Source: Sphingomonas taxi (GTDB lineage: Bacteria; Pseudomonadota; Alphaproteobacteria; Sphingomonadales; Sphingomonadaceae). Taken from it: a stretch of 64,000 bases of DNA. The position numbers and the translations under genes were made by a program. A model generated the notes under the pieces. The model did not search any database. It was given only the letters and a program-made list of their open reading frames with translations, and was not told the DNA's origin. How positions within the stretch are numbered: position 1 is the first letter of the stretch; every line of letters begins with the position of its first letter. This document shows positions 1-64,000 of the stretch, piece after piece. The DNA lies in assembly GCA_003243195.1 (NCBI GenBank), contig QFQI01000010.1, positions 13,196 through 77,195 on the forward strand. The letters are read 5' to 3'.

Positions 1-676
1 GCACGCCGCTCGACACCTTGATGGTGTTGAGCTTGAACGCATCGCTCAGGCTGTCCGGGCCGTAGAACGAACCGCCGATGATCCACACGTTGCCGGCCTG
101 CGACGGCGACAGATTGTAGGTCTGGAGCGCCGCGCCCTTGTAGTCGGTGCTGTCGCTGTTGAAGCTGCCGGTCAGCGACGTGGACAACCCATCCAGCCGC
201 GACGCCGTCATCGCCTGATTGTAGTTGGCGCTCGTCCAGCCGATGAACGCATCATTGTCCGTGTAGCGGTTGCTGCCCAGCGCATAGGGGTTCAGCACCG
301 CCGACTGCAGCGACACCGCCTGGTCGAACTGGAAAACGATGAACTCCCAGCCGTTGACGTTGTCGACGGTGTGATAGTTGCCGTTGGTCGGGTCCAGGCC
401 GTTCTGATACACGCCGAGACCCGCCGAACCCCACGACGCCAGCTGGCCGGCCGAGAAGTTGCCCTTGAGGTCGCGCACCCAGGCGGTCGCCTTCACGTTG
501 ATCGTGGACTTACCGTCGGTGGACTTCACCTGATAGGTGAAGGTGTTGCCATAGCTGGTGCCGGTGGTGCCGGTGGTCTTCGTCGCGGCGGTGTCGATGA
601 TGAAGTCGGCGGCCTGCGCCGGCACCGCGGCGACGAGCGCTCCGGCGGCCAATGCGATCTGTGCGTAGCGAATCAT
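1..676 (-). CDS. Secreted protein of unknown function, N-terminal part (gene runs off the left edge)
   Basis: Absent from the ORF track because there is no stop in the window. Reverse-strand ATG at 676..674 gives MIRYAQIALAAGALVAAVPAQA (Sec-type signal, AQA cleavage site). A Thr/Gly/Asn-rich frame then stays open to position 2. Confidence 0.6.
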   Translation of the reverse strand, partial: MIRYAQIALAAGALVAAVPAQAADFIIDTAATKTTGTTGTSYGNTFTYQVKSTDGKSTINVKATAWVRDLKGNFSAGQLASWGSAGLGVYQNGLDPTNGNYHTVDNVNGWEFIVFQFDQAVSLQSAVLNPYALGSNRYTDNDAFIGWTSANYNQAMTASRLDGLSTSLTGSFNSDSTDYKGAALQTYNLSPSQAGNVWIIGGSFYGPDSLSDAFKLNTIKVSSGV

Positions 677-846
677 GGAATTGCCCCCCTGCAATCATTG
701 CCAAAGCGTTATGTTGACCGGGCTGTTCGCCCAATTGCCGCCGGGTCGCAATAGTCGGTCCGGCGCCATTGTCCCTGTTCGACACAGGTGCGATCGGGGC
801 AAAGCGCGACTGGTATCGCCGACGTCGCGCGCCTATGTGGCCGCGC

Positions 847-1710
<864 letters not shown>

Positions 1711-1721
1711 CGCGCCGGCGC

Positions 1722-2210
1722 GTGGGCCGCTCGCTCTATGCCGTCGCGGCGGGCTCGAACCGGCGCGGGCGTCATGGTCCGCCGCACGCAGAGGTCGCCG
1801 CGGCACTTCGGCTGCTGGGCGGCACGTGCTCGCCGATCATCGCCAGCGCGCCGCTCGGCCCGTCCACGCGCACCTTCGCCAATGCCGCCGTGCTGCTGGC
1901 CAGTGACGAATCGCCGCCCGCGCTGCTCGCGCGGCTGAAGGCGATCGAGCGCGCCTTCGGTCGCCGCACCGGCCGCCGCTGGGGCGCGCGGGTGCTGGAC
2001 CTCGACATCGTGTTGTGGTCGGGCGGGCGGTGGCGGGCGCCGGACCTGACCGTCCCGCACCGCGACTTTCGGGCGCGTGCGTTCGTGCTCGCGCCGCTGC
2101 TGGCGATCGCGCCGGGGTGGCGCGATCCGGTCGGCGGGCTGACCGTGCGCCAGCTTCATGCGCGGTTGACCCGCGCGCGCCCCGCCCCTAGGCGGCATCC
2201 ATCCGCGTGA
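1722..2210 (+). CDS. folK: 2-amino-4-hydroxy-6-hydroxymethyldihydropteridine diphosphokinase (HPPK)
   Basis: 3' part of ORF 1266..2210. GTG at 1722 gives VGRSLYAVAAGSN. Motifs LDLDIVLW and PHRDFRARAFVLAPL. The stop at 2208-2210 directly abuts the tRNA. Confidence 0.75.
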   Translation: MGRSLYAVAAGSNRRGRHGPPHAEVAAALRLLGGTCSPIIASAPLGPSTRTFANAAVLLASDESPPALLARLKAIERAFGRRTGRRWGARVLDLDIVLWSGGRWRAPDLTVPHRDFRARAFVLAPLLAIAPGWRDPVGGLTVRQLHARLTRARPAPRRHPSA

Positions 2211-2286
2211 GGGTCCGTAGCTCAGTCGGTAGAGCAAGCGACTTTTAATCGAGAGGTCCCGGGTTCGAGCCCCGGCGGACCCACCA
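2211..2286 (+). tRNA. tRNA-Lys (anticodon UUU)
   Basis: 76-nt cloverleaf: GGGTCCG acceptor pairs with CGGACCC, D-arm AGCTCAGTCGGTAGAGC, anticodon loop CTTTTAA, T-arm GGTTCGAGCC, encoded CCA. Confidence 0.95.
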
Positions 2287-2374
2287 CGCGGATATATTGT
2301 CGCGCGCGATGAACCCGCGCCGTCGCTGCGCGATTGTGTCGTTCCTGACAATGACGACACGGGAAGACGCGGCG

Positions 2375-2824
2375 ATGTTTCGATCCATTCTGATGGGCGC
2401 GGTGGCGGGATCGCGGGCGATGACCCCGCTGGCGACGGTCGCCAACGCCGCGCGGCTCGGCGCGCTGCCGCGCGACAATGGCGCACCGGCGCTGCTGGCG
2501 CATCCGCTGGTGTCGGCGGGCGCGCTGGCGATCGCGGCAGGCGAGCTGGCCGGCGACAAGATGAAGACCGCGCCGGACCGCATTGTCCCCGCCGGGCTGG
2601 CGGCGCGCCTGTTCACCGGCGGCGTGGCCGGCGCGGCCTATGCTCCGCGCGAGCGGCGCGTGATCGGCGCGGCGCTGGGCGCGGCGGCGGCGGTGGGCAT
2701 GTCGTACCTGACCTTCCGGCTGCGCATGGCCGCGCTGCGCCGCTACGGGCAGACCGCCAGCGGGCTGGTGGAGGATGCGCTGACCGTCGGCAGCGCGGTG
2801 ATCGTCGCGCGTCAGCGAACGTGA
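2375..2824 (+). CDS. DUF4126-like small membrane protein
   Basis: ORF 2297..2824 trimmed to ATG 2375 (MFRSILMGAVAGSRAMTPL). Gly/Ala-rich hydrophobic segments; the family call is from memory of similar proteins. Confidence 0.55.
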   Translation: MFRSILMGAVAGSRAMTPLATVANAARLGALPRDNGAPALLAHPLVSAGALAIAAGELAGDKMKTAPDRIVPAGLAARLFTGGVAGAAYAPRERRVIGAALGAAAAVGMSYLTFRLRMAALRRYGQTASGLVEDALTVGSAVIVARQRT

Positions 2825-2897
2825 TTTTCTTGCCGCCGGCTGCGACCAACGCCGCTCTCGCGAGTTTGTCGGGGTGACACGACAACGGGGAGTGACC

Positions 2898-3239
2898 ATG
2901 GCTGACGATCGCGACGCCCAGATTCGCCAGCATGCCTATCGGCTGTGGCAGCAGGAAGGTGAGCCGCACGGCCGTGATCGCGAGCATTGGGAGCGTGCCG
3001 AGCGTGAGCTGGCGGGCGATGCGCCGGCCGATCCCGAACCGGCCGGTGCGCTGGACGGCGATCCGCAGGTGGATGCCGATGCCGGCGCGGCCGCCGCGCA
3101 AGTCGGCAGCGACGACGCCGAGGCGCCTGCCCCGGCCGTCACGTCCACCCCTTCATCCGCCACGCCGCCGGCATCTTCCGCGCCCCCCGCGAAGGGCGCG
3201 GCGAAGAAGCCCACCACCCGGCGCAAGCGCACCACCTGA
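2898..3239 (+). CDS. DUF2934 domain protein
   Basis: ATG 2898 follows a GGGGAG RBS. IRQHAYRLWQQEGEPHGRDREHWERAEREL is the typical DUF2934 core. Ala/Pro-rich tail ending in KKPTTRRKRTT. Confidence 0.7.
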   Translation: MADDRDAQIRQHAYRLWQQEGEPHGRDREHWERAERELAGDAPADPEPAGALDGDPQVDADAGAAAAQVGSDDAEAPAPAVTSTPSSATPPASSAPPAKGAAKKPTTRRKRTT

Positions 3240-3287
3240 TCGCGCGCGGCATCGCGCCTGACCACACCTCCTGACGGGAGCACATCG

Positions 3288-5384
3288 TTGCACGCATTGC
3301 CGGACCGGCTCCAGCCGGGATCGCCCTATCCGCTCGGCGCCACGTTCGATGGCGAGGGCGTGAACTTCGCCGTCTTTTCCGCCAACGCCGATGCGATCGA
3401 ACTGTGCATCTTCGACCCGGCGGGCAAGCGCGAGTTGCAGCGCCTGCCGCTGACCGAATGCACCGACGAGGTGTGGCACGGCTATCTGCCCGATGTCGGA
3501 CCAGGGCTGGTCTACGGGCTACGCGCGCACGGCCGCTACGAGCCGGAGGCCGGGCATCGCTTCAACCCCAACAAGCTGCTGCTCGATCCCTATGCGCGAC
3601 GCATCCAGGGGCAGATCCGCTGGACCGACGCGCTGCACGGCTATCGCATCGGCCATCGCAGGGAGGATCTGTCCTTCGACAAGCGCGACAGCGCCCCCGC
3701 CATGCCGAAGGCGGTGGTCGTCGACGACCATTGGGACTGGTCGCGCGACCGGCGGCCGAACACGCCGTGGTCGGACACGGTGATCTACGAGGCGCACGTC
3801 AAGGGGCTGACCAGGCTGATGGAGCTGGTGCCGGCGCGCGAACGCGGCACCTATGCTGCGCTGGGCCATCCGGCGGTCATCAGGCACCTGCAACGCATCG
3901 GCGTGACCGCGATCGAGCTGCTGCCGATCCACACCTTCACCCAGGATCGCTTCCTGCAGGAAAAGGGGCTGCGCAACTATTGGGGCTATAACACGCTCGG
4001 TTTCTTCGCGCCCGAGCAGAGCTACATGGCGTCAGAGCACCAGGACGAGCTGCGCCGCGCGGTGCACCGGATGCACAAGGCCGGGATCGAGGTGATCCTG
4101 GACGTCGTCTACAACCACACCTGCGAGGGATCGGAGAAAGGCCCGACGCTGTCGTGGCGCGGGCTGGACAATGCCAGCTACTACCGGCTGGTACAGGACA
4201 ATCCGCGCTACACGATCAACGACACCGGCACCGGCAACACGCTGAACATGAGCAAGGCGCGCGTGATCCAGATGGTCGCCGATTCGCTGCGCTACTGGGC
4301 GACCAGCTTCGGGGTGGACGGGTTCCGGTTCGACCTGGGCCTGACGCTGGGGCGCGAGGAAACCGGGTTCGATCCGGGATCGGCGTTCTTCGACGTGCTG
4401 CGGCAGGATCCGGTGCTGGGTCGGCTGAAGCTCATCGCCGAGCCGTGGGACGTGGGACCAGGCGGCTACCAGCTCGGCAACTTCCCGCCGGGGTTCGCGG
4501 AGTGGAACGACAAGTATCGCGACACGGTGCGCGAGTTCTGGCGCGGCGAGCCGGGCAAGCGCCCCGATCTCGCCGCGCGGCTGTCGGGGTCGGGCGACCT
4601 GTTCGACCGGCGGGCGCGCCGTCCGTGGGCCAGCGTCAACCTGCTCGCCGCGCATGACGGCTTCACGCTGGCCGATACGGTGATGTACGAGGAGCGCCAC
4701 AACGAGGCGAACGGCGAGGACAATCGCGACGGCCATTCGCACAACGCCTCGTGCAACTGGGGTGTCGAGGGACCGACCGACGATCCGGCCGTCAACGACG
4801 CGCGGGGACGGGTGATGCGCTCGATGCTCACCACGCTGATGACCTCGCTGGGCACGCCGATGCTGGTGGCGGGCGACGAATTCGGGCGCACGCAGGGTGG
4901 CAACAACAACGCCTATTGCCAGGACAATGAGATCAGCTGGCTCGACTGGAAGGCGGCGGAGACGCCCGAGGGTCAGGCGCAGATCGACTTCACCGCGCGG
5001 CTGGCGGAGCTGCGCCGCCGCTTCCGCGTGCTGCACAACCCGACGTTCCTCTACGGCGAGGCGACCGCCGAGGGCGGCATCAACGACATCGAATGGTGGG
5101 ACGAGCGCGGCGGGCAATTGTCGCCGGAGGACTGGCAGAACCCGGAAGGCCGCGCGCTGATGATGCGCCGCGCCGCGCGCACCGAGGATGGCGAGATCGA
5201 GGCCGTGTCGCTGCTGCTGAACGCCAGCGGCGACCCGGTGACCTTCCAGCTACCGCCGCCGCACGCCACGCGCATCGTGCTGGTCGACAGCGCGCGGCCC
5301 GAGCAGGGCGAGGTGGAGATCGAGGACAGCTACGAGGTCGCGCCGCAGGGGGCGGTGCTCATCACCTGGCGCACGGCGGCATGA
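3288..5384 (+). CDS. glgX: Glycogen debranching enzyme GlgX/TreX (GH13)
   Basis: 698-aa ORF. N-terminus PGSPYPLGATFDGEGVNFAVFS. GH13 motifs VILDVVYNHT, GFRFDL, EPWD, AHDGF. Confidence 0.9.
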   Translation: MHALPDRLQPGSPYPLGATFDGEGVNFAVFSANADAIELCIFDPAGKRELQRLPLTECTDEVWHGYLPDVGPGLVYGLRAHGRYEPEAGHRFNPNKLLLDPYARRIQGQIRWTDALHGYRIGHRREDLSFDKRDSAPAMPKAVVVDDHWDWSRDRRPNTPWSDTVIYEAHVKGLTRLMELVPARERGTYAALGHPAVIRHLQRIGVTAIELLPIHTFTQDRFLQEKGLRNYWGYNTLGFFAPEQSYMASEHQDELRRAVHRMHKAGIEVILDVVYNHTCEGSEKGPTLSWRGLDNASYYRLVQDNPRYTINDTGTGNTLNMSKARVIQMVADSLRYWATSFGVDGFRFDLGLTLGREETGFDPGSAFFDVLRQDPVLGRLKLIAEPWDVGPGGYQLGNFPPGFAEWNDKYRDTVREFWRGEPGKRPDLAARLSGSGDLFDRRARRPWASVNLLAAHDGFTLADTVMYEERHNEANGEDNRDGHSHNASCNWGVEGPTDDPAVNDARGRVMRSMLTTLMTSLGTPMLVAGDEFGRTQGGNNNAYCQDNEISWLDWKAAETPEGQAQIDFTARLAELRRRFRVLHNPTFLYGEATAEGGINDIEWWDERGGQLSPEDWQNPEGRALMMRRAARTEDGEIEAVSLLLNASGDPVTFQLPPPHATRIVLVDSARPEQGEVEIEDSYEVAPQGAVLITWRTAA

Positions 5385-7069
5385 CGCGCTGGGGACCGGA
5401 ACCGCTGGCGGGCGGGGGTACGCGTTTCCATCTGTGGGCGCCCGATGCGGAGGCGGTGACGCTGGAACTGGACGGCGGCGACAGTACCGCCATGGAGCGC
5501 GGTACCGATGGCTGGTACGCGATCGACCGCCCGGAAGGACCGGGCACGCGCTACCGCTTCCGCATCGGGGATCAGGCGGTGCCCGATCCCGCCGCGCGCG
5601 GGCAATCGGGCGGTGTGCACGGCTGGAGCCTTGTTCACGCCAGCGACCACGACTGGCGATGCCGCGACTGGCGCGGGCGGCCGTGGCATGAGATGGTGAT
5701 CCTCGAAGTGCACGCCGGCACGCTGGGCGGCTTCGCCGGGGTGACCGGGCAATTGCCCGCGATCGCCGCGACCGGGATCACCGCGATCGAGCTGATGCCG
5801 GTCGGCGCGTTCGGCGGCACGCGCGGCTGGGGCTATGACGGCGTACTGCCCTATGCGGTGCAGGAGGATTACGGCTCGCCCGCGGACCTGCGGCGGCTGG
5901 TCGATGCCGCGCATGGCCTCGGGCTCAGCGTCTTCCTGGATGTCGTCTACAATCATTTCGGCCCGGACGGTAATTATCTCGGTGCCTATGCCGCCGACTT
6001 CTTCGATGCGGAGGTGCACACGCCATGGGGTGGCGCGGTGGCGGTGGAGCGGACGCCGGTCGCGCGCTTCTTCATCGACAATGCGCTGATGTGGCTGCGC
6101 GACTATCGCATCGACGGGCTGCGTTTCGACGCGGTGCATGCGATCGGCAACCCGGCGTTCCTGGATGCGATGGCGGCGGAGATCCGCGCCGCACTGCCCG
6201 ACCGCCATGTCCATCTGGTGCTGGAGAATGAGGAGAATGACGCCGACCTGCTGCGCAATGGCGCGTTCGACGCGCAGTGGAACGATGATTTCCACAACGT
6301 TCTGCACGTCCTGCTGACCGGCGAGACCAGCGCCTATTACGGCGATTTCGCCGATCGCCCCGCCGAGCGGCTGGCGCGATGCCTGGGCGAAGGCTTCATC
6401 TATCAGGGCGAGGGATCGCCCAATCACGACGGTACGCCACGCGGCAAGCCCAGCGCGCATCTGGCGCCGACGCGGTTCGTCGCCTTTCTCCAGAACCACG
6501 ATCAGGTCGGCAATCGCGCGCTGGGCGAGCGGCTGGTGTCGCTTACCGATCCGGCCAGGCTGCGCGCCGCGACCGCGCTGCTGCTGCTGTGCCCGCAGGT
6601 GCCGCTGCTGTTCATGGGAGAGGAGGAAGGCAGCGAGACGCCATTCCTGTTCTTCACCGATTTCCACGACGATCTGGCCGACGCGGTGCGCGAGGGACGG
6701 CGCAGGGAATTCGCCAAGTTCGACGCCTTCGCCGACGCCGAAGCACGGGCGCGCATCCCCGATCCAAACGCGCCGGCGACCTTCGAAGCGTCGCGCGCGC
6801 GTCCTGGCCCGGATGCGGCGGCATGGCGATCGCTGTACGCCGAGTTGCTGGCGCTGCGGCATGAGCGGATCGTGCCGCACTTGGCCGGCGCGACCGCGAT
6901 CGGCGCGCAGGCGATTGGCGAGGCGGCGGTGGTCGCACGCTGGCGGCTGGGCGACGGCACGACGCTGGGCATGGCGATCGACCTGGCGGATACGCCGGCG
7001 ACGCTCCCGGGCGGGGCGGAGCCGTTCTTCGTGGAAGGCGACCGCTTCGTGGCGTGGATCGAGGCGTGA
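5381..7069 (+). CDS. treZ: Malto-oligosyltrehalose trehalohydrolase
   Basis: ATG 5381 overlaps the glgX stop (ATGA). MTRWGPEPLAGGGTRFHLWAP, then FLDVVYNHFGPDGNYL, GLRFDAVHAI, QNHDQVGNR. Confidence 0.9.
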   Translation: MTRWGPEPLAGGGTRFHLWAPDAEAVTLELDGGDSTAMERGTDGWYAIDRPEGPGTRYRFRIGDQAVPDPAARGQSGGVHGWSLVHASDHDWRCRDWRGRPWHEMVILEVHAGTLGGFAGVTGQLPAIAATGITAIELMPVGAFGGTRGWGYDGVLPYAVQEDYGSPADLRRLVDAAHGLGLSVFLDVVYNHFGPDGNYLGAYAADFFDAEVHTPWGGAVAVERTPVARFFIDNALMWLRDYRIDGLRFDAVHAIGNPAFLDAMAAEIRAALPDRHVHLVLENEENDADLLRNGAFDAQWNDDFHNVLHVLLTGETSAYYGDFADRPAERLARCLGEGFIYQGEGSPNHDGTPRGKPSAHLAPTRFVAFLQNHDQVGNRALGERLVSLTDPARLRAATALLLLCPQVPLLFMGEEEGSETPFLFFTDFHDDLADAVREGRRREFAKFDAFADAEARARIPDPNAPATFEASRARPGPDAAAWRSLYAELLALRHERIVPHLAGATAIGAQAIGEAAVVARWRLGDGTTLGMAIDLADTPATLPGGAEPFFVEGDRFVAWIEA

Positions 7070-7181
7070 GACGTTCCGCCCCCTCATCGCCGCGACCGGG
7101 AAAAGCAGCGGACGGCCACGTCGCGCCGTGGCGGACGGGACCGGCGCGCCCATATCCCGGCCCGCACCCGCTGCCCGGAAC

Positions 7182-9074
7182 ATGGGGGCGATGAGCGATC
7201 TGCTGCGACAGGCGACCGCCGCCGGGCTGTCGCGCGACTGGCAGGATGCCGACGGTCGGGCGCAACGCGTCGATGACGAGGTGCTGGCGACGATCCTGTC
7301 GCGGCTCGACACGCGCGCACCCGACACGCCGTTCCTGTCCGGCGACTCCGGGCAGCCGGTCGCGCTGCCCGCCGGCCTATCGAGCCGCGCCGAGCTGGCG
7401 CTGGAGGACGGCACGACGCTGTCGCTGGCGATCGGCGACGATGCGACGCTGCCGGCGATCGAGCAGACCGGCTATCACCGCCTGCGTGCGGGCGGGCGCG
7501 ACTACCCGCTGGCGATCGCGCCGCGCCGCTGTGCGCTGCCGCCGCGCGGCTGGGGCGTGGCGGTGCAGGTGCCGGCGCTGCGCGGTGTAGCGACACGCGC
7601 GTTCGGCGACGCCGGTAGCCTGGCCGAAGCCGCCGCCGCGTTCGGCCGGTCCGGCGCGCAGGCGCTGGCGATCAGCCCGACGCACGCGCTGTTCCCCGCC
7701 GATCCGACGCGCTTCAGCCCCTATTCGCCCTCGACGCGGTTGTGCCACAACGTGCTGCTTTCCGATCCGGCGCTGATCGGCATTCCCCTGCCCCCCGCCC
7801 CCGCCCCGGCGCTGATCGACTGGGAACCGGCGGCGCGCGCACGGCTGGTGCAGTTGCGCGCCGTCTTCGATCAGGCCGGCGACGCCGCGCTGGCGGCGGC
7901 GGGCGCGTATCGCCGGCAGCGCGGCGCGACGCTGGAGGCGCATGCGCGGTTCGATGCGCTCCACGCGCGCTTCGGCGGGCATGGCTGGCAGGACTGGCCC
8001 GCCGACTATCACGACCCGGCCGGCGCGGCGGTGAACCGCTTCGCCGCCGACCAGGCGCGCGAGGTCGCCTTCCACGCCTTCCTGCAATGGCTTGCGGACC
8101 TCGGCCTTGCCGCCGCGCAGCGCGCCGCCACGGAGCGGATGGCCACCGGGCTGATCGCCGATCTGGCGGTCGGCATGGACGCGGGCGGCAGCCATGCGTG
8201 GAGCGCACGCGGCGAGTTGCTGGCCGGCCTCAGCGTCGGTGCACCGCCCGATCCGCTTGGGCCGGACGGGCAGAACTGGGGCATCACCGCGCTGGATCCG
8301 TTCGCGCTGGAACGTACCGGCTTCCGCCCGTTCATCGAAACGCTGCGCGTCGCGCTGGCGCATGCCGGCGGCATCCGCATCGACCATGCGCTGGGGCTGG
8401 ACCGCCTGTGGGTGATTCCCGAGGGCGAGGCGGCGGATCGCGGCGCGTACCTGCGCATGCCCGGCGCGCATCTGAAGCGGATCGTCGCGATCGAGGCGCA
8501 GCGCGCCGGGGCGCTGGTGATCGCCGAGGATCTCGGCACCGTGCCGCCAGGCTTCCGGGACACGCTGAGGCAACGCTGCATGCTGGGGATGCGCGTGCTG
8601 CCGTTCGAGCGCACGCCGGACGGCGGCTTCACCGACCCCGCGACCTGGGACGCGGAGGCGGTGGCGATGACCGGCACCCACGATACGCCGACGATCGCCG
8701 GCTGGTGGACGGGCCGCGACATCGACTGGGCGCGCCGGCTGGGACGATCCTCCGCGCACGCCGGCGAAGCGGAGGACCGCGCGCATCGCGCCGGCGAGCG
8801 CGCCGCCTTGTGGCAGGCGATGGGCGAGGACGGCGAACCGCCGGCCGAACCGCCAGTCGATGCGATCCTGGCGCATGTCGCCGCCGCGCCCTGCGCACTG
8901 GCGATCGTGCCGCTCGAGGATCTGCTGGCGCTGGAGGAACAGCCCAACCTGCCCGGCACGATCGACGAACACCCCAACTGGCGGCGGCGGATGGACGATT
9001 CCACCGACGCGCTGCTCGCCCGGCCCGAGGTCGCGCGCCGCACCGCCCTGCTCACATCGGAAAGACCCGCATGA
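7182..9074 (+). CDS. malQ: 4-alpha-glucanotransferase (amylomaltase)
   Basis: ORF 6813..9074 trimmed to ATG 7182 (or 7191, MSDLLRQA). Motifs DLAVGMDAGGSHAW, GIRIDHALGL, IAEDLGTVP, GTHDTPT. Confidence 0.85.
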   Translation: MGAMSDLLRQATAAGLSRDWQDADGRAQRVDDEVLATILSRLDTRAPDTPFLSGDSGQPVALPAGLSSRAELALEDGTTLSLAIGDDATLPAIEQTGYHRLRAGGRDYPLAIAPRRCALPPRGWGVAVQVPALRGVATRAFGDAGSLAEAAAAFGRSGAQALAISPTHALFPADPTRFSPYSPSTRLCHNVLLSDPALIGIPLPPAPAPALIDWEPAARARLVQLRAVFDQAGDAALAAAGAYRRQRGATLEAHARFDALHARFGGHGWQDWPADYHDPAGAAVNRFAADQAREVAFHAFLQWLADLGLAAAQRAATERMATGLIADLAVGMDAGGSHAWSARGELLAGLSVGAPPDPLGPDGQNWGITALDPFALERTGFRPFIETLRVALAHAGGIRIDHALGLDRLWVIPEGEAADRGAYLRMPGAHLKRIVAIEAQRAGALVIAEDLGTVPPGFRDTLRQRCMLGMRVLPFERTPDGGFTDPATWDAEAVAMTGTHDTPTIAGWWTGRDIDWARRLGRSSAHAGEAEDRAHRAGERAALWQAMGEDGEPPAEPPVDAILAHVAAAPCALAIVPLEDLLALEEQPNLPGTIDEHPNWRRRMDDSTDALLARPEVARRTALLTSERPA

Positions 9075-11368
9075 CGCCGCGCGCCACCTATCGCTTCCAG
9101 TTCCACAAGGACTTCACCTTCGCCGATGCCGAGGCGCTGGTCCCGTATCTCGACGATCTCGGCATCAGCCATGTCTATGCCTCTCCGGTCACGGTCGCGA
9201 CGCCCGGCTCCACGCACGGCTATGACGTGGTCGATCCCACCGCGATCAACCCGGAGCTGGGCGGCGAGGAAGCGTTCCGCGCGCTGGTGGCGGCGCTGCG
9301 GGCGCGCGACATGGGGCTGGTGATCGACATCGTGCCCAACCACATGGGCGTGGCGGGCGGCGCGAACCCTTGGTGGAACGACGTGCTGGCGAAGGGACCG
9401 GCGAGCGCGCATGCCGCGGTGTTCGACATCGACTGGCGCGAGCCGGTCGTGCTGCCGGTGCTCGGCGCGCCGCTGTCGGAGGCGCTGGCGAACGGCAACA
9501 TCGCGCTGGATCGCGACGGCGGGCGCTGGACGGTGCTGGCCTATGGCGAGCATCGCTTTCCGGTGCGCGACGAGGATCAGGCGCAGGCGGAGACCCTGCC
9601 GCTGGGCGATCTGCTCGCGCGCCAGCATTACCGCCTCGCCTATTGGCGGGTCGCCAACGACGAACTGAACTGGCGACGCTTCTTCTCGATCAACGAACTG
9701 GCCGGCGTGCGGATCGAGGACCCGGCGGTGTTCGACAAGACGCATGCACTGTATTTCCGCCTGCATGACGAGGGGCTGATCGACGGCGTGCGCGTCGATC
9801 ACGTCGACGGGCTGACCGATCCGATCGGCTATTGCCGGCGCCTGCGCGAACGGCTCGGCGCGGACGCGTGGATCGTGATCGAAAAGATCATCGGTGCCGA
9901 CGAAGGGCAGCCGCTCGGCTGGGGCGTGGACGGCACCAGCGGCTACGACTTCATGGAACAGGTCGCCGCGCTGCTCCACGATCCCGCCGGCGCGGAACCG
10001 CTCGGCAGCCTGTGGGAGGAGGTCAGCGGACGCAGCGCCAGCTTCGAGCCGGAGGAGTTCCAGGCGCGACAGGATCTGTTGTCGTGGCAGTTCAGCGGCC
10101 AGTTGGCGCAATGCGTCGCCGCTTTCCACCGGATCGCCCCGGACGGCGTGACGGAGGCGATGCTGCGCCGCGCGGTCGAGCGGCTGTTGTGGGTGTTCCC
10201 GGTCTATCGCACCTACGGCCCCGACGCGCCCGCCAGCGACGCCGCGATCCGCGACCTGGCGCGCGAACGGGTCGCCGAGCTGATCCCGCCCGGCGAAGCG
10301 CATGTCGTGGAGCTGATCCTCGGCTGGCTGGCCGGAGAAGGCAGCGGCACGGCGGACGCGGTACGCCGTTTCCAGCAACTGTCCGCGCCGATCGCCGCCA
10401 AGGCGGTCGAGGATACCGGCTTCTACCGCTATGGCCGGCTGCTGTCGCGCAACGACGTCGGCTTCGACGCCGATCGCACGGCGCTGACCCCCGACGAATT
10501 CCACGCGCGGATGGCGGCGCGCGCGCGCGACGTGCCGCGCGCGATGCTGACCACCGCGACCCACGATCACAAGCGCGGCGAGGACACGCGCGCGCGGCTC
10601 GCGGCGATCAGCGCACGGCCCGACGCATGGCGCGCGGCGACGCTGGCGTGGCTGGACCGCGACGATGGCGGCGTCGACGATGCCGATCGCTACATGCTGT
10701 TCCAGACGCTGGTCGGCGCCTGGCCCGACGACGGCGCCACCGCCGACTTCGTGGAGCGGATCGTCGCGTGGCAGCAGAAGGCGCTGCGCGAGGCGAAGCT
10801 GCGTTCGTCGTGGGAAGCGCCCGACGACGCCTATGAAAAGGCCGCCGCCGTGCTGGTGGAGGCGCTGCCCGGCGACGCCGGGGCGATCGCGCAGATCGAA
10901 CGGATCGTCGCCGACCTCGCCCCGCTCGCGGAGGCGAACATGCTGGCGCAGGTGCTGTTGCGCTATACCGTGCCCGGCATCCCGGATCTCTATCAGGGGA
11001 CCGAGCTGGCCGACCTCAGCCTGGTCGACCCCGACAACCGCCGCCCCGTGGACTATGACCGGCGCCGGCGCCTGCTTGCCGGAGACGCGCCGGCCAAGCT
11101 GCGGCTGATCGCCGACCTGCTGCGCTTGCGACGGGCCGAGCCGGACCTGTTCGCGGACGGAGGCTACGAGCCCGCGACCGTCACCGGCGCGGGCGCGGCG
11201 CACCTGCTCGCCTTCGAACGCCGGCACGGCGGGCGCACCCTGCGCGTCGCGCTCGCGCTGCATGGCGCGGACGTTCCGGAGGATACACAGGTCACGTTCG
11301 CGTCCGGCCATCGCGCCGCCGCCGCGACGCTGTTCGCCGACCGACCGATCTGGTACGAACTGGCCTGA
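9071..11368 (+). CDS. treY: Malto-oligosyltrehalose synthase
   Basis: ATG 9071 overlaps the malQ stop (ATGA). MTPRATYRFQFHKDFTFADAEALVPYLDDLGISHVYASP, then IDIVPNHMG and VRVDHVDGL. The 1208-aa ORF in the track is a 5' extension. Confidence 0.9.
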   Translation: MTPRATYRFQFHKDFTFADAEALVPYLDDLGISHVYASPVTVATPGSTHGYDVVDPTAINPELGGEEAFRALVAALRARDMGLVIDIVPNHMGVAGGANPWWNDVLAKGPASAHAAVFDIDWREPVVLPVLGAPLSEALANGNIALDRDGGRWTVLAYGEHRFPVRDEDQAQAETLPLGDLLARQHYRLAYWRVANDELNWRRFFSINELAGVRIEDPAVFDKTHALYFRLHDEGLIDGVRVDHVDGLTDPIGYCRRLRERLGADAWIVIEKIIGADEGQPLGWGVDGTSGYDFMEQVAALLHDPAGAEPLGSLWEEVSGRSASFEPEEFQARQDLLSWQFSGQLAQCVAAFHRIAPDGVTEAMLRRAVERLLWVFPVYRTYGPDAPASDAAIRDLARERVAELIPPGEAHVVELILGWLAGEGSGTADAVRRFQQLSAPIAAKAVEDTGFYRYGRLLSRNDVGFDADRTALTPDEFHARMAARARDVPRAMLTTATHDHKRGEDTRARLAAISARPDAWRAATLAWLDRDDGGVDDADRYMLFQTLVGAWPDDGATADFVERIVAWQQKALREAKLRSSWEAPDDAYEKAAAVLVEALPGDAGAIAQIERIVADLAPLAEANMLAQVLLRYTVPGIPDLYQGTELADLSLVDPDNRRPVDYDRRRRLLAGDAPAKLRLIADLLRLRRAEPDLFADGGYEPATVTGAGAAHLLAFERRHGGRTLRVALALHGADVPEDTQVTFASGHRAAAATLFADRPIWYELA

Positions 11369-11555
11369 GCCCCTCGCCCGCCATCGTCCCGCCGCGGGAC
11401 GGCAGCGCGGCGGCGGTATCCGGAGCCTAAGTGACCTGCGCCCTCTCGAGTCACGCGATTGTCTTACATGGCGTGCACGGATTCGCTTGGCGATGCGGCC
11501 AGGTCGTGCTTCGGGCGACCGCATATTCGTACAAATCGGTTCGGGATGGAGTTTG

Positions 11556-12200
11556 ATGTTCGCTTGGTTCCAGCGGCTGCTGCCGAAGACGGGCAATTTC
11601 TTCGAGCAATTCGAGGGGCATGCCGCCACCGGCCTCGCCGCCGCGCGCGCCACGGCGCGCCTGCTGGAGGGCGGGAGCGATCGTGCGCAATGTATCGCCG
11701 ACATCGCGGCGCGCGAACATGATGCGGACGAGATCACGCGTGACGTCCTGAAAAGCGTGCGCTCCACCTTCCTCACCCCGTTCGATCGCGGCGCGATCAC
11801 CGCGCTGATCGGCGCGCTGGACGACACGATCGACGAGATGCACGCCGCCGCCGCCGCGATCGACCTCTACGGCGTCACCGACTTCGCCCCCGAGATGCGC
11901 GAGATGGCGGCGGTGGCGATACAGGCTGCGGAACTGGCGGTGGAGGCGATGCCGCTGCTGCGCGATATCAGCCGCAATGGGCCGCGACTGCACGCGCTGA
12001 CCGAGCAGCTCATCCGCATCGAGGGCGAGGCCGACGATTTCCACGCCGCCGGGCTGCGCCGGTCGCTGGGGGAACATGGCGCCACCGACACGCTGCGCTT
12101 CGTGGTGGAACGCGAGATCTACAAGCATCTGGAGCGCATCCTGGATGCGTTCGAGGATGTCGCCGACGAGATCGACGGCATCGTCATCGACCACGCCTGA
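11556..12200 (+). CDS. DUF47 / PhoU-like phosphate transport accessory protein
   Basis: ATG 11556 (MFAWFQRLLPKTGNFFEQFE). EADEITRDV and EGEADDF helices are typical of the Pit-associated DUF47 family. Lies immediately upstream of the Pit gene. Confidence 0.8.
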   Translation: MFAWFQRLLPKTGNFFEQFEGHAATGLAAARATARLLEGGSDRAQCIADIAAREHDADEITRDVLKSVRSTFLTPFDRGAITALIGALDDTIDEMHAAAAAIDLYGVTDFAPEMREMAAVAIQAAELAVEAMPLLRDISRNGPRLHALTEQLIRIEGEADDFHAAGLRRSLGEHGATDTLRFVVEREIYKHLERILDAFEDVADEIDGIVIDHA

Positions 12201-12216
12201 TCCGGCCCGCACCAAC

Positions 12217-13230
12217 ATGCACGAACTCGCCTTTCCGCTGCTGGTCGGCCTGATCGCGGTGGCGCTCGCCTTCGATTACCTCAACGGGCTGCACGACGCC
12301 GCCAACTCGATCGCCACCGTGGTCGCGACGCGGCTGCTGTCGCCGGTGCAGGCGGTGCTGTTCGCGGCCTTCTTCAACTTCGCCGCCTATTTCCTGACGC
12401 TCGCCATCCCGTCGCTGCACGCGGTGGCGGAGACGATCGGCAAGGGGCTGATCGCGCAGGATGTCATCACGCCCGCGGTGATCTTCGGCGCGCTGGGCGG
12501 CGCGATGACGTGGAACGTCATCACCTGGCTGAAGGGCATTCCGTCATCGAGCAGCCATGCGCTGGTCGGCGGCCTGATCGGCGCGGGCGTCGCGCATGCC
12601 GGGCTGACCGGCGTGCAATGGGCCGGGCTGAACAAGACGCTGCTGGCGATCGTGCTGTCGCCGACGATCGGCATGTTCCTGGCCATGGCGGTGATGCTGC
12701 TGTCGAGCTGGGCGTTGCGCCGCCGCACCGCCGCGCAGGCGGAGCGAAGTTTCCGTGCGCTGCACCTGCTGTCCTCCGCGGCCTATTCGCTCAGCCACGG
12801 GTTGAACGATGCGCAGAAGACGATGGGCATCATCACCGTGCTGCTTTATTCCACCGGCTATCTGACCGGCCCGTTCGAGGTGCCGCACTGGGTGGCGATC
12901 AGTTGCTATGTCGCGATCGCGCTGGGCACGATGACCGGCGGCTGGCGGATCATCGAGACGATGGGATCGCGCATCACCCGCCTGTCGCAGCATCAGGGGT
13001 TCAGCGCCTCGCTGGCCGGCTCGATCGTGGTGTTCAGCGCCTCGACGCTGGGCATCCCGGTGTCGACCACGCACACGATCACCGGATCGATCATCGGCGC
13101 GGGCGTGGCGCGGCGCGCCTCGGCGGTGCGCTGGGGCGTGGCGCAGAGCGTGGTGATCGCGTGGATCATCACCATCCCCGCCTCCGCGGCGGTCGGAGCG
13201 CTGGTCTATTCGACGACGTTGCTGTTCTGA
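12217..13230 (+). CDS. Inorganic phosphate transporter, PiT family
   Basis: ATG 12217 (MHELAFPLLVGLIAVALAFDYLNGLHDAANSIATVV). Second PiT signature NDAQKTMGII. Multi-pass membrane protein. Confidence 0.9.
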   Translation: MHELAFPLLVGLIAVALAFDYLNGLHDAANSIATVVATRLLSPVQAVLFAAFFNFAAYFLTLAIPSLHAVAETIGKGLIAQDVITPAVIFGALGGAMTWNVITWLKGIPSSSSHALVGGLIGAGVAHAGLTGVQWAGLNKTLLAIVLSPTIGMFLAMAVMLLSSWALRRRTAAQAERSFRALHLLSSAAYSLSHGLNDAQKTMGIITVLLYSTGYLTGPFEVPHWVAISCYVAIALGTMTGGWRIIETMGSRITRLSQHQGFSASLAGSIVVFSASTLGIPVSTTHTITGSIIGAGVARRASAVRWGVAQSVVIAWIITIPASAAVGALVYSTTLLF

Positions 13231-13351
13231 CCGGAGGCGACGGCCATCGAACCCCTCCACGTCATCCAGGCGGACGAGGTAACGGGGGATCGCGCGCACG
13301 GCACGGATCGAAACGCGCCGTTACGGATTGGAAACCATCGCTACCATCGTG

Positions 13352-14833
13352 ATGGAGATCATCTTGCGCCGCCGGCTTCTCACCTTCGCACTGGTCGGCG
13401 CCACGCTTCTGGCCGGATGCGGACGAAAGACCGATCCCGCTCCGCCGCGCATCAGCAGCGACGTCGCCCCATTCCCCGACCAGAGTTCGACGATCGTGGT
13501 GCCGGTCAGCGCGGACCTGCGCATGCTGGAACGCGGACTGGACGCCAACACCCCGCGCACATTGTGGACGATCGACGAGCGGCGCGAGAAATGCGTGACG
13601 GGCAAGCGCGTCAACCTGGGCATCGGCAAGGTGAAGATCCTGCCCGACCTCGGCTGCCGCATCGTCGGGCGCGTCACGCGCGGCGCGATCCGCGTATCGG
13701 GCGCGGGCGAGCGGCTGGAGATCGTCATGCCGGTGTCGGCGCGGGTCGCGGTGCGCGATGTCGGCGGGATCGCGGGCGAAACCGCCACCGGCAGTGCATT
13801 GGTGCGCGCCACCGGGCGACTGGACGTGGTCGGCGACTGGCAACCGCGCGCGACGCTCGACATCGCCTATGACTGGCGCGAGCCGCCGGGCATCGACATC
13901 GTGGGGCAGCGCATCACCTTCGCCGCGCGCGCCGACGAAAAGCTGAAGGGCGTGGTCGCCAAGCTCGAGCGCGACCTGCCACGCGAGGTCGCCCGGCTGA
14001 ACCTGCGCCGCGAACTGGAGACCGTCTGGTCGCGCGCCTTCACCTCGATCGAACTGAGCAAGCGCAACCCGCCGGCATGGATGCGCATCACCCCGCGCCA
14101 GCTCGGTTTCGGCGGCTACCGGGTGGAGGGGCGCACGCTGCGGCTGACGCTGGCCGCCGAGGCGCTGACGCAGACCTTCGTCGGCCAGCGCCCGGCCGAT
14201 CCGACCCCCACGCCGCTGCCGCCGCCGACGCGGACCGGCGGTCAGCCGGGACTGCGCTTCTTCATTCCGGTGCTGGCGGATTATGCGCAGCTCGAACCCG
14301 TCGTGCAGCGCACGCTGCGCAAGCTGGCGGCGCGCGGAATCACGCTGACCGGGATTGGCCCGGTCGACGTCGATTTCGGCACGGTCACCGTCTATGCCAC
14401 CCAGGGTGGCCGGCTGGCGATCGGGGTGAAGGCGAAGGTCGCGCCGCACGACCGTTCGTTCGCGGCGACCAGTGGCGAGGCGTGGCTGACCGCGCAGCCC
14501 TATAACGAGGAAGGGTCGCAACTGGTGCGCGCACGCGACGTGCAACTCGCCACGCGCACCGACTCGCGCGCGGTCGATCTGCTGGTCAGCCTGCTCGACA
14601 ATGTGCAGGTGCACGAGGCGGTCGCACTGGCGCTGCAACACGATTTCGCTCCCGATTACCGCAAGGTGCTGGGCAAGGCGCAGCATGCGATCGGCGCGCG
14701 GCAGCAGGGCGACTTCTTCCTGTCCACCGACGTGACGCGCGTCACGACGGGGCGGTTGCAGGTGACCGGCGCGGGGCTGTTCCTGCCGGTGCGCGCCGAA
14801 GGCAGCGCGCAGATCAGTTATCGACCGAAATAG
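13352..14833 (+). CDS. DUF4403-like lipoprotein
   Basis: ORF 13328..14833 trimmed to ATG 13352. Lipobox LLAGC at the N-terminus. The family call is tentative. Confidence 0.55.
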   Translation: MEIILRRRLLTFALVGATLLAGCGRKTDPAPPRISSDVAPFPDQSSTIVVPVSADLRMLERGLDANTPRTLWTIDERREKCVTGKRVNLGIGKVKILPDLGCRIVGRVTRGAIRVSGAGERLEIVMPVSARVAVRDVGGIAGETATGSALVRATGRLDVVGDWQPRATLDIAYDWREPPGIDIVGQRITFAARADEKLKGVVAKLERDLPREVARLNLRRELETVWSRAFTSIELSKRNPPAWMRITPRQLGFGGYRVEGRTLRLTLAAEALTQTFVGQRPADPTPTPLPPPTRTGGQPGLRFFIPVLADYAQLEPVVQRTLRKLAARGITLTGIGPVDVDFGTVTVYATQGGRLAIGVKAKVAPHDRSFAATSGEAWLTAQPYNEEGSQLVRARDVQLATRTDSRAVDLLVSLLDNVQVHEAVALALQHDFAPDYRKVLGKAQHAIGARQQGDFFLSTDVTRVTTGRLQVTGAGLFLPVRAEGSAQISYRPK

Positions 14834-14848
14834 GCCGGCGTTCCCGCG

Positions 14849-16336
14849 TCAGAACCCGGCGTAATCCGAGAAGCGCGTGATCGTCGGGTCGAACTTCAAC
14901 ACCACCTTGCCGGTCGCGCCGTGACGCTGCTTGGCAACGATCAACTCCGCGAGACCATAGACGCGCTCCATGTCCGCCGCCCAGCGCGCGTGATCCTCGA
15001 ACACCTTGGCGTCGTCGCCCTCCATCGGGCGCTTCGGCTCGCGCTGCGCGGTATAATAATCCTCGCGGAACACGAACCACACCATGTCCGCGTCCTGCTC
15101 GATCGACCCCGATTCGCGCAGGTCGGACAGCATCGGCCGCTTGTCCTCGCGGCTTTCCACCGCACGGCTGAGCTGCGACAGCGCCAGCACGGGGACGTTC
15201 ATGTCCTTGGCCAGCGTCTTCAGCCCGCGCGAGATTTCGGAGATTTCCTGCACGCGGTTGCCGTCGCCCTTGCCCGATCCGGTCAGCAACTGGAGGTAGT
15301 CGACCACCACCAGCCCGATCTCGTTGTTGTGGCGGCGCTGCAACCGGCGCACGCGGGTGTGGAGCGAGGCGATCGTCAGCCCGCCGGTGTCGTCGATGAA
15401 GAAGGGCAGATTCTCCAGCTCGGCGGCGGCGGCGGCGAGCTGCTCGAATTCCGCCTTGCTGATCTTGCCCATGCGCAGCGCCTCGGAGCTGATCCGCGAC
15501 TGTTCGGCCAGGATACGCGTGGCGAGCTGGTCGGCGCTCATTTCCAGGCTGAAGAACGCCACCTTCGCGCCGACCGACTTCGACGGCGGGATGCCGTCGC
15601 GCATGTCGCGCATCCAGCGCTGCGCGGCGTTGAAGGCGATGTTGGTGGCCAAGGAGGTCTTGCCCATGCCCGGACGCCCAGCGAGGATCATCAGGTCCGA
15701 ATGGTGCATGCCGCCGATCTTGGCATTGACGGTGTCCAGCCCGGTCGTGACGCCGCTGAGGTTGCCGCCCCAGTTGAGCGCCTTTTCGGCCATCTTGACC
15801 GCGGCGGTGGCCGCCTGCGCAAAGGATTTCACGCTGTTCTCGGCCCCGCCGTCGGCGGACACGCGGAACAGCTCCTCCTCGGCCGCCTCGATCTGCGCGC
15901 GCGGGTTGACCTCCTCGCTGGTGTCCATCGCGCGATCGACCATCTGGTGGCCGACCGACACCAGCGCGCGCAGCATCGCCAGATCGTAGATCTGCGTCGC
16001 GAACTGCCGCGCGCCGATCAGCCCGGCGCCCGATCCGGTCAGGCTGGCGAGATAGGCGACGCCGCCCAGCTCCTTCATCCCCTCGTCCGCCTCGAACATC
16101 GGGCGCAGCGTCACCGGGGTCGCCAGCATGTCCTGCGCGCGCAGCGTCTTGATCGCGGCGAAGATGCGGCCATGGACGGGTTCGTAGAAGTGCAGCGGTT
16201 CCAGCCGGTCGACGATATCGTCGGCCAGCCGGTTGTCGATCATCATCGCCCCCAGCATCGCGGCCTCCGCCTCGACGTTGCGGGGCAGGTGGACGGGTTC
16301 GGCCGAAGCCGGGGGAGCAAATGCCAGAGTCGCCAT
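14849..16336 (-). CDS. dnaB: Replicative DNA helicase
   Basis: 495 aa. LPRNVEAEAAMLGAMMIDN at the N-terminus, Walker A GRPGMGKTS, IGLVVVDYLQLL, LSQLSRAVE. Confidence 0.95.
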   Translation of the reverse strand: MATLAFAPPASAEPVHLPRNVEAEAAMLGAMMIDNRLADDIVDRLEPLHFYEPVHGRIFAAIKTLRAQDMLATPVTLRPMFEADEGMKELGGVAYLASLTGSGAGLIGARQFATQIYDLAMLRALVSVGHQMVDRAMDTSEEVNPRAQIEAAEEELFRVSADGGAENSVKSFAQAATAAVKMAEKALNWGGNLSGVTTGLDTVNAKIGGMHHSDLMILAGRPGMGKTSLATNIAFNAAQRWMRDMRDGIPPSKSVGAKVAFFSLEMSADQLATRILAEQSRISSEALRMGKISKAEFEQLAAAAAELENLPFFIDDTGGLTIASLHTRVRRLQRRHNNEIGLVVVDYLQLLTGSGKGDGNRVQEISEISRGLKTLAKDMNVPVLALSQLSRAVESREDKRPMLSDLRESGSIEQDADMVWFVFREDYYTAQREPKRPMEGDDAKVFEDHARWAADMERVYGLAELIVAKQRHGATGKVVLKFDPTITRFSDYAGF

Positions 16337-16425
16337 CCCCGGCGTATAGCCGCCCCGCCCCGCCGCCGAAACGTGGAAGCGATGGGTTGTGGAAATCGCC
16401 GCTGATCGCCTTTATCGGCAGCGGC

Positions 16426-16908
16426 ATGGCCGATCCGCGGATCATCGACATCGAGCTGGACGAGCGCACGATCCTGTGGCGCTCGGCCGATATCGAGCAG
16501 GAACGGCGCATCGCGATCTTCGACCTGATCGAGGAGAACCACTTCGCGCCGCAACGCATGCATGCCGACGGCTATGCCGGGCCGTATCGCGTGCGGCTGG
16601 GCGTGGAGGAAGGACGGCTGGCGATCGCGATCGCGCGCGCGGACGGGACGCCGCTGGAAACGCTCGTGCTGGGACTGGCGCGGTTCCGCCGCCCGATCCG
16701 CGACTATTTCGCGATCTGCGACAGCTATTTCCAGGCGATCCGTCAGTCCACGCCGCAACAGATCGAAACCATCGACATGGCGCGGCGTGGTATCCACAAC
16801 GAAGCCGCCGAACTGCTGCGCGAGCGGCTGGACGGCAAGATCCACATCGACTTCGACACCGCACGGCGGCTGTTCACGCTCATTTGCGTATTACATATCA
16901 AGGCTTGA
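16426..16908 (+). CDS. UPF0262 family protein
   Basis: ORF 16321..16908 trimmed to ATG 16426 (MADPRIIDIELDE). ERRIAIFDLIEENHF and DYFAICDSYFQAI are typical of alphaproteobacterial UPF0262. Confidence 0.75.
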   Translation: MADPRIIDIELDERTILWRSADIEQERRIAIFDLIEENHFAPQRMHADGYAGPYRVRLGVEEGRLAIAIARADGTPLETLVLGLARFRRPIRDYFAICDSYFQAIRQSTPQQIETIDMARRGIHNEAAELLRERLDGKIHIDFDTARRLFTLICVLHIKA

Positions 16909-16914
16909 GACATC

Positions 16915-17595
16915 ATGTGGGGTTTGGGACGGATCGCGCTGATTCTGGCCGCGCTCGCGCTTGCGGGCGTGGCGGGGTGGCGGCTCGCGATCCGCTGGCA
17001 TCCGGCGAGCGAGCGCTACCCGGTGCAGGGCGTGGACGTGTCGGAGACGACCGGCACGATCGAATGGCCGGTGCTGAAGGGCGCGGGCGCGCGATTCGGC
17101 TATGCGGTGGCGACGGTCGGCGCGACCGCACGCGACCGCAACTTCCAGGCGAACTGGGATGCGATGGGGCGCACCGGCATGAAGCGCGGCGCGGTGCACG
17201 TCTTCTCCTTCTGCCAGTCGCCGCGTGCGCAGGCCGATGCCTTCAACACGGTCGTGCCGCGCGACCTGCGCGCGCTGCCGATGGCGATCGCCTTCGCCTA
17301 TGACGAAGGCTGTGCCGAGCGGCCCGCGCGCGCGGTGCTGATCGCCGGCGTACGCGCGATGATCGAGCGGATCGAGGCGCATACCGGCCAGCCGCTGATG
17401 CTGCGCATCGCCGCCGACGTGGAGGACGATTACCGGCTGACCGAGGCGTTCGACCGCCGCTGGTGGGCGATCGGCAACTTCCTGAAACCCACCTATGGCG
17501 CCCGCCGGTGGCGGATGTGGCGCGCCAGCGACGTGCGGCGCGTCGATGGCGTACAAGGCCCGGTGAACTGGAACGTGGCGGTGGAAGGAGCATGA
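16915..17595 (+). CDS. Glycoside hydrolase family 25 (lysozyme-like) with N-terminal membrane anchor
   Basis: 226 aa. TM/signal anchor IALILAALALAGVAGW, then YPVQGVDVSETTGTIEWPVLK and GAVHVFSF, which resemble the GH25 fold. Confidence 0.65.
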   Translation: MWGLGRIALILAALALAGVAGWRLAIRWHPASERYPVQGVDVSETTGTIEWPVLKGAGARFGYAVATVGATARDRNFQANWDAMGRTGMKRGAVHVFSFCQSPRAQADAFNTVVPRDLRALPMAIAFAYDEGCAERPARAVLIAGVRAMIERIEAHTGQPLMLRIAADVEDDYRLTEAFDRRWWAIGNFLKPTYGARRWRMWRASDVRRVDGVQGPVNWNVAVEGA

Positions 17596-18050
17596 GCGAC
17601 ATGGACGACCAGGCGACGATGCTGATCGCGGCGGCGCGCGCCGCCGCGCGCCATGCGCATGCCCCCTATTCGCGCTTCGCGGTCGGCGCGGCGGTGCTGC
17701 TGACCGACGGCAGCGTGGTGCGCGGCGCGAACGTCGAAAATGCCAGCTACGGCCTGTCGCTATGCGCGGAGACGGTCGCGATCGCCACCGTCGCCGCGCA
17801 GGGCCGGCTGCGCGAGGTGGTGGCGGTGGGCGTGATCGGCGGCGCGATGGATGGCGCGGGCCGCGCGACCGGCAGCGATCCGGTGCGGCCGTGCGGGCGC
17901 TGCCGGCAGGTGCTGAACGAGGCCGCGCAACTGGGCGGGCGCGATCTGGCGGTGCATTGCGCGGGCGCGCAGGGCGATGCGGTCGCCAGCTACCGGCTGA
18001 GCGAATTGCTGCCCGACGCGTTCGGCCCGGCGGATCTGGGGATCGGCTGA
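17592..18050 (+). CDS. cdd: Cytidine deaminase
   Basis: ATG 17592 overlaps the upstream stop (ATGA) and follows a GGAAGGAG RBS. Zinc motifs CAETVAI and PCGRCRQVL. Confidence 0.85.
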   Translation: MSDMDDQATMLIAAARAAARHAHAPYSRFAVGAAVLLTDGSVVRGANVENASYGLSLCAETVAIATVAAQGRLREVVAVGVIGGAMDGAGRATGSDPVRPCGRCRQVLNEAAQLGGRDLAVHCAGAQGDAVASYRLSELLPDAFGPADLGIG

Positions 18051-18085
18051 CCGGCCCGGCCAGGACCCGCACGCCTCCGAAGGGT

Positions 18086-18170
18086 TGGTGCGGGCGGTCG
18101 GACTCGAACCGACATGTATCGCTACGGCAGATTTTGAGTCTGCTGCGTCTACCATTTCGCCACGCCCGCA
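18086..18170 (-). tRNA. tRNA-Leu (anticodon CAA)
   Basis: Reverse complement reads GCGGGCGTGGCGAAATGGTAGACGCAGCAGACTCAAAATCTGCCGTAGCGATACATGTCGGTTCGAGTCCGACCGCCCGCACCA. Long variable arm, anticodon loop CTCAAAA, encoded CCA. Confidence 0.95.
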
Positions 18171-18274
18171 CGGCGCGTCCGGCGCGCCTATAGGTCAGCT
18201 CGATCGCAAAGGCTAGATGGGCGCGCTTGACCATCCGCATCGTTCGGTCGCACGGTAAAGCGCGAGGAGAGAGC

Positions 18275-20203
<1,929 letters not shown>

Positions 20204-20354
20204 CGGCGTGGTGCGCGCCGGGCGGGGCGCCATCTGCATGTGGCCGAGAGGCGACGTGCGGGTGACAGCCCGACGCCTGCCAGGCCATGCCTTGTCGAAC
20301 GCTCTCGATGGGGATGCCGGAGCGGAAATAGGGATCAGCGAGAAGGACGGCCGA

Positions 20355-20572
20355 TCAGAAACCAGTGGTCGACGTCGCCTGCTGTATGACAAGCTGCCAA
20401 CGACCATCTCGTCGCACCAGCCTAGGAACGCGGTGTCGCCAGCAATCCTTGCCTCTCGCCAGTCATCTTCCGTCCTGGTGATTTCCTGCCGGGCGGCATC
20501 CATGGTCCGCGCCGGTGCGGGCGCGCTCGTCAGGCTCGTCAGCGCGAGCCCGGTCAAGAATGACGCCCGCAT
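20355..20572 (-). pseudogene. Remnant of a DUF4440/SnoaL-like secreted protein (internal deletion plus frameshift)
   Basis: Reverse-strand ATG 20572 gives the signal MRASFLTGLALTSLTSAPAPA and then ITRTEDDWREARIAGDTAFL (family N-terminus). The family C-terminus RLVRRDGRWQLVIQQATSTTGF plus TGA (20357..20355) follows in a shifted frame. The roughly 60-aa middle is missing. Confidence 0.45.
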
Positions 20573-20802
20573 CCGACAGCACCTCCGCGAGCCGGCTTAC
20601 CGTTCGAAGCGAATAGTATCCGGCAGATCGCCCCTTCTCAATCGGACACGGGTATCGGGACGATCGCGGCATTGGCGCCACCGGGCTGTCGGAGGGCAAT
20701 TGCGCGCGCCGAATAGTCGCCATGGCGGCAATGCATGACGAATCAGGCCGGCCGGAAAGGCCGTTTCGGATTCACTCTCCCGAAATCCGCCTGCACAACG
20801 CC

Positions 20803-21657
20803 CTACCACGTCGCCAGCCGTGCGCCCGCGCGGATCGGCTGCCCCTCACGCAACCCGGCGTCCAGCCGCGCGCCGGCGGGCAGGAACATGACGATCGTCG
20901 AACCGTGTTCGAACCATCCCATTTCGGCGCCCTTCTCCACCGCCACGTCACACGGCACGCGCGCGCCGCCCTGCTCGCGCACAGTCCGCAGCGTATCCAG
21001 GAAGGTCAGCCGGATGCTCGCCACCAGGATCGCGGCGACCGGCACCAGCAGCAGCGTCAGCCCGCGCGCCCCCCGCGCCTCGATCACCGCGCGCTCGTTG
21101 CGGCAGAACAGGCGCTCGACGCGCTTCAGCGCGATCGGGTTCACGTTCCAGCAGTCACCGGACCGATAGGTCACGCCCGTCACGGTCAGGTCGGCGGGCG
21201 CGTGGAAGCGGTGGTACATGCCCGCGGTCAGCCGTAGCGTGACGAACGATCCGCCATCGAAGCGCGCGGCCAGCACCGGATCGGGCAGCAACTCGTCGAG
21301 CCGGTAAGGAAAGCCCTTCACCTGATAGGCGTACCCGTCCACCACCCGCCCGTGTGCGCCGACGATCGCGTCGCACGGGCTGGCGATCACCTCCGCCCCG
21401 CCCGCGAATGGCCGCGCACCGGGACGCAGGCGGCGAATGAAGCCGTCGCGCAGCGAGCGGAAGCGTCGCGTCTCCGCGTCGGACAGGTCGACGTCGCAGA
21501 AGAAGCGCCATGCCGCCAGCGCGGGCCGCGCGACCAGCGGATGCTCGATCGCGGCGATCCGCCCGACGAAGCGCGTCGCCCAACGACGCGGAAGGCGGTT
21601 GGTGAGCAGGAAATTCAGATCCTCCTGCATCAGCAGGCGTATCAACCCGGTCCGCAT
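20803..21657 (-). CDS. psd: Phosphatidylserine decarboxylase proenzyme
   Basis: ORF 20803..21663 (GTG) with ATG at 21657. Motifs SPCDA, MYHRFHAP and FEHGSTIV (the GST self-cleavage site). Confidence 0.8.
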   Translation of the reverse strand: MRTGLIRLLMQEDLNFLLTNRLPRRWATRFVGRIAAIEHPLVARPALAAWRFFCDVDLSDAETRRFRSLRDGFIRRLRPGARPFAGGAEVIASPCDAIVGAHGRVVDGYAYQVKGFPYRLDELLPDPVLAARFDGGSFVTLRLTAGMYHRFHAPADLTVTGVTYRSGDCWNVNPIALKRVERLFCRNERAVIEARGARGLTLLLVPVAAILVASIRLTFLDTLRTVREQGGARVPCDVAVEKGAEMGWFEHGSTIVMFLPAGARLDAGLREGQPIRAGARLATW

Positions 21658-21695
21658 TGTCACACCTGCGTCATCGCGGCGCGCGTACTGGCGCC

Positions 21696-23354
21696 ATGGA
21701 GAAAAAGACCCTTGCCGCCATCGCCGGGCTCGTCGCCGGCACGCTGTTCGCCGCTACGCGGGGCCGCGAGCGGCTGGCGCTGTCGCGCGCCAAGCACCCC
21801 GGACCGGGCGGTCACGTGCGGCTGGCGAAGCGGATCGCCGGGCAGATCCCCTATTACACCCATGCCGACGAACGGTTCTTCCGCGCCGACGGCTGCGGCG
21901 ATGCGGTGGCGGCGCGGCGACGGGCGGGGTTCGATCGGCTGGCGCAACTCTACACGCAGCGCTGCCCGGCGACGCTGGCGCTGACCGCCGAGACGCGCGA
22001 CGGCCTGTCGGACCTGCAGTTCACCGGGCGCTACCGCGTCCCCTTCCCGTTCGCCGCGACGGTGCGCGCGCATCTGCCGGTCGGCGCGTTCCTGGCCCGT
22101 TCGGACGGCGCGTGGCTGACCGACCTGGACGGCAACCGGCTGATCGACTGCACCGGATCGTACGGGGTGAATCTGTTCGGCAACGATTTCTACAAGGCGA
22201 CGATGCGCGAGGCGCTGGAGACGGCGGAGCCGCTGGGCGGGGTGCTGGGCAGCTATCATCCGGTCGTCGCCGACAATGTGCGCCGGCTGCGCGCGCTGTC
22301 GGGGCTGGACGAGGTGTCGTTCCACATGTCCGGGACGGAGGCGGTGATGCAGGCGGTGCGGCTGGCGCGCTATCACACCGGGCGGCGGCGGCTGGTGCGC
22401 TTCGCCGGCGCCTATCACGGCTGGTGGGGCGACGTGCAGCCCGGCATCGGCAATCCGCTGCCCGCCGACCATACGCTGACGCTCGCCGACCAGTCCGAGG
22501 CGACGCTGGCGGTGCTGGCGAAGCGGCGCGACATCGCCTGCGTGCTGGTGAACCCGTTGCAGGCGCTGCATCCCAACGGCGCGGCGCCGTCGGACGGGCA
22601 ACTGGTCGACAGCGGACGCACGGCCGGGGCGGACCTGCCCGCCTATATCGCATGGCTGCGTCGGCTGGTCGACACCTGCCGCGCGAACGGCATCGTGCTG
22701 ATCGTCGATGAGGTGTTCATGGGCTTCCGCCTCGCGCCCGGCAGCGTCGCGCGGGCATGGGGCATCGACCCGGACATGATCGTGTGGGGCAAGACGCTGG
22801 GCGGCGGGCTGCCGATCGGCGTGCTGACGGGCCGCGCCGCGCTGATGAAGCGGTGGCGCGACGATCGCCCGGTCGACATCTGCTTCGCGCGCGGCACGTT
22901 CAATGCGCATCCCTATGTCATGGCGGCGGCCGATGCCTTCCTGCGCCGGCTGGAGACGCCGGAGGTCGCGGCGCTGTACGACGGCATGGCGGCGCGCTGG
23001 GAGGCGCGCGCCGCGCGGCTCGACGCCCTGCTCGCCTCGGCCGGGGTGCCGGTGAGGATCGCGCCGTTCGCGACGATCTGGACCGTGCTCTACACCCGCC
23101 CGTCGCGCTACAACTGGATGCTGCAATATTACCTCCGCGCCGGGGGGCTGGCGCTGTCATGGGTCGGCACCGGGCGGCTAATCTTCAGCCTCGACATCGA
23201 CGACACGCTGTTCGAGGATATCGCGCGGCGATTTGTGGCGGCAGGGCGTGCGATGCTGGCGGACGGCTGGTGGGACGGACCGGCGGCGAGCAACCGTCAG
23301 TTGCGGCGACAGGCGCTGCGGGAGACGCTGCACGCGCGGCTGACGGGCGGCTGA
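21696..23354 (+). CDS. Class-III PLP aminotransferase (GSA-aminomutase-like) with about 130-aa N-terminal extension
   Basis: ATG 21696 (MEKKTLAAIAGLVAGTLFAA, a hydrophobic N-terminus). Motifs HMSGTEAVMQAVRLAR, DEVFMGFR, WGKTLGGGLPIG (PLP lysine). Confidence 0.75.
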   Translation: MEKKTLAAIAGLVAGTLFAATRGRERLALSRAKHPGPGGHVRLAKRIAGQIPYYTHADERFFRADGCGDAVAARRRAGFDRLAQLYTQRCPATLALTAETRDGLSDLQFTGRYRVPFPFAATVRAHLPVGAFLARSDGAWLTDLDGNRLIDCTGSYGVNLFGNDFYKATMREALETAEPLGGVLGSYHPVVADNVRRLRALSGLDEVSFHMSGTEAVMQAVRLARYHTGRRRLVRFAGAYHGWWGDVQPGIGNPLPADHTLTLADQSEATLAVLAKRRDIACVLVNPLQALHPNGAAPSDGQLVDSGRTAGADLPAYIAWLRRLVDTCRANGIVLIVDEVFMGFRLAPGSVARAWGIDPDMIVWGKTLGGGLPIGVLTGRAALMKRWRDDRPVDICFARGTFNAHPYVMAAADAFLRRLETPEVAALYDGMAARWEARAARLDALLASAGVPVRIAPFATIWTVLYTRPSRYNWMLQYYLRAGGLALSWVGTGRLIFSLDIDDTLFEDIARRFVAAGRAMLADGWWDGPAASNRQLRRQALRETLHARLTGG

Positions 23355-23486
23355 TGCCTCACCCGCCTTCATCATCCCGCACAGGCGAGGCTCCAGCGCC
23401 GATGTCGTGGCGGCTGGAGCATGGGGCGCCACACCATATGGCGATGGCGCACCCGGGTCCCCGCCCGCGCGGGGATGACGCTGGCG

Positions 23487-24134
23487 TCACGCCGCCGCGT
23501 GGCCGTCGTCGGCGCGCGCGCCCTTCAGCAGTCGCGCCGGCGCGCCGCGGTACAGGCGGAAGTCGCTGAACGGATCGGTGACGATCTTCGTCGCCCATAC
23601 GATGCCGGTTTCCAGATCGCGCTCGATCCAGAGCTGCACGACGCGGAACAGGATCGCGCTCACCCCGAAGAACAGCCAGCCGAAACCGACGTGGCGCAGG
23701 AAGTCCATGGTGCCCGCCGGCCGTTCCAGCAGGCCGAACAGCGTCGGCGTGATCGCCAGCACCACCGGGATCGCCAGCCACAGGCCCATCAGCACATATT
23801 TGCGCATCAGGTTGTAGCCGACCTTCACCTCCTCCTTATATTCCTGCGTGACGCCATTCTCCTCGTCGTAATCCTTCGGCTCGAAGAAGAAGTGCCCGGC
23901 CTGCCGGCTCGTCATCGCCACGCCCCATGCCAGCAGGCTGGCGAGCGCCGCATCGACGAACAGCAGCACATAGGCGACCATGAACGTGCAGGCGCTGACG
24001 AAGTGGAGGCTCTGGTTGATGAGGTCGTGATGGTAGAAGCGATGGTCGTCCCAGCGCTGCTCGGCGAGCTGCGCGCGAAAGCCGGGATTGCCCTGTTCGT
24101 CCTCGAAACGGAGCTTGCGAAGCGACGGCATCAT
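23487..24134 (-). CDS. Membrane protein, possibly DUF962/Mpo1-like
   Basis: ATG 24134 overlaps the pmtA stop (ATGA). MMPSLRKLRFEDE, an FYHHDLINQSLHFVSA histidine motif, and 3-4 TM helices. The 413-aa ORF in the track is a 5' extension. Confidence 0.5.
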   Translation of the reverse strand: MMPSLRKLRFEDEQGNPGFRAQLAEQRWDDHRFYHHDLINQSLHFVSACTFMVAYVLLFVDAALASLLAWGVAMTSRQAGHFFFEPKDYDEENGVTQEYKEEVKVGYNLMRKYVLMGLWLAIPVVLAITPTLFGLLERPAGTMDFLRHVGFGWLFFGVSAILFRVVQLWIERDLETGIVWATKIVTDPFSDFRLYRGAPARLLKGARADDGHAAA

Positions 24135-24784
24135 GCATTCTCCTTGGCGATGCGGACCAGCGAGAAATGGCCCAGCGGCGGGATCGCGCGGCGCTCGACC
24201 AGCGCCACGTCGTCGCGCGTCGCAATCCAGTCGGTATACAGCGCGAACGGGAAGTCGGTGCGAAAACCCAGCCGTTCGGTGACCGGCATCAGCGCGCGCT
24301 CGATCCCGCCGCGCACGCCCTGTTCGGCGCCGACGCGGGTGGTGATGACGATCTCGCCGCCGGGGCGACAGACGCGCGCGAATTCGTCCAGCGCGCGGCG
24401 CGGATTGGCGACTGCGCTGACGACATATTGCGCGACCACGACGTCGAACGAGGCATCGGGGAAGTCGAGCGCCTCCGCATCGCCGAGGCGGATCGCGTCG
24501 ACGTTGCCCAGGTTCAACCGCCGCGCCCGCGCGCGCGCCTTGTCCAGCATATCCTCGGAGATATCGATGCCGGTCACCCGGCTGGAGGCCGCATAGCCGG
24601 GCAGCGAGATGCCGGTGCCCACCCCCACCTCCAGGATGCGTCCGCCGACGCGGTCCGCGGCGCGGATCGCCGCCGCGCGCCCCTGCCGGAACACCGGCCC
24701 GAAGACCAGGTCGTAGATCGGCGCCCAACGGTCATAGGCCAGCGCTACGCCGGCGGTCGTCATCGTCGCTGTCATTCCAGCCAC
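24131..24784 (-). CDS. pmtA: Phospholipid (phosphatidylethanolamine) N-methyltransferase, class I SAM-dependent
   Basis: 217 aa. SAM motif ILEVGVGTGISL, then PGGEIVITT. Size and layout resemble rhizobial PmtA. The start could be GTG 24784 or ATG 24775/24763. Confidence 0.65.
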   Translation of the reverse strand: MAGMTATMTTAGVALAYDRWAPIYDLVFGPVFRQGRAAAIRAADRVGGRILEVGVGTGISLPGYAASSRVTGIDISEDMLDKARARARRLNLGNVDAIRLGDAEALDFPDASFDVVVAQYVVSAVANPRRALDEFARVCRPGGEIVITTRVGAEQGVRGGIERALMPVTERLGFRTDFPFALYTDWIATRDDVALVERRAIPPLGHFSLVRIAKENA

Positions 24785-24902
24785 TTGCCTCGCTGAAAGC
24801 CCGTGCGGGCCGGTGTGAGGCTCTTGTGCGACCGGCAGGTGTCACCCTGACGACGATTGGGTGACGGTGGCGGTCATCGAACCGCCACCGGACTGACACA
24901 TC

Positions 24903-24936
24903 GGGCGTCGGCCGCCCGTCGCGGGGCGTCGGCCGC
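24903..24936. repeat. Perfect 13-bp direct repeat GGGCGTCGGCCGC x2 (8-bp spacer, 21-bp register)
   Basis: Read directly: tcGGGCGTCGGCCGCccgtcgcgGGGCGTCGGCCGCtgca, in the pmtA-rpsI spacer. Confidence 0.8.
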
Positions 24937-24964
24937 TGCACCGCGTCGCCGGCGACTCCATGCG

Positions 24965-24993
24965 AAAGGGGCGGCCCGTTGCCGGACCGCCCC
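24965..24993 (-). terminator. Weak intrinsic terminator downstream of rpsI
   Basis: On the minus strand: GGGGCGG-N12-CCGCCCC followed by TTTCGCA. The T-tract is short. Confidence 0.3.
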
Positions 24994-25055
24994 TTCGTAA
25001 CCCACGCCCGGCGTGGCGAGTCGCCGGATCGCGCCGGCGACCAGCGACACCTGCT

Positions 25056-25604
25056 TTAGCGCTTCGAGAACTGGAAGCTGCGGCGTGCCTTGGCGCGGCC
25101 GTACTTCTTGCGCTCCACGACGCGCGGGTCGCGGGTCAGGAAGCCCGCCGCCTTCACCGGCGCGCGCAGCGCCGGCTCGTAGCGGGTGATCGCCTGGCTG
25201 ATGCCGTGCTTCACCGCGCCGGCCTGACCCGACAGACCACCGCCCTTGACGGTGCAGATCACGTCATACTGCCCCTCGCGCTCGGTGATGCCGAACACCT
25301 GGTTGATGACGAGACGCAGCGTCGGACGCGCGAAATAGACTTCCTGATCGCGACCGTTGATCGTGATCTTGCCCGAGCCCGGCTTCAGCCAGACGCGCGC
25401 AACCGCATCCTTGCGGCGGCCGGTGGCATAGGCGCGGCCGTACTTGTCGATCTCCTGCGCGCGCAGCGGGGCACGCTGCACCGGCTCCTGCACGTCGCCG
25501 GCCAGATACGCCTCGGCGGTGGCATCGGCCTGCTCGACCGCGGTTTCGCGCTGCTGCTGGAGCGCCGCGCCCAGATCGGACAGCGACTGGCGGTTGTCGG
25601 ACAT
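25056..25604 (-). CDS. rpsI: 30S ribosomal protein S9
   Basis: [24 protein letters not shown] and [18 protein letters not shown], with C-terminus [10 protein letters not shown]. Confidence 0.97.
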
Positions 25605-26083
25605 TATGCGCCCACCTTGTTCTTGCGGCTCATGCCGGCGATGTCGAGGACTTCGGGGTTCTGCGCCTCATGCGGATGCTCGGCGCCGGTGAAGATGCGC
25701 AGGTTGCGCATCTGCTGACGGCCCAGCGGGCCACGCGGGATCATCCGCTCCACGGCCTTTTCCAGCACGCGCTCCGGGAAGCGGCCTTCCAGCACCTTCG
25801 CGGCGGTCACGCCCTTGATGCCGCCGGCATAGCCGGTGTGCTTGTAATAGATCTTGTCGGCCAGCTTGTTGCCGGTGAAGCGCACCTTGTCCGCGTTGAT
25901 GACGATGACATTGTCACCGCAATCGACGTGCGGGGTGAAGCTGGTCTTGTGCTTGCCGCGCAGCACGTTGGCGATCACCACCGCCGCACGACCGACCACG
26001 AGGTCGGTGGCGTCGACGATGTGCCACTTCTTTTCCACCTCATGCGGCTTGGCCGCCTTGGTGGTCTTCATCAGCGCCTTCAT
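25604..26083 (-). CDS. rplM: 50S ribosomal protein L13
   Basis: [37 protein letters not shown]. The stop overlaps the rpsI start (TAATG). Confidence 0.97.
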
Positions 26084-26183
26084 GGTGCCTGGTGACCTTC
26101 ATTTCGCGTATATGAGAAAACGCGCGCCATCCCGCCGGATGGCCGCGCCGATGGCGGCCCAATGCCGCGCCCGGCCCGCAATG

Positions 26184-26993
26184 TCAAGATTTCGGCGGGT
26201 TTGCTGACGGGTACTCCGATACCATCGGCTGGAGTGTGCAGGCGATGTGGCTGGTGGCCGCCCGCTCGCGCCCGTCCACCGTTATCGCGCTGCGCCGCTC
26301 CTCCTGCTGCGCGGTCGCCAGCCCGGTGCGGCGGTCGATCTCGCGGCGGCGGGTCAGCGACACCGCGTCCGGCCCCGCCGTGCCGCGCGCCGCGATCGCG
26401 ATCGTCACGCGCGCGCCCGAGACGCTCACCGTTTCGGAGCCGGTCATCGCCACCGTTCGCGCGCCGACGCCCTCGGCGGGCAGCGTCACGGCGCGCGTCC
26501 CCGCCCTGCGCTCCGCATCCGCCGCGCCGAGCACCGCCAGCAGCGCGCCCGCGACCACCTGCACGCGCTGCGTCGTGGTCGCCGCATCATGGCCGCGCCA
26601 CAGCGCGAGACGGGTGCGATCGTCCGGGGCGGCGGCGGCGATCCCGTCGCGCAACCGCGCCCAGATCGCGTCCAGATCGCGGACGCGCAGCAGCCGGCCG
26701 CCGCGATCCAGCTCCGCCTCCACCGGCTCGCCCGCCAGCGACCGCGACAAGGCAGCGTAGGCGCTGTCCGCCTTGCTGTCGTTCGCCTCGGCCAGCGACA
26801 GGCGCGCGACATAGCCGGCGGCGTCGCGCCGGAAGATCACGGTCCGCGCGATCGCGAAGCGGCGCACCCCGCTGCCGTCATCCCGCTCCTCCACGCGCGT
26901 CAGCCGGTACGGCGTATCCACGCGCGGGGCGAAACGCGCCTCCGCCGCGCCGCCCGCCAGCAGCGCGGCGAGCGGCAGCAGCCGGTGGATCAT
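26184..26993 (-). CDS. Secreted hypothetical protein, translationally coupled to ctaA
   Basis: ATG 26993 overlaps the ctaA stop (ATGA). The signal-like MIHRLLPLAALLAGGAAEA is the only feature I recognise; there are no family motifs. The 364-aa ORF in the track is a 5' extension. Confidence 0.5.
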   Translation of the reverse strand: MIHRLLPLAALLAGGAAEARFAPRVDTPYRLTRVEERDDGSGVRRFAIARTVIFRRDAAGYVARLSLAEANDSKADSAYAALSRSLAGEPVEAELDRGGRLLRVRDLDAIWARLRDGIAAAAPDDRTRLALWRGHDAATTTQRVQVVAGALLAVLGAADAERRAGTRAVTLPAEGVGARTVAMTGSETVSVSGARVTIAIAARGTAGPDAVSLTRRREIDRRTGLATAQQEERRSAITVDGRERAATSHIACTLQPMVSEYPSANPPKS

Positions 26994-28030
26994 GCGCGGC
27001 GGCGGCTCACCGCATGCGCGGCGACGACGGTTGCGATCAGCAGCAGCGCGGCATTGGCCTGATGCGCCACCGCCACCACGATCTCCACGCCGGTGAGCAG
27101 CGTCGCGATGCCGAGCACGATCTGCAACGTCACCAGCGTGACCACCGCCGCAGCAACACCCTTCGCCCGCAGCGCCCGGGCACGATACGCCAGCCACAGC
27201 AGCGCGCCGGCCGCCGCGAAGGCGATCCAGCGATGCAGGAACTGCACGACGATCGGATTGTCGACGGCGTTGCGCCACGCCGGCGTCACCATCGGCACGT
27301 CGGCCGGGAACAGCGCGTCGCCCATCAGCGGCCAGCTCGAAAAGGCGTAACCGGCATCAAGTCCGGCGGTGAACGCGCCCAGTACGATCTGCACCGCCAG
27401 CACCGCGATCGCCAGCGCCGGCCCGGCACGCAGCCGCGCGGCGCGGGCCAGCGGATTGCCGGCCAGCACGCTCAGGTCGCGCGCGGTCCACACGACTCCG
27501 CCCAGGATGAACAGCGCGGTGCCGAGATGCGCGGCGAGCCGCAGGTGGCTGACGTCGGTGCGCACCGCGAGGCCCGAGGAGACCATCCACCAGCCGATCG
27601 CGCCCTGGAGCCCGCCCAGCGCGAGCAGCGCGGTGAGCCGCCAGCCATAGCCGCGCGGGATCTGCCGCCGGAGCGCGAACCAGAGCAGCGGCAAGGCGAA
27701 CGCCAGCCCGATCACCCGCCCGAGCAGCCGGTGGAGATATTCCCAAAAGAAGATCGCCTTGAACCCGTCCAGCGTCATGCCGCGATTGAGCTGCTGATAT
27801 TCGGGGATACGCTGGTAATTGGCGAACTCGGCCTGCCATTGCGCATGGTTCAGCGGGGGGATGATGCCGCTGATCGGCTTCCATTGCGTGATCGACAGGC
27901 CGGATTCGGTCAGTCGCGTGATCCCGCCGACCACCACCATCGCTACGATCAGCGCCGCGACCACATACAACCAGCGCGCGATCGCCATGGGACGCGTGGA
28001 GAGCGAGAAACCGGGCGAGGCTTGGAGCAT
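26990..28030 (-). CDS. ctaA: Heme A synthase (COX15/CtaA)
   Basis: ORF 26990..28093 trimmed to ATG 28030. Motifs GGITRLTESGLSITQWKP and FFWEYLHRLLGR. Second His pair in VQFLHRW and AVAHQANA. Eight TM segments. Confidence 0.85.
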   Translation of the reverse strand: MLQASPGFSLSTRPMAIARWLYVVAALIVAMVVVGGITRLTESGLSITQWKPISGIIPPLNHAQWQAEFANYQRIPEYQQLNRGMTLDGFKAIFFWEYLHRLLGRVIGLAFALPLLWFALRRQIPRGYGWRLTALLALGGLQGAIGWWMVSSGLAVRTDVSHLRLAAHLGTALFILGGVVWTARDLSVLAGNPLARAARLRAGPALAIAVLAVQIVLGAFTAGLDAGYAFSSWPLMGDALFPADVPMVTPAWRNAVDNPIVVQFLHRWIAFAAAGALLWLAYRARALRAKGVAAAVVTLVTLQIVLGIATLLTGVEIVVAVAHQANAALLLIATVVAAHAVSRRRA

Positions 28031-28105
28031 GGCGCTTCCTAATGGGCGCGACGCGTGAAGTGAAGCGGTTGTGGGCCGGGGCGCCGAATCCACCGCCTTT
28101 CGCCG

Positions 28106-28618
28106 CTACGCCCGCGTGCCGACCGCCCGCTCCAGCAGTTCCAGCGCGACCGCCAGCGCCGCCTCGCGCACCGGGCCGCGGCCACGGTCGCCGAAATGGC
28201 ATTCGCGGTGCCACGTGCCGCCGTCGCGGGTACGGCACGCCAGATGCACCAGCCCCGGCTCGTCGCCCGGCGCGCCGGGGCCGGCGAAGCCGGTGATCGC
28301 GATCGCCACGTCGCCGCGCGAGTGACGCAACGCGCCTTCGGCCATCGCACGCGCGACATCCTCGCTCACCGCGCCGCAGCGGTCGATCGTCTCCGCCGCG
28401 ATCCCCAGCAGCTCGCACTTCGCGGCGCTGGAATAGACCACGAAGCCACGTTCGAACGCATGGCTGGCGCCTTCCACGTCGGTCAGCAGCGAGGCGAGCA
28501 GACCGCCGGTGCAGCTTTCCGCGGTGACGATCGACAGGTCGCGCGCGCACGCCGCCGCCAGCACGCGCTGCGCGGCGTCCACGACGGATGCGGGGATCGC
28601 GGCCAGCGGCTCGATCAT
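28106..28618 (-). CDS. pncC: CinA C-terminal domain protein / nicotinamide-nucleotide amidase
   Basis: ATG 28618 overlaps the upstream stop (ATGA). Motifs TAESCTGGLLAS, GFVVYSSAAK, AITGFAGP. Confidence 0.75.
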   Translation of the reverse strand: MIEPLAAIPASVVDAAQRVLAAACARDLSIVTAESCTGGLLASLLTDVEGASHAFERGFVVYSSAAKCELLGIAAETIDRCGAVSEDVARAMAEGALRHSRGDVAIAITGFAGPGAPGDEPGLVHLACRTRDGGTWHRECHFGDRGRGPVREAALAVALELLERAVGTRA

Positions 28619-29343
28619 GCCGCCCCCTCCACGGGGCGCGGGCGGCGGCCCCAGGGCTCCTCGCGAAACCATTTGGTGATGATGTATTTGGTGCCTTCCT
28701 CCACCGCCATGCCTTCGTGCAGGGTCGCGGTGTTCGGGCTGCCGTCGGCGGTCATGTTGTTCCACGCGAGCAGCATGCCCTTGCGCGGCGCGACCCGCAG
28801 CCCGCCCTTCGGGAACCACGTCGCGCCGCCTTCCTCCACGTCGTTCAGGTAGATCATCGCGGTGACGGTGCGCTGCCCGCCGTTCTCGCGCATCGCCGGC
28901 CAGTAGCTCTCGCCCTCGTGGAAATAGTCATGATGCGCGCGGAACAACTGGCCCGGCGCATAGCGCTGCCCCTGCATCGTCTCGCCCAGTTCGGGCGCGA
29001 TCCCCAGGCTGGCGGCGATATATTCGTCGATCTCGCGGATGCCGTCGGCGAAGCGGTCCATGTCGCAACTGTCGCTGGTGCGGCTGCCCGGCCCGCCACG
29101 ATCGGAGAACAGCGTCGACGGGCGGCGGTTCGCGTCGATCACCTGCACCAGCCAGTCGCAATTGGCCGCGTCGAGGAAATCGGGGCAGCGCCATGCCGCG
29201 ACGGTGTCGCTGGGCAGGCGCTGCATGCGCGGATCGGCATCGAGCCGCGCCGCCAGCGCCGCGCCGATCGCGGCGCGCGCGGGAGAGGGATGGCCGGGAG
29301 GCACGTTGGTGATCGCCATAGCTCCGGCGGTGTCGCGCGGCAT
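28615..29343 (-). CDS. 2OG-Fe(II) oxygenase (prolyl 4-hydroxylase-like)
   Basis: HHDYF (HxD), a distal His in TLHEG, and KYIITKWF at the C-terminal strand. An alternative start is MAITNV at 29319. Confidence 0.7.
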   Translation of the reverse strand: MPRDTAGAMAITNVPPGHPSPARAAIGAALAARLDADPRMQRLPSDTVAAWRCPDFLDAANCDWLVQVIDANRRPSTLFSDRGGPGSRTSDSCDMDRFADGIREIDEYIAASLGIAPELGETMQGQRYAPGQLFRAHHDYFHEGESYWPAMRENGGQRTVTAMIYLNDVEEGGATWFPKGGLRVAPRKGMLLAWNNMTADGSPNTATLHEGMAVEEGTKYIITKWFREEPWGRRPRPVEGAA

Positions 29344-29376
29344 GGCGCGCGTTTCAAGTGCCGCGCGTCGATCCGG

Positions 29377-30114
29377 TCAGCCGAAGATGCCGTGGATCAC
29401 GTCCACCACCTCGCCCTCGTCCAGATCGACCAGCAGCGCGTCGTGGTAATAGCGCACCCAGCGATACGGATCGTCGGCGTCGGGCAGGCGATAGGCCCAG
29501 GGATCGGCGATCCAGTAACTGCGCGCGAACAGCACCGGCGCGAGGTGCATCCCGATGCCGAACCGGCGATAGCCACCATTCCAGCCATAGGGCGCGTAAT
29601 AGCGCGGCAGGTCGAACGCGCCGGGGCGACGATCGCGATAGCCGCCCCAGTCGTAGCGCGGTTCGCGCCGCCAGTCGCGATCCCAGCGCGCGGCGCGGTT
29701 CCACCCCGCGTCACGCTCCGATCGCCACACGCGCGCCGGGGGCGCGGGCCGGTCGACACCGCCCACCCGCCGGCGCGGCTCGACACGCTGCGATCGCCAT
29801 TCCGCGTCCGGGGGTGTGGGCCGTTGCGCGCTGCCGCGTTCCGCGGGTCGCTCGCCCTCGTCGGCGCGACGATCCGGCCGCAGCGGCGCGCGCGGCGCCG
29901 CACCGGCGCGGTCGCGCCACCCGTAGCCGCCGGGCTGCGGCGGCTGATCGCGCGGTCGTTCGGGACGCGGCGCGTCGCCCTCGATCCTCTGCGGCCGCTC
30001 CGCGCGATCGCGCCGCCACGCGCCGCGATCCATCGACCGCTCGCCACCCTGCGCGAATGCCGGGGGCACCAGCGCCGCCACCGACAACAATCCCGCCACC
30101 ATCGCCTTCAACAT
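29377..30114 (-). CDS. RcnB-like periplasmic protein with Arg/Asp/Pro-rich low-complexity region
   Basis: ATG 30114 gives the signal MLKAMVAGLLSVAALVPPAFAQ. C-terminus YRWVRYYHDALLVDLDEGEVVDVIHGIF matches the RcnB-family tail. Confidence 0.6.
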   Translation of the reverse strand: MLKAMVAGLLSVAALVPPAFAQGGERSMDRGAWRRDRAERPQRIEGDAPRPERPRDQPPQPGGYGWRDRAGAAPRAPLRPDRRADEGERPAERGSAQRPTPPDAEWRSQRVEPRRRVGGVDRPAPPARVWRSERDAGWNRAARWDRDWRREPRYDWGGYRDRRPGAFDLPRYYAPYGWNGGYRRFGIGMHLAPVLFARSYWIADPWAYRLPDADDPYRWVRYYHDALLVDLDEGEVVDVIHGIFG

Positions 30115-30202
30115 CGCCACTGCCCCATCGCCGACCATGATCCGTCTCTGCCGCATCAAGGAACAACGAACACTGAACCGGCCGGTCAGCCGATCGACAG
30201 CT

Positions 30203-33076
30203 TCACGCCGGATGGAGCAACCCGCGTACCCGTTCCAGCAGCAGCTTGCGCGGATACGGCTTGCGGATCAGCCGCTCCTCCGGCACGTCGACGATCGTGG
30301 ACAGATCGACATAGCCGGTGACGAACAGGATCGGCAGCCCGGGATGGAGCTGTTCGGCGCGCTGCGCGAATTCCACGCCGGTCATCACCGGCATCGCGAC
30401 GTCGGCGACCACCAGCTCCACGCCCGGCTCATGCGCCAGCGCCTCCAGCGCGGCGGTGCCGTCGCACGCCTCGATCACCCGGCAACCGGCGTCGCGCAGC
30501 GTCTCTGCCGCCACCGCGCGCACGCGATCCTCGTCATCCAGCACCAGCACCGTGCGTCCCGCGATGGAGGCGGCCGCGACCGGCGTCGCGCTATCCGCCA
30601 CCGCCGGCGCGATGTCGGCGGCACGCGGCAGGAAGACGCTGACCACCGTTCCCGCCCCCTCCTCGCTGTCGATCCGCACGCCGCCGCCGGACTGCTTGGC
30701 GAAACCGAACACCTGCGCCAGCCCCAGCCCCGATCCCTTGCCGACCTCCTTGGTGGTGAAGAACGGTTCGAAGGCACGCGCCAGCACCGCGTCGGACATG
30801 CCGCTGCCCGTATCCGCCACCGCGACGCACACGTAATCGCCGGGCGGCGGCTCCTCCGGCCGTTGCGGCACGCCGCGCGTCACGTTGGTGGTGGACACGG
30901 TCAGCGTGCCGCCCCCCGGCATCGCGTCGCGCGCGTTGATCGCCAGGTTGAGGATGATGAGTTCGATCTGCGTGGGATCGACCAGCGCCGGCCATACCGG
31001 ATCGGCCAGCCGCGTCTCGACCGCGATCGAGCGGCCCAGGGTGCTGCCCAGCAGGTCCGACAGGCCGGCGACCGTGCCGTTCAGGTCGACCACCTTCGCC
31101 TCCAGCCGCTGCCGGCGCGAAAAGGCGAGCAGTTGCGCGGTCAGCGTCGCGCCGCGTTCGGCGGCCAGCCGGATATGATCCAGCCGCTGCTTCATGCGCG
31201 CGTCCAGCGGCGCGCGCTGCCCGCCCAGCGCGATGGCATCGACATTGCCAAGCACCACCGTCAGCAGGTTGTTGAAATCATGCGCGATGCCGGAGGTGAG
31301 CTGGCCGACCGCCTCCAGCCGCTGCATCTGGTGCAGCGTTTCCTCCACCCGCTCGCGCTCCGCGATCTGGCGGGTCAGCTCGGCGGTGCGCTCCGCCACG
31401 CGCGCCTCCAGCCGCTCGCCGGCGGCATGCGCCTCGGTCACGTCGATCGCGCAGGAGATATAGCCCTGAAACGTCGCGCCCACGAAACGCGGACGCCCTT
31501 CGGCATGGAACCAGCGCCGCGTGCCGTCCGCCCCCACGAGCGGATAGTCCCCGCTCAGCACGCTCGGGTTCCGCAGCCATTCGCGGCGCCGCGCGGCGGC
31601 ATGCACGTGGCGGGACGGCGGCAACAGATCGACCCAGCCCTTGTCCATGATCGTGTCGGGCGACACGCCCAGGATCGTTTCGAACCCCTTGCTGGCGAAG
31701 GTCACGCGACCATCCGGCTCGGTCATCCACACCAGCGCCGGCAGGCTGTCCGCCAGCAGGCGGAAGCGCTCCTCGCTCTCACGCGTTGCCGCCGCCACCA
31801 ACTGGCGCGCGGTGATATCCACCAGCGTGCCGCTCACGGACACGCACCGGCCGTCATCGAAAAGGCCACGGCCGCGTGCCGCGATCCAGCGCAGCGTCCC
31901 GTCGCTCTGGTCGACGATGCGATAGTCGATGTCGTAGAGCGCCCGCACCGCCGGATCGAGCGTCGCCATGAACGCGGCACGCACCGGCACGCGATCCTCG
32001 GGATGCATCAGCGCGCCGAACTGGGTCAGCGAAAGGCACCTCCCCTCCGGCGCAAGCCCGTGCATCGACCAGCCGCGCGGCGAGCAGGATAGTTCATCGC
32101 GCGCGACGTCATAGGTCCAGATCGCGACTTCGCCGGCCTCGGTCGCCTGCTCCAGCGACAGCCGGCTCTGCGCCAGCGCCAGCTCCGCCTGGTACCGGTC
32201 GGTGCGATCGGCGCCCTTGATGAAGATCGCGGTGACGACACCGTTGGCGTCGGTGATCGGCTGGCAGATGAAGTCCAGCCGGTGTTCGCGCCTCGGCCCC
32301 GGCGTCGTCCTGGGCAGCGGCACCGGCACGTCCACGCCGTGGAACGGCTCGCCGGTGCGCACCACCTCGTCCAACTGCTCGACGACGCCAAACGGTGCGG
32401 CCTCGGGCAGCGCCTCCGCGAACGGCAGGCCCAGCAGCGGGCGGTCGCCGGCCATGCGGCGATAGGCACCGTTGACGAGTTCGAAGACATGCCCGGGTTC
32501 GCGCAATACCGCCAGGAAGCCCGGCGCCTGATCGAACATCGCCCGCAGCCGCTCGCGCTCGGCCACCATCTCCTCCAGCGCGCGCACCCGCGCGGTCGTG
32601 TCGGACACGACGCACAGCACGCCGCCGATGCCGCCATGCTCCAGCACCACCGGAGAGAGGGAGATGTCGAAATACACGCGCTCCACGATCGGTGAGCGCC
32701 TGATGTCGAACGGGCGATCCTTTTCCGCCACCGTCTCGCCGGTGGCTTGCACCTTCTCGACCAGCGGTTGCAGGTCGTTCCACAACGCGCGCCAGATGCG
32801 GCGGGCGGGCTGACCCAGCGCCGCCGGGTGGCTGTCGCCGAGCGAGCGCGCGAATGCATCATTGTAGAAAATCAGATGGTCCGGCCCCCACAGCAGCAGC
32901 ATCTGCGCGCACGAAGGAAGGATCAGCGCGAGCGCGTGGCGCAGCGCAGGCGGCCAGCCGTCCGGCGCGCCCACCGGGGTTGTCGACCAATCGAACGCCG
33001 CGATCCTCCGCCCCATGTCCCCGGCATGCGCAAAGAGGTGCGCACGTGTGCCCGGCGGGGGAAACACCTCGTTCAT
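30203..33076 (-). CDS. Hybrid sensor histidine kinase/response regulator with multiple PAS domains
   Basis: ATG 33076 (MNEVFPPPG). H-box LTSGIAHDFNNLL, N-box LAINARDAM, G-boxes DTGSGM and GSGLGL. Receiver VLVLDDE...VVADVAMP...KP. The 1576-aa ORF in the track extends antisense through nadE. Confidence 0.85.
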   Translation of the reverse strand: MNEVFPPPGTRAHLFAHAGDMGRRIAAFDWSTTPVGAPDGWPPALRHALALILPSCAQMLLLWGPDHLIFYNDAFARSLGDSHPAALGQPARRIWRALWNDLQPLVEKVQATGETVAEKDRPFDIRRSPIVERVYFDISLSPVVLEHGGIGGVLCVVSDTTARVRALEEMVAERERLRAMFDQAPGFLAVLREPGHVFELVNGAYRRMAGDRPLLGLPFAEALPEAAPFGVVEQLDEVVRTGEPFHGVDVPVPLPRTTPGPRREHRLDFICQPITDANGVVTAIFIKGADRTDRYQAELALAQSRLSLEQATEAGEVAIWTYDVARDELSCSPRGWSMHGLAPEGRCLSLTQFGALMHPEDRVPVRAAFMATLDPAVRALYDIDYRIVDQSDGTLRWIAARGRGLFDDGRCVSVSGTLVDITARQLVAAATRESEERFRLLADSLPALVWMTEPDGRVTFASKGFETILGVSPDTIMDKGWVDLLPPSRHVHAAARRREWLRNPSVLSGDYPLVGADGTRRWFHAEGRPRFVGATFQGYISCAIDVTEAHAAGERLEARVAERTAELTRQIAERERVEETLHQMQRLEAVGQLTSGIAHDFNNLLTVVLGNVDAIALGGQRAPLDARMKQRLDHIRLAAERGATLTAQLLAFSRRQRLEAKVVDLNGTVAGLSDLLGSTLGRSIAVETRLADPVWPALVDPTQIELIILNLAINARDAMPGGGTLTVSTTNVTRGVPQRPEEPPPGDYVCVAVADTGSGMSDAVLARAFEPFFTTKEVGKGSGLGLAQVFGFAKQSGGGVRIDSEEGAGTVVSVFLPRAADIAPAVADSATPVAAASIAGRTVLVLDDEDRVRAVAAETLRDAGCRVIEACDGTAALEALAHEPGVELVVADVAMPVMTGVEFAQRAEQLHPGLPILFVTGYVDLSTIVDVPEERLIRKPYPRKLLLERVRGLLHPA

Positions 33077-33151
33077 CAACGAGCAACGTAGCGCGCCTTC
33101 ACCGCCGCGGAAAGTTGGCAAACCGGGGTCGTTACGGATATTTGCGCGGGC

Positions 33152-35188
<2,037 letters not shown>

Positions 35189-35245
35189 CGCCCTTCGCCA
35201 TTCCCGTGCCGCTGACGGAGATCAGCACGAATGCCGCCGGTGGCA

Positions 35246-35270
35246 TGAACCTCCGCGCCCATCACCCGTT
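35246..35270 (+). promoter_or_regulatory. Candidate EcfG-type (general stress) promoter
   Basis: tGAAC-N16-CGTT (consensus GGAAC-N16/17-CGTT), 30 nt upstream of ATG 35301 with GGAGAA as RBS. Confidence 0.35.
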
Positions 35271-35300
35271 CGGGGCATAACCCCTTCGGAGAACAGCGAC

Positions 35301-36293
35301 ATGGACGATCAGGGCACCACGCGTCGTACCGTGCTGGGCGGCGGGGCCGCCGCCGGGCTGGCCCTCGCCACCCCCGCTGCCGCCGCGCAGGGCGGCGCGA
35401 CCGCCGGCACCGCGCAGCTTCACGATCCGCGCACCAGATATACCAGCCAGCCGTTCCCCGAACAGCGCCAGCCATGGCCGGCATTGCAGGGCAAGATGAC
35501 GCCGCGTCCCGACAGCGGCGAAACCAGCTATCGCGGTTCGGGCCGGCTGACCGGGCGCAAGGCGCTGGTTACCGGCGGCGACAGCGGCATCGGCCGCGCG
35601 GCCGCGATCGCCTACGCCCGCGAGGGTGCCGATGTCGCGATCAATTACTATCCAGCCGAGGAACCCGACGCGCGGGAGGTGAAGGCACTGATAGAGCAGG
35701 CGGGGCGCAAGGCGGTGCTGCTGCCCGCCGACATCCGCACCGAACGCGCCTGCACGAAACTGGTCGCCGATGCGGTGCGCGGGCTGGGCGGGCTGGACCT
35801 GCTGGTCAACAATGCCGCCTATCAGCAGAGCAAGGCCGACATTTCCGAGATCAGCGACGAGCAGTTCGTCCGCACGTTCGAGACGAACGTCTTCGCGATG
35901 TTCCGCATCTGCAAGGCGGCGATCCCCGCGATGCCGCCGGGCGCGGTCATCATCAACACCGGCTCGGTCAACAGCTACGATCCCGGCGAGGAGCTGCTGG
36001 ACTATGCCAGCACGAAGGGCGCGATCCTGATCTTCACCAAGGGGCTGGCCAAGCAGCTCGCCGGCAAGGGCATCCGCGTCAACATGGTCGCGCCCGGTCC
36101 GATCTGGACGCCGCTGCAGGTCGCCGGGGGGCAGTTGCCGGGCAAGCTGGGCGAGTTCGGGCAGGACACGCCGCTCGGCCGCGCCGGCCAGCCGGCCGAG
36201 CTGGCGCCGCTGTACGTCGCGCTGGCGGAGGACGGCACCAGCTTCTCCACCGGCACCGCCGTCGGCGCGCACGGCGGGAAGGGCAACCCGTAA
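35301..36293 (+). CDS. SDR family oxidoreductase (YghA / general-stress-protein-39-like) with Tat-like N-terminus
   Basis: ATG 35301 (MDDQGTTRRTVLGGGAAAGLALATPAAAA). TGGDSGIGRA, NNAA, YASTKGA. Confidence 0.8.
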   Translation: MDDQGTTRRTVLGGGAAAGLALATPAAAAQGGATAGTAQLHDPRTRYTSQPFPEQRQPWPALQGKMTPRPDSGETSYRGSGRLTGRKALVTGGDSGIGRAAAIAYAREGADVAINYYPAEEPDAREVKALIEQAGRKAVLLPADIRTERACTKLVADAVRGLGGLDLLVNNAAYQQSKADISEISDEQFVRTFETNVFAMFRICKAAIPAMPPGAVIINTGSVNSYDPGEELLDYASTKGAILIFTKGLAKQLAGKGIRVNMVAPGPIWTPLQVAGGQLPGKLGEFGQDTPLGRAGQPAELAPLYVALAEDGTSFSTGTAVGAHGGKGNP

Positions 36294-36364
36294 CGGTCCG
36301 CGCCGGCCCGGGAAAGCGGCGCCGCCGCACCTTACTGATCTCGATCAAGCCACGGGAATCACAC

Positions 36365-36390
36365 GGAACGGATCGCATCAGCACGCGCTT
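36365..36390 (+). promoter_or_regulatory. Weak EcfG-like promoter candidate
   Basis: GGAAC-N17-GCTT (imperfect -10), 28 nt upstream of ATG 36418 with AGGAAAGGAG as RBS. Confidence 0.25.
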
Positions 36391-36417
36391 GTGGGGGCGA
36401 CAGGAAAGGAGCCGGAC

Positions 36418-36945
36418 ATGGCCGACGACGCCCCCCTCGCCGCCACCAAAAAGGGCACCGCCGACGCGATCACCGCGCGCGCGGTGACGATCAACAAGCC
36501 CGCCGACGAAGTCTACGCCCGCTTCCGCGATTTCGCGCAACTGCCATCCTTCATGGAGAATGTCGTGCGCGTCGACGTGCTCGACGAGCGCCGCTCGCAC
36601 TGGGTGGTGAAGGCGCCCGGTGGCCGCACGGTGGAATGGGACGCGAGCATCACCGAGGACGTGCCCGGCAGGCTGCTGGCGTGGGAGACCGAGGACGGCG
36701 CCGACGTGCCCAATTCCGGGCGTGTCGCGTTCCGCGACGCCGGCGCGCGCGGCACCGTGGTCAGCGCGACGATCCATTACGATCCGCCCGGCGGCATCGT
36801 CGGCAAGGTGATCGCCAAGATGTTCCAGCGTGAACCCGCGATCCAGGCGCGCCGCGACCTGCGCCGCTTCAAGCAACTGCTGGAAACCGGCGAGATCGCC
36901 ACCCCGGCGATGAACAAGAAGCAATTCGAGGAGATGGGGCTGTGA
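36418..36945 (+). CDS. SRPBCC (cyclase/dehydrase, START-like) family protein
   Basis: ORF 36391..36945 trimmed to ATG 36418. [18 protein letters not shown] and [16 protein letters not shown] are typical of polyketide-cyclase-like SRPBCC proteins. Confidence 0.65.
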
Positions 36946-38120
36946 AAGCGATCGCCTGGCATGGAAAGCACGACGTGCGCGTCGATACCGTCGACGATCC
37001 CGGCATCGTCAACCCGCGCGATTGCGTCATCAAGGTGACGTCCACCGCGATCTGCGGTTCCGACCTGCACCTGTACGACGGCTATATCCCGACCATGCAG
37101 GCCGGCGACATTCTGGGCCATGAATTCATGGGCGAGGTGGTCGAGGTCGGCAAGGATTCGACGCTGAAGAAGGGCCAGCGCGTCGTGGTGCCGTTCACCA
37201 TCGCGTGCGGTAGCTGCTATCATTGCGGCAAACATCAATATTCGGCGTGCGACAACGGCCTCCCCGCCGCCAACCAGGACATCGCGCAGGAGCTGTACGG
37301 CCAGCCGATGAGCGGCCTGTTCGGCTACAGCCACATGACCGGCGGCTATGCCGGCGGACAGGCGGAATATGTCCGCGTGCCGTTCAGCGATGTCGGCCCG
37401 ATCGTCATTCCCGACGGCGTGGAAGACGACAAGGTGCTGTTCCTGTCCGACATCCTGCCGACCGGCTGGCAGGCGGCGGAATATGCGCAGATCGAACCCG
37501 GCGACACGGTGGCGGTGTGGGGCTGCGGCCCGGTTGGGCTGTTCGCGGTGCAATCGGCGTTCCTGATGGGGGCCGAACGCGTGATCGCGATCGACCATTT
37601 CCCCAACCGGCTGAAGCTGGCCGCGAAGTTCGGCGCGGAGACGATCAATTTCGAGGAAAGCGCGGTGTATGAGGCGCTGATGGAGATGACCGGCGGGATT
37701 GGCCCGGATGCGGTGATCGACTCGGTCGGGCTGGAAGCGCACGGCTTCTTCGTCGACAACATCATCGACCAGATCAAGGTGTCGACCTTCCTGGGCACCG
37801 ACCGTGCGCACGCCAATCGCCAGGCGATCCTGGCGTGTCGCAAGGGCGGGCGCGTGTCGATGCCGGCGGTGTACGGCGGCTTCGTCGACAAATGGCCGCT
37901 CGGCGCGTTCATGGAGAAGGGCTTGCAGCTCAAGACCGGGCAGACCCACGTCCAGCACTATCTCCCCGGCCTGCTGACCGCGATCCTGGAGGAGAAGATC
38001 GACACCACCTTCCTGATCTCGCACCGCCTGCCGCTGACCGCCGGACCGGAAGGGTACAAGATGTTCCACGACCAGCAGGACGAGGTGACCAAGATCGTCC
38101 TGAAGCCGGGAATGGCGTGA
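36942..38120 (+). CDS. Zinc-dependent alcohol dehydrogenase (glutathione-independent formaldehyde dehydrogenase-like)
   Basis: GTG 36942 overlaps the upstream stop (GTGA). [14 protein letters not shown], structural-Zn [13 protein letters not shown] Rossmann motif. Confidence 0.85.
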
Positions 38121-38124
38121 GCGT

Positions 38125-38928
38125 ATGACGGGAGTAGCTCCAATGGCTGACAAATTCGCGATCATCACCGGCGCGTCGACCGGCATCGGCTTCGAACTGG
38201 CGACGCTCGCCGCGCAGAACGGCTACGACATCCTTGTCGTCGCCGACGAGCCGCTGATCGACGCCGCCGCCGCCGACTTCCGGCAGTTCGGGACAAAGGT
38301 CGAGGCGGTCGAGGCCGATCTGTCGACCATCGACGGCGTCGACCGGCTGCTCGCCGCCGCGGACGGTCGCCCGATCGACCTGCTGTGCGCCAATGCCGGC
38401 AAGGGGCTGGGCCGCGCCTTCCTTGATCAGGACGTCGCAGACTGGCGGCGCGTGATCGACACCAACATCACCGGCACCCTCTACCTGTTGCAGAAAACGC
38501 TGGCGCAGATGGTGGCGCGCGGCGAGGGCAAGGTGCTCGTCACCGGCTCGATCGCGGGCTTCATGCCGGGCAGCTTCCAGGCGGTGTATAACGGATCGAA
38601 GGCGTTCGTGGATTCCTTCACCGATGCGTTGCGCGACGAGTTGAAGGACCATGAGGGCGTCACGCTCACCACGCTGATGCCCGGGCCGGTTGAGACGGAG
38701 TTCTTCGACCGCGCCGACATGATGGACACCGCCGTTGGGGCGTCGGACAGCAAGTCCGATCCGGCGACGGTCGCGCAGGATGGCTGGGACGCGCTGATGG
38801 CGGGCAAGCATTCGATCGTGTCGGGCTGGAAGAACAAGCTGCAGGCGGCGGCCGCGCACGTTCTTCCCGCCGAGGTCACCGCGCACATGCACCGCAACAT
38901 GGCCGAACCGGGCACCGCCAAAGAGTGA
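38125..38928 (+). CDS. SDR family oxidoreductase
   Basis: ITGASTGIGFE, NAG, YNGSKAF. Lies 4 nt after the ADH stop. An alternative start is ATG 38143. Confidence 0.8.
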   Translation: MTGVAPMADKFAIITGASTGIGFELATLAAQNGYDILVVADEPLIDAAAADFRQFGTKVEAVEADLSTIDGVDRLLAAADGRPIDLLCANAGKGLGRAFLDQDVADWRRVIDTNITGTLYLLQKTLAQMVARGEGKVLVTGSIAGFMPGSFQAVYNGSKAFVDSFTDALRDELKDHEGVTLTTLMPGPVETEFFDRADMMDTAVGASDSKSDPATVAQDGWDALMAGKHSIVSGWKNKLQAAAAHVLPAEVTAHMHRNMAEPGTAKE

Positions 38929-39196
38929 GGCGCGCGCCGATACGGATAGCGGCCGGGCATTAACAACAAACCGGATCGCGACATCGGCGCTCCGGCGCGG
39001 AGCGTGCGAACATGGATGTCAGCAGGCGTGGATATGCGAGATATCCGGCGAAGCGACAGTGACAATTATGGTACGCGGGCGATGTGAAACTCGCGCAACC
39101 GTTTGTTCGATGCTTTTCACCGTATCGGGTGCAATTGTGGCGTTGCACAATGATCGCGGCCGTGAAATGAGCATTGGCCCTTGAGGGAGATGGACC

Positions 39197-39442
39197 ATGA
39201 AGATCGGTAAGTACCTGCTTGCCGCTGCCGCCGCGTCGCTCGCGACCGTTCCGGCAGTGGCTGCCCCGGCCAACCCGGCCGCCAGCCTGTCGGTCGCCAA
39301 GTCGGCCCGCGCCGGCACCGCGACCGCCAAGAAGAACGAGCTCGTCGGTGGCGGCCTGATCGTCGCGGCCGTCGCGGCTGCGGCGGTTGTCGCCGGCATC
39401 ATCATCATCGCCGATGATGACGACGATTCCGACAGCAACTAA
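39197..39442 (+). CDS. Small exported/anchored protein with poly-Asp tail (81 aa)
   Basis: GAGGGAG RBS 8 nt upstream. Signal MKIGKYLLAAAAASLATVPAVAAPA, C-terminal TM LIVAAVAAAAVVAGIIII, then ADDDDDSDSN. A strong terminator follows. Confidence 0.6.
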   Translation: MKIGKYLLAAAAASLATVPAVAAPANPAASLSVAKSARAGTATAKKNELVGGGLIVAAVAAAAVVAGIIIIADDDDDSDSN

Positions 39443-39463
39443 GCTGCCCTGACGACCGGAGAA

Positions 39464-39498
39464 GGGGGAAGCGGCGCCCGCGCCGCTTCCCCCTTTTT
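39464..39498 (+). terminator. Rho-independent terminator
   Basis: 13-bp perfect stem GGGGGAAGCGGCG / CGCCGCTTCCCCC, CCCG loop, then TTTTT. It sits between the convergent small gene and opgH. Confidence 0.85.
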
Positions 39499-39569
39499 CA
39501 TGTCCGGCCTTTCGTCATCCGCAGGGGGCACGAGGCGCGGTCGCCTCGCGGCGGCCGGATCGCTTCCGG

Positions 39570-41402
39570 TTACGGCGCGCCGGCCTGACGCGCCTCCGCC
39601 AGCGTCAGCGGCAGCGGCAGCGGGCGAGGTTCCGAGCCGTCGGCGTCGGTCACGAAGATGCCCAGCCGTGCCGCCCGGCGGCCCCAGCGCTCGCTGGCGG
39701 TCCATTGCACCACCAGCGGCGACAGCAGCAGCCCGGCGGTGACCGGCGCCAGCCACCATGCGGCGGTGGGCATCAGCGGCGACAGCGCCAGCATCAGCGC
39801 CCCGATGCCCATATGCCAGCGATAGCGCGGCAGGATCGCGCGCATCGCCAGACTGTCACCGCGCCGGTTCTGCGGCTGCCACTCCGCCTTGCGCTGCCGC
39901 GCGATGCCGATCAGGTCGATGGTCTGCGTCAGGGCGATCGTGGGCGCGGCAAGGATCGACAGCGGCACGTCCAGCGCGACCGAGCGCAGGATCGCCCCCG
40001 CTCCGCCCAGCGCGCGCCGCCGCCGCGCCTCACCCAGCGCATGGATCACCCCCAGCAGCTTCGGTCCAAACAGCAGCGCCACCGTCGTGACCAGCACCAT
40101 GCCGGACGGATCGCCCGCCATCAGCCCCTTCTCGCCGCGCACCGCCTGCACCACGCTGACCGCGATCAGCAGCAGCCACAGCGGCGAGGCGAGGTAGCCG
40201 GCCGCGCCCAGCAGCAGTTGCAGGCGGTTGACCCAGTGGAACCCCGATGCGTGCAGCAATTGCAGATGCTGGAGATTGCCCTGCGCCCAGCGCCGGTCGC
40301 GCACCGCCGCGTCGATCATCGTCGGGGGATATTCCTCGAACGTCTCCTCGGTCATCACCATGTGCACGCGCCAGCCGCGCCGCCGCAGCAGCGCCGCCTC
40401 CACCACGTCATGGCTCATGATCGTGCCGCCGAACGGCGGCGTGCCGGGCAACACCGGCAGGCCACAGCTTTCCGCGAAGGCGCGCACGCGGATCAGCGCA
40501 TTGTGCCCCCAGAAGGTCGCCTCCGCGCCCGACCACCATACCAGACCGGCGGTCGCCGCAGGGCCGTAGATGCGGCTGGCGAACTGCATCCAGCGCTGGA
40601 ACAGCGTGGTCGCGCCGATCACCTGCGGCACGGTCTGGAGCAGCGCCACCGCCGGGCGGCGGTCCATGATCTGCGCCATGCCGACGATCGTGTCGCCGCC
40701 CATCAGGCTGTCCGCGTCCAGCATCAGCATGTAATCATAGGCCGCGCCGAAGCGCCGGAGCCATTCGGCGATGTTGCCCGGCTTGCGTCCGACGTTCTCG
40801 GCGCGACGGCGATAATGGACCGCGCACGTCGATCGCGCGGCCAGCGCCTGCCATGCCGCCACCTCCTCCGCCTCGTTCGCGGCGGACGAATCGCTCAGGA
40901 TGAAGAAATCGAACGCCGCGCCCGACCCGGCGCGCGCCAGTGCGTCCGCCATGTGCGCCAGCCGGCCGCACACCTCGGCGATATCCTCGTTATGCACCGG
41001 CATCAGGATCGCGGTGCGCCCCTTCAGCGGTTCCGACCAGCGCGGCATCGGCGTGAAGCCGGGGTGCAGCCCGGTCGCCAGTACGATATAGCCGACCACC
41101 GCGTTGATGAAGCCGAACGCCAACAGTGCGAACAGGGGGAAGAATACCGTCAGCAACAGCATGTCGCTGACCGCCAGCCCGTCCGTCAGCACCGATTCCT
41201 TCAGCGCGGTGGAGGCGGCGAGCGCCAGTACCAACGTCAGCAGCACCAGGATCGCGCGCCGTGCGAGGATATCGGCGGGTGAGCCGATCGCGCCGTCGAA
41301 CGGCTGCGGTGCGCGATCCGGCGGCGGCGGCCCGTCGAACCGCTGTTCGGGCATCTCCAGCGGCGCGTCCGCCGGCAGACGCGGCGGCGGCGCGGCGGTC
41401 AC
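39570..41402 (-). CDS. opgH: Glucans biosynthesis glucosyltransferase H
   Basis: 610 aa. GT2 core ILMPVHNED, DFFILSDS, MLMLDADS, SHDVVEAALLRR, RWAQGNLQH, flanked by TM segments. Confidence 0.9.
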   Translation of the reverse strand: MTAAPPPRLPADAPLEMPEQRFDGPPPPDRAPQPFDGAIGSPADILARRAILVLLTLVLALAASTALKESVLTDGLAVSDMLLLTVFFPLFALLAFGFINAVVGYIVLATGLHPGFTPMPRWSEPLKGRTAILMPVHNEDIAEVCGRLAHMADALARAGSGAAFDFFILSDSSAANEAEEVAAWQALAARSTCAVHYRRRAENVGRKPGNIAEWLRRFGAAYDYMLMLDADSLMGGDTIVGMAQIMDRRPAVALLQTVPQVIGATTLFQRWMQFASRIYGPAATAGLVWWSGAEATFWGHNALIRVRAFAESCGLPVLPGTPPFGGTIMSHDVVEAALLRRRGWRVHMVMTEETFEEYPPTMIDAAVRDRRWAQGNLQHLQLLHASGFHWVNRLQLLLGAAGYLASPLWLLLIAVSVVQAVRGEKGLMAGDPSGMVLVTTVALLFGPKLLGVIHALGEARRRRALGGAGAILRSVALDVPLSILAAPTIALTQTIDLIGIARQRKAEWQPQNRRGDSLAMRAILPRYRWHMGIGALMLALSPLMPTAAWWLAPVTAGLLLSPLVVQWTASERWGRRAARLGIFVTDADGSEPRPLPLPLTLAEARQAGAP

Positions 41403-42892
41403 GCGCCGTACAACGGCACGAGCAACGTTTCGCTTAGCGCCGCCTGCCCGCGCTTCAGGAACAGCCGCACGTCGGCGGGGCCGCCGCCCGCCGGCGCGAT
41501 GTCGGCGGTGACGCGCCAGCGGTTGCGCTGCCCGACCACCGGATAGGCGGCGCTTTCCAGCACCTTGCCACGCGTCACGCCGATGTCGACCCCGACCCCG
41601 CTGTCACGCCCCAGCCCGGCCAGCGCGTCGCCGACGAAATCCACCACCAGCTTGCTGGCGCCCGCGATCGCGGCACCGCCGGGGCGTCCGGCGCTGCCGA
41701 TCCATGTGTCCACGACATGCGCGGCACGATCGACGCTGGGGTCCGCCGATCCCCAGGTCAGCCGATAGTCGAACTGCAATCGCTGCCCGGCGCGCACGCC
41801 CTGCGCCGGCGTCCAGAAGCAGACCACATTGTCGGTCGTCTCGCCGCCGGTCGGGAAGGCATACAGCATCACGCTGCCCCTGCCCCATCGCCCCTGCGGC
41901 TCGACCCAGAGATGGGGACGGCGATCGTAGAAGGCGCCATCGTCTTGGTAATGGTCGAACGCACGGTCGCGCTGGAGCAGCCCGAAGGCGCGGACGTCAT
42001 CGGCGCCGAAGCTGTCGGTCACCGGCTGCGGCGGGTTGCGCAGCGGCCGCCAGATCCGCTCGCCGCCGGCGGTGAGCATCGCCAGCCCGTCCGAATCGTG
42101 GATCTCGGGGCGCCAGTCGCTCGCGCCTTTCTGGCTGCGGTCGTCGTACCAGAACATGCTGGTCGCCGGCGCGATCCCCAGCCGCTCGACCGCGCGGCGC
42201 ATGAACAGCACCGACGACACGTCCTGCACCACCGCACCCGGATGCCGCGACACGAAGCGGAAAGCGCCGGTCAGGCTCTCGCCGTCGAGCAGCGCATAGA
42301 TGGTGTAGGCGCCGCCACCATCGGGCTGGATCCAGAATTCGGTGAAGGTCGGAAACTGTTCCTTGTCCAACCCCGTGTCGACCGCGATCCCGCGCGCCGA
42401 CAGGCCATATTGGTCCTGCGATCCCGACGAGCGGAAATAGGAGGCGCCCATATACGCCAGCCAGTCGCTCTCGTGCCCCGGCTCCATCACGCGAAAGCCC
42501 GCGAATCCGGGCACAGGCCGCACCTGTCCGCTGGTGTCGAACATGTCGGGCGCATAGTCGACGCGGCGCGCGCGGCCGTTTTCGACCAGGTTGATCGTCA
42601 CCGGCACCGGCGCGTACTTGCCCAGCGGGAACGGCCGGACCCCGCCGGCCAGCGTGCGATCGGGCCGGAAACGGATTCCGCCCACCGCATCGTAGTCAAG
42701 CGCCGACGCACCCGGCGCGGGCTGCGGCGCGCGATACGGCCGCTTCGCCAGCGCCGCCGCGCGCTGCTGCAACGACGTCCAGGAGAAGGGCGCCGCCGCG
42801 TCGTCGCGGCGCTGCCCGGCGGCGGCGATCCCCGGCAGCAGCGCCATTGCGCCGGCCGCCACCATCGCATCTCGTCGGCTGAATATCGTCAT
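41399..42892 (-). CDS. Periplasmic glucan biosynthesis protein, OpgG/OpgD family (Tat-type signal)
   Basis: 497 aa. MTIFSRRDAMVAAGAMALLPGIAAAG has a twin-arginine motif. FRVMEPGHESDWLAYMGASYFRS is typical of the family. 4-nt overlap with opgH. Confidence 0.85.
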   Translation of the reverse strand: MTIFSRRDAMVAAGAMALLPGIAAAGQRRDDAAAPFSWTSLQQRAAALAKRPYRAPQPAPGASALDYDAVGGIRFRPDRTLAGGVRPFPLGKYAPVPVTINLVENGRARRVDYAPDMFDTSGQVRPVPGFAGFRVMEPGHESDWLAYMGASYFRSSGSQDQYGLSARGIAVDTGLDKEQFPTFTEFWIQPDGGGAYTIYALLDGESLTGAFRFVSRHPGAVVQDVSSVLFMRRAVERLGIAPATSMFWYDDRSQKGASDWRPEIHDSDGLAMLTAGGERIWRPLRNPPQPVTDSFGADDVRAFGLLQRDRAFDHYQDDGAFYDRRPHLWVEPQGRWGRGSVMLYAFPTGGETTDNVVCFWTPAQGVRAGQRLQFDYRLTWGSADPSVDRAAHVVDTWIGSAGRPGGAAIAGASKLVVDFVGDALAGLGRDSGVGVDIGVTRGKVLESAAYPVVGQRNRWRVTADIAPAGGGPADVRLFLKRGQAALSETLLVPLYGA

Positions 42893-43021
42893 GGCTGCGA
42901 AACAAGCTACGTGGCGGATTGTTGCAACGCAAAACGAACGCGACGGAGTGCCCTTGCTTCGGGACCGGGGGCGGCGCCGACGGGAACGGATGGATCATGC
43001 CCGCTCCCGCGACAAGGCCGG

Positions 43022-44104
43022 TCAGCCGCCGAGCGCCTCCGCGACCACCGCGTTCACGATCCGGCCGCCGCGCACGTTGACGCCGGCCATCAGCCCGGCG
43101 TCCGCCTCCGCCGCCGCATAGCCGTGGTCGGCCAGCGCCAGCCCATACGGCAGGGTCGCGTTGTTCAGCGCATGGCTGGATGTCAGCGGCACCGCGCCCG
43201 GCATGTTCGCGACGCAATAATGGATCACGCCGTCCACCTCGTAGGTCGGATCGGCATGGGTGGTCGCGTGGCTCGTCTCGAAACAGCCGCCCTGATCGAT
43301 CGCCACGTCGACCAGCACCGCACGCGACTTCATCAGCCCCAGCATCGGGCGCGTCACCAGCTTGGGCGCGGAAGCGCCGGGGATCAGCACCGCGCCGATC
43401 ACCGCGTCGGCCTCCGAAATCTCGTGCTCGATCGCTTCCAGCGTCGACACGCGCGTCCGTACCCGCCCGTGGAACAGCTCGTCCAGTTCGCGCAGCCGCG
43501 GGATCGAACGGTCGATGATCGTCACCTCCGCGCCCAGCCCCACCGCCATGCGCGCGGCATGCGTGCCGACCACGCCGCCGCCCAGTACCACGATCCGCGC
43601 CGGCTGCACGCCCGGCACCCCGCCGATCAGCACGCCGCGCCCGCCGTTCACCGCCTTCAGCGCGGTGCCCGCCGCCTCGATCGACAGCCGCCCCGCAACC
43701 TCGCTCATCGGCGCGAGCAGCGGCAATTGCCCGCGCGCGTCAGTCACCGTTTCATAGGCGACGGCGGTCACGCCGGATGCCTGCAACCCCCTTGCCTGTT
43801 CGGGATCGGGGGCGAGATGCAGATAGGTGAACAGGATCTGATCTTCGCGCAGTTGCACCCACTCGCCGGGCTGCGGCTCCTTCACCTTCACGATCATCTG
43901 CGCGGTCGCGAACACCTCCTCGGCGGTGTCGACGATCCCGGCGCCCGCCGCGCGATAGGCGGCATCGTCGGCGGCGATCCCCGCCCCGGCGCCGCTCTGC
44001 ACGATCACCTCATGACCATGCGCGACATATTCGCGCACGGCGCCGGGCGTCAGGCCGACGCGATATTCGTGGTTCTTGATTTCCTTGGGCACGCCGATGC
44101 GCAT
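43022..44104 (-). CDS. ald: Alanine dehydrogenase
   Basis: MRIGVPKEIKNHEYRVGLTP, VLGGGVVG Rossmann motif, AVLIPGA, YCVANMPG. Confidence 0.92.
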   Translation of the reverse strand: MRIGVPKEIKNHEYRVGLTPGAVREYVAHGHEVIVQSGAGAGIAADDAAYRAAGAGIVDTAEEVFATAQMIVKVKEPQPGEWVQLREDQILFTYLHLAPDPEQARGLQASGVTAVAYETVTDARGQLPLLAPMSEVAGRLSIEAAGTALKAVNGGRGVLIGGVPGVQPARIVVLGGGVVGTHAARMAVGLGAEVTIIDRSIPRLRELDELFHGRVRTRVSTLEAIEHEISEADAVIGAVLIPGASAPKLVTRPMLGLMKSRAVLVDVAIDQGGCFETSHATTHADPTYEVDGVIHYCVANMPGAVPLTSSHALNNATLPYGLALADHGYAAAEADAGLMAGVNVRGGRIVNAVVAEALGG

Positions 44105-44216
44105 CGTTCAGGCTCCTTCATCCTTGCCGCGCGATAACGCGGATCGCGTTGCGGAACCGGGCGAAGATCGCGCGCGTCGCGTGACTTCGCGCCGTAATCC
44201 GCCATGATACCACGCC

Positions 44217-44699
44217 ATGACGCCGGAAAACATCACCACCGACCGAATCGACCGCCGGTTGATCGCGCTGCTGCTCGACAATGCGCGCGCCACCGCCTTT
44301 ACACTGGCGGAAGCGATCGGCCGGTCGGCGACCGCGATCGCGCGGCGCCAGCGCGCGCTGGAGGAAGCGGGCGTCATCATCGGCTACACCGCGCGCGTCG
44401 ATCTGGAGAAGCTCGGCTGCGGGACGACCGTACACATCAAGATGACGCTGGAAAGTCAGCGCATCGACGTGCTGGACGCATTTGAAACCGCGATCGTCGC
44501 CAGCCCCTCGGTGGTGCGCTGCGAGCTGATGTCGGGCAGCTACGATTATCTGGTCACCGTCCGCGCGCGCGACCTGACGCATTTCGCGCGGATCCACCGC
44601 GACGAACTCTCCCGCCTGCCCGGCGTTACCCAGATGGAGAGCGGGTTCGTGCTGCGCGAGGTGGTCGCGCCACGCCTGCCGCTGGCGATACTGGACTAA
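44217..44699 (+). CDS. Lrp/AsnC family transcriptional regulator (divergent from ald)
   Basis: 160 aa. HTH DRRLIALLLDNARATAFTLAEAIGRSATAIARRQRALEEAGVI plus a RAM domain. Confidence 0.85.
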   Translation: MTPENITTDRIDRRLIALLLDNARATAFTLAEAIGRSATAIARRQRALEEAGVIIGYTARVDLEKLGCGTTVHIKMTLESQRIDVLDAFETAIVASPSVVRCELMSGSYDYLVTVRARDLTHFARIHRDELSRLPGVTQMESGFVLREVVAPRLPLAILD

Positions 44700-44757
44700 A
44701 TTAATAACGCCTCGCAATAGCCTTGATTGCGGAGAACGGCGCGGTTACGGACGGGGC

Positions 44758-45408
44758 GTGACCACCAACAGCGCCACCGTTCCCGCTCCTCGCCGCGCAC
44801 CGAAGCGCAAGTGGAAGACGTGGTGGCTGAAGCAACTGCACACCTGGCACTGGGTCAGCGCCGCGGTCTCGCTGGTGGCGATGCTGCTGTTCGCGATCAC
44901 CGGCATCACGCTCAACCATGCCGCGACGATCGCCGCCCAGCCGCATGTCGAGGCGCGCAGCGGTACGTTGCCGCCGGTCGTGCGCGCCCGCCTGACCGCC
45001 ACCAGCGCCGATGCGCCGCTGCCGGCGGTCGTCGCGCATGCCGTGCAGCGCAGCGTCGGGCTGGACGCGGGCAGCCGCGCGGCGGAATGGTCCGATGCGG
45101 AAGTGTATGTCGCCCTGCCCCGCCCGGGCGGGGACGCCTGGGTCAGCATCGACCGCGCGACCGGCCACATCACCGCCGAAGTCACCGATCGCGGCTGGAT
45201 CTCCTACCTCAACGATCTCCACAAGGGTCGAAACGCGGGGTCGGCATGGTTCTGGTTCATCGACGTCTTCGCCGCCGCCTGCGTGGTGTTCACGCTCACC
45301 GGGCTGCTGCTGCTGCAACTGCATGCGCGGCATCGCCCATCGACATGGCCGCTCGTCGCCGCCGGCCTTGCGCTGCCGGTGGTGATCGCGCTGGTCTTCA
45401 TCCACTGA
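44758..45408 (+). CDS. PepSY-associated TM helix protein
   Basis: GTG start. WWLKQLHTWHWVSAAVSL and LNDLHKG...WFWFIDVFA are typical PepSY_TM-like helices. Confidence 0.7.
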   Translation: MTTNSATVPAPRRAPKRKWKTWWLKQLHTWHWVSAAVSLVAMLLFAITGITLNHAATIAAQPHVEARSGTLPPVVRARLTATSADAPLPAVVAHAVQRSVGLDAGSRAAEWSDAEVYVALPRPGGDAWVSIDRATGHITAEVTDRGWISYLNDLHKGRNAGSAWFWFIDVFAAACVVFTLTGLLLLQLHARHRPSTWPLVAAGLALPVVIALVFIH

Positions 45409-45428
45409 CCGACAAGGGGGTCTGATCC

Positions 45429-45911
45429 ATGCGTCCACTCCACCTGCTGGCGCTCGGCGGCGTCGTTGCGACTCCCGCCCTGGCGCAGCCCGGCACGATC
45501 ACCGTCACCATCCCGCGGCTGGCGGTCGCCGAATATCACAAGCCCTATGTCGCGGTGTGGCTGGAGCCCGTCGGCGGCGGCCAGCCGCGCACGCTGGCGC
45601 TGTGGTACGACGTCCAGAAGAAGGGCAACGAGCCGGGCACGAAATGGCTGGCCGACCTGCGCGCCTGGTGGCGCAAGGGCGGACGCGGCATGAACCTGCC
45701 CGCCAACGGCATCAGCGGCGCGACGCGCGCGCCCGGCCAGTATCGCATCCCGCTGCCCGCCGACGTGAAACCGGGCCAATATGTGCTGAACGTCGAGGCG
45801 GCGCGTGAAACCGGCGGGCGCGAGCTGGTGAGCGTGCCGGTCACGCTGCCGGGCGCGCAATCGAAGGCCGGCAGCCACGAACTGGGCGCGGTGGCGATCG
45901 CCGCGCGCTGA
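45429..45911 (+). CDS. DUF2271 domain protein (predicted ApbE flavinylation substrate)
   Basis: Signal MRPLHLLALGGVVATPALAQ. YHKPYVAVWLE and WWRKGGR. SGAT motif at nt 45714-45725. Confidence 0.7.
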   Translation: MRPLHLLALGGVVATPALAQPGTITVTIPRLAVAEYHKPYVAVWLEPVGGGQPRTLALWYDVQKKGNEPGTKWLADLRAWWRKGGRGMNLPANGISGATRAPGQYRIPLPADVKPGQYVLNVEAARETGGRELVSVPVTLPGAQSKAGSHELGAVAIAAR

Positions 45912-45931
45912 TCCATCACAGGGGAGACGAC

Positions 45932-46771
45932 ATGATGAAGCTATCCGCCGCGCGCCTCGCGCTCGCCGCCACGCTGCTCGCCGTACCGGCGGGCCTTTCC
46001 GCGCATCGCATGTGGTTCCTGCCGTCGGGCACGATCTTCTCGGGCACCGATAGCTGGGTGACGGTCGACAGCGCGGTGTCCAACGACCTGTTCTACCCCG
46101 ACCATGTCGCCGGCCAGCTCGAGAATGTGAAGGTCTGGCAGCCCGACGGATCGCCCGGCGTATTGCAGAACGGCGCCACCGGCCGCTATCGCTCGGTGTT
46201 CGACGTGAAGCTGGACAAGCCCGGCACCTGGAAGATTGGCAGCGAGATGCAGGGCTTCATGGGCAGCTTCACCGTGAACGGCGAGGAAAAGCGCATCGGC
46301 CGACGCGGTCCGCCGCGCCCGGACGCGCCGCCGCCGCTGACCATCGCCGACATCCCGGCCAACGCCACCGCGGTGAAGGTCACCGAGTTTCTGAGCCGCA
46401 ACGAGATCTTCGCCACCGCCGGCGCCCCGACCACCGGCGTGTTCAAGCCGACCGGCAACGGGCTGGAACTCGCGCCGATCACCCATCCCAACGAACTGGT
46501 CGCGGGAACGCCGGCGCGGCTGCGCTTCCTGATCGACGGCAAGCCGGCCGCGAACCTGAAGGTGACGCTGGTCCCCGGCGGCAAGCGATACCGCGATGCG
46601 GAGGGCGCGCAGGAGCTGACCGCCGGCGCGGATGGCGTGCTGACGCTGACCTTCCCGTCGGCCGGCATGTACTGGCTGAACGCCAACGCGACCGACACGA
46701 AGGTCAGCAACCCGCGCGCCACCGAACGCCGACTGGGCTACACCACCACATTAGAGGTGATGACCCCCTGA
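45932..46771 (+). CDS. DUF4198 domain periplasmic protein
   Basis: Signal ending in LSAHRMWFLPS, the typical DUF4198 start. 279 aa. Confidence 0.65.
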   Translation: MMKLSAARLALAATLLAVPAGLSAHRMWFLPSGTIFSGTDSWVTVDSAVSNDLFYPDHVAGQLENVKVWQPDGSPGVLQNGATGRYRSVFDVKLDKPGTWKIGSEMQGFMGSFTVNGEEKRIGRRGPPRPDAPPPLTIADIPANATAVKVTEFLSRNEIFATAGAPTTGVFKPTGNGLELAPITHPNELVAGTPARLRFLIDGKPAANLKVTLVPGGKRYRDAEGAQELTAGADGVLTLTFPSAGMYWLNANATDTKVSNPRATERRLGYTTTLEVMTP

Positions 46772-46776
46772 CCCTG

Positions 46777-47730
46777 ATGCGCATCGCGCTGCCCGCCACG
46801 ATCGACCCGCGCGCCTTCGCCAGTGTCGATCGGGCGGCGCCGATCGTCACACTGGGCGGCGAGACGATGGGCACGACGTGGCGCGTGCTCTACGCCGCGC
46901 GCGACGTCGATGCGGTGAGGCTGGACGCGGCGGTCCGTGCGCGTCTGGCCGATCTGGTCGCGCAGATGAGCCACTGGGCGCCGGACTCGCGGCTGTCGCG
47001 CTTCAACGACGCGCCGGCGGGAAGTTGGCACGCGCTGTCGCGCGACCTCGCGACTGTCATGCGGCTGGCGGCGCGAATCGCGGCGCAGAGCGAGGGCGCC
47101 TTCGATCCCGCAATTGGTGCGCTGGTCGATCTGTGGGGCTTCGGCCCGCCGGGAGCGATGCCGCCGCCCGATGCGGCGACGGTGGCGGACGCGCGGCGGC
47201 GCTCCGGGCTCGCGCGGCTCGCGTGGGACGACGCCACCGCCCGGCTGCGTCAGCCCGGCGGCGTGCGGCTGGACCTGTCCGGCATCGCCAAGGGCTATGC
47301 CGTCGATACGGTCGCCGACCTGCTCGCCGCGGCCGGCGTAACGCATATGCTGGCGGAGATCGGCGGCGAGCTGGTGGGGCGCGGGATCCGCCCGGATGGC
47401 GAGCCATGGTGGGTCGATCTGGAAACGCCGCCGGACCTTCCGCTGCCGCCGCTGCGGATCGCGCTGCACGAACTGGCGGTCGCCACTTCGGGCAGTTACG
47501 TGCGCGGCGACCACAATCTCGATCCGCGCAGCGGCCGCCCGGCCGCCGCCGACCTGCACGCGGTATCGGTCATCGCCGCCAGCGCGGCGGAGGCGGATGG
47601 CTGGGCCACGGCGCTGCTCGTCCTGGGCCGCGACGCGGGCGCGCGGATGGCGGAGCGACATGACCTCGCCGCGCGATTCGCGACACGTGACGGGGAGTGG
47701 CTGTCGCCGGCGCTGCGGGCAATGCTGTAA
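46777..47730 (+). CDS. apbE: FAD:protein FMN transferase
   Basis: GETMGTTWRV, LSGIAKGYAVD, ATSGSY, ADGWATAL. Confidence 0.85.
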   Translation: MRIALPATIDPRAFASVDRAAPIVTLGGETMGTTWRVLYAARDVDAVRLDAAVRARLADLVAQMSHWAPDSRLSRFNDAPAGSWHALSRDLATVMRLAARIAAQSEGAFDPAIGALVDLWGFGPPGAMPPPDAATVADARRRSGLARLAWDDATARLRQPGGVRLDLSGIAKGYAVDTVADLLAAAGVTHMLAEIGGELVGRGIRPDGEPWWVDLETPPDLPLPPLRIALHELAVATSGSYVRGDHNLDPRSGRPAAADLHAVSVIAASAAEADGWATALLVLGRDAGARMAERHDLAARFATRDGEWLSPALRAML

Positions 47731-47882
47731 CAACGCGCATGTCCTCAACCATGGCGATGGCCGGTAAAATCGCCATCGGAAGCATCACTGGCCGCTAACC
47801 CAATCTTACGACTTCTCCGGTAGAACAATCGACCAGCGATGGTGCCGCTTGCACCGCGCCGACATTTTGGGGGAGGTGTTCG

Positions 47883-49319
47883 ATGATTGGTTGGTTTCAA
47901 CGCACCGCGCCGATCCGTACGAAGTTTCAGGTGCTGGGCCTTACCTACACCGGCTTGTCGGCAACATCCCTGGGAACCACCTTCGCGGCGTCCACCGGCG
48001 CGCTGACGCCCGTGGTCGCGATCGGCATCGCCGGGGCCGCGCTGGCCATGGTGGTGCTGGTGGCGGTCGCCTCGCGCAAGCTGGTGTGCGATCCCTATGT
48101 TCACACCGTGGTGCGCATGGAAGGACTGGCCGCCGGCGACCTTGTCACGCCGATCGGCTATCGCGACTATGGCGACTGCGTCGGCCGCATGACCAAGGCG
48201 ATGGAGGTGTTCCGCCACAATGCGGAGACGCTGGCGGCGTCCGCCACGACGCAGCGTGTCGTGGTGGAGGCGCTGGGCACCGGCCTCACCCGGCTGGCCG
48301 AGAACGACCTGACGCATCACATCGAACAGCCGTTCGCCCCCGAATATGAGGAACTGCGCCGCGACTTCAACCGCGCGATGGCGGCGGTGTCGAACGCGAT
48401 CGGCGCGGTCAGCGAGGCGAGCGACGGCATCAACAGCGGCGCCGCCGACATCCGCGAAGCCTCCGACGCCTTGTCGCAGCGCACCGAGCAGCAGGCCGCC
48501 TCGCTGGAGGAGACCGCCGCGGCGATGGACGAGATCACCGCCACCGTCCGCGAAACCGCGTCCGGCGCGCGCCGCGCCAATTCGGCGGTGACCGAGGCAC
48601 GCGACGAAGCCGAACATTCGGGCGACGTGGTGCGCCGCGCGGTCGATGCGATGGGCGGGATCGAGCGGGCATCGGCCGAGATCAGCGACATCATCAGCGT
48701 CATCGACGGCATCGCCTTCCAGACCAACCTGCTGGCGCTGAACGCCGGCGTCGAGGCCGCGCGCGCCGGTGACGCGGGCAAGGGGTTCGCGGTGGTCGCC
48801 AGCGAGGTGCGCGCGCTGGCGCAGCGCTCCGCCGACGCCGCCAAGGACGTGAAGATCAAGATCACCGCCTCCACCGAGCAGGTCGAGGCAGGCGTGGCGC
48901 TGGTCAGCGAAACGGGCCAGGCGCTGCAACGCATCATCGGCCGCATCGCCGAGATCAGCACGCTGGTGTCCACCATCACCAGCTCCGCCGAGCATCAGGC
49001 GACCGGGTTGCAGCAGATCAACACCGCCGTGTCGGAGATGGACGGCGTGACGCAGCAGAATGCCGCGATGGTGGAAGAAGCCAACGCCGCGGCGCGCAGT
49101 CTGGCCGAGGAGGCGAACCGCCTGATGATCGAGGTGTCGCGGTTCCACATCAACGGCCGCCACGCACCTGCCGCGCCACCCACGCCCGTCGCGGTCCACG
49201 ACCTTCAGGCGCGTGCCGCGCAGGCCGGTCGCCAACTCGCCCGCACCGCCCGCCGCGCGGTGAACGGTACGCGCGGCACCGCGCTGGCGGTGGCCGACGA
49301 GGAATGGTCGGAATTCTGA
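47883..49319 (+). CDS. Methyl-accepting chemotaxis protein with C-terminal xWxxF pentapeptide
   Basis: HAMP plus the signalling hairpin IAFQTNLLALNAGVEAARAGDAGKGFAVVASEVRALAQRS. Ends in EEWSEF. Two closely spaced TM helices with almost no periplasmic domain. Confidence 0.9.
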   Translation: MIGWFQRTAPIRTKFQVLGLTYTGLSATSLGTTFAASTGALTPVVAIGIAGAALAMVVLVAVASRKLVCDPYVHTVVRMEGLAAGDLVTPIGYRDYGDCVGRMTKAMEVFRHNAETLAASATTQRVVVEALGTGLTRLAENDLTHHIEQPFAPEYEELRRDFNRAMAAVSNAIGAVSEASDGINSGAADIREASDALSQRTEQQAASLEETAAAMDEITATVRETASGARRANSAVTEARDEAEHSGDVVRRAVDAMGGIERASAEISDIISVIDGIAFQTNLLALNAGVEAARAGDAGKGFAVVASEVRALAQRSADAAKDVKIKITASTEQVEAGVALVSETGQALQRIIGRIAEISTLVSTITSSAEHQATGLQQINTAVSEMDGVTQQNAAMVEEANAAARSLAEEANRLMIEVSRFHINGRHAPAAPPTPVAVHDLQARAAQAGRQLARTARRAVNGTRGTALAVADEEWSEF

Positions 49320-49365
49320 CGCCGGACCGACGTGGCGCGGGTCCGACGCCGCACCTCGCCGGGGA

Positions 49366-50364
49366 CTATCGCGCCCCCGCCGCGTAGATCGCGTCCAGTA
49401 CCCGGGCGGTGGCGACATATTCCTGGGAGGCGGCATCGAACCGTGCGCCGGCGGCGAGGCGTTCCGCCCAGTCCACCGCCGCACGGCCGCCCCAATCGTC
49501 CGGCGGCAGCGCCAGCGTCTCGCGCGCGGTGCCGTGGAAATGCTCCGCGGTGAAGTCGTAGAACGAGCCGTCGACGTTGCGCAGTGCCGCACCGCCCTCG
49601 GTGCCGTAGAAAGCCGCCTCGATCACCGCATCCTGCCCGGCGTGCAGGCGCCACGAACAGGTCAGCCGGACGGTGACGCCATTCGCCAGCCGCACCGTGG
49701 CGGCGGCATAATCCTCCACCGCGTCATCCCGCAGCGGCGCGCCTCCGGCACGCAGCACCGCATCGACCCCGGCGACGTCGACGCCATCGGTCAGCCACAG
49801 GGCGAGGTCGGCGAGATGGATGCCGAGATCCATCACGCACCCGCCGCCGGCCTGCGCGCGATCGTAGAACCACGGCTTGTCGGGGCCATAGGCATTGTGG
49901 AACGTCAGGTCGATCGCGAACAGCCGGCCCAGCGCGCCGCCCCGCACGAGCGGCGCGATCCGCTGCATGCCGGCGGTGAAGCGGTAGGACAGGTCGACGC
50001 CCAGCAGGCGATCGGCACGGCGCGCGGCCGCGACGACCCCCGCCGTCTCCGCCGCGTCGCGCCCCAGCGGCTTCTGGCAAAACACCGCCGTGCCCGCCTC
50101 CAGTGCCTGGATCGACTGCGCAGCGTGCATCGCGCTGGGCGTGGCGATCACCACGCCGTCCAGACCCAGCGCCAGCAACTCCTCCAGCGAGCCGCACGGC
50201 TGCGCATCGGGGGCCAGGGCGCGCGCCTCGGCGAGCATCGCGGCGGACGGATCGCTGATCGCGGCGGCGTCGATGCGGCCGCCCGCGATCATCGCCGCCA
50301 TGCGATGCCGGCCGATCCAGCCGGTGCCCAGAAATCCAACGCGCGGTTTGATGTCCGTCGCCAT
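49366..50364 (-). CDS. Gfo/Idh/MocA family oxidoreductase
   Basis: 332 aa. N-terminal Rossmann motif VGFLGTGWIG and the EKP-like CQKPL motif. Confidence 0.8.
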   Translation of the reverse strand: MATDIKPRVGFLGTGWIGRHRMAAMIAGGRIDAAAISDPSAAMLAEARALAPDAQPCGSLEELLALGLDGVVIATPSAMHAAQSIQALEAGTAVFCQKPLGRDAAETAGVVAAARRADRLLGVDLSYRFTAGMQRIAPLVRGGALGRLFAIDLTFHNAYGPDKPWFYDRAQAGGGCVMDLGIHLADLALWLTDGVDVAGVDAVLRAGGAPLRDDAVEDYAAATVRLANGVTVRLTCSWRLHAGQDAVIEAAFYGTEGGAALRNVDGSFYDFTAEHFHGTARETLALPPDDWGGRAAVDWAERLAAGARFDAASQEYVATARVLDAIYAAGAR

Positions 50365-50446
50365 TCGTCCTGCTACCTGTCTGCGCGCGGTTCGCGGTCG
50401 CCGATGGACGATCCGCCCTCTTTCATGCCCCGGGGTCGGTGCGACC

Positions 50447-51415
50447 TCAGTCGAACATCACCAACGCCTTCACGAACCCGGTAGGCTTGTCGCGCGTCGC
50501 CGCGATCGCCTCGTTCAGCTCGCTCAGCGCAAAGCGATGCGTCAACAGCGGCGCAAGGTCGATGCGACCGCCCGCGACCGCCGCCACCGCCTCGTTCAGT
50601 CCGCGCAGATTGATGTGCCGGTCGCGTTCGTGCGCGTTGATCACGTCGATTCCCTTCCAGTTCCATTCCTGCATGTTCACCTGCCGTGGCCCGTCCTGAT
50701 GATAGCCCGCCACCACCAGCCGCCCGCCGAACCCGACGATCGCGCTGGCCAGGTCGAGCGGCCATTGCTTGCCGACCGCCTCGATCACGCGCGCGCACAG
50801 CGCCTCGCCGGTCAGTTGCTTCACACGCTCGATGATCGCCCAATGGTCGTCCATCGCGATCGTCTCGGCGGCGCCATAGGCGCGGGCGAGATCCAGCGAC
50901 TCGGACCGCCGCGAGATCGCGATCACCCGCGCGCCGGCGTCGCTCGCCAGCCTGGTCAGCACCGTGCCCAGAAAGCCGATCCCGACGATCGCCACCGTCT
51001 GCCCGGCGACCACATCGGCGCGGCGGAAGATGTTCATCGCGCACGCCAGCGGCTCGCCGGGGAAGGGTTGCCCGGCCAGTCCGGCGGGCAGCCGGACCAT
51101 CTGATCCGCATCCGCCACGTCCCAGGGGGCGAACGAATGCCCCGACAGCATCGTCACCCGGTCACCGATCGCGAAGCCCGCCACGTCCGCGCCCAGCGCG
51201 TCGATCGTGCCCCAGCCTTCGTGCCCCATGCCACCCGCCGCGCCGGGAAAGGTCGACCATGGCTGTCCCTCCCACGGCTCGATGTTCGACGCGCACACGC
51301 CGCACCCTTCCAGCCGCACGCGGACCTGGCCGGCGCGCGGCTGCGGCACCGGGACGCGTTCCACGACCATCCGCTGCGGCGCGACCAGCACCGCCGCCTC
51401 CATCGTCCGACCCAT
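50447..51415 (-). CDS. Zinc-dependent alcohol/polyol dehydrogenase (MDR family)
   Basis: ORF 50447..51688 trimmed to ATG 51415 (1-nt overlap with the upstream stop) or 51403. GCGVCASN, GHEGWG, VGIGFLG. Confidence 0.75.
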   Translation of the reverse strand: MGRTMEAAVLVAPQRMVVERVPVPQPRAGQVRVRLEGCGVCASNIEPWEGQPWSTFPGAAGGMGHEGWGTIDALGADVAGFAIGDRVTMLSGHSFAPWDVADADQMVRLPAGLAGQPFPGEPLACAMNIFRRADVVAGQTVAIVGIGFLGTVLTRLASDAGARVIAISRRSESLDLARAYGAAETIAMDDHWAIIERVKQLTGEALCARVIEAVGKQWPLDLASAIVGFGGRLVVAGYHQDGPRQVNMQEWNWKGIDVINAHERDRHINLRGLNEAVAAVAGGRIDLAPLLTHRFALSELNEAIAATRDKPTGFVKALVMFD

Positions 51416-52332
51416 CAGGCGACCGCGACCGTGGCGGGGGCGGTGGCCGGCGCGTAGCGGTCGATCATCCAGGCGCAGAAGTCCGCGAACGCCTGCGGAT
51501 CGCGCGCCGCGCTGGTGTGGTGCGGCTGGATTCCGAGATGTTCGGGCGTGAAGCAGAAGGTCACGGTGGTGTCGAACTCCGCCAGCGCCTCCATCTGCCG
51601 GTCGAACCAGTCGATCGCGTCGGGACGGAAGCTGTCGGCCCATGACAAGCCGGTCCGCAGCTTCTTCGTGCCAAGCCGCCGCATCCACGCCACCGCGTCA
51701 TCCAGTCGCGGATCCTGATAATGGAACCACTGCATCAGCCCCATGTCGGCGGCGACCTTCGCATAGCTGTCCAGCGACGGCTTGGGCGTGCCGTCGGCGC
51801 GGATCAGCCCCATGTAGAAATGCCGGTAATAGCTGGACCCTTCCGCCTCGCGATGGCGGGTGGTGGCGCCCCATTCCTGCGGCAGATCGAACAGCGAATA
51901 CCAGAACACGCGCGGCACGCGCCCGATCAGCAGCTCGGCGGTCTTCTCGACCCCGAAGACCTGCACCTCCTCGGCGCCGAACGATCCCACGCCGACCTCG
52001 GTCACCCACACCGGCTTGTCGGTGACCGCCTCGATCTCGGCGATCTTGGCAGGCCATTCGTGGATCGACCACAGGTTCCAGTCGAGCGGGAAGCCGTGCA
52101 CCGCCAGCACGTCCACCACGTCCAGGCACCCGTGCCCCTGCAGCCGCTTCACCCACAGCGGGTCGATGGGTGACATGCCGCCCAGAACGCGCGTGACGTT
52201 GGGGTTGATTGCCGCGATCGCGGCGCCGGCGCGCGACACGGTGTCGGCGAACAGCGACCAGTCGGGATCGACCTCGGGATCCCAATGCGACTTGTTGTTC
52301 GGCTCGTTCCAGATCATCGCGGCTTCGATCAC
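51415..52332 (-). CDS. Glycoside-hydrolase-like TIM-barrel protein (clan GH-A-like NEP / TEVG motifs)
   Basis: 305 aa. IWNEPNN at residues 7-13 and VWVTEVG near residue 140. 4-nt overlap with the methyltransferase gene. No signal peptide. Confidence 0.55.
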   Translation of the reverse strand: MIEAAMIWNEPNNKSHWDPEVDPDWSLFADTVSRAGAAIAAINPNVTRVLGGMSPIDPLWVKRLQGHGCLDVVDVLAVHGFPLDWNLWSIHEWPAKIAEIEAVTDKPVWVTEVGVGSFGAEEVQVFGVEKTAELLIGRVPRVFWYSLFDLPQEWGATTRHREAEGSSYYRHFYMGLIRADGTPKPSLDSYAKVAADMGLMQWFHYQDPRLDDAVAWMRRLGTKKLRTGLSWADSFRPDAIDWFDRQMEALAEFDTTVTFCFTPEHLGIQPHHTSAARDPQAFADFCAWMIDRYAPATAPATVAVA

Positions 52333-53135
52333 GCGCGCATCCCCCCGCTGAATGGATAGACCGCCGCCGGCCCGTGCTCAGCATAAGGCACGTCCGTGAC
52401 ACGGCAGAGATAGACGTCGTTCTGCGGATGCGCCTCGATCACGAAGCCGGCGGCGCGCAGCATCGCCTCCGAACAGGCGCGGTTGGGCGCCCACCAATTG
52501 GTCCAGTCGCCCGCGAACTTCCGCTCGATGAAGTGCATCTTCGGATAGCTGGCATCGTCGAAATAGGCGGGCGGCGTCCAGGTGCCGGGCACGTAGAAGG
52601 GATGGTCCTCCGGCACCTCGCCCACGTCGCGCGATCCCTGCTGCATCGTCTGGAACAGCATCAGATCGCCCGCGACATGCTCGCGGATCAGGTCCAGCGC
52701 CAGCAACGGGTGGCGCAGGTGGTAGAGCACGCCCATGAAGATCACGAGGTCGAAGCGCTCACCGAGCTGCGCGACGTCATAGACCGACAGCTTGCGGAAC
52801 TCGACGCTGTCGCCGAAGCCCAGCGCCGCGCTGGCCAGTCGCGCCTGCGCCAGATAGCGTTCGTCCCAGTCGATGCCGACCACGCGCGCCGAGCCGCGCC
52901 GCTTCATCTCGACCGAATAGAAGCCCGCGTTGCAGCCGATATCCAGCACCGTCCGCCCGGACAGGTCTGCGGGCAGGCAGGCACCGAATTCGGCGAACTT
53001 GTTGGCGGGATAATCCTGGAGGAAATGGTCGGGCGCGGTTTCGACGCCGCCCGGCAGATGGATGTTGTGAAACCACGGCGCGAGCGCTTCCACCTGCTCG
53101 CGCAAGCCCCCGTTGGCCCGCGTGTCGGCCTGCAT
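52329..53135 (-). CDS. SAM-dependent methyltransferase, CmoB/DUF1698-like (TIGR04290-type)
   Basis: ORF 52329..53192 trimmed to ATG 53135 (AAAGGGG RBS; the promoter lies inside the longer ORF). WFHNIHLPGG, VLDIGCNAGFYSVEM, GVLYHLRHP. Confidence 0.75.
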   Translation of the reverse strand: MQADTRANGGLREQVEALAPWFHNIHLPGGVETAPDHFLQDYPANKFAEFGACLPADLSGRTVLDIGCNAGFYSVEMKRRGSARVVGIDWDERYLAQARLASAALGFGDSVEFRKLSVYDVAQLGERFDLVIFMGVLYHLRHPLLALDLIREHVAGDLMLFQTMQQGSRDVGEVPEDHPFYVPGTWTPPAYFDDASYPKMHFIERKFAGDWTNWWAPNRACSEAMLRAAGFVIEAHPQNDVYLCRVTDVPYAEHGPAAVYPFSGGMRA

Positions 53136-53165
53136 CTTGTCCCCTTTACCCGCAATCGTTTCGCC

Positions 53166-53190
53166 AACGATCGGTCCGCGCCTGCGTTCC
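53166..53190 (-). promoter_or_regulatory. Consensus EcfG-type general stress promoter for the methyltransferase operon
   Basis: Minus strand reads GGAAC gcaggcgcggaccgat CGTT, an exact GGAAC-N16-CGTT. The -10 element ends 30 nt upstream of ATG 53135. Confidence 0.5.
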
Positions 53191-53250
53191 ATCTACTTAG
53201 CCTTATTGCCGGACGTGGAACCACCGCGCCTCTCGCGGCTTTGCGGGGTG

Positions 53251-54165
53251 ATGGAGGAACATAGCCGCCGCTGGACCGATGCGATGCGCGCGGAGCGCTT
53301 CGCCGACGCCTGGGCGGTGGAGCAAGCGGTGCTGGAGGCGCGCGACCTCGCCACCCGCGACGATCCGCGCCTGCCCTACCACCAGCGCTGGGTGTGGGAC
53401 GGCCGCCCGTTCTCCGGCCGCGATGTGCTGGTGCGCTGCTATCACGGGCTGGGCGACACCATCCAGTTCGCGCGCTTCCTTCCCACCCTGGCGGCGCGCG
53501 CGCGTTCGGTGACGGTGGAGGCACCGGCGCATTTGCATCCGCTGCTGCATTTCCCCGGCGTGACGCTGGCGGCGTTCGATCAGGCGCATCCGCTGCCATC
53601 GGCGGACTGCGATATTGAGATCACCGAACTGGCCTTTGCACTGCGGCTCGGCCCGCGCGACGTGCCCGCGCGCTACCTGCGCGCCGCCCCCGCCGCGCTG
53701 CCGGCGGGGACGATCGGCCTGTGCTACAAGGCCGGCGACTGGGATACCGCGCGCTGGGTGCCGCCCGCCATGCTCGCACCGGTCGTCGGGGGTCGCCCCG
53801 CGCTGTCGCTGGTTCCCGAGCCGTGCCCGCTGCCGGTGCGCAATCCGGATGGCTGCCCGCTCGACATCGCCGCCACCGCCGCGCTGGTCGCTGGCTGCGC
53901 GCTGGTGGTCACGGTCGACACGATGATCGCGCATCTGGCGGGTGCGCTCGGCCGTCCGACATGGCTGCTGCTGAAGGCCGCGCCCGACTGGCGGTGGGAT
54001 CCGGCACGGCGCGACAGCGGCTGGTATCCGACGATGCGCCTCTACGCGCAATCCACGTCCGGCGACTGGACTTCGGTGATCCGCGCCGTCGCCCACGACC
54101 TGTCCGCACAAGGGGAACACCATGGCCAGCCTGCCCAATCCGTCGGTGCCCGTCTCCTGGGGTGA
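53251..54165 (+). CDS. GT9/GT41-like glycosyltransferase domain protein
   Basis: ORF 53113..54165 trimmed to ATG 53251. VLVRCYHGLGDTIQFARFLP and VVTVDTMIAHLAGALGRPTWLLL..DWRW..WYPTMRLY are typical of the heptosyltransferase-like fold. Confidence 0.65.
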   Translation: MEEHSRRWTDAMRAERFADAWAVEQAVLEARDLATRDDPRLPYHQRWVWDGRPFSGRDVLVRCYHGLGDTIQFARFLPTLAARARSVTVEAPAHLHPLLHFPGVTLAAFDQAHPLPSADCDIEITELAFALRLGPRDVPARYLRAAPAALPAGTIGLCYKAGDWDTARWVPPAMLAPVVGGRPALSLVPEPCPLPVRNPDGCPLDIAATAALVAGCALVVTVDTMIAHLAGALGRPTWLLLKAAPDWRWDPARRDSGWYPTMRLYAQSTSGDWTSVIRAVAHDLSAQGEHHGQPAQSVGARLLG

Positions 54166-54520
54166 GTTGCTCGACAAGATCACCATCCTGGAGATCAAGC
54201 GCGAGCGGATCGCCCGCGCCGAGGCGCGCGCCAATGTCGCGCACGAACATTCGCTGCTGCAACGGATCGGCGCGGGCGTGCTGGCGGTGGACGGGATCGC
54301 GGCGCTGTTCGGCCGGCTGAAGTCGGTCAATCAGGACCTGTGGGACATCGAGGATGCGATCCGCCACCAGGAAGCGGCGCGCGCCTTTGGCGCCGAGTTC
54401 GTGCGGCTCGCACGATCGGTGTATCGCAAGAACGACGAACGCGCGGCGCTGAAGCGCGAGATCAACCTGGCGCTGGAATCGGAACTGATCGAGGAAAAGA
54501 GCTACGCCGGCACCGGATGA
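54122..54520 (+). CDS. DUF6165-like small protein
   Basis: 132 aa. VSWGELLDKITILEIKRERI and NQDLWDIEDAIR. Overlaps the upstream gene by 44 nt, or by 20 nt if it starts at GTG 54146. Confidence 0.6.
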   Translation: MASLPNPSVPVSWGELLDKITILEIKRERIARAEARANVAHEHSLLQRIGAGVLAVDGIAALFGRLKSVNQDLWDIEDAIRHQEAARAFGAEFVRLARSVYRKNDERAALKREINLALESELIEEKSYAGTG

Positions 54521-54532
54521 GGATGGCCGGGC

Positions 54533-55126
54533 CTATGATCGCGGCCGCTCGTTGAGCGCCACCAGCCGCGCGCCGTCACCTTCCAGCTCCAGCGTCGTCA
54601 CCGATCCCGGATCGCATCCCAGCGCGAAGATCCGCTCCAGCCCCAGCCCGAGATAATGCGCCACCACCCCGCGGATGATGTCGCAATGGGTGACGCACAC
54701 CGTCGCCCCCTCCCCCAGCGTCGCGACGAACCCGACCGCGCGGGCGACCGCCTCCGCCATCGTCTCGCCCCCCGGACAGCGCGCGGAGGCGCGTTCGGCA
54801 TTCCAGCGGTGCCAGTCGGGATCCCGCGCCAGCGCGTCAAAGCGCATGCCGGCGAAGCGGCCGAAATCCACCTCGTCCAGCGCCGGCGCGATCGCCACGC
54901 CTCCGCCGGCGACGGCGCGCCCGGCGACGATCGCCGCCGCGGTTTCGCGCGTGCGGGTGCGCGGGCTGCTGTAGATCGCGGTCGTCGCCATGCCGTCCAG
55001 ATGCCGCGCCACCGCCGCCGCCTCCGCGCGGCCGCGCGCGTCGAGCGCGATCGCGGAGCGACCGCTCAGCACATGGCCCACCTCGGCATGGCTGCCGTGC
55101 CGTATCAGAAGAACGCGCCGTTCCAT
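54533..55126 (-). CDS. Histidine phosphatase family protein (phosphoglycerate-mutase-like)
   Basis: ORF 54533..55162 trimmed to ATG 55126. LLIRHGSH (RHG catalytic motif), SSPRTRTRETA, VTHCDIIR. Confidence 0.8.
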   Translation of the reverse strand: MERRVLLIRHGSHAEVGHVLSGRSAIALDARGRAEAAAVARHLDGMATTAIYSSPRTRTRETAAAIVAGRAVAGGGVAIAPALDEVDFGRFAGMRFDALARDPDWHRWNAERASARCPGGETMAEAVARAVGFVATLGEGATVCVTHCDIIRGVVAHYLGLGLERIFALGCDPGSVTTLELEGDGARLVALNERPRS

Positions 55127-55189
55127 CGTCGCCGCATAGAACAGGCGGAGAGATGACACCAAGAAAATTGCATGTCCGTAACGGCTTCC

Positions 55190-55216
55190 GGAACAAAGCT
55201 ATGTAGAAGATGTTCC
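55190..55216. promoter_or_regulatory. Palindrome GGAACA-N15-TGTTCC in a divergent promoter region (reads GGAAC-N16-TGTT on both strands)
   Basis: Read directly: ccGGAACAaagctatgtagaagaTGTTCCag, in the AT-richer spacer between the phosphatase gene (start 55126) and the epimerase operon (start 55301). Confidence 0.3.
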
Positions 55217-55300
55217 AGCCTGTGTAATCAAGCAGCAACGATCGCCCGTGTCATTGATCCAAATCAATCGTCCGGCACGTGCGACGCGGGAGGGACCAGC

Positions 55301-56409
<1,109 letters not shown>

Positions 56410-56413
<4 letters not shown>

Positions 56414-57459
56414 CAGGCGCCGTGCTGGTCACCGGCGGCGCCGGCTTCATCGGATCGAACCTTGCCGACCGGCTGGCCGGCGAAGGTCATGACATCACGG
56501 TCTATGACGTGCTGGCGCGTGCCGGGGTCGAACGCAACCTGACATGGTTGCAGGAACGGCATGGCCCGCGCATCCGCTTCGTCCATGCCGACATCCGCGA
56601 CGCCGCGCGGCTGGCGGACGAAGTGGCGACGGCATCGGCGGTGTTCCATTTCGCCGCGCAGGTGGCGGTCACCACCAGCCTCGACGATCCGGCCGACGAT
56701 TTCACCACCAACATCGCCGGGACGTTCCAGTTGCTGGAGGCGCTGCGCACACGCGCGCCGCATGTGCCGTTGATCTTCGCGTCGACCAACAAGGTCTACG
56801 GCGATCTCTCCGACCTAGATTTCACGCTGGAGGACGGTGCCTATCGCCCGACTGATCCGCATGTCCGCGCCCATGGCATCGGCGAGGGCCGCCCGCTCGA
56901 CTTCCACACGCCCTATGGCGTGTCCAAGGGGGCGGCGGACCAGTATGTGCTCGATTACGCGCGCAGCTTCGGGTTGAAGACCTGCGTGTTCCGGATGAGC
57001 TGCATCTATGGCCAGCGCCAGATGGGCACGGAGGATCAGGGCTGGGTCGCGCATTTCCTGATCCGCGCGCTGAACGGCGAGCCGATCACCTTGTACGGCG
57101 ACGGGCATCAGGTACGCGACGTGCTCGACGTGCGCGACGCGGTGAACGCCTATGTCGCGGCCTGGCGGCGGATCGACAGCGTGGCGGGGCGCGCCTTCAA
57201 TCTCGGCGGGGGGCCGGACAATGCCGTCAGCCTGCGCCACCTGCTGGCGCAGATCGCGACGCTCACCGGGCGTCCGGTCGATGTCAGCTACGCCGACTGG
57301 CGCGCCGGAGACCAGCGCTATTTCGTCGCCGACGCGCGCGCGGCGCAGGCGGCGCTGGCGCTTCCGCCGCGCCGCGACTGGCGCGAGGGCGTGGCCGATC
57401 TGGCCGAATGGCTGCGGCGCGAGCACGCGGCCGAGCGCGCGATCGGCGTCGCCGCGTGA
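56410..57459 (+). CDS. NAD-dependent epimerase (CDP-paratose 2-epimerase-like extended SDR)
   Basis: ATG 56410 overlaps the upstream stop (ATGA). VLVTGGAGFIGSN, YGVSKGAADQY, QMGTEDQGWVAHF. Confidence 0.75.
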
Positions 57460-58541
57460 CGCGACGCCTGTTGATGACCGCCGACGCGATCGGCGGCGTC
57501 TGGCAATATGCGACCGGACTGGCGCACGATCTGGTGCGCGCGGGATGGTCGGTCGACATCGCGCTGCTCGGCCCCGCCGCATCGACGGCGCAGCGCGCGC
57601 AGGCGGCGACAGATGGCGTGACGCTGCTCGACACCGGACTGCCGCTCGACTGGCTGGCGCCCGACGCGGCGGTGGTGGCGACAGCGGCCGTGGCGATCGC
57701 GGATCTCGCCCGCGCGCGCGGTGCCGATCTGGTGCAGCTCAACCAGCCCGCGCTCGCCGTGGCCGACATCGGGGTGCCGGTCGTCGCGGTCGTGCATAGC
57801 TGCGTGGCGAGCTGGTGGGACGCGGTGGAGCAGGGTCCGCTGCCGGCCGATCTGGCGTGGCAGACCGATCTGGTCGCGCGCGGCCTGTCGCGCGCCGATG
57901 CGGTGGTGTGCCCCACCCGCGCCTTCGCCGATACGGTGGCGCGACTGTACGCGCTGCCGCACGCGCCGGTCGCGATCCACAATGGGCGTGCGCCGGCCGG
58001 GCCAGGCGGGCCGATCCACGACTTCGCCTTCACCGCCGGACGGCTGTGGGACCGGGGCAAGAATGTCGCGACGCTCGACCGCGCCGCCGCGCGGCTCGGG
58101 ATCCCGTTCAAGGCGGCGGGCGCACTCGCCGGGCCGAATGGCGAGCGGATCGCGCCGGCCCATCTCCAGACGCTCGGGCAGGTCGGTGATCCGGTCATCG
58201 CCGGCTGCCTGTCCGCGCGCCCGGTCTTCGCCTCCGCCGCGCTGTACGAACCGTTCGGCCTGGCGGTGCTGGAGGCGGCGCTGGCCGGCTGCGCGCTGGT
58301 GCTGTCCGATATCCCGACGTTCCGCGAATTGTGGGACGGGGTCGCCACCTTCGTCCCGGCCACCGACGCGATCGGCTTCGCCGACGCGATCGAGGCCGTG
58401 GCCGGCAATCCGGCGCTGCGCGCCGCGCGCGGCACGCTCGCGCGCGAGCGGGCGCTGGCCTATTCCCCGGATCGCAACGCCGCGGCGATGGTCGCGCTGT
58501 TCGAGCGCGTGTCGGGTGCACACCGACGGGTCGCGGCATGA
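57456..58541 (+). CDS. Glycosyltransferase family 4 (GT-B)
   Basis: GTG 57456 (GTGA overlap) or ATG 57474. The C-terminal EPFGLAVLEAALAGCALV is the GT4 E-x7-E region. Confidence 0.75.
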   Translation: MTRRLLMTADAIGGVWQYATGLAHDLVRAGWSVDIALLGPAASTAQRAQAATDGVTLLDTGLPLDWLAPDAAVVATAAVAIADLARARGADLVQLNQPALAVADIGVPVVAVVHSCVASWWDAVEQGPLPADLAWQTDLVARGLSRADAVVCPTRAFADTVARLYALPHAPVAIHNGRAPAGPGGPIHDFAFTAGRLWDRGKNVATLDRAAARLGIPFKAAGALAGPNGERIAPAHLQTLGQVGDPVIAGCLSARPVFASAALYEPFGLAVLEAALAGCALVLSDIPTFRELWDGVATFVPATDAIGFADAIEAVAGNPALRAARGTLARERALAYSPDRNAAAMVALFERVSGAHRRVAA

Positions 58542-59647
58542 ACATCGTTTATTTCACGCACAGCCTGTCGTCATGCTGGAACCACGGCAACGCGCATTTC
58601 CTGCGCGGCGTCATGTCGGAGCTGATCGCGCGCGGGCACGACGTGCGCGTCCACGAACCCGAAGGGGCGTGGAGCCTCGCCAACCTGCTGGCCGACAATG
58701 GCGAGGCGGGGCTGGATGCCTATCGCGCCCATTACCCCGAATTGTCCTCGCAGACGTTCGCGCCCGATGCCGACGTGGAGGCGCTGGTCGACGGTGCCGA
58801 TCTGGTGATCGTCCACGAATGGAACGACCATGGTCTGGTCGCGCGGCTCGGCGCGCTGCGGCGGCGCGGGGCGCGCTTCACCCTGCTGTTCCACGATACG
58901 CATCACCGCGCGGTCAGCGCGCCCGAGGAGATGCGCGGCTACGATCTGGACGGTTACGACGGCGTGCTGGCGTTCGGCGAGGCGCTGTCGCGCGTCTATC
59001 GCGGCTGGGGCTGGGGCGACCGGGTGTGGACGTGGCACGAGGCGGCCGACACGCGGCGTTTCTTCCCGATCGACGCGGAGGAGCGCGCCGGGCTGGTATG
59101 GATCGGCAACTGGGGCGATGGCGAGCGTACCGCCGAGATCGAACATTATCTGCTCGCCCCCGCGCGCGCCGCCGAACTGCCGCTCGACATCTACGGCGTC
59201 CGCTACCCGGACGCGGGCAAGGCGATGCTCGCCGACTATGGCGCGCGCTATCACGGCTGGGCGCCCAACGCCGCCGCGCCCGCGATCTTCGCGCGCGCGC
59301 TGGCCACCGTCCACGTGCCGCGCCGCTATTACACGACGATCCTGCCCGGCATCCCGACGATCCGCGTGTTCGAGGCGCTGGCATGCGGCCTGCCGCTCGC
59401 CTCGGCACCGTGGGACGATGCGGAAGGATTGTTCCGCCCCGGCCGCGACTTCCTGTTCGCGCATTCGCCGGACGAGATGACGCAGATCCTGACGCACCTG
59501 CGCGACGACGCGAACCTGCGCGCGTCGCTCGCCGCATCGGGGCTGGAGACGATCCGGTCGCGCCACACCTGCGCGCACCGCGTCGACGAACTGCTGGCGA
59601 TACTCGCCTCCCTCTCCCCCCTGCCGCCACGGAGCACCGCCGCGTGA
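58538..59647 (+). CDS. CgeB-like glycosyltransferase (Glyco_trans_1_2-type C-terminus), paralogue 1
   Basis: ATG 58538 (ATGA overlap). MNIVYFTHSLSSCWNHGNAHFLRGV and RVFEALACGLPLASAPW. Confidence 0.65.
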   Translation: MNIVYFTHSLSSCWNHGNAHFLRGVMSELIARGHDVRVHEPEGAWSLANLLADNGEAGLDAYRAHYPELSSQTFAPDADVEALVDGADLVIVHEWNDHGLVARLGALRRRGARFTLLFHDTHHRAVSAPEEMRGYDLDGYDGVLAFGEALSRVYRGWGWGDRVWTWHEAADTRRFFPIDAEERAGLVWIGNWGDGERTAEIEHYLLAPARAAELPLDIYGVRYPDAGKAMLADYGARYHGWAPNAAAPAIFARALATVHVPRRYYTTILPGIPTIRVFEALACGLPLASAPWDDAEGLFRPGRDFLFAHSPDEMTQILTHLRDDANLRASLAASGLETIRSRHTCAHRVDELLAILASLSPLPPRSTAA

Positions 59648-60732
59648 AGATCGCCTTCTACGGATCCAGCCTGCTGTCGTCCTACTGGAACGGTGCGGCG
59701 ACATACTATCGCGGCATCCTGCGCGCGCTGGGCGAGCGCGGCTACGACATCGCCTTCTACGAACCCGACGCGTTCGACCGCCAGCAGCACCGCGACATCG
59801 ATCCGCCCGCCTACGCCAGGGTCGTCGTCTATCCCGCGACGCCCGAGGCGCTGCGCGGGGTGCTGGCGGAGGCCGCCGACGCCGATGTGGTGGTGAAGGC
59901 CAATGGCGTGGGCGTGTTCGACCGCGAGCTGCTGGAGGGCATCATCGCGCACGCGCGGCCAGACGCGCTGAAGATCTTCTGGGACGTGGATGCCGCCGCC
60001 ACGCTGGACGAGATGCGCGCCGACCCCCACCATCCGGTGCGCGCCGCGCTGCCGCACCTCGACATGGTGCTGACCTATGGCGGCGGCGATCCGGTGGTGG
60101 ACGCCTATCGCGCATTCGGCGCGACGCTGTGCGCGCCGGTCTACAACGCGCTCGATCCGCAGACCCATCATCCGGTGCCCGCCGACGATCGCTTCGCCTG
60201 CGATCTCGCGTTCCTGGGCAACCGCCTGCCCGACCGCGAGGCGCGGGTGGAGGAGTTCTTCCTGCGCGCCGCGGCGCTGTTGCCCGGACGGCAGTTCCTG
60301 ATCGGCGGCAACGGGTGGGAGAGCAAGGCGATGCCCGGCAACGTCCGCCACCGTGGCCATGTCTTCACCGCCGAGCACAATGCCTTCAACTGCACGCCCA
60401 AGGCGGTGCTGAACGTCGCGCGCGATTCGATGGCACATATCGGCTTTTCGCCCGCGACGCGCGTGTTCGAGGCGGCGGGCGCGGCGGCGTGCCTCATCAC
60501 CGACGCATGGGAAGGGATCGAACTGTTCCTGACCCCGGACAGCGAAGTGCTGGTCGCGCGCGACGGGCAGGATGTCGCGGACCACCTCGCCGCGCTGACG
60601 CCGGCGCGCGCGCAGGCGATCGGACAGGCGGCGCTGCGCCGCGTGCTGGCCGAACACACCTATGACCTGCGTGGTGCGCAGGTCGACGCGCTGTTCCGGG
60701 CGCATGCCGCGCGGGCGCGGGAGGCGGCGTGA
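59644..60732 (+). CDS. CgeB-like glycosyltransferase, paralogue 2
   Basis: GTG 59644 (GTGA overlap). VKIAFYGSSLLSSYWNGAATYYRGI and RVFEAAGAAACLITDAW. The 1003-aa ORF in the track is a 5' extension. Confidence 0.65.
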   Translation: MKIAFYGSSLLSSYWNGAATYYRGILRALGERGYDIAFYEPDAFDRQQHRDIDPPAYARVVVYPATPEALRGVLAEAADADVVVKANGVGVFDRELLEGIIAHARPDALKIFWDVDAAATLDEMRADPHHPVRAALPHLDMVLTYGGGDPVVDAYRAFGATLCAPVYNALDPQTHHPVPADDRFACDLAFLGNRLPDREARVEEFFLRAAALLPGRQFLIGGNGWESKAMPGNVRHRGHVFTAEHNAFNCTPKAVLNVARDSMAHIGFSPATRVFEAAGAAACLITDAWEGIELFLTPDSEVLVARDGQDVADHLAALTPARAQAIGQAALRRVLAEHTYDLRGAQVDALFRAHAARAREAA

Positions 60733-61817
60733 TGAAGCTGGTCGTCCTGGGCCTGTCGCTCAGCTCCAGTTGGGGCAACGGCCATGCCACCACCTTCCGC
60801 GCGCTGCTGCGCGCGTTCGCGGCGCGCGGGCATGAAGTGCTGTTCCTCGAACGCGACATGCCCTGGTATGCCGATCACCGCGACGAACCGGCGCCCGATT
60901 ACTGCCGCCTCGACCTGTACGACAGCCTCGACGCGCTGGAAGGCTGGCGCACGGAGATCGAGCAGGCCGATGCGGTGATGGTCGGCTCCTATGTGCCCGA
61001 CGGCATCGAGGTGGGACGGCTGGTGCAGCGATGGGCGCGCGGCGTCACCAGCTTCTACGACATCGACACCCCGGTGACGCTCGCCCGCCTCGTGCGCGGG
61101 ACGTGCGACTATGTCTCGGCGGCGGTGATCCCCGGCTATGACATCTATTTCTCGTTCACCGGCGGTCCCACGCTGCGGCTGATCGAGGAGCGTTATGGCG
61201 CGCCGGCCGCGCGTGCGCTTTATTGCTCGGTGGACGCCGACCGCTATCGCCCGACCGGCGCGGCGGCGCGCTGGGACCTGTCGTATCTCGGCACCTACAG
61301 CGACGATCGCCAGCCGACGCTGGAACGGCTGCTGATCGAGCCGGCGCGCCGCCACCCCGACCGGCGTTTCGTCGTCGCCGGCCCGCAATATCCCGCCACG
61401 ATGGACTGGCCCGGCAATGTCGAGCGGATCGAGCATCTCGCGCCGGCCGACCATGCCGATTTCTACTCCGCGAGCCGCGCGACGCTGAACGTCACGCGTG
61501 CGGACATGATCGCGGCCGGCTGGTCGCCATCGGTGCGGCTGTTCGAGGCGACCGCCTGCGGCACGCCGATCGTGTCGGATCGCTGGCCGGGCATCGAGGA
61601 GCTGCTGACCCCCGGCAGCGAGATCCTGCTCGCCGACAGCGGCGCGGACGTGGACGCGGCACTCGCCCGCGACGACCTCGCCACGATCGGCGCGGCGGGG
61701 CGCGCGCGCGTGCTGGCCGAGCACACCGCGCGTCACCGTGCCGCGGAGCTGGAGTCGCACCTGCGCGAAGCGGCCGCGGAACGCGCGGCGCCGATCGGCG
61801 CACGGGTCGTCATCTGA
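60729..61817 (+). CDS. CgeB-like glycosyltransferase, paralogue 3
   Basis: GTG 60729 or ATG 60732, overlapping the upstream stop. MKLVVLGLSLSSSWGNGHATTFRAL and RLFEATACGTPIVSDRW. Confidence 0.65.
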   Translation: MMKLVVLGLSLSSSWGNGHATTFRALLRAFAARGHEVLFLERDMPWYADHRDEPAPDYCRLDLYDSLDALEGWRTEIEQADAVMVGSYVPDGIEVGRLVQRWARGVTSFYDIDTPVTLARLVRGTCDYVSAAVIPGYDIYFSFTGGPTLRLIEERYGAPAARALYCSVDADRYRPTGAAARWDLSYLGTYSDDRQPTLERLLIEPARRHPDRRFVVAGPQYPATMDWPGNVERIEHLAPADHADFYSASRATLNVTRADMIAAGWSPSVRLFEATACGTPIVSDRWPGIEELLTPGSEILLADSGADVDAALARDDLATIGAAGRARVLAEHTARHRAAELESHLREAAAERAAPIGARVVI

Positions 61818-62008
61818 GCGGCGCTTCGCCGCAAGGTGTCGCCGCCTAGCCCCGGGCGACACGGTCGCGACGGCGGCGCCCGGGATCACCAAGGCTTTCG
61901 CGACGGGCCGACCCGCCGCCAGCATTAGGACGATGCGCTCGGCCAGCGTCGCGGTGACATGGAGTAAGGAAGGCGGCGGCGAGCCCATCTGCCTGCGCTC
62001 CTACAATG

Positions 62009-62035
62009 AAAAAGGCCAGCGCCGTAGCGCTGGCC
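62009..62035 (-). terminator. Rho-independent terminator oriented on the minus strand
   Basis: Minus strand: GGCCAGCGC-TACG-GCGCTGGCC followed by TTTTT. The plus strand has only TTATCT after the stem. Confidence 0.75.
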
Positions 62036-62160
62036 TTATCTGGTGCGTACTGACGCTTGTTAACCGCCAGACCGCGATCTCTGAGCCTTCAGAATAGCTA
62101 TGCTCATGCGCGGGTCAAGGCATTTTCCGTATCGCGTCCGAAACGGCGCTGATCGTAAGG
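62009..62160 (-). ncRNA. Candidate tracrRNA (5' end uncertain), divergent from cas9
   Basis: There is no minus-strand ORF here. Minus-strand read: ..GGAAAAUGCCUUGACCCGCGCAUGAGCAUAGCUAU UCUGA-AGGC-UCAGA (hairpin 62080-62093), a second stem UCUGG..CCAGA (62039-62071), then the terminator hairpin plus U5. This layout matches anti-repeat, nexus and 3' hairpins. Confidence 0.4.
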
Positions 62161-62309
62161 CGCTGGCCAGTGGTCCACGCGTGCCGGGTCAACGGCCTAG
62201 CAGGCGATGCGCGCCGGATGGCGATTGACGCCCTCTCCCCGTTCGCCATCATCGCACCGGAATGGCCGCAACTCGGCTTGGCGAACGGTGCGTGGGGAGA
62301 AATGACCGC

Positions 62310-64000
62310 ATGGCGGGAGGCGACGTGACGAACTGGCGTCTGGGTATCGACTTGGGGACGAACTCGCTCGGCTGGGCGGCGCTGCGGCTTGGCGCTGACG
62401 GCCGGCCGGCCGGCATCATTGCGGCGGGCTCCCGTATCTTCTCGGACGGACGCGATCCGAAATCGGGTGCGTCACTGGCGGTGGACCGCCGCGAGGCACG
62501 CGCGATGCGGCGGCGGCGCGACCGCTTCCAGCAGCGCCAGCGCGCGTTGATGAAATATCTGGTCGCCGACGGCCTGTTCCCCGCCGAGCGCGAGGAACGG
62601 CGCGGGCTGGAAACGCTCGATCCGTTCATGCTGCGCGCAACCGCGCTGGACGAGGCGCTGCCGCTCCATCACCTCGGGCGCGCGATCTGGCACCTCAACC
62701 AGCGGCGCGGCTTCAGGTCGAACCGCAAGACCGATCGGCCCGACGACGACAGCGGCAAGATCAAGGTCGCGGTCGGGCGACTGCGCGACGCGATGGATGC
62801 GGCGGGCGCGCGCACGTTCGGCGAGTGGCTCCACCAGCGCCGTCAGCCGAGCGAGGACCATCCCGACGGCCTGCCCGTCCGCACCCGGCTGCGCGCCGAG
62901 CCGGGCGACAATGCCAAGGGCACCGGCTATGATTTCTATCCCGATCGCGCATTGCTGGAGGATGAGTTCGACGCGATCTGGTCCGCACAGGCCGAACATC
63001 ATCCCGACGTGCTGACCCCGGAGGTGCACGATCGCCTGTACGAGATCGTCTTCCATCAGCGCCCGCTGAAGACGCCGCAGGTCGGCACCTGCACCTTCGG
63101 CAGCGGCGAGCCACGATTGCCCAAGGCGCACCCGCTGTTCCAGCGTCGCCGGCTGCTGGAGGAACTCAATGCGCTGAGGATCGTGCGCGCCGGGCAGGTC
63201 GCCGAGCGGCTGACCCCCGAGCAGCGCGACCTCCTGCTGCTGAAGCTGAAGAGCAAGGGCAAGGTCAGCTTCGAGAGCCTGCGCAAGGTGCTGAAGCTCG
63301 ACCCCGACGCGCGCTTCAACAAGGAGAGCGAGAACCGCACCGAGTTGAAGGGCGACGAGGTGGCGGCGGCGATGCTGACGAAGACGCGGCTCGGCAACCG
63401 CTGGGAACATCTGTCGCCGGACGAGCAGTGGGAGGTCATCGAGCGGCTGGAAAGCGCCGAAAGCGACGAACAGGTCGAGGCGTTCCGGGCATGGGTGGCG
63501 ACGCGGTTCGATCTCAGCGGCGAGCAGGCCGTGGCGATATCGGCGGCGCGTCTGCCGCAGGGCCATGGACGCTTCGGCGAGACCGCCACGCGCGGGCTGA
63601 TCGACGCGCTGACGCATGATCGCGACCCTGACGGCCGCGTGATCGTCTACAGCGAGGCGGTGGCGCGGCTGGGCTATCACCACAGCGACTTCCGCACCGA
63701 CCAGACTTACGACGAACTGCCTCCCTACCCCGAGATCCTCGAACGCCACCTCATGCCCGGCAGCGGCGATCCGGCGGAAAAGGATATCTTCAAGCGGCTG
63801 GGCCGGCTCACCAACCCGACCGTCCATATCGGGCTGAACCAGTTGCGACGCACCGTCAACCGCCTGATCGCGCACCATGGCCGCCCCGCCGAGATCGCGA
63901 TCGAGCTGGCGCGCGAGCTGAAGCTGACCGAGGACGAGAAGAAGGAGCTTGGCCGCCGCAACCGCCAGAACCGCGAGGAGGCCGAGCGGCGATCGCGCGC
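62310..64000 (+). CDS. cas9: CRISPR-associated endonuclease Cas9, N-terminal ~563 aa (type II, probably II-C); continues beyond the window
   Basis: Frame open from the stop at 62226 to 64000. ATG 62310 follows a GGGGAGA RBS. MAGGDVTNWRLGIDLGTNSLGWAAL (RuvC-I, Asp14), Arg-rich bridge helix DRREARAMRRRRDRFQQRQRAL, FHQRPLKTPQVGTCTF, LTNPTVHIGLNQLRRTVNRLI, and EIAIELAREL (RuvC-II). Confidence 0.9.
   Translation, partial: MAGGDVTNWRLGIDLGTNSLGWAALRLGADGRPAGIIAAGSRIFSDGRDPKSGASLAVDRREARAMRRRRDRFQQRQRALMKYLVADGLFPAEREERRGLETLDPFMLRATALDEALPLHHLGRAIWHLNQRRGFRSNRKTDRPDDDSGKIKVAVGRLRDAMDAAGARTFGEWLHQRRQPSEDHPDGLPVRTRLRAEPGDNAKGTGYDFYPDRALLEDEFDAIWSAQAEHHPDVLTPEVHDRLYEIVFHQRPLKTPQVGTCTFGSGEPRLPKAHPLFQRRRLLEELNALRIVRAGQVAERLTPEQRDLLLLKLKSKGKVSFESLRKVLKLDPDARFNKESENRTELKGDEVAAAMLTKTRLGNRWEHLSPDEQWEVIERLESAESDEQVEAFRAWVATRFDLSGEQAVAISAARLPQGHGRFGETATRGLIDALTHDRDPDGRVIVYSEAVARLGYHHSDFRTDQTYDELPPYPEILERHLMPGSGDPAEKDIFKRLGRLTNPTVHIGLNQLRRTVNRLIAHHGRPAEIAIELARELKLTEDEKKELGRRNRQNREEAERRSR

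Follow-up and report, generated by a model that had tools for sequence, protein, structure and literature searches.

A conserved cluster of predicted soluble enzymes for glycan or glycoside biosynthesis, with candidate stress promoters, in Sphingomonas taxi

Our analysis of a 64,000-nucleotide stretch of Sphingomonas taxi DNA (hereafter 'the window') suggests that, under stress, the genes at positions 49366-61817 direct the building of a methylated oligosaccharide or glycoside in the cytoplasm, following a synthase-phosphatase logic, a tentative reading to which we give somewhat less than an even chance of being correct. All 13 genes listed in the first-pass annotation were upheld by GC3 frame analysis and by Pfam and NCBIfam scans, which also bore out its domain calls, and its description of the region as a glycan or glycoside biosynthesis cluster stands, domain scans and hydropathy predicting soluble enzymes only. 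A 468-aa minus-strand open reading frame directly to the right of the cluster (62472-63878) was rejected as spurious; what is encoded there, on the plus strand, is the N-terminus of Cas9.

Conservation and variants of the cluster

We compared 80 related genome loci and two loci from Acidobacteria; most presence counts refer to 59-60 sphingomonad loci and, since these are phylogenetically related, overstate independence. Conservation of the neighbourhood, a check that the first-pass annotation had recommended, was evident: median identities across the 80 loci are 48-81%, gene order is stable, conservation within Sphingomonadales is wide, and collinear relatives exist in Acidobacteria, with one-to-one orthologues of both extended SDRs (SDR1 and SDR2), the GT4 enzyme, the three CgeB-like paralogues (CgeB1, CgeB2 and CgeB3), the methyltransferase (MT) and the GT9-like gene. 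A Hyphomicrobiales MAG carries a differently arranged version on a single strand, with UDP-xylose synthase (UXS) and myo-inositol-phosphate synthase (MIPS) encoded between the glycosyltransferases and the pair formed by MT and a glycosidase (GH). The core shared across phyla comprises SDR1 (4-epimerase-like), SDR2 (CDP-tyvelose-2-epimerase-like), GT4, three CgeB-like GT-B enzymes, the TIGR04290 MT and a phosphatase.

Of 60 sphingomonad relatives, 39 include MIPS in the cluster, and 42 of 59 loci include UXS, sometimes fused to CgeB3, and the Acidobacteria cluster has an extra sugar-1-phosphate nucleotidyltransferase. Judged by gene content, the conserved cluster is larger elsewhere and reduced in the window: MIPS and UXS, both frequent members, are missing here, as is any nucleotidyltransferase, which counts against our favoured explanation. 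A literature search on TIGR04290, TIGR04295, DUF6165 and 'rhizo-twelve' found no paper.

The glycosyltransferase operon and the phosphatase

The six plus-strand genes from SDR1 to CgeB3 form an operon that is translationally coupled through five consecutive 4-nt start/stop overlaps (ATGA, GTGA, ATGA, GTGA, GTGA), noted in the first pass and confirmed by reading the sequence. SDR1 (55301-56413; 370 aa), which matches PF01370 in two stretches and has an insert of about 45 aa, resembles nucleotide-sugar 4-epimerases: among solved structures it matches 6wjb/6wj9 best (150 bits) and UDP-glucose 4-epimerases next, and its identity is 65-97% in sphingomonads and 47% to Acidobacteria. For SDR2 (56410-57459; 349 aa; 48.5% identity to its Acidobacteria orthologue), the matches to 9rl0 (271 bits) and 1orr (260 bits) suggest a nucleotide-sugar C2 epimerase of the CDP-tyvelose 2-epimerase-like type; the enzyme in 9rl0, TaTyvE, converts CDP-glucose to CDP-mannose and back (PMC13098431). 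The GT4 enzyme (57456-58541, with an alternative start at 57474; 361 aa; PF13439 and PF13692) is the least conserved member (40-70% identity) and a candidate priming enzyme, its closest solved relatives, PimA (47 bits, in the donor-binding domain only) and the sucrose-phosphate synthase Tll1590, constituting weaker evidence.

The CgeB-like GT-B paralogues CgeB1 (58538-59647; 369 aa; PF13524, 125 bits), CgeB2 (59644-60732; 362 aa; PF13524, 131 bits) and CgeB3 (60729-61817; 362 aa, or 361 aa from the ATG at 60732; PF13524, 142 bits) are 49%, 52% and 54% identical, respectively, to their Acidobacteria orthologues, that of CgeB1 being one-to-one and in the same position. Since separate orthologues of all three are found across phyla, the comparison indicates that the paralogues diverged anciently and hold distinct, conserved roles. 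CgeB2 is the most conserved glycosyltransferase (67-91% in sphingomonads); its low-confidence AF2 model (pLDDT 64) has Foldseek matches to ManT, MshA, BshA and GlgM at a TM of about 0.5. These neighbours are retaining GT4-type GT-B enzymes and, as weaker evidence drawn from that model, would place CgeB2 near cytoplasmic small-acceptor GT4 enzymes, including ManT of methylmannose polysaccharide and MshA. CgeB3 is a candidate xylosyltransferase, and its orthologue is fused to a UDP-glucuronate decarboxylase in eight loci (e.g., L031:1513-3612).

Divergent from this operon, on the minus strand, lies a phosphatase of the histidine-phosphatase superfamily (54533-55126; 197 aa; PF00300, His_Phos_1, 134 bits), which is present in 47 of 59 loci and whose closest solved relatives are the phosphatases PspA, CobC and PhoE, not mutases. 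Acidobacteria instead have a HAD phosphatase at the equivalent place, a non-orthologous swap. The earlier idea of a phosphorylated primer is strengthened by this replacement and by the occurrence of MIPS in the relatives counted above.

The methyltransferase operon, an accessory module and shared promoter motifs

The minus-strand operon begins with MT (52329-53135; 268 aa), a SAM methyltransferase that matches TIGR04290 at 355 bits against a cut-off of 300, with 63-86% identity over the 80 genome loci and 59% to the Acidobacteria orthologue; 53135 is its probable start, and one at 53192 was set aside, because homologues have 260-270 aa and a promoter motif occupies 53166-53190. GH (51415-52332; 305 aa; 58 of 60 loci) is translationally coupled to MT, which it overlaps by 4 nt, and overlaps the following gene by 1 nt. 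It had been described as a GH-like TIM-barrel protein, and the family match holds (PF11790, 24 bits, with the cut-off at 21; top PDB sequence match PslG), but that description missed a circular permutation: GH is a circularly permuted GH39-like (clan GH-A) TIM barrel retaining both catalytic glutamates. Its residues 1-196 align to 111-304, and 197-294 to 10-109, of non-permuted relatives (314-346 aa), 65 of 65 orthologues begin 7 residues ahead of the WNEPN acid/base motif, E10 and E112 do not vary among orthologues, and the AF2 model (pLDDT 79, pTM 0.83) has eight strands and eight helices.

Next in the operon is a Zn-ADH (50447-51415; 322 aa; PF00107 and PF08240), a polyol/ketose-reductase-like dehydrogenase closest among solved structures to ketose reductase 1e3j and sorbitol dehydrogenases, and last is a Gfo/Idh/MocA oxidoreductase (Gfo; 49366-50364; 332 aa; PF22725 and PF01408), for which glycoside or sugar-ring dehydrogenases (6jw6, 92 bits; DgpA; 1,5-anhydrofructose reductase) outscore inositol dehydrogenases. 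Both genes are real, but they are accessory to the cluster, each occurring in 44 of 60 loci and in none of the other phyla. Similarly, the plus-strand GT9-like (53251-54165, alternative start 53284; 304 aa) and DUF6165 (54122-54520; 132 aa) genes proved genuine, but form an accessory module only: they occur in 19 and 15 of 59 sphingomonad loci, respectively, DUF6165 always together with its partner. The GT9-like protein, a putative glycosyltransferase, has a short PF01075 match (residues 204-238, 26 bits) and 34% identity to the gene after MT in Acidobacteria; the DUF6165 protein matches PF19662 (37 bits) and, weakly, DUF4254.

On the minus strand, 31 nt upstream of the MT ATG, the EcfG-type promoter-like motif GGAAC-N16-CGTT (53166-53190) is consistent with the S. 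melonis EcfG motif, GGAAC-N17-20-GTT (PMC6599016). Motifs of this type, with a non-conserved spacer, precede MT in 19 of 80 loci, all 19 having their own intergenic region before MT; 36 of 60 loci have GGAAC-N16-18-(C/T)GTT about 80-90 nt ahead of SDR1, and 17 of 56 have it ahead of the phosphatase, against none for five internal genes and 4 of 178 non-cluster background intergenic regions. Between the phosphatase and the GT operon, the strandless palindrome GGAAC-N17-GTTCC (55190-55216) shares its form with an Erythrobacter litoralis site reported to be active in both directions (10.1101/641647), and is a candidate bidirectional stress promoter. With motifs conserved across genera, both main operons are probably under sigma-EcfG-driven general-stress control; a search by annotation words through three published EcfG regulon tables recovered none of these genes, a point against our favoured explanation, though the orthologues may be absent from those strains or bear other names.

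In about 9-12 of 59 sphingomonad loci, over 10 kb separates the MT-GH module from the nearest GT operon, which counts against our favoured explanation and implies that the modules can be separated. We consider it improbable that the region comprises two or three neighbouring modules rather than one pathway (a nucleotide-sugar/GT operon, an MT-GH-dehydrogenase module and the GT9/DUF6165 module), kept together by vertical inheritance, with the second modifying or catabolising a glycoside or cyclitol such as a plant-derived xyloside or inositol. Such a division is consistent with (i) loci that have MT-GH-ADH-Gfo alone (L003-L006), (ii) loci that have GT9/DUF6165 and MT-GH without the GT operon (L020, L027, L036, L038), (iii) Methylobacterium, with phosphatase and MT only, (iv) the beta-xylosidase annotation of GH homologues, and (v) the resemblance of Gfo to catabolic glycoside 3-dehydrogenases such as DgpA. 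However, MT adjoins the SDR/GT operon in Sphingomonadales, the Hyphomicrobiales MAG and Acidobacteria, arranged differently in each, and Gfo is sometimes relocated to the opposite end of the GT operon, the ADH-Gfo pair standing there, still within the cluster, in L029, L057, L063 and L064. A single pathway is likewise favoured by the same motif type on both operons, by the lack of a conserved uptake transporter in the loci surveyed, and by the presence of a methyltransferase and MIPS, which are biosynthetic, not catabolic.

Location and nature of the product

A Kyte-Doolittle hydropathy scan, crude compared with SignalP or TMHMM, found no N-terminal signal-like segment in the 13 products and hydrophobic stretches solely inside the Rossmann-type enzymes ADH, GT9-like and GT4, which we read as buried beta-strands; in agreement with the first-pass view, none has a signal peptide or a convincing transmembrane helix. 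Its claim that priming and export genes are missing also holds: no priming transferase, Wzx/Wzy, ABC exporter or OPX gene lies within or beside the cluster in the window, and no flippase, polymerase, ABC exporter or priming transferase recurs across the 80 related and two Acidobacteria loci, where no multi-TM family recurs in more than four loci and those checked are ion or solute transporters. From this absence we infer that the product stays cytoplasmic, although exporters can be unlinked.

Peripheral GT-B enzymes without transmembrane helices (PimA-like) can decorate membrane lipids, and a serious rival to a cytoplasmic product, albeit a somewhat unlikely one, is that the cluster makes the glycan part of a cell-envelope glycoconjugate, with soluble GT-B enzymes at the inner membrane face building a glycolipid head group (carried, for instance, by diacylglycerol, ceramide or an inositol lipid) or a polysaccharide with an unlinked exporter. 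PimA, the top solved relative of GT4, is itself peripheral and acts on phosphatidylinositol; sphingomonads have glycosphingolipids with up to four sugars, for which four GT-B enzymes and 4- and 2-epimerases would be apt; a small DUF1003 membrane protein lies within the cluster in 19 of 60 loci; and in 11-12 loci the GT9/DUF6165 module comes with genes for a polysaccharide pyruvyl transferase and an FrhB-like protein, a pairing more typical of surface polysaccharides, which speaks against our favoured explanation. Yet no lipid-synthesis gene, CDP-alcohol phosphatidyltransferase, flippase, polymerase or exporter is recurrent in the 82 loci, the core is shared with Acidobacteria and Hyphomicrobiales, neither of which is known to make sphingomonad glycosphingolipids, and a dedicated phosphatase, whichever of the two folds it has, better suits a soluble phospho-intermediate. 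To our knowledge, UXS and MIPS also match no known sphingomonad glycolipid sugars.

The solubility of all enzymes in the hydropathy scan would suit cytoplasmic protein glycosylation, as by CgeB in the Bacillus spore crust or by GT9/GT41-like enzymes on adhesins: PF13524 is named after CgeB, a spore-surface glycosylation factor, and the GT9-like fold family includes protein heptosyltransferases. We nevertheless regard this as very improbable, given that none of the lineages examined has a conserved candidate for the acceptor protein within or next to the cluster, that a neighbouring chemoreceptor gene is kept in only 2 of 80 loci, and that protein-glycosylation loci are not known to feature a dedicated phosphatase, MIPS or a glycosidase.

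For the stress-linked soluble product that we favour, a route can be outlined, all steps of which are inferred from sequence. SDR1 and SDR2, the latter by C2 epimerization of the Glc-to-Man type, would tailor common nucleotide sugars, and UXS would supply UDP-xylose in most relatives. GT4 would join a nucleotide sugar to a phosphorylated acceptor, probably myo-inositol phosphate where MIPS is encoded and, in the window's strain, an acceptor made elsewhere, and the histidine phosphatase would strip the phosphate from the GT4 product, as in the synthase-then-phosphatase logic of sucrose-phosphate, trehalose-phosphate, glucosyl-3-phosphoglycerate and GlcNAc-inositol-phosphate synthesis. The three non-redundant CgeB-like enzymes may add one further sugar each, CgeB3 probably adding xylose where UXS is present, with optional decoration by the GT9-like/DUF6165 pair. 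The TIGR04290 enzyme would then methylate the product, the permuted GH39-like enzyme might serve in its trimming, recycling or transglycosylation, and the Gfo- and polyol-dehydrogenase-like enzymes might oxidise and reduce one position on the ring of the glycoside or cyclitol, with transcription of both operons probably driven by sigma-EcfG. We propose that this pathway is ancient and widely conserved, that the 13 genes in the window represent a reduced copy of it, and that its product is short and defined.

Gene content and setting of the cluster

The G+C content of the window is ~70%, and mechanical ORF lists are thus artefact-rich; genes were called by codon-position GC analysis (one coding frame per stretch) together with inspection of start codons, which bears out the 13 genes that the first-pass annotation had placed at 49366-61817. 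Pfam and NCBIfam likewise agree with all of its domain calls. The minus-strand unit encodes a methyltransferase (MT) that exceeds the curated NCBIfam cut-off for TIGR04290 across the full model (355 bits versus 300; model positions 2-226 of 226), a GH39-like protein (GH) with a weak Glyco_hydro_cc match, a Zn-ADH and a Gfo/Idh/MocA oxidoreductase (Gfo). A protein with a short GT9 match (‘GT9-like’) and a DUF6165 protein follow on the plus strand, then a His_Phos_1 phosphatase on the minus strand and, again on the plus strand, two extended SDRs (SDR1 and SDR2), a GT4 glycosyltransferase and three PF13524 (CgeB-like) paralogues (CgeB1-3). The five consecutive 4-nt overlaps noted earlier are real (ATGA, GTGA, ATGA, GTGA, GTGA). 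As had also been proposed, a hydropathy scan reveals no signal-like N-terminus in any product; hydrophobic stretches are internal and confined to Rossmann-fold enzymes. Rfam gave no match in the cluster region, and a scan for sigma-70 promoters and terminators inside the cluster yielded nothing useful.

The window comes from a Sphingomonas: the best homologues are 86-87% identical, and one metagenome contig is 99.97% identical across 13.3 kb. The left flank comprises a chemoreceptor gene, an ApbE/DUF4198/DUF2271/PepSY set, Lrp, alanine dehydrogenase and, ~7 kb upstream of the cluster, MdoH and MdoG of osmoregulated periplasmic glucan synthesis (39570-42892, minus strand). None of the flanking genes of the window is conserved beside the cluster in related loci, and MdoG/MdoH, considered as a linked export function, were rejected since they adjoin it in none of 80 loci. 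On the right, a type II CRISPR-Cas locus begins 493 bp after CgeB3 (62310-64000, plus strand; also L081:11579-16146 and L083:6744-7988 among the numbered loci). The window ends within cas9, with the plus strand from 62310 encoding the Cas9 N-terminus and its RuvC-I motif; in identical contigs, cas9 is followed by cas1, cas2 and a CRISPR array in which a 36-nt repeat (ACTATAGACCCTCAGAGATCGCGGTCCAGCGGCAAC) occurs at least 20 times. The absence of cas9 from the cluster-adjacent position in all 80 related genome loci indicates a strain-level insertion. A candidate tracrRNA (62005-62095, minus strand), whose positions 62059-62085 agree in 23 of 26 bases with the reverse-complemented CRISPR repeat, is accompanied by a promoter-like site on the same strand (62118-62091) and a strong terminator hairpin (62037-62012), and has no Rfam match. 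A 468-aa ORF (62472-63878, minus strand), examined as a possible membrane partner of the cluster, was rejected as an antisense artefact of cas9.

When genomes were scanned with the methyltransferase, at least 588 matches were confirmed and 80 loci were retained; the window proteins plus additional recurrent genes were mapped onto these. Frequencies refer either to the 60 loci in which the sequence extends 5.5 kb or more downstream of MT or to the 59 in which it extends 9.5 kb or more upstream. Conservation of the gene neighbourhood, which the first-pass annotation had suggested analysing, is extensive: GH accompanies MT in 58 of 60 loci and ADH and Gfo in 44 each, and the glycosyltransferase operon genes occur in 47-51 of 59 (SDR1 47, SDR2 49, GT4 48, CgeB1 and CgeB2 50 each, CgeB3 51), with the phosphatase in 47. 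Median identities across the loci range from 48% for the phosphatase to 81% for SDR1. The GT9-like and DUF6165 genes are found in 19 and 15 of the 59 loci, respectively. A cluster made up of several separate modules held together by inheritance seems to us distinctly unlikely.

Two further enzymes recur in relatives, that is, a myo-inositol-phosphate synthase (MIPS; 39/60 loci), identified by PF01658 and scoring 467 bits against TIGR03450, below that model's strict cut-off, and a UXS-type SDR (42/59 loci) which is a UDP-glucuronate decarboxylase, or UDP-xylose synthase (350 bits to human UXS1). Neither was found anywhere in the 64-kb window, and the strain thus carries a reduced form of the cluster. 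In eight loci (family f16) CgeB3 is fused in frame to UXS, for example at L031:1513-3612 (minus strand; 699 aa), and this Rosetta-stone link suggests that CgeB3 uses UDP-xylose.

Other variations were seen among the loci. A polysaccharide pyruvyl transferase (PF04230) and an FrhB-like protein (PF04422/PF04432) accompany the GT9-like/DUF6165 module in L010, L011, L017, L020, L027, L033, L036, L038, L039 and L049, all four genes being contiguous in L039 and L049; the window has the module without these two genes. A small membrane protein of the DUF1003 family is encoded in 19 of 60 loci, in the interval that separates GH or MIPS from ADH but on the other strand (L003:11689-12288 and L031:12883-13443, both minus strand, and 17 further loci); it is absent from the window. 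Finally, Methylobacterium nonmethylotrophicum (L076:8961-10696) has only the phosphatase and the TIGR04290 methyltransferase adjacent to each other, followed by a FUSC-family membrane protein, with no glycosyltransferase operon within 10 kb of the pair. This arrangement hints that phosphatase and MT form a minimal functional pair.

The proposal that the locus is not a classical capsule, EPS or O-antigen locus is supported by negative evidence concerning linked genes: (i) Pfam and hydropathy reveal no polyprenyl-phosphate priming transferase (the multi-TM WbaP/WecA type) in the cluster, (ii) no flippase/polymerase, ABC exporter or OPX/PCP protein was found in the flanks of the window, the 80 genome loci or two Acidobacteria loci, where the flanks consist of housekeeping genes, and (iii) among all predicted ORFs, no family with at least three hydrophobic segments occurs in more than four of the 80 loci. 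The multi-TM proteins checked were MFS, amino-acid permease, NhaA, Nramp, PHO4 and Na/H exchanger proteins, and the DUF1003 protein is the sole recurrent membrane protein of the cluster. We judge it unlikely that peripheral glycosyltransferases build an envelope glycoconjugate here. The idea of a glycosphingolipid head group (four sugars, four glycosyltransferases) is retained only within this alternative, because the cluster is also present in Acidobacteria. The reading best supported is instead a cytoplasmic, stress-induced glycoside or oligosaccharide pathway; we hold it tentatively, at somewhat less than even confidence, and infer its every chemical step.

Enzymes and a circularly permuted glycoside hydrolase

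SDR2, an extended SDR (PF01370, 182 bits), aligns over its full length (residues 5-337) with CDP-tyvelose 2-epimerases such as S. Typhi TyvE and TaTyvE (271 bits to 9rl0, 260 bits to 1orr). Its top match, TaTyvE from Thermodesulfatator, converts CDP-glucose to CDP-mannose (PMC13098431). Unlike TyvE systems, the cluster has no 3,6-dideoxyhexose genes nearby, and the physiological substrate of SDR2 is thus probably a common NDP-hexose. SDR1 resembles UDP-hexose or UDP-HexNAc 4-epimerases and carries an insert of ~45 residues. The phosphatase groups with the true phosphatases PspA, CobC and PhoE; Gfo is nearer to glycoside and sugar-ring dehydrogenases than to inositol dehydrogenases, and ADH is nearest to ketose reductase and sorbitol dehydrogenases.

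The solved relatives of GT4 are distant (PimA and sucrose-phosphate synthase) and match in the donor domain alone. A PDB search with the sequence of CgeB2 matched no solved structure. Confidence is low (pLDDT 64) for the AF2 model of CgeB2, which was built from the three paralogues; Foldseek places it near retaining GT4-type enzymes that act on small soluble acceptors, such as ManT, MshA, BshA, GlgM and OtsA, and we take this as confirming no more than a GT-B fold. Protein glycosylation as the role of the cluster appears to us highly improbable.

GH differs from a canonical glycoside hydrolase in the order of its barrel strands. Its N-terminus is already the WNEPN acid/base motif, and so it is in all 65 orthologues, directly after the MT stop codon. 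The best PDB match, PslG, aligns from its residue 132 onwards, and the C-terminus of GH gives a weak second segment with PslG residues 102-130. When GH is re-permuted, the PslG alignment runs across the junction and the E-value improves from 0.0065 to 0.00097, with a marginal rise in the Pfam score (24.3 to 26.1 bits). The AF2 model (pLDDT 79, pTM 0.83) is a complete barrel of eight strands and eight helices. A search of 1.8 billion cluster representatives returned 1372 relatives; these include permuted forms of ~300-317 aa, collinear with GH at 39-43% identity, and canonical forms of 314-346 aa, in every examined case of which residues ~111-304 correspond to GH 1-196 and residues ~10-109 to GH 197-294. 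GH is hence a circular permutant, with strands 4-8 preceding 1-3 in place of the canonical order 1-8.

GH shares with PslG and the GH39 enzymes of clan GH-A the (beta/alpha)8 barrel, the NEP motif with the acid/base glutamate after strand 4 and the TE(V/T)G motif with the nucleophile after strand 7. Both catalytic glutamates, E10 (WNEPN) and E112 (TEVG), align with the PslG motifs. As neither varies among 40 sequences, GH is probably an active enzyme. Unlike the periplasmic PslG, GH is devoid of a signal peptide, begins with strand 4 and has strands 1-3 at its C-terminus, and comprises 305 aa with no extra domain. The Foldseek matches of the GH model were all generic TIM barrels with low TM scores and do not help in assigning a family, because an order-dependent alignment cannot handle the permutation. 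The automatic database name of GH is beta-xylosidase, a suggestive fit to the link with UXS.

Orthologous clusters in other phyla and candidate stress promoters

The cluster extends beyond sphingomonads. A Hyphomicrobiales MAG encodes on a single strand SDR2, a TIGR04295 radical SAM protein, GT4, CgeB1-3, UXS, MIPS, MT, GH and a hexose kinase. In two Acidobacteria genomes one block reads SDR1-SDR2-TIGR04295-GT4-CgeB-CgeB-CgeB, and a facing block contains a CgeB protein, a sugar-1-phosphate nucleotidyltransferase, MT, a GT9-like gene and a HAD phosphatase. By pairwise BLAST, the window and Acidobacteria genes are collinear 1:1 orthologues, with identities of 47% (SDR1), 48.5% (SDR2), 31% (GT4), 49, 52 and 54% (CgeB1, CgeB2 and CgeB3), 59% (MT) and 34% (GT9-like). 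The three CgeB paralogues are just 23-35% identical to each other while their orthologues are ~50% identical across phyla, so that the triplication is older than the spread of the cluster and separate roles have been retained. Conservation of such distinct roles, as judged from these identities, favours a defined oligosaccharide over a homopolymer. The clearest non-orthologous replacement in the cluster concerns the phosphatase, which is histidine-type in Alphaproteobacteria and HAD-type in Acidobacteria, and this replacement marks dephosphorylation as an integral step.

Both TIGR04290 and TIGR04295 (model name ‘B12_rSAM_oligo’, a B12-binding radical SAM) are ‘hypothetical equivalog’ models without assigned function. 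TIGR04295 proteins lie inside the orthologous clusters of the Acidobacteria and the Hyphomicrobiales MAG (623 and 696 bits). Since the two models cover cluster members, curators have already modelled parts of this conserved neighbourhood, which has been called the ‘rhizo-twelve system’. The window lacks a TIGR04295 gene between SDR2 and GT4, which overlap by 4 nt; the gene was found in only one of 59 genome loci, and is present in L075, L085 and L086.

A perfect motif of the alphaproteobacterial type recognized by the general stress sigma factor EcfG, GGAAC-N16-CGTT, lies at 53190-53166 (minus strand), 31 nt upstream of the MT start; the window has just one other strict match to GGAAC-N15-18-CGTT, at 8309-8332 (plus strand). 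The spacer between phosphatase and SDR1 contains the palindrome GGAAC-N17-GTTCC (55190-55216). Among related loci, the motif precedes SDR1 in 36 of 60, the phosphatase in 17 of 56 and MT in 19 of 80, the latter always being loci in which MT has its own intergenic region, with a spacer that is not conserved; it occurs upstream of none of five internal genes and in 4 of 178 other intergenic regions. Motif and distance fit those described for S. melonis, GGAAC-N17-20-GTT mostly <100 bp from the CDS (PMC6599016), and a palindromic site of exactly the form GGAAC-N17-GTTCC is reported to be bidirectional in E. litoralis (10.1101/641647). In the parts covered of the EcfG regulon tables of S. melonis Fr1, Sphingopyxis granuli TFA and E. 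litoralis DSM 8509, searched by annotation words and neighbouring locus tags in strains that may be without the cluster, no cluster orthologue was identified; entries named ‘beta-xylosidase’ and ‘Zn-ADH’ were rejected on account of unrelated neighbours. From its promoter motifs, the cluster is probably under stress control.

Two further elements were observed. A weaker EcfG-like site, GGAAC-N17-CTTT at 53218-53243 (plus strand), lies upstream of the GT9-like gene, with GGAAC-N18-CGTT occupying the corresponding position in L001, L002 and L021; if real, the site would put the GT9-like start at 53284 and not at 53251. A purine-rich element, (A/T)GAAGAAGAAGC, is present at 55195-55215 and in the phosphatase-SDR1 spacers of ~50 loci. 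It is conserved across genera, overlapping the promoter spacer in Sphingomonas and lying ~25-30 nt further downstream in Allosphingosinicella, and could be the site of a second regulator or a 5'-UTR element.

Comparison with known pathways and the putative product

The enzyme families of the cluster are known, none of its members was recognised as an orthologue of a characterised pathway enzyme, and by analogy its logic resembles synthase/phosphatase and polymethylated-polysaccharide pathways. As in the former (sucrose-phosphate synthase/phosphatase, OtsA/OtsB, GpgS/GpgP of the mycobacterial MGLP pathway and MshA/MshA2 of mycothiol synthesis), (i) a soluble retaining GT-B enzyme adjoins a dedicated phosphatase, here of interchangeable fold, with GT4 and His_Phos_1 genes together in the window and in 47 of 59 loci, and (ii) most relatives' clusters encode the maker of a putative phosphorylated acceptor, inositol phosphate, in parallel to MshA, which uses an inositol phosphate. 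Stress-regulated expression, probable from the promoter motifs, would be a further parallel. The cluster differs in that close homologues are lacking (GT4 scores just 30-47 bits to SPS and PimA) and in having three CgeB-like glycosyltransferases, a methyltransferase, a glycosidase and two dehydrogenases in addition.

With the mycobacterial MMP (ManT, MeT1, MeT3, MmpH) and MGLP systems the cluster shares a cytoplasmic GT-B enzyme, a SAM methyltransferase, a TIM-barrel hydrolase and the lack of export genes. Foldseek ranks ManT (7qsg) first for the low-confidence CgeB2 model, a resemblance at the level of the fold only (TM ~0.54), and PDB searches with GT4, CgeB2 and the phosphatase gave no sequence match to MMP/MGLP proteins. 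Unlike these systems, the cluster occurs in different phyla, has an MT that is CmoB-like (TIGR04290) and not of the MeT1/MeT3 type, employs three distinct glycosyltransferases instead of one that polymerises, and includes nucleotide-sugar epimerases, UXS and MIPS. Three proteins in the window score 125-142 bits against PF13524 (Glyco_trans_1_2), the family of Bacillus subtilis CgeB, and are GT-B-like; unlike in B. subtilis, there is no sporulation context, and the tandem paralogues are anciently diverged. Literature searches found no papers on TIGR04290, TIGR04295, DUF6165 or ‘rhizo-twelve’, none joining CgeB with UDP-xylose synthase or CgeB glycosyltransferases with inositol, and nothing relevant on inositol-1-phosphate synthase in Sphingomonas.

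In the cytoplasmic pathway that we favour, nucleotide sugars would be tailored and one of them coupled to an acceptor that carries a phosphate, namely inositol phosphate in clusters with MIPS. The coupled product would be dephosphorylated and then extended by three specific GT-B enzymes, one of them a probable xylosyltransferase, and the extended product may finally be methylated and then trimmed or redox-modified. It is tempting, if doubtful, to go further and speculate that abundant soil and leaf bacteria from two or more phyla respond to stress with a hitherto undescribed protective sugar metabolite. This would be a short hetero-oligosaccharide, methylated, assembled on a primer that has lost its phosphate (an inositol in most lineages), often containing xylose, and formed with the CgeB-like trio and the permuted GH39-like enzyme. 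Testable predictions are that the cluster depends on ecfG, that an inositol phosphate serves as acceptor and that CgeB3 transfers xylosyl residues.

Dry habitats such as soil and leaf surfaces count sphingomonads and Acidobacteria among their most abundant bacteria, and protein identities of 50-90% across the order together with gene-for-gene correspondence across phyla imply strong selection on the cluster. It represents an orphan pathway spanning phyla, two families of which are known in databases only as ‘hypothetical equivalogs’, and its permuted GH39-like barrel offers a clean natural case for studies of circular permutation in TIM barrels. If the product is indeed a stress-induced protective glycoside or oligosaccharide, the cluster would define a new class of bacterial stress metabolites, and would provide a function for the widespread CgeB-like glycosyltransferase family outside spore formers as well as a physiological role for TyvE-like C2 epimerases and for bacterial UDP-xylose and inositol-phosphate synthases.

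Follow-up and report, generated by a model that had tools for sequence, protein, structure and literature searches.

The minus strand of the window (the whole 64-kb stretch of DNA analysed here, C25:13196-77195 in a 3.3-Mb host genome of 28 contigs) very probably carries at 62086..62009 the gene for the tracrRNA that belongs to a type II-C CRISPR-Cas9 system. The predicted RNA, encoded on the strand opposite to cas9, would start 224 nt 5' of the start codon of that gene, and its sequence has the features by which a tracrRNA is recognised: a place next to cas9 in a type II locus, an anti-repeat, and a scaffold in which a nexus is followed by a terminator (Table 1). A minus-strand tracrRNA gene, divergent from cas9 and ending at the terminator at 62009-62035, had been proposed in the original prediction, and our data support that call, while the internal anatomy has to be redrawn. 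The anti-repeat, the nexus, the terminator, their conservation and the implied direction of the array all follow from sequence and covariation, and the RNA is an ordinary, hitherto undescribed example of an RNA family that is already known and has been tested.

Table 1 Features of the tracrRNA locus, with repeat-copy promoters of related loci (window coordinates unless another locus is named)
Feature	Position	Strand	Basis or remark
-35 box CTTGACC (TTGACC = 62118-62113)	62113..62119	-	promoter scan
-10 box TATTCT	62091..62096	-	promoter scan; relatives have a TA..T-type box at this offset
Predicted tracrRNA transcript, ~78 nt	62009..62086	-	5' end predicted from the promoter, 3' end from the terminator
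Anti-repeat	62059..62085	-	26 pairs with crRNA repeat positions 1-26 (GUUGCCGCUGGACCGCGAUCUCUGAG)
Nexus hairpin GCGU-CAGU-ACGC, 4 bp	62045..62056	-	folds; linker AA on the 5' side, ACCAGAUAA on the 3' side
Intrinsic terminator	62009..62037	-	stem 62037-62027 / 62022-62012, GC core 62035-62027 / 62022-62014
cas9, 5' part	62310..64000	+	whole gene 1093 aa, to C25:78783 beyond the window
Repeat-copy promoters	L069:4596-4640, L015:5715-5775, L029:5680-5790, L033:5759-5825, L066:367-432	-	

The gene lies in the 492-bp spacer between the stop of a glycosyltransferase gene at 61817 and the cas9 ATG at 62310, which is directly preceded by GGGGAGAA. The length originally given for this spacer was correct, and so was the statement that it holds no credible ORF, since the coding signature seen in the genes on either side is missing from its ORFs of 42-119 aa (GC3 of 0.58-0.78 and GC2 of 0.58-0.68 in the spacer ORFs, compared with 0.88 and 0.46-0.53 in the two flanking genes). 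The spacer had also been described as richer in AT than its surroundings, which holds for its central ~200 bp (G+C of 0.59 at 62000-62199 versus ~0.70 on either side) but not for the spacer as a whole. The minus-strand terminator, announced as a 9-bp GC stem plus U5 at 62009-62035, was found exactly as claimed, with GGCCAGCGC (62035-62027), a UACG loop, GCGCUGGCC (62022-62014) and U5 (62013-62009). It is the sole terminator-like site returned by a pattern scan of 61700-62500, where it extends over 62037..62012 with 11 pairs, two A-U pairs included, and it serves a minus-strand transcript only, because on the plus strand the hairpin precedes ATCTGG. A 156-nt minus-strand RNA folds better than its shuffled versions (z = -3.15, with none of 200 shuffles as good).

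Two further elements were seen in this spacer. A GC-rich 8-bp hairpin (GTGTCGCC / GGCGACAC) at 61836-61862 on the plus strand begins 19 nt past the glycosyltransferase stop codon and has no U-tract, and a promoter-like TTGACG-N16-CATCAT at 62225-62252 on the plus strand, 58 nt 5' of the cas9 start, is a candidate cas9 promoter.

The Cas9 protein matches TIGR01865 at 570 bits, and its profile matches include HNH, RuvC_III and Cas9 alpha-helical lobe domains. On the 3' side of cas9 follow cas1 (NMENI type, TIGR03639, 224 bits), cas2 (TIGR01573) and then the CRISPR array, and we assign the system to type II-C because a fourth cas gene is absent from this cas9-cas1-cas2 locus. The array starts at C25:80146, 76 bp past cas2, and spans C25:80146-82687, up to the contig end, with 39 identical 36-nt repeats (plus-strand ACTATAGACCCTCAGAGATCGCGGTCCAGCGGCAAC) and spacers of 29-32 nt. 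It is carried on at C24:21-321 by four more repeat-spacer units (five repeats, the first of them common with the end of C25), which brings the total to at least 43 repeats (39 + 4), all identical. The split between the two contigs falls at two near-identical spacers in the array. These spacers (in crRNA sense, CGAGGACATCACGGTGCGCGTCAACTCGCT and CGAGGACATCACCGTCCGCGTCAACTCGCT) have 2 differences in 30 positions (C25:82557-82699, C24:1-285), and each is followed by a spacer with the same first 12 bases, which are all that C25 keeps of it.

The anti-repeat was found through an exact 16-nt match to the repeat at window positions 62070-62085, the only strong match at the cas locus outside the arrays, where the minus strand of the window shares the sense of the plus-strand repeat. 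Read on the array minus strand, the repeat is GUUGCCGCUGGACCGCGAUCUCUGAGGGUCUAUAGU; a start with GUUG is the usual orientation of type II-C repeats. As the tracrRNA pairs with this minus-strand repeat, transcription of the array is predicted to run towards cas2, against the direction of the cas operon. The anti-repeat:repeat duplex was calculated at -52 kcal/mol (RNAduplex, cofold), and its irregularities are U62063, bulged after the fourth pair, and G.U wobbles at 62062, 62068 and 62069.

No second tracrRNA or anti-repeat was found elsewhere in the genome, where other repeat-like matches reach at most 13 nt, except for one at C21:500584-500610, which is unfit as an anti-repeat because it has the repeat's own sense and is not accompanied by a tracrRNA scaffold. 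Scanning 61500-62600 against Rfam (E up to 10) returned no tracrRNA family and only chance-level, terminator-driven matches (Leu/Thr leaders, istR); the Rfam tracrRNA model covers other lineages.

At the 5' end, the promoter TTGACC-N16-TATTCT has 9 of 12 matches, with two sites in the scanned region against 0.0 expected, and when 47 related loci are aligned on the anti-repeat, most have CTTGAC at a fixed distance from it. From these promoter boxes, we infer that transcription would start at ~62086 +/- 3, at the first base of the anti-repeat, whereas the start had originally been expected between 62100 and 62300. That expectation belonged to a longer RNA with its anti-repeat at 62135-62094, an AGGC-loop hairpin as the nexus and the next stem-loop as a 3' hairpin, an anatomy that we now consider highly unlikely. 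It shares the real terminator, and an RNA of 62132-62009, if transcribed, would allow weak pairing of 62121-62101 with the true anti-repeat; a few relatives have an obvious copy of the repeat in the equivalent upstream stretch, so that a long isoform is conceivable there. In the window, however, 62135-62094 reaches no more than -15 to -21 kcal/mol when paired with the repeat (two orientations), compared with -52 kcal/mol for 62085-62059, and its likeness to the repeat is no better than random, being equalled by 529 of 2000 genome windows. The same stretch holds the conserved -35 and -10 boxes, the promoter scan found no other promoter-like site on the minus strand of 61700-62500, and sequence conservation in relatives sets in with the -35 box and the anti-repeat rather than further upstream.

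The true anti-repeat therefore lies ~35 bases downstream of its first placement, and the array repeat ACTATAGACCCTCAGAGATCGCGGTCCAGCGGCAAC does not resemble the expected AGAATAGCTATGCTCATGCGCGGGTCAAGGCATTTTCC. The 'unstructured stretch' ..ACGGAAAAUGCCUUGACCCGCGCAUGAGCAUAGCUAU, once counted as part of the RNA, is the promoter (CTTGAC-N16-TATTCT). The small AGGC-loop hairpin does exist in the sequence (CUGA-AGGC-UCAG, 62092-62081), but it is not the nexus, since it straddles the predicted start; the second composite stem-loop is likewise present as sequence but does not act as a 3' hairpin, the anti-repeat covering both this stretch and the AGGC hairpin. A better anti-repeat elsewhere in the locus had been named as grounds for rejection, and one was found, on which the detailed model fails; it lies, however, inside the same gene. 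In effect, the promoter had been taken for the anti-repeat: a terminator and a few hairpins sufficed for calling the gene but not for placing its anti-repeat, and the array, being outside the 64-kb window, was invisible from within it.

The anatomy of Table 1 recurs in relatives. With the N-terminal 563 aa of Cas9, we retrieved 80 related loci (44-76% identical), mostly from Sphingomonadales and other Alphaproteobacteria, the closest cas9 relatives being from Sphingomonas and other Sphingomonadales. The cas9-cas1-cas2-array layout, the repeat family and its orientation are common to most of the 80 loci, and in most of them an ungapped, wobble-tolerant scan finds the stretch most complementary to the local repeat 65-450 nt upstream of cas9 and on the other strand. 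On the 3' side of this anti-repeat follows a markedly conserved ..GUUAAC-AAG-hairpin-CACCAGAUAAGG-terminator.

Covariation was analysed in an alignment that joins, for each locus, the 28-nt repeat, a GAAA linker and the tracrRNA, and that comprises 44 distinct sequences. Among these 44 loci, 97.5% of alignment cells are paired, compared with 34-50% after a shift of the partners by 1-3 columns, and both sides have changed at 20 of 38 pairs versus 7.6 +/- 1.5 in shuffles, a number reached by none of 500 shuffles. The repeat:anti-repeat helix shows both-side changes at 13 of its 26 pairs, with 96.8% of cells paired, a value inflated for this helix because the anti-repeats of the 44 loci were first picked by their complementarity to the local repeat. 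Independent of that choice are the position beside the conserved AACAAG...CACCAGAUAAGG scaffold and the covariance model search of the 80 loci. In the terminator stem, compensatory changes occur at 6 of 10 pairs (99.1% of cells paired, 44 loci), and a nexus stem of 3-5 bp is kept in 18 of the 19 distinct variants among relatives, with GCGU/ACGC, GUGU/ACGC, GCAG/CUGC, GAAG/CUUC and GCAA/UUGC as compensatory stems.

The same alignment displays irregularities of its own. A G.U wobble at repeat position 4 and a bulged U are invariant in all 44 loci (alignment A1, columns 4/58 and 57; window 62062 and 62063), and 18 loci have a C.A mismatch at repeat position 6, where the window has a C-G pair (columns 6/55, window 62065). 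These irregularities are probably read by Cas9.

A covariance model, R1, built from the 44 related loci with the window left out, matches the window end to end at 62087..62009 (97.9 bits, E = 2e-24). It is the single strong match in the 3.3-Mb genome, the next ones, at 22 bits or less, being the repeats themselves. R1 finds one copy in 77 of the 80 related cas9 loci, and in 76 of these it is divergent from cas9 and lies 60-500 nt upstream. Scores among relatives are 40-105 bits, and the score of the window is as high as these. The sole exception among the 77 is a tracrRNA on the strand of cas9 (L025:5452-5531(+), 103 bits), which probably reflects a local inversion.

Together, these features suggest how the system would work. 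A sigma-70-type promoter (CTTGAC-N16-TATTCT, 62119-62091) would start an RNA of ~78 nt right at the anti-repeat, and its first ~27 nt (62085-62059) would base-pair with nt 1-26 of each repeat, read on the array minus strand. The remainder would form the Cas9-binding scaffold, with the linker AA, the 4-bp nexus hairpin, the linker ACCAGAUAA and one GC-rich terminator hairpin with U5. By analogy with type II biology, the crRNA:tracrRNA duplex, bound by Cas9 and possibly trimmed by RNase III, would guide cleavage of PAM-flanked DNA.

The closest described counterpart belongs to the clade IX Cas9 of Sulfitobacter donghicola (Sdo), with the repeat GUUGCGGCUGGACC...CUAUUCU and the tracrRNA ..CCGUUAACAAGCAUUCGAUUGCACCACAUUAAAACGCGGGCCACGGCCCGCGUUUU.. 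(Gasiunas et al. 2020, PMC7606464, Supplementary Data 2); with this tracrRNA, Cas9 cleaves in vitro. The window RNA is identical to the Sdo tracrRNA at 56 of 78 aligned positions. Both have an anti-repeat with one bulged nucleotide after the fourth pair, a ..GUUAAC-AAG.. junction, a short nexus hairpin ending in GCACCA, an A-rich linker and one GC-rich terminator hairpin, and both repeats start with GUUGC and end in a CUAUnnU box. The repeat and anti-repeat differ between the two systems at many positions, in a compensatory manner, and the nexus loop is UUCGAU in Sdo but CAGU in the window. The Sdo RNA has been validated biochemically, whereas the window RNA is a sequence-based prediction. Cas9 proteins 44-76% identical to the present one (N-terminal 563 aa) carry the same tracrRNA.

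The EH CRISPR-Cas9 locus is a metagenomic type II-C system whose closest relatives are Alphaproteobacteria, and the guide used in the EHCas9 study was built on the Sdo guide (PMC10281378). Compared by its published description, this locus is arranged like the present one, with the tracrRNA upstream of cas9 and an array read in the tracrRNA direction, and its authors suggest that the array is transcribed either 'from promoters in the repeats' or from its distal flank (PMC10281378). EHCas9 has 1070 aa compared with 1093 aa for the present Cas9. Its PAM is NGG(DT) (PMC10281378), and that of Sdo is NRRNTT (PMC7606464).

Arrays transcribed opposite to the cas operon are also found in Neisseria meningitidis and Campylobacter jejuni (Chylinski et al. 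2013, PMC3737331). N. meningitidis shares with the present system a minimal cas9-cas1-cas2 operon and a promoter-like element inside every repeat. In the present array, all 8 of the repeats scanned have TGGACC-N16-TATAGT in the crRNA direction (minus strand), compared with 0.2 sites expected (L089:5146-5635 = C25:80146-80635), a promoter call that is a consensus match only. The crRNAs would then probably start within each spacer, by analogy with N. meningitidis. The present repeat has a -35-like plus a -10-like box, whereas the Neisseria repeat reportedly has an extended -10 only. The tracrRNA of Neisseria is from a different sequence family (no shared model), with a longer nexus and 3' region. 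The present Cas9 matches PDB chains of the N. meningitidis group with E = 1e-54 to 1e-56; solved structures of Nme1Cas9 include 6JDQ.

For CRISPR biology the tracrRNA contributes nothing new. Its RNA family, locus layout and mode of action are already described in print, and tested, for close relatives. What is gained for annotation are the boundaries of the tracrRNA gene and the reading direction of the array, and the case also illustrates a limit of interpreting a locus of this kind when its array is out of sight. A single-guide RNA for the uncharacterised 1093-aa Sphingomonas Cas9 can now be designed by joining repeat positions 1-26 to 62085-62009. More than the tracrRNA itself, three side findings deserve attention: the repeat-copy promoters in relatives, a spacer that matches hemE, and a solitary repeat near a small-terminase-like gene.

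Among 59 related loci, 11 have a significant crRNA-sense copy of their own repeat within 160 nt upstream of the tracrRNA. In L069, the copy (31/36), in which CTGGAC has become CTTGAC, coincides exactly with the -35 and -10 boxes. Two repeat copies are present in five loci, among which L029 and L069 show mini-array spacing. We tentatively raise the idea, which we think is rather more doubtful than probable, that the tracrRNA gene in this Cas9 clade is a fossil head-to-head repeat pair, transcribed like a crRNA. Its promoter would then derive from a crRNA-sense repeat copy (CTGGAC to CTTGAC, plus the CTATnnT box of the repeat), and an inverted repeat, the present anti-repeat, would fill the 'spacer' position.

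RNA read through from upstream in the repeat-copy loci would take up a natural single-guide-like fold (z = -4.7 to -8.4) and could be a long isoform. As a parallel, the long tracrRNA form of Streptococcus pyogenes autoregulates cas9. In the window, the similarity of the promoter to the repeat is not significant (ungapped p = 0.98; gapped, 529 of 2000 random genome windows equal). The evolutionary reading may apply here too, the sense copy having decayed to two promoter boxes, and a functional long isoform probably does not apply to the window.

One 32-nt spacer of the array (C25:81238-81269) is identical at 32 of 32 positions to the host's hemE, the uroporphyrinogen decarboxylase gene, which adjoins rho (C21:457964-457995 = L091:2964-2995). 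It also matches hemE on the Sphingopyxis indica plasmid NZ_CP076395.1 at 31 of 32 positions. The 42 spacers, concatenated as one query, had no match in 50,697 phage records and one in 72,556 plasmids, which is this plasmid hemE, reached through the self-matching spacer. The 3' flank of the hemE protospacer in crRNA sense, GCCGCGGG, fits neither the NGG(DT) PAM of EHCas9 nor the NRRNTT PAM of Sdo.

The self-match could mean that the system is inactive in this strain, and the tracrRNA locus might then be a decayed, unexpressed relic (a degenerate repeat or pseudo-tracrRNA) of a silent CRISPR system, for which we see only the slimmest of chances. A spacer against the host's essential hemE would be tolerated most easily if interference were off. 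Against decay, promoter, anti-repeat, nexus and terminator are intact, and R1 scores the locus at 97.9 bits, compared with 40-105 bits in relatives. In addition, cas9, cas1 and cas2 are all full-length, and the identity of all of the at least 43 repeats suggests a recently active array. The hemE target may simply escape cutting, as its flank does not have, at positions 2-3, the NGG or NRR on which the two characterised relatives rely.

The solitary repeat at C21:500584-500610 (= L090:5584-5610) is a crRNA-sense copy, GTTGtCGCTGGACaGCGATCTCTGAGG, matching at 25 of 27 positions. It lies in an islet of 47-51% G+C between thiC and a small-terminase-like gene (phrog_4044, E = 6.5e-19, weak), inside a long predicted hairpin. 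The weak small-terminase neighbour is the only sign of a prophage here, the ten downstream genes forming no coherent phage module. The repeat is not present in 60 relatives, its segment has no DNA match in phages, and the 30 nt upstream of it, a possible 'spacer', gave only chance matches of 10-12 nt to the genome. The predicted pairing of the solitary repeat with the tracrRNA is nearly as good as that of a true repeat, and this copy may represent a relic or, like RNA anti-CRISPRs, a repeat decoy.

Follow-up and report, generated by a model that had tools for sequence, protein, structure and literature searches.

An intact type II-C CRISPR-Cas locus of Sphingomonas with a predicted divergent tracrRNA and a spacer matching the host hemE gene

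The type II-C CRISPR-Cas system of Neisseria meningitidis, as it is generally known, combines a compact Cas9, the gene order cas9-cas1-cas2, a Cas1 of the NMENI type, and the lack of csn2 and cas4 with an array of 36-nt repeats and ~30-nt spacers. In the RNA orientation its repeat starts with GTTG and ends in a −10-like box, its crRNAs are read from the strand opposite the cas genes, and its PAM is N4GATT; a promoter in each repeat is the arrangement known from Neisseria-type II-C arrays. The Sphingomonas locus analyzed here is like the Neisseria system in its Cas9, gene order, Cas1 type, absence of csn2 and cas4, repeat and spacer lengths, and repeat ends, and in the predicted direction of its crRNAs. 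It differs in that the −10 box is TATAGT with a TGGACC −35 box and no extended −10, in that the predicted tracrRNA gene lies upstream of cas9 and is divergent, and in that the tentative PAM is NGNNRG. The stretch of DNA that was analyzed (the window) is 64,000 nt long and corresponds to positions 13196–77195 of contig C25, which extends 5.5 kb past it, in a 3.31-Mb genome assembled in 28 contigs. We put at about 95% the probability that the window ends, on its right, with the 5′ half of cas9 from an intact, canonical type II-C adaptive immune locus.

Solved Cas9 structures provide a second point of comparison. The best phmmer match (195 bits, the top score) is 9ar4_A, a 1082-aa Cas9 that we take, from its sequence, to be that of Geobacillus stearothermophilus. 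The RuvC-I, bridge helix, RuvC-II, HNH, and RuvC-III motifs of the two proteins align residue for residue, the DxG, IELARE, DH..P...N, and HHAxDA motifs coinciding, but only residues 25–366 and 511–837 of the Sphingomonas protein are covered, and neither the REC lobe insertions nor the PAM-interacting domain can be aligned by sequence. PDB 6jdq and its relatives, which we believe to be Nme1Cas9, are distant matches (E ~2e-54, two local stretches).

Much closer relatives are plentiful. More than 4000 Cas9 homologs were found, and Cas9-annotated orthologs at 63 to 77% identity are common across the Sphingomonadaceae, where proteins from Sphingomonas, Sphingobium, Novosphingobium, and Sandaracinobacter are identical to this extent over their full length and carry the same Pfam domain set. 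The relatives share the cas9-cas1-cas2-array order, repeats of one 36-nt family (...CTCAGAGATCGCGGTCCARCGGCAAC), and a tracrRNA that is located upstream and is divergent. They differ in spacer content, which is unrelated, and in the PAM-interacting C-terminal region, which is at most 76% identical, so that their PAMs may differ as well. Hundreds of close relatives of the locus are already in public databases, and it is an ordinary, uncharacterized member of a well-known Cas9 family. A literature search found no characterized Sphingomonas Cas9, no PAM of such an enzyme, and no biochemistry of any member of the clade; the present analysis defines for this biochemically unstudied group a Cas9, a predicted tracrRNA, a repeat orientation, and a tentative NGNNRG PAM.

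The cas9 gene was at first concealed, because the window ends inside it. An open reading frame (ORF) listing that included open-ended frames confirmed the plus-strand frame that the earlier note had proposed, with a stop at 62226–62228 and no further stop through position 64000; its first ATG, at 62262, gives 579 aa with an open 3′ end. Reading onward in contig C25 revealed neither a stop codon nor a frameshift, and the unbroken ORF encodes 1109 aa from the ATG at 62262 or 1093 aa from the ATG at 62310, in keeping with the ~1000–1100 aa anticipated by that note. The ATG at 62310, the position at which the earlier note began the gene, is the likelier start, since it is preceded at a distance of 11 nt by GGGGAG and since the 1093-aa product is the one that gene callers give for the identical protein. 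The same region is covered by an antisense ORF (62472..63878, minus strand, 468 aa), which does exist but overlies the true cas9 and is, as had been claimed, a shadow ORF and an artefact rather than a gene. A second long antisense ORF (60660–61988, minus strand, 442 aa) lies over the last glycosyltransferase gene; both are typical of high-GC DNA and neither is a gene. The annotation of this end of the window is thereby settled: the frame at its edge is a real and complete cas9, and a tracrRNA can be placed upstream of it (Table 1).

Family membership is clear even from the part of Cas9 encoded within the window. Taken by itself, this part reaches 338 bits (E 1.4e-100) with TIGR01865, the NCBIfam equivalog for Cas9, whose cut-off is 100 bits; the score is far beyond chance, and the alpha-helical lobe of Cas9 is also recognized by its Pfam model. 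The complete protein reaches 570 bits with TIGR01865, over residues 26–999, and 265 bits with the PADLOC Cas9 models. Every motif quoted in the earlier note was located, in the order given there: in the numbering of the 1109-aa form, from the 62262 ATG, these are IDLGTNS at 29–35, the bridge helix RREARAMRRRRDRFQQRQ at 76–93, FHQRPLK at 264–270, TNPTVH at 517–522, and IAIELARE at 545–552. The two domains that the note expected beyond position 64000 are also present, with Pfam HNH_4 at residues 622–675 (E 2.7e-21), between RuvC-II and RuvC-III, and Pfam RuvC_III at residues 715–848. The catalytic residues of the split RuvC domain (I, II, and III) are D30 in IDLGTNS, E548 in IAIELARE, and H791 and D794 in HHAIDA, and those of the HNH domain are H643 within EIDHILP and N657 within DDSNANKLL. 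RNA-guided, PAM-dependent double-strand cleavage of DNA is the putative activity of the protein, supported indirectly by the flank positions common to perfect phage protospacers (see below).

The genes that complete the locus follow immediately. Directly downstream of cas9 are cas1 and cas2 and then the CRISPR array, all of them past 64000 as foreseen, so that the layout is tracrRNA on the minus strand, cas9, cas1, and cas2 on the plus strand, and the array. Cas9, Cas1 (NMENI type), and Cas2 all exceed curated cut-offs in NCBIfam, Pfam, and PADLOC, the PADLOC type II Cas1 and Cas2 models concurring with the NCBIfam calls, and a search of the genome found its sole cas1 to be the one beside cas9. 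No csn2 or cas4 was detected around cas9 or among the genes called at the identical locus in the metagenome assemblies L264 and L265, where the flanks consist of glycosyltransferases upstream and QueH, cytochrome c, and other genes downstream. The absence of csn2 and cas4, together with top structure matches that are compact Cas9s of ~1050–1150 aa, assigns the locus to subtype II-C, the subtype that the earlier note had suggested. The reading of the feature as a degenerate or orphan Cas9 remnant, with a frame broken after 64000, no HNH domain, or no cas1, cas2, or array, could be entertained only while the gene was seen as far as the window's end, and nothing was found in its support. When the contig was extended, none of these defects appeared: the ORF is intact, both nuclease domains are there, the two adaptation genes and 43 repeats adjoin it, and an identical Cas9 protein has been kept on 8 independent metagenome contigs from several samples. 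The remnant reading is refuted.

Table 1. Features of the Sphingomonas type II-C locus and of a prophage matched by its spacers (positions are those of the window unless a contig is named)
Feature	Position	Strand	Basis and remarks
tracrRNA, ~78 nt	62008..62085	−	Predicted; anti-repeat GGCUCAGAGAUCGCGGUCUGGCGGUUAAC, small hairpin, terminator hairpin and U tract
tracrRNA intrinsic terminator	62012..62037	−	11-bp stem with 8 G-C pairs, then UUUUU
tracrRNA promoter-like site	62091..62118	−	TTGACC-16-TATTCT; consensus scan
Promoter-like site before cas9	62225..62252	+	TTGACG-16-CATCAT; consensus scan only, function putative
cas9, 5′ 564 codons	62310..64000	+	Profile hits and motifs; gene ends at C25:78786, extrapolated window position 65591
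cas1, 313 aa	C25:78796-79737	+	TIGR03639 cas1_NMENI, 224 bits; begins 9 nt after cas9
cas2, 112 aa	C25:79734-80072	+	TIGR01573; GTG start overlaps cas1 stop
CRISPR array	C25:80146-82687, then C24:21-321		36-nt repeats; starts 72 nt after cas2
Prophage with protospacers	G514:C12:61582-67364 (= L273:5582-11364)		Same-genus genome

The tracrRNA was located through its complementarity to the repeat. Of the sequence beyond the array, the segment that matches the repeat best occupies ~62055–62076 of the minus strand (scan window 62031–62090), in the gap upstream of cas9, and this anti-repeat lies between a promoter-like site and an intrinsic terminator, which together define a predicted tracrRNA of ~78 nt whose 5′ end is placed from the position of the promoter. 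In this region the scan detected two promoter-like sites, against 0.1 expected from shuffled sequences. In 10 related loci the anti-repeat is conserved in position, strand, and sequence and covaries with each locus's own repeat. Folding of the aligned tracrRNAs gave two hairpins with 23 pairs, 7 of which show compensatory changes, and the terminator stem (alignment columns 70–95) is among the places where compensatory changes occur across the relatives. The crRNA:tracrRNA duplex is predicted to comprise 26 bp with two G-U wobbles and one bulge, at −78 kcal/mol. A search of Rfam gave no match at threshold, the sub-threshold hits being leader-like and overlapping the tracrRNA terminator.

The strand of the tracrRNA dictates that crRNAs must be read from the minus strand. 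The repeat, which is ACTATAGACCCTCAGAGATCGCGGTCCAGCGGCAAC on the plus strand (36 nt), becomes GUUGCCGCUGGACCGCGAUCUCUGAGGGUCUAUAGU in the RNA orientation, and every repeat scanned carries on the minus strand the promoter-like sequence TGGACC-16-TATAGT, which ends at the last base of the repeat. Fifteen such sites were counted in two scanned stretches, in each of which 0.2 were expected. In several relatives the final three bases of the repeat vary, hence a weaker −10 box. The ends of the tracrRNA and crRNAs and the promoters in the repeats are predictions.

The array is divided between two contigs: C25 carries 39 repeat copies before it ends, and the first part of C24 carries another 5. In full, the array has 43 repeats, all identical and 36 nt long, and 42 spacers of 29 to 32 nt. 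The order was confirmed by the independent metagenome scaffold L264, which encodes an identical Cas9 and spans the entire array. The assembly broke inside the array because spacer 38 of C25 and spacer 3 of C24 (C24_sp3) differ by just 2 nt; the break falls at C25:82622-82699 and C24:1-321, and the final 12 nt of C25 repeat the start of C24 spacer 4. Contigs from different samples (L264, L265, and L266) vary in the array at its cas2-proximal end and nowhere else. There, L264 and L266 each have two different new spacers; L265 lacks spacers 1–4 and 9. This restriction of the variation indicates that new spacers are added beside cas2. At the strain level, spacer turnover takes place at the cas2-proximal end only, although crRNAs are read from the opposite strand. 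In three Logan assemblies (L268–L270) the array is collapsed to one repeat, which looks like an assembler artefact.

Several spacers derive from phages. A prophage in another genome of the same genus (Table 1) has, in its large terminase gene, 30/30 matches to both spacer 27 and C24 spacer 2, and spacer 27 has a second 30/30 match on the IMG/VR contig L104. C24_sp3 (27/30) and its near-twin spacer 38 (25/30) correspond to a head protease/major head gene, and since both match the same gene they represent one site that was acquired twice, from two different variants of the phage. For spacer 14 the match is to a P2-type major head gene, at 29 of 30 positions. A control search with reversed spacers returned no hits. 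The genes that contain these perfect or near-perfect protospacers (terminase, head protease/major head, and P2-type major head) belong to the same-genus prophage and to L104 and L185, two uncultivated viral contigs of IMG/VR, and all three are candidates for phages that naturally infect this Sphingomonas lineage. The Sphingomonas genome itself had no prophage of the targeted types, and no match to any of the 42 spacers was found in the GenBank phage collection. Both the targeting of phages and the turnover of spacers at the leader end can be read clearly from the array, as from a natural record.

The perfect phage protospacers of the array spacers have flank positions in common. Four independent 3′ flanks (CGCAAG, TGGCGG, GGGCGG, and CGGCAG) agree in a G at both +2 and +6 and in a purine at +5, from which we tentatively propose the PAM NGNNRG. 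The searches of phage and plasmid databases contributed nothing to this motif. This motif occurs at ~4.5–5% of positions in this DNA, and we estimate the chance of obtaining it at ~0.02, with post hoc choice allowed for and two positions invariant. Two further sources of flanks were set aside. Hits of spacer 3 (26–27/30) in three same-genus genomes had inconsistent flanks and lay in GC-rich, low-complexity sequence, and pooling the spacers of relatives was dropped given PAM-interacting domains that are at most 76% identical. When the 277 spacers of 11 related arrays were compared with this genome and with the viral contigs, all matches were short and attributable to chance.

When the spacers were compared with 400 genomes of the family, the hits were for the most part 23-nt identities to spacer 14, of which a stretch of 22 to 23 nt is identical to sequence in ~100 Sphingomonadaceae genomes. 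In the Sphingomonas genome the partial match (22/30, C19:95802-95824) lies in aroB (3-dehydroquinate synthase), at a VGGKT motif, and the actual target of the spacer, the P2-type capsid gene, encodes the similar peptide KQVGGKTAI. The widespread partial matches, of which the copy in this genome was located, were judged to be chance or motif-level similarities and were rejected as protospacers. In one genome, G343, weak spacer matches were not clustered in prophages.

By analogy with Neisseria-type II-C systems, we infer how the locus would be expressed, its crRNAs formed, its PAM read, and its targets cleaved. Each repeat would supply its own minus-strand promoter, so that each unit of spacer and repeat could yield a short crRNA, which would pair through its repeat with the anti-repeat of the tracrRNA. 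Cas9 bound to this duplex would find DNA complementary to the spacer beside a 3′ PAM, tentatively NGNNRG, and its HNH and RuvC domains would cut both strands of the target, while Cas1-Cas2 would extend the array with new spacers on the side of cas2.

One spacer matches the genome that carries it. Spacer 17 (C25:81238-81269) is 32 nt long, an atypical length, and is identical at 32 of 32 positions to C21:457964-457995, on the sense strand of the single-copy gene hemE (uroporphyrinogen decarboxylase; Pfam URO-D, E 2e-109). It is retained in the independent scaffold L264, and at least 16 younger spacers separate it from the leader end; taken together, these observations indicate that it has long been tolerated while adaptation continued. 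In the 3′ flank of the hemE site, GCCGCG, positions +2 and +5 are both occupied by C, so that the +2 G and the +5 purine found in all four phage protospacers are absent. A conserved alanine codon (GCN) sets the C at +2 in every hemE relative that was examined, so the site never had the motif of the phage targets. Because this flank does not fit the tentative PAM, spacer 17 is probably a harmless, aberrant 32-nt acquisition made without a PAM, on which Cas9 would be unable to act.

Another possible reading of a perfect self-match in a gene of an essential pathway is that interference has been turned off or is inhibited; spacers that target their own genome, where the cas genes are intact, are known as a sign of anti-CRISPRs. 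A system intact in sequence but silenced, by an unrecognized anti-CRISPR or for want of expression, would tolerate such a spacer, and both the completeness of the match to a single-copy gene and its persistence in a second, independent assembly agree with this. We nevertheless regard it as unlikely, given that the hemE flank departs from the phage-target motif at a position fixed by its codon, that the genome harbors no prophage of the targeted kinds, and that the newer spacers and the strain-variable leader end show adaptation to have been active after spacer 17 was acquired. Should the proposed PAM be wrong and hemE be cleavable, a case that we consider unlikely, the locus would conceal an unrecognized form of self-tolerance, for example a new type II-C anti-CRISPR or Cas9 silencing, and the hemE-tolerating strain would then be a lead to that mechanism. 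In either event the stable hemE spacer offers a simple test case for distinguishing PAM-based self-tolerance from anti-CRISPR activity.

A regulatory, nonimmune role has proposed precedents in repression by Francisella Cas9 and RNA targeting by Campylobacter Cas9, and here it would have a hemE-matching crRNA tune the expression of hemE. The perfect match is the one observation in its favor, whereas the hemE mRNA and the spacer part of the crRNA are both of the sense strand and cannot pair, which excludes RNA targeting of hemE by spacer 17, and no fitting PAM, which DNA binding would need too, adjoins the hemE site. As spacer 17 is also one spacer among 42, and of unusual length, in an array in which other spacers are plainly anti-phage, a regulatory function is very improbable, and a harmless acquisition remains the preferred explanation of the spacer. 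Against plasmids, the sole hit of the 42 spacers was again to hemE, at 31 of 32 positions of spacer 17, on a 404-kb Sphingopyxis indica replicon listed as a "plasmid" (NZ_CP076395.1:308476-308507); that it carries hemE suggests a chromid rather than a typical plasmid.
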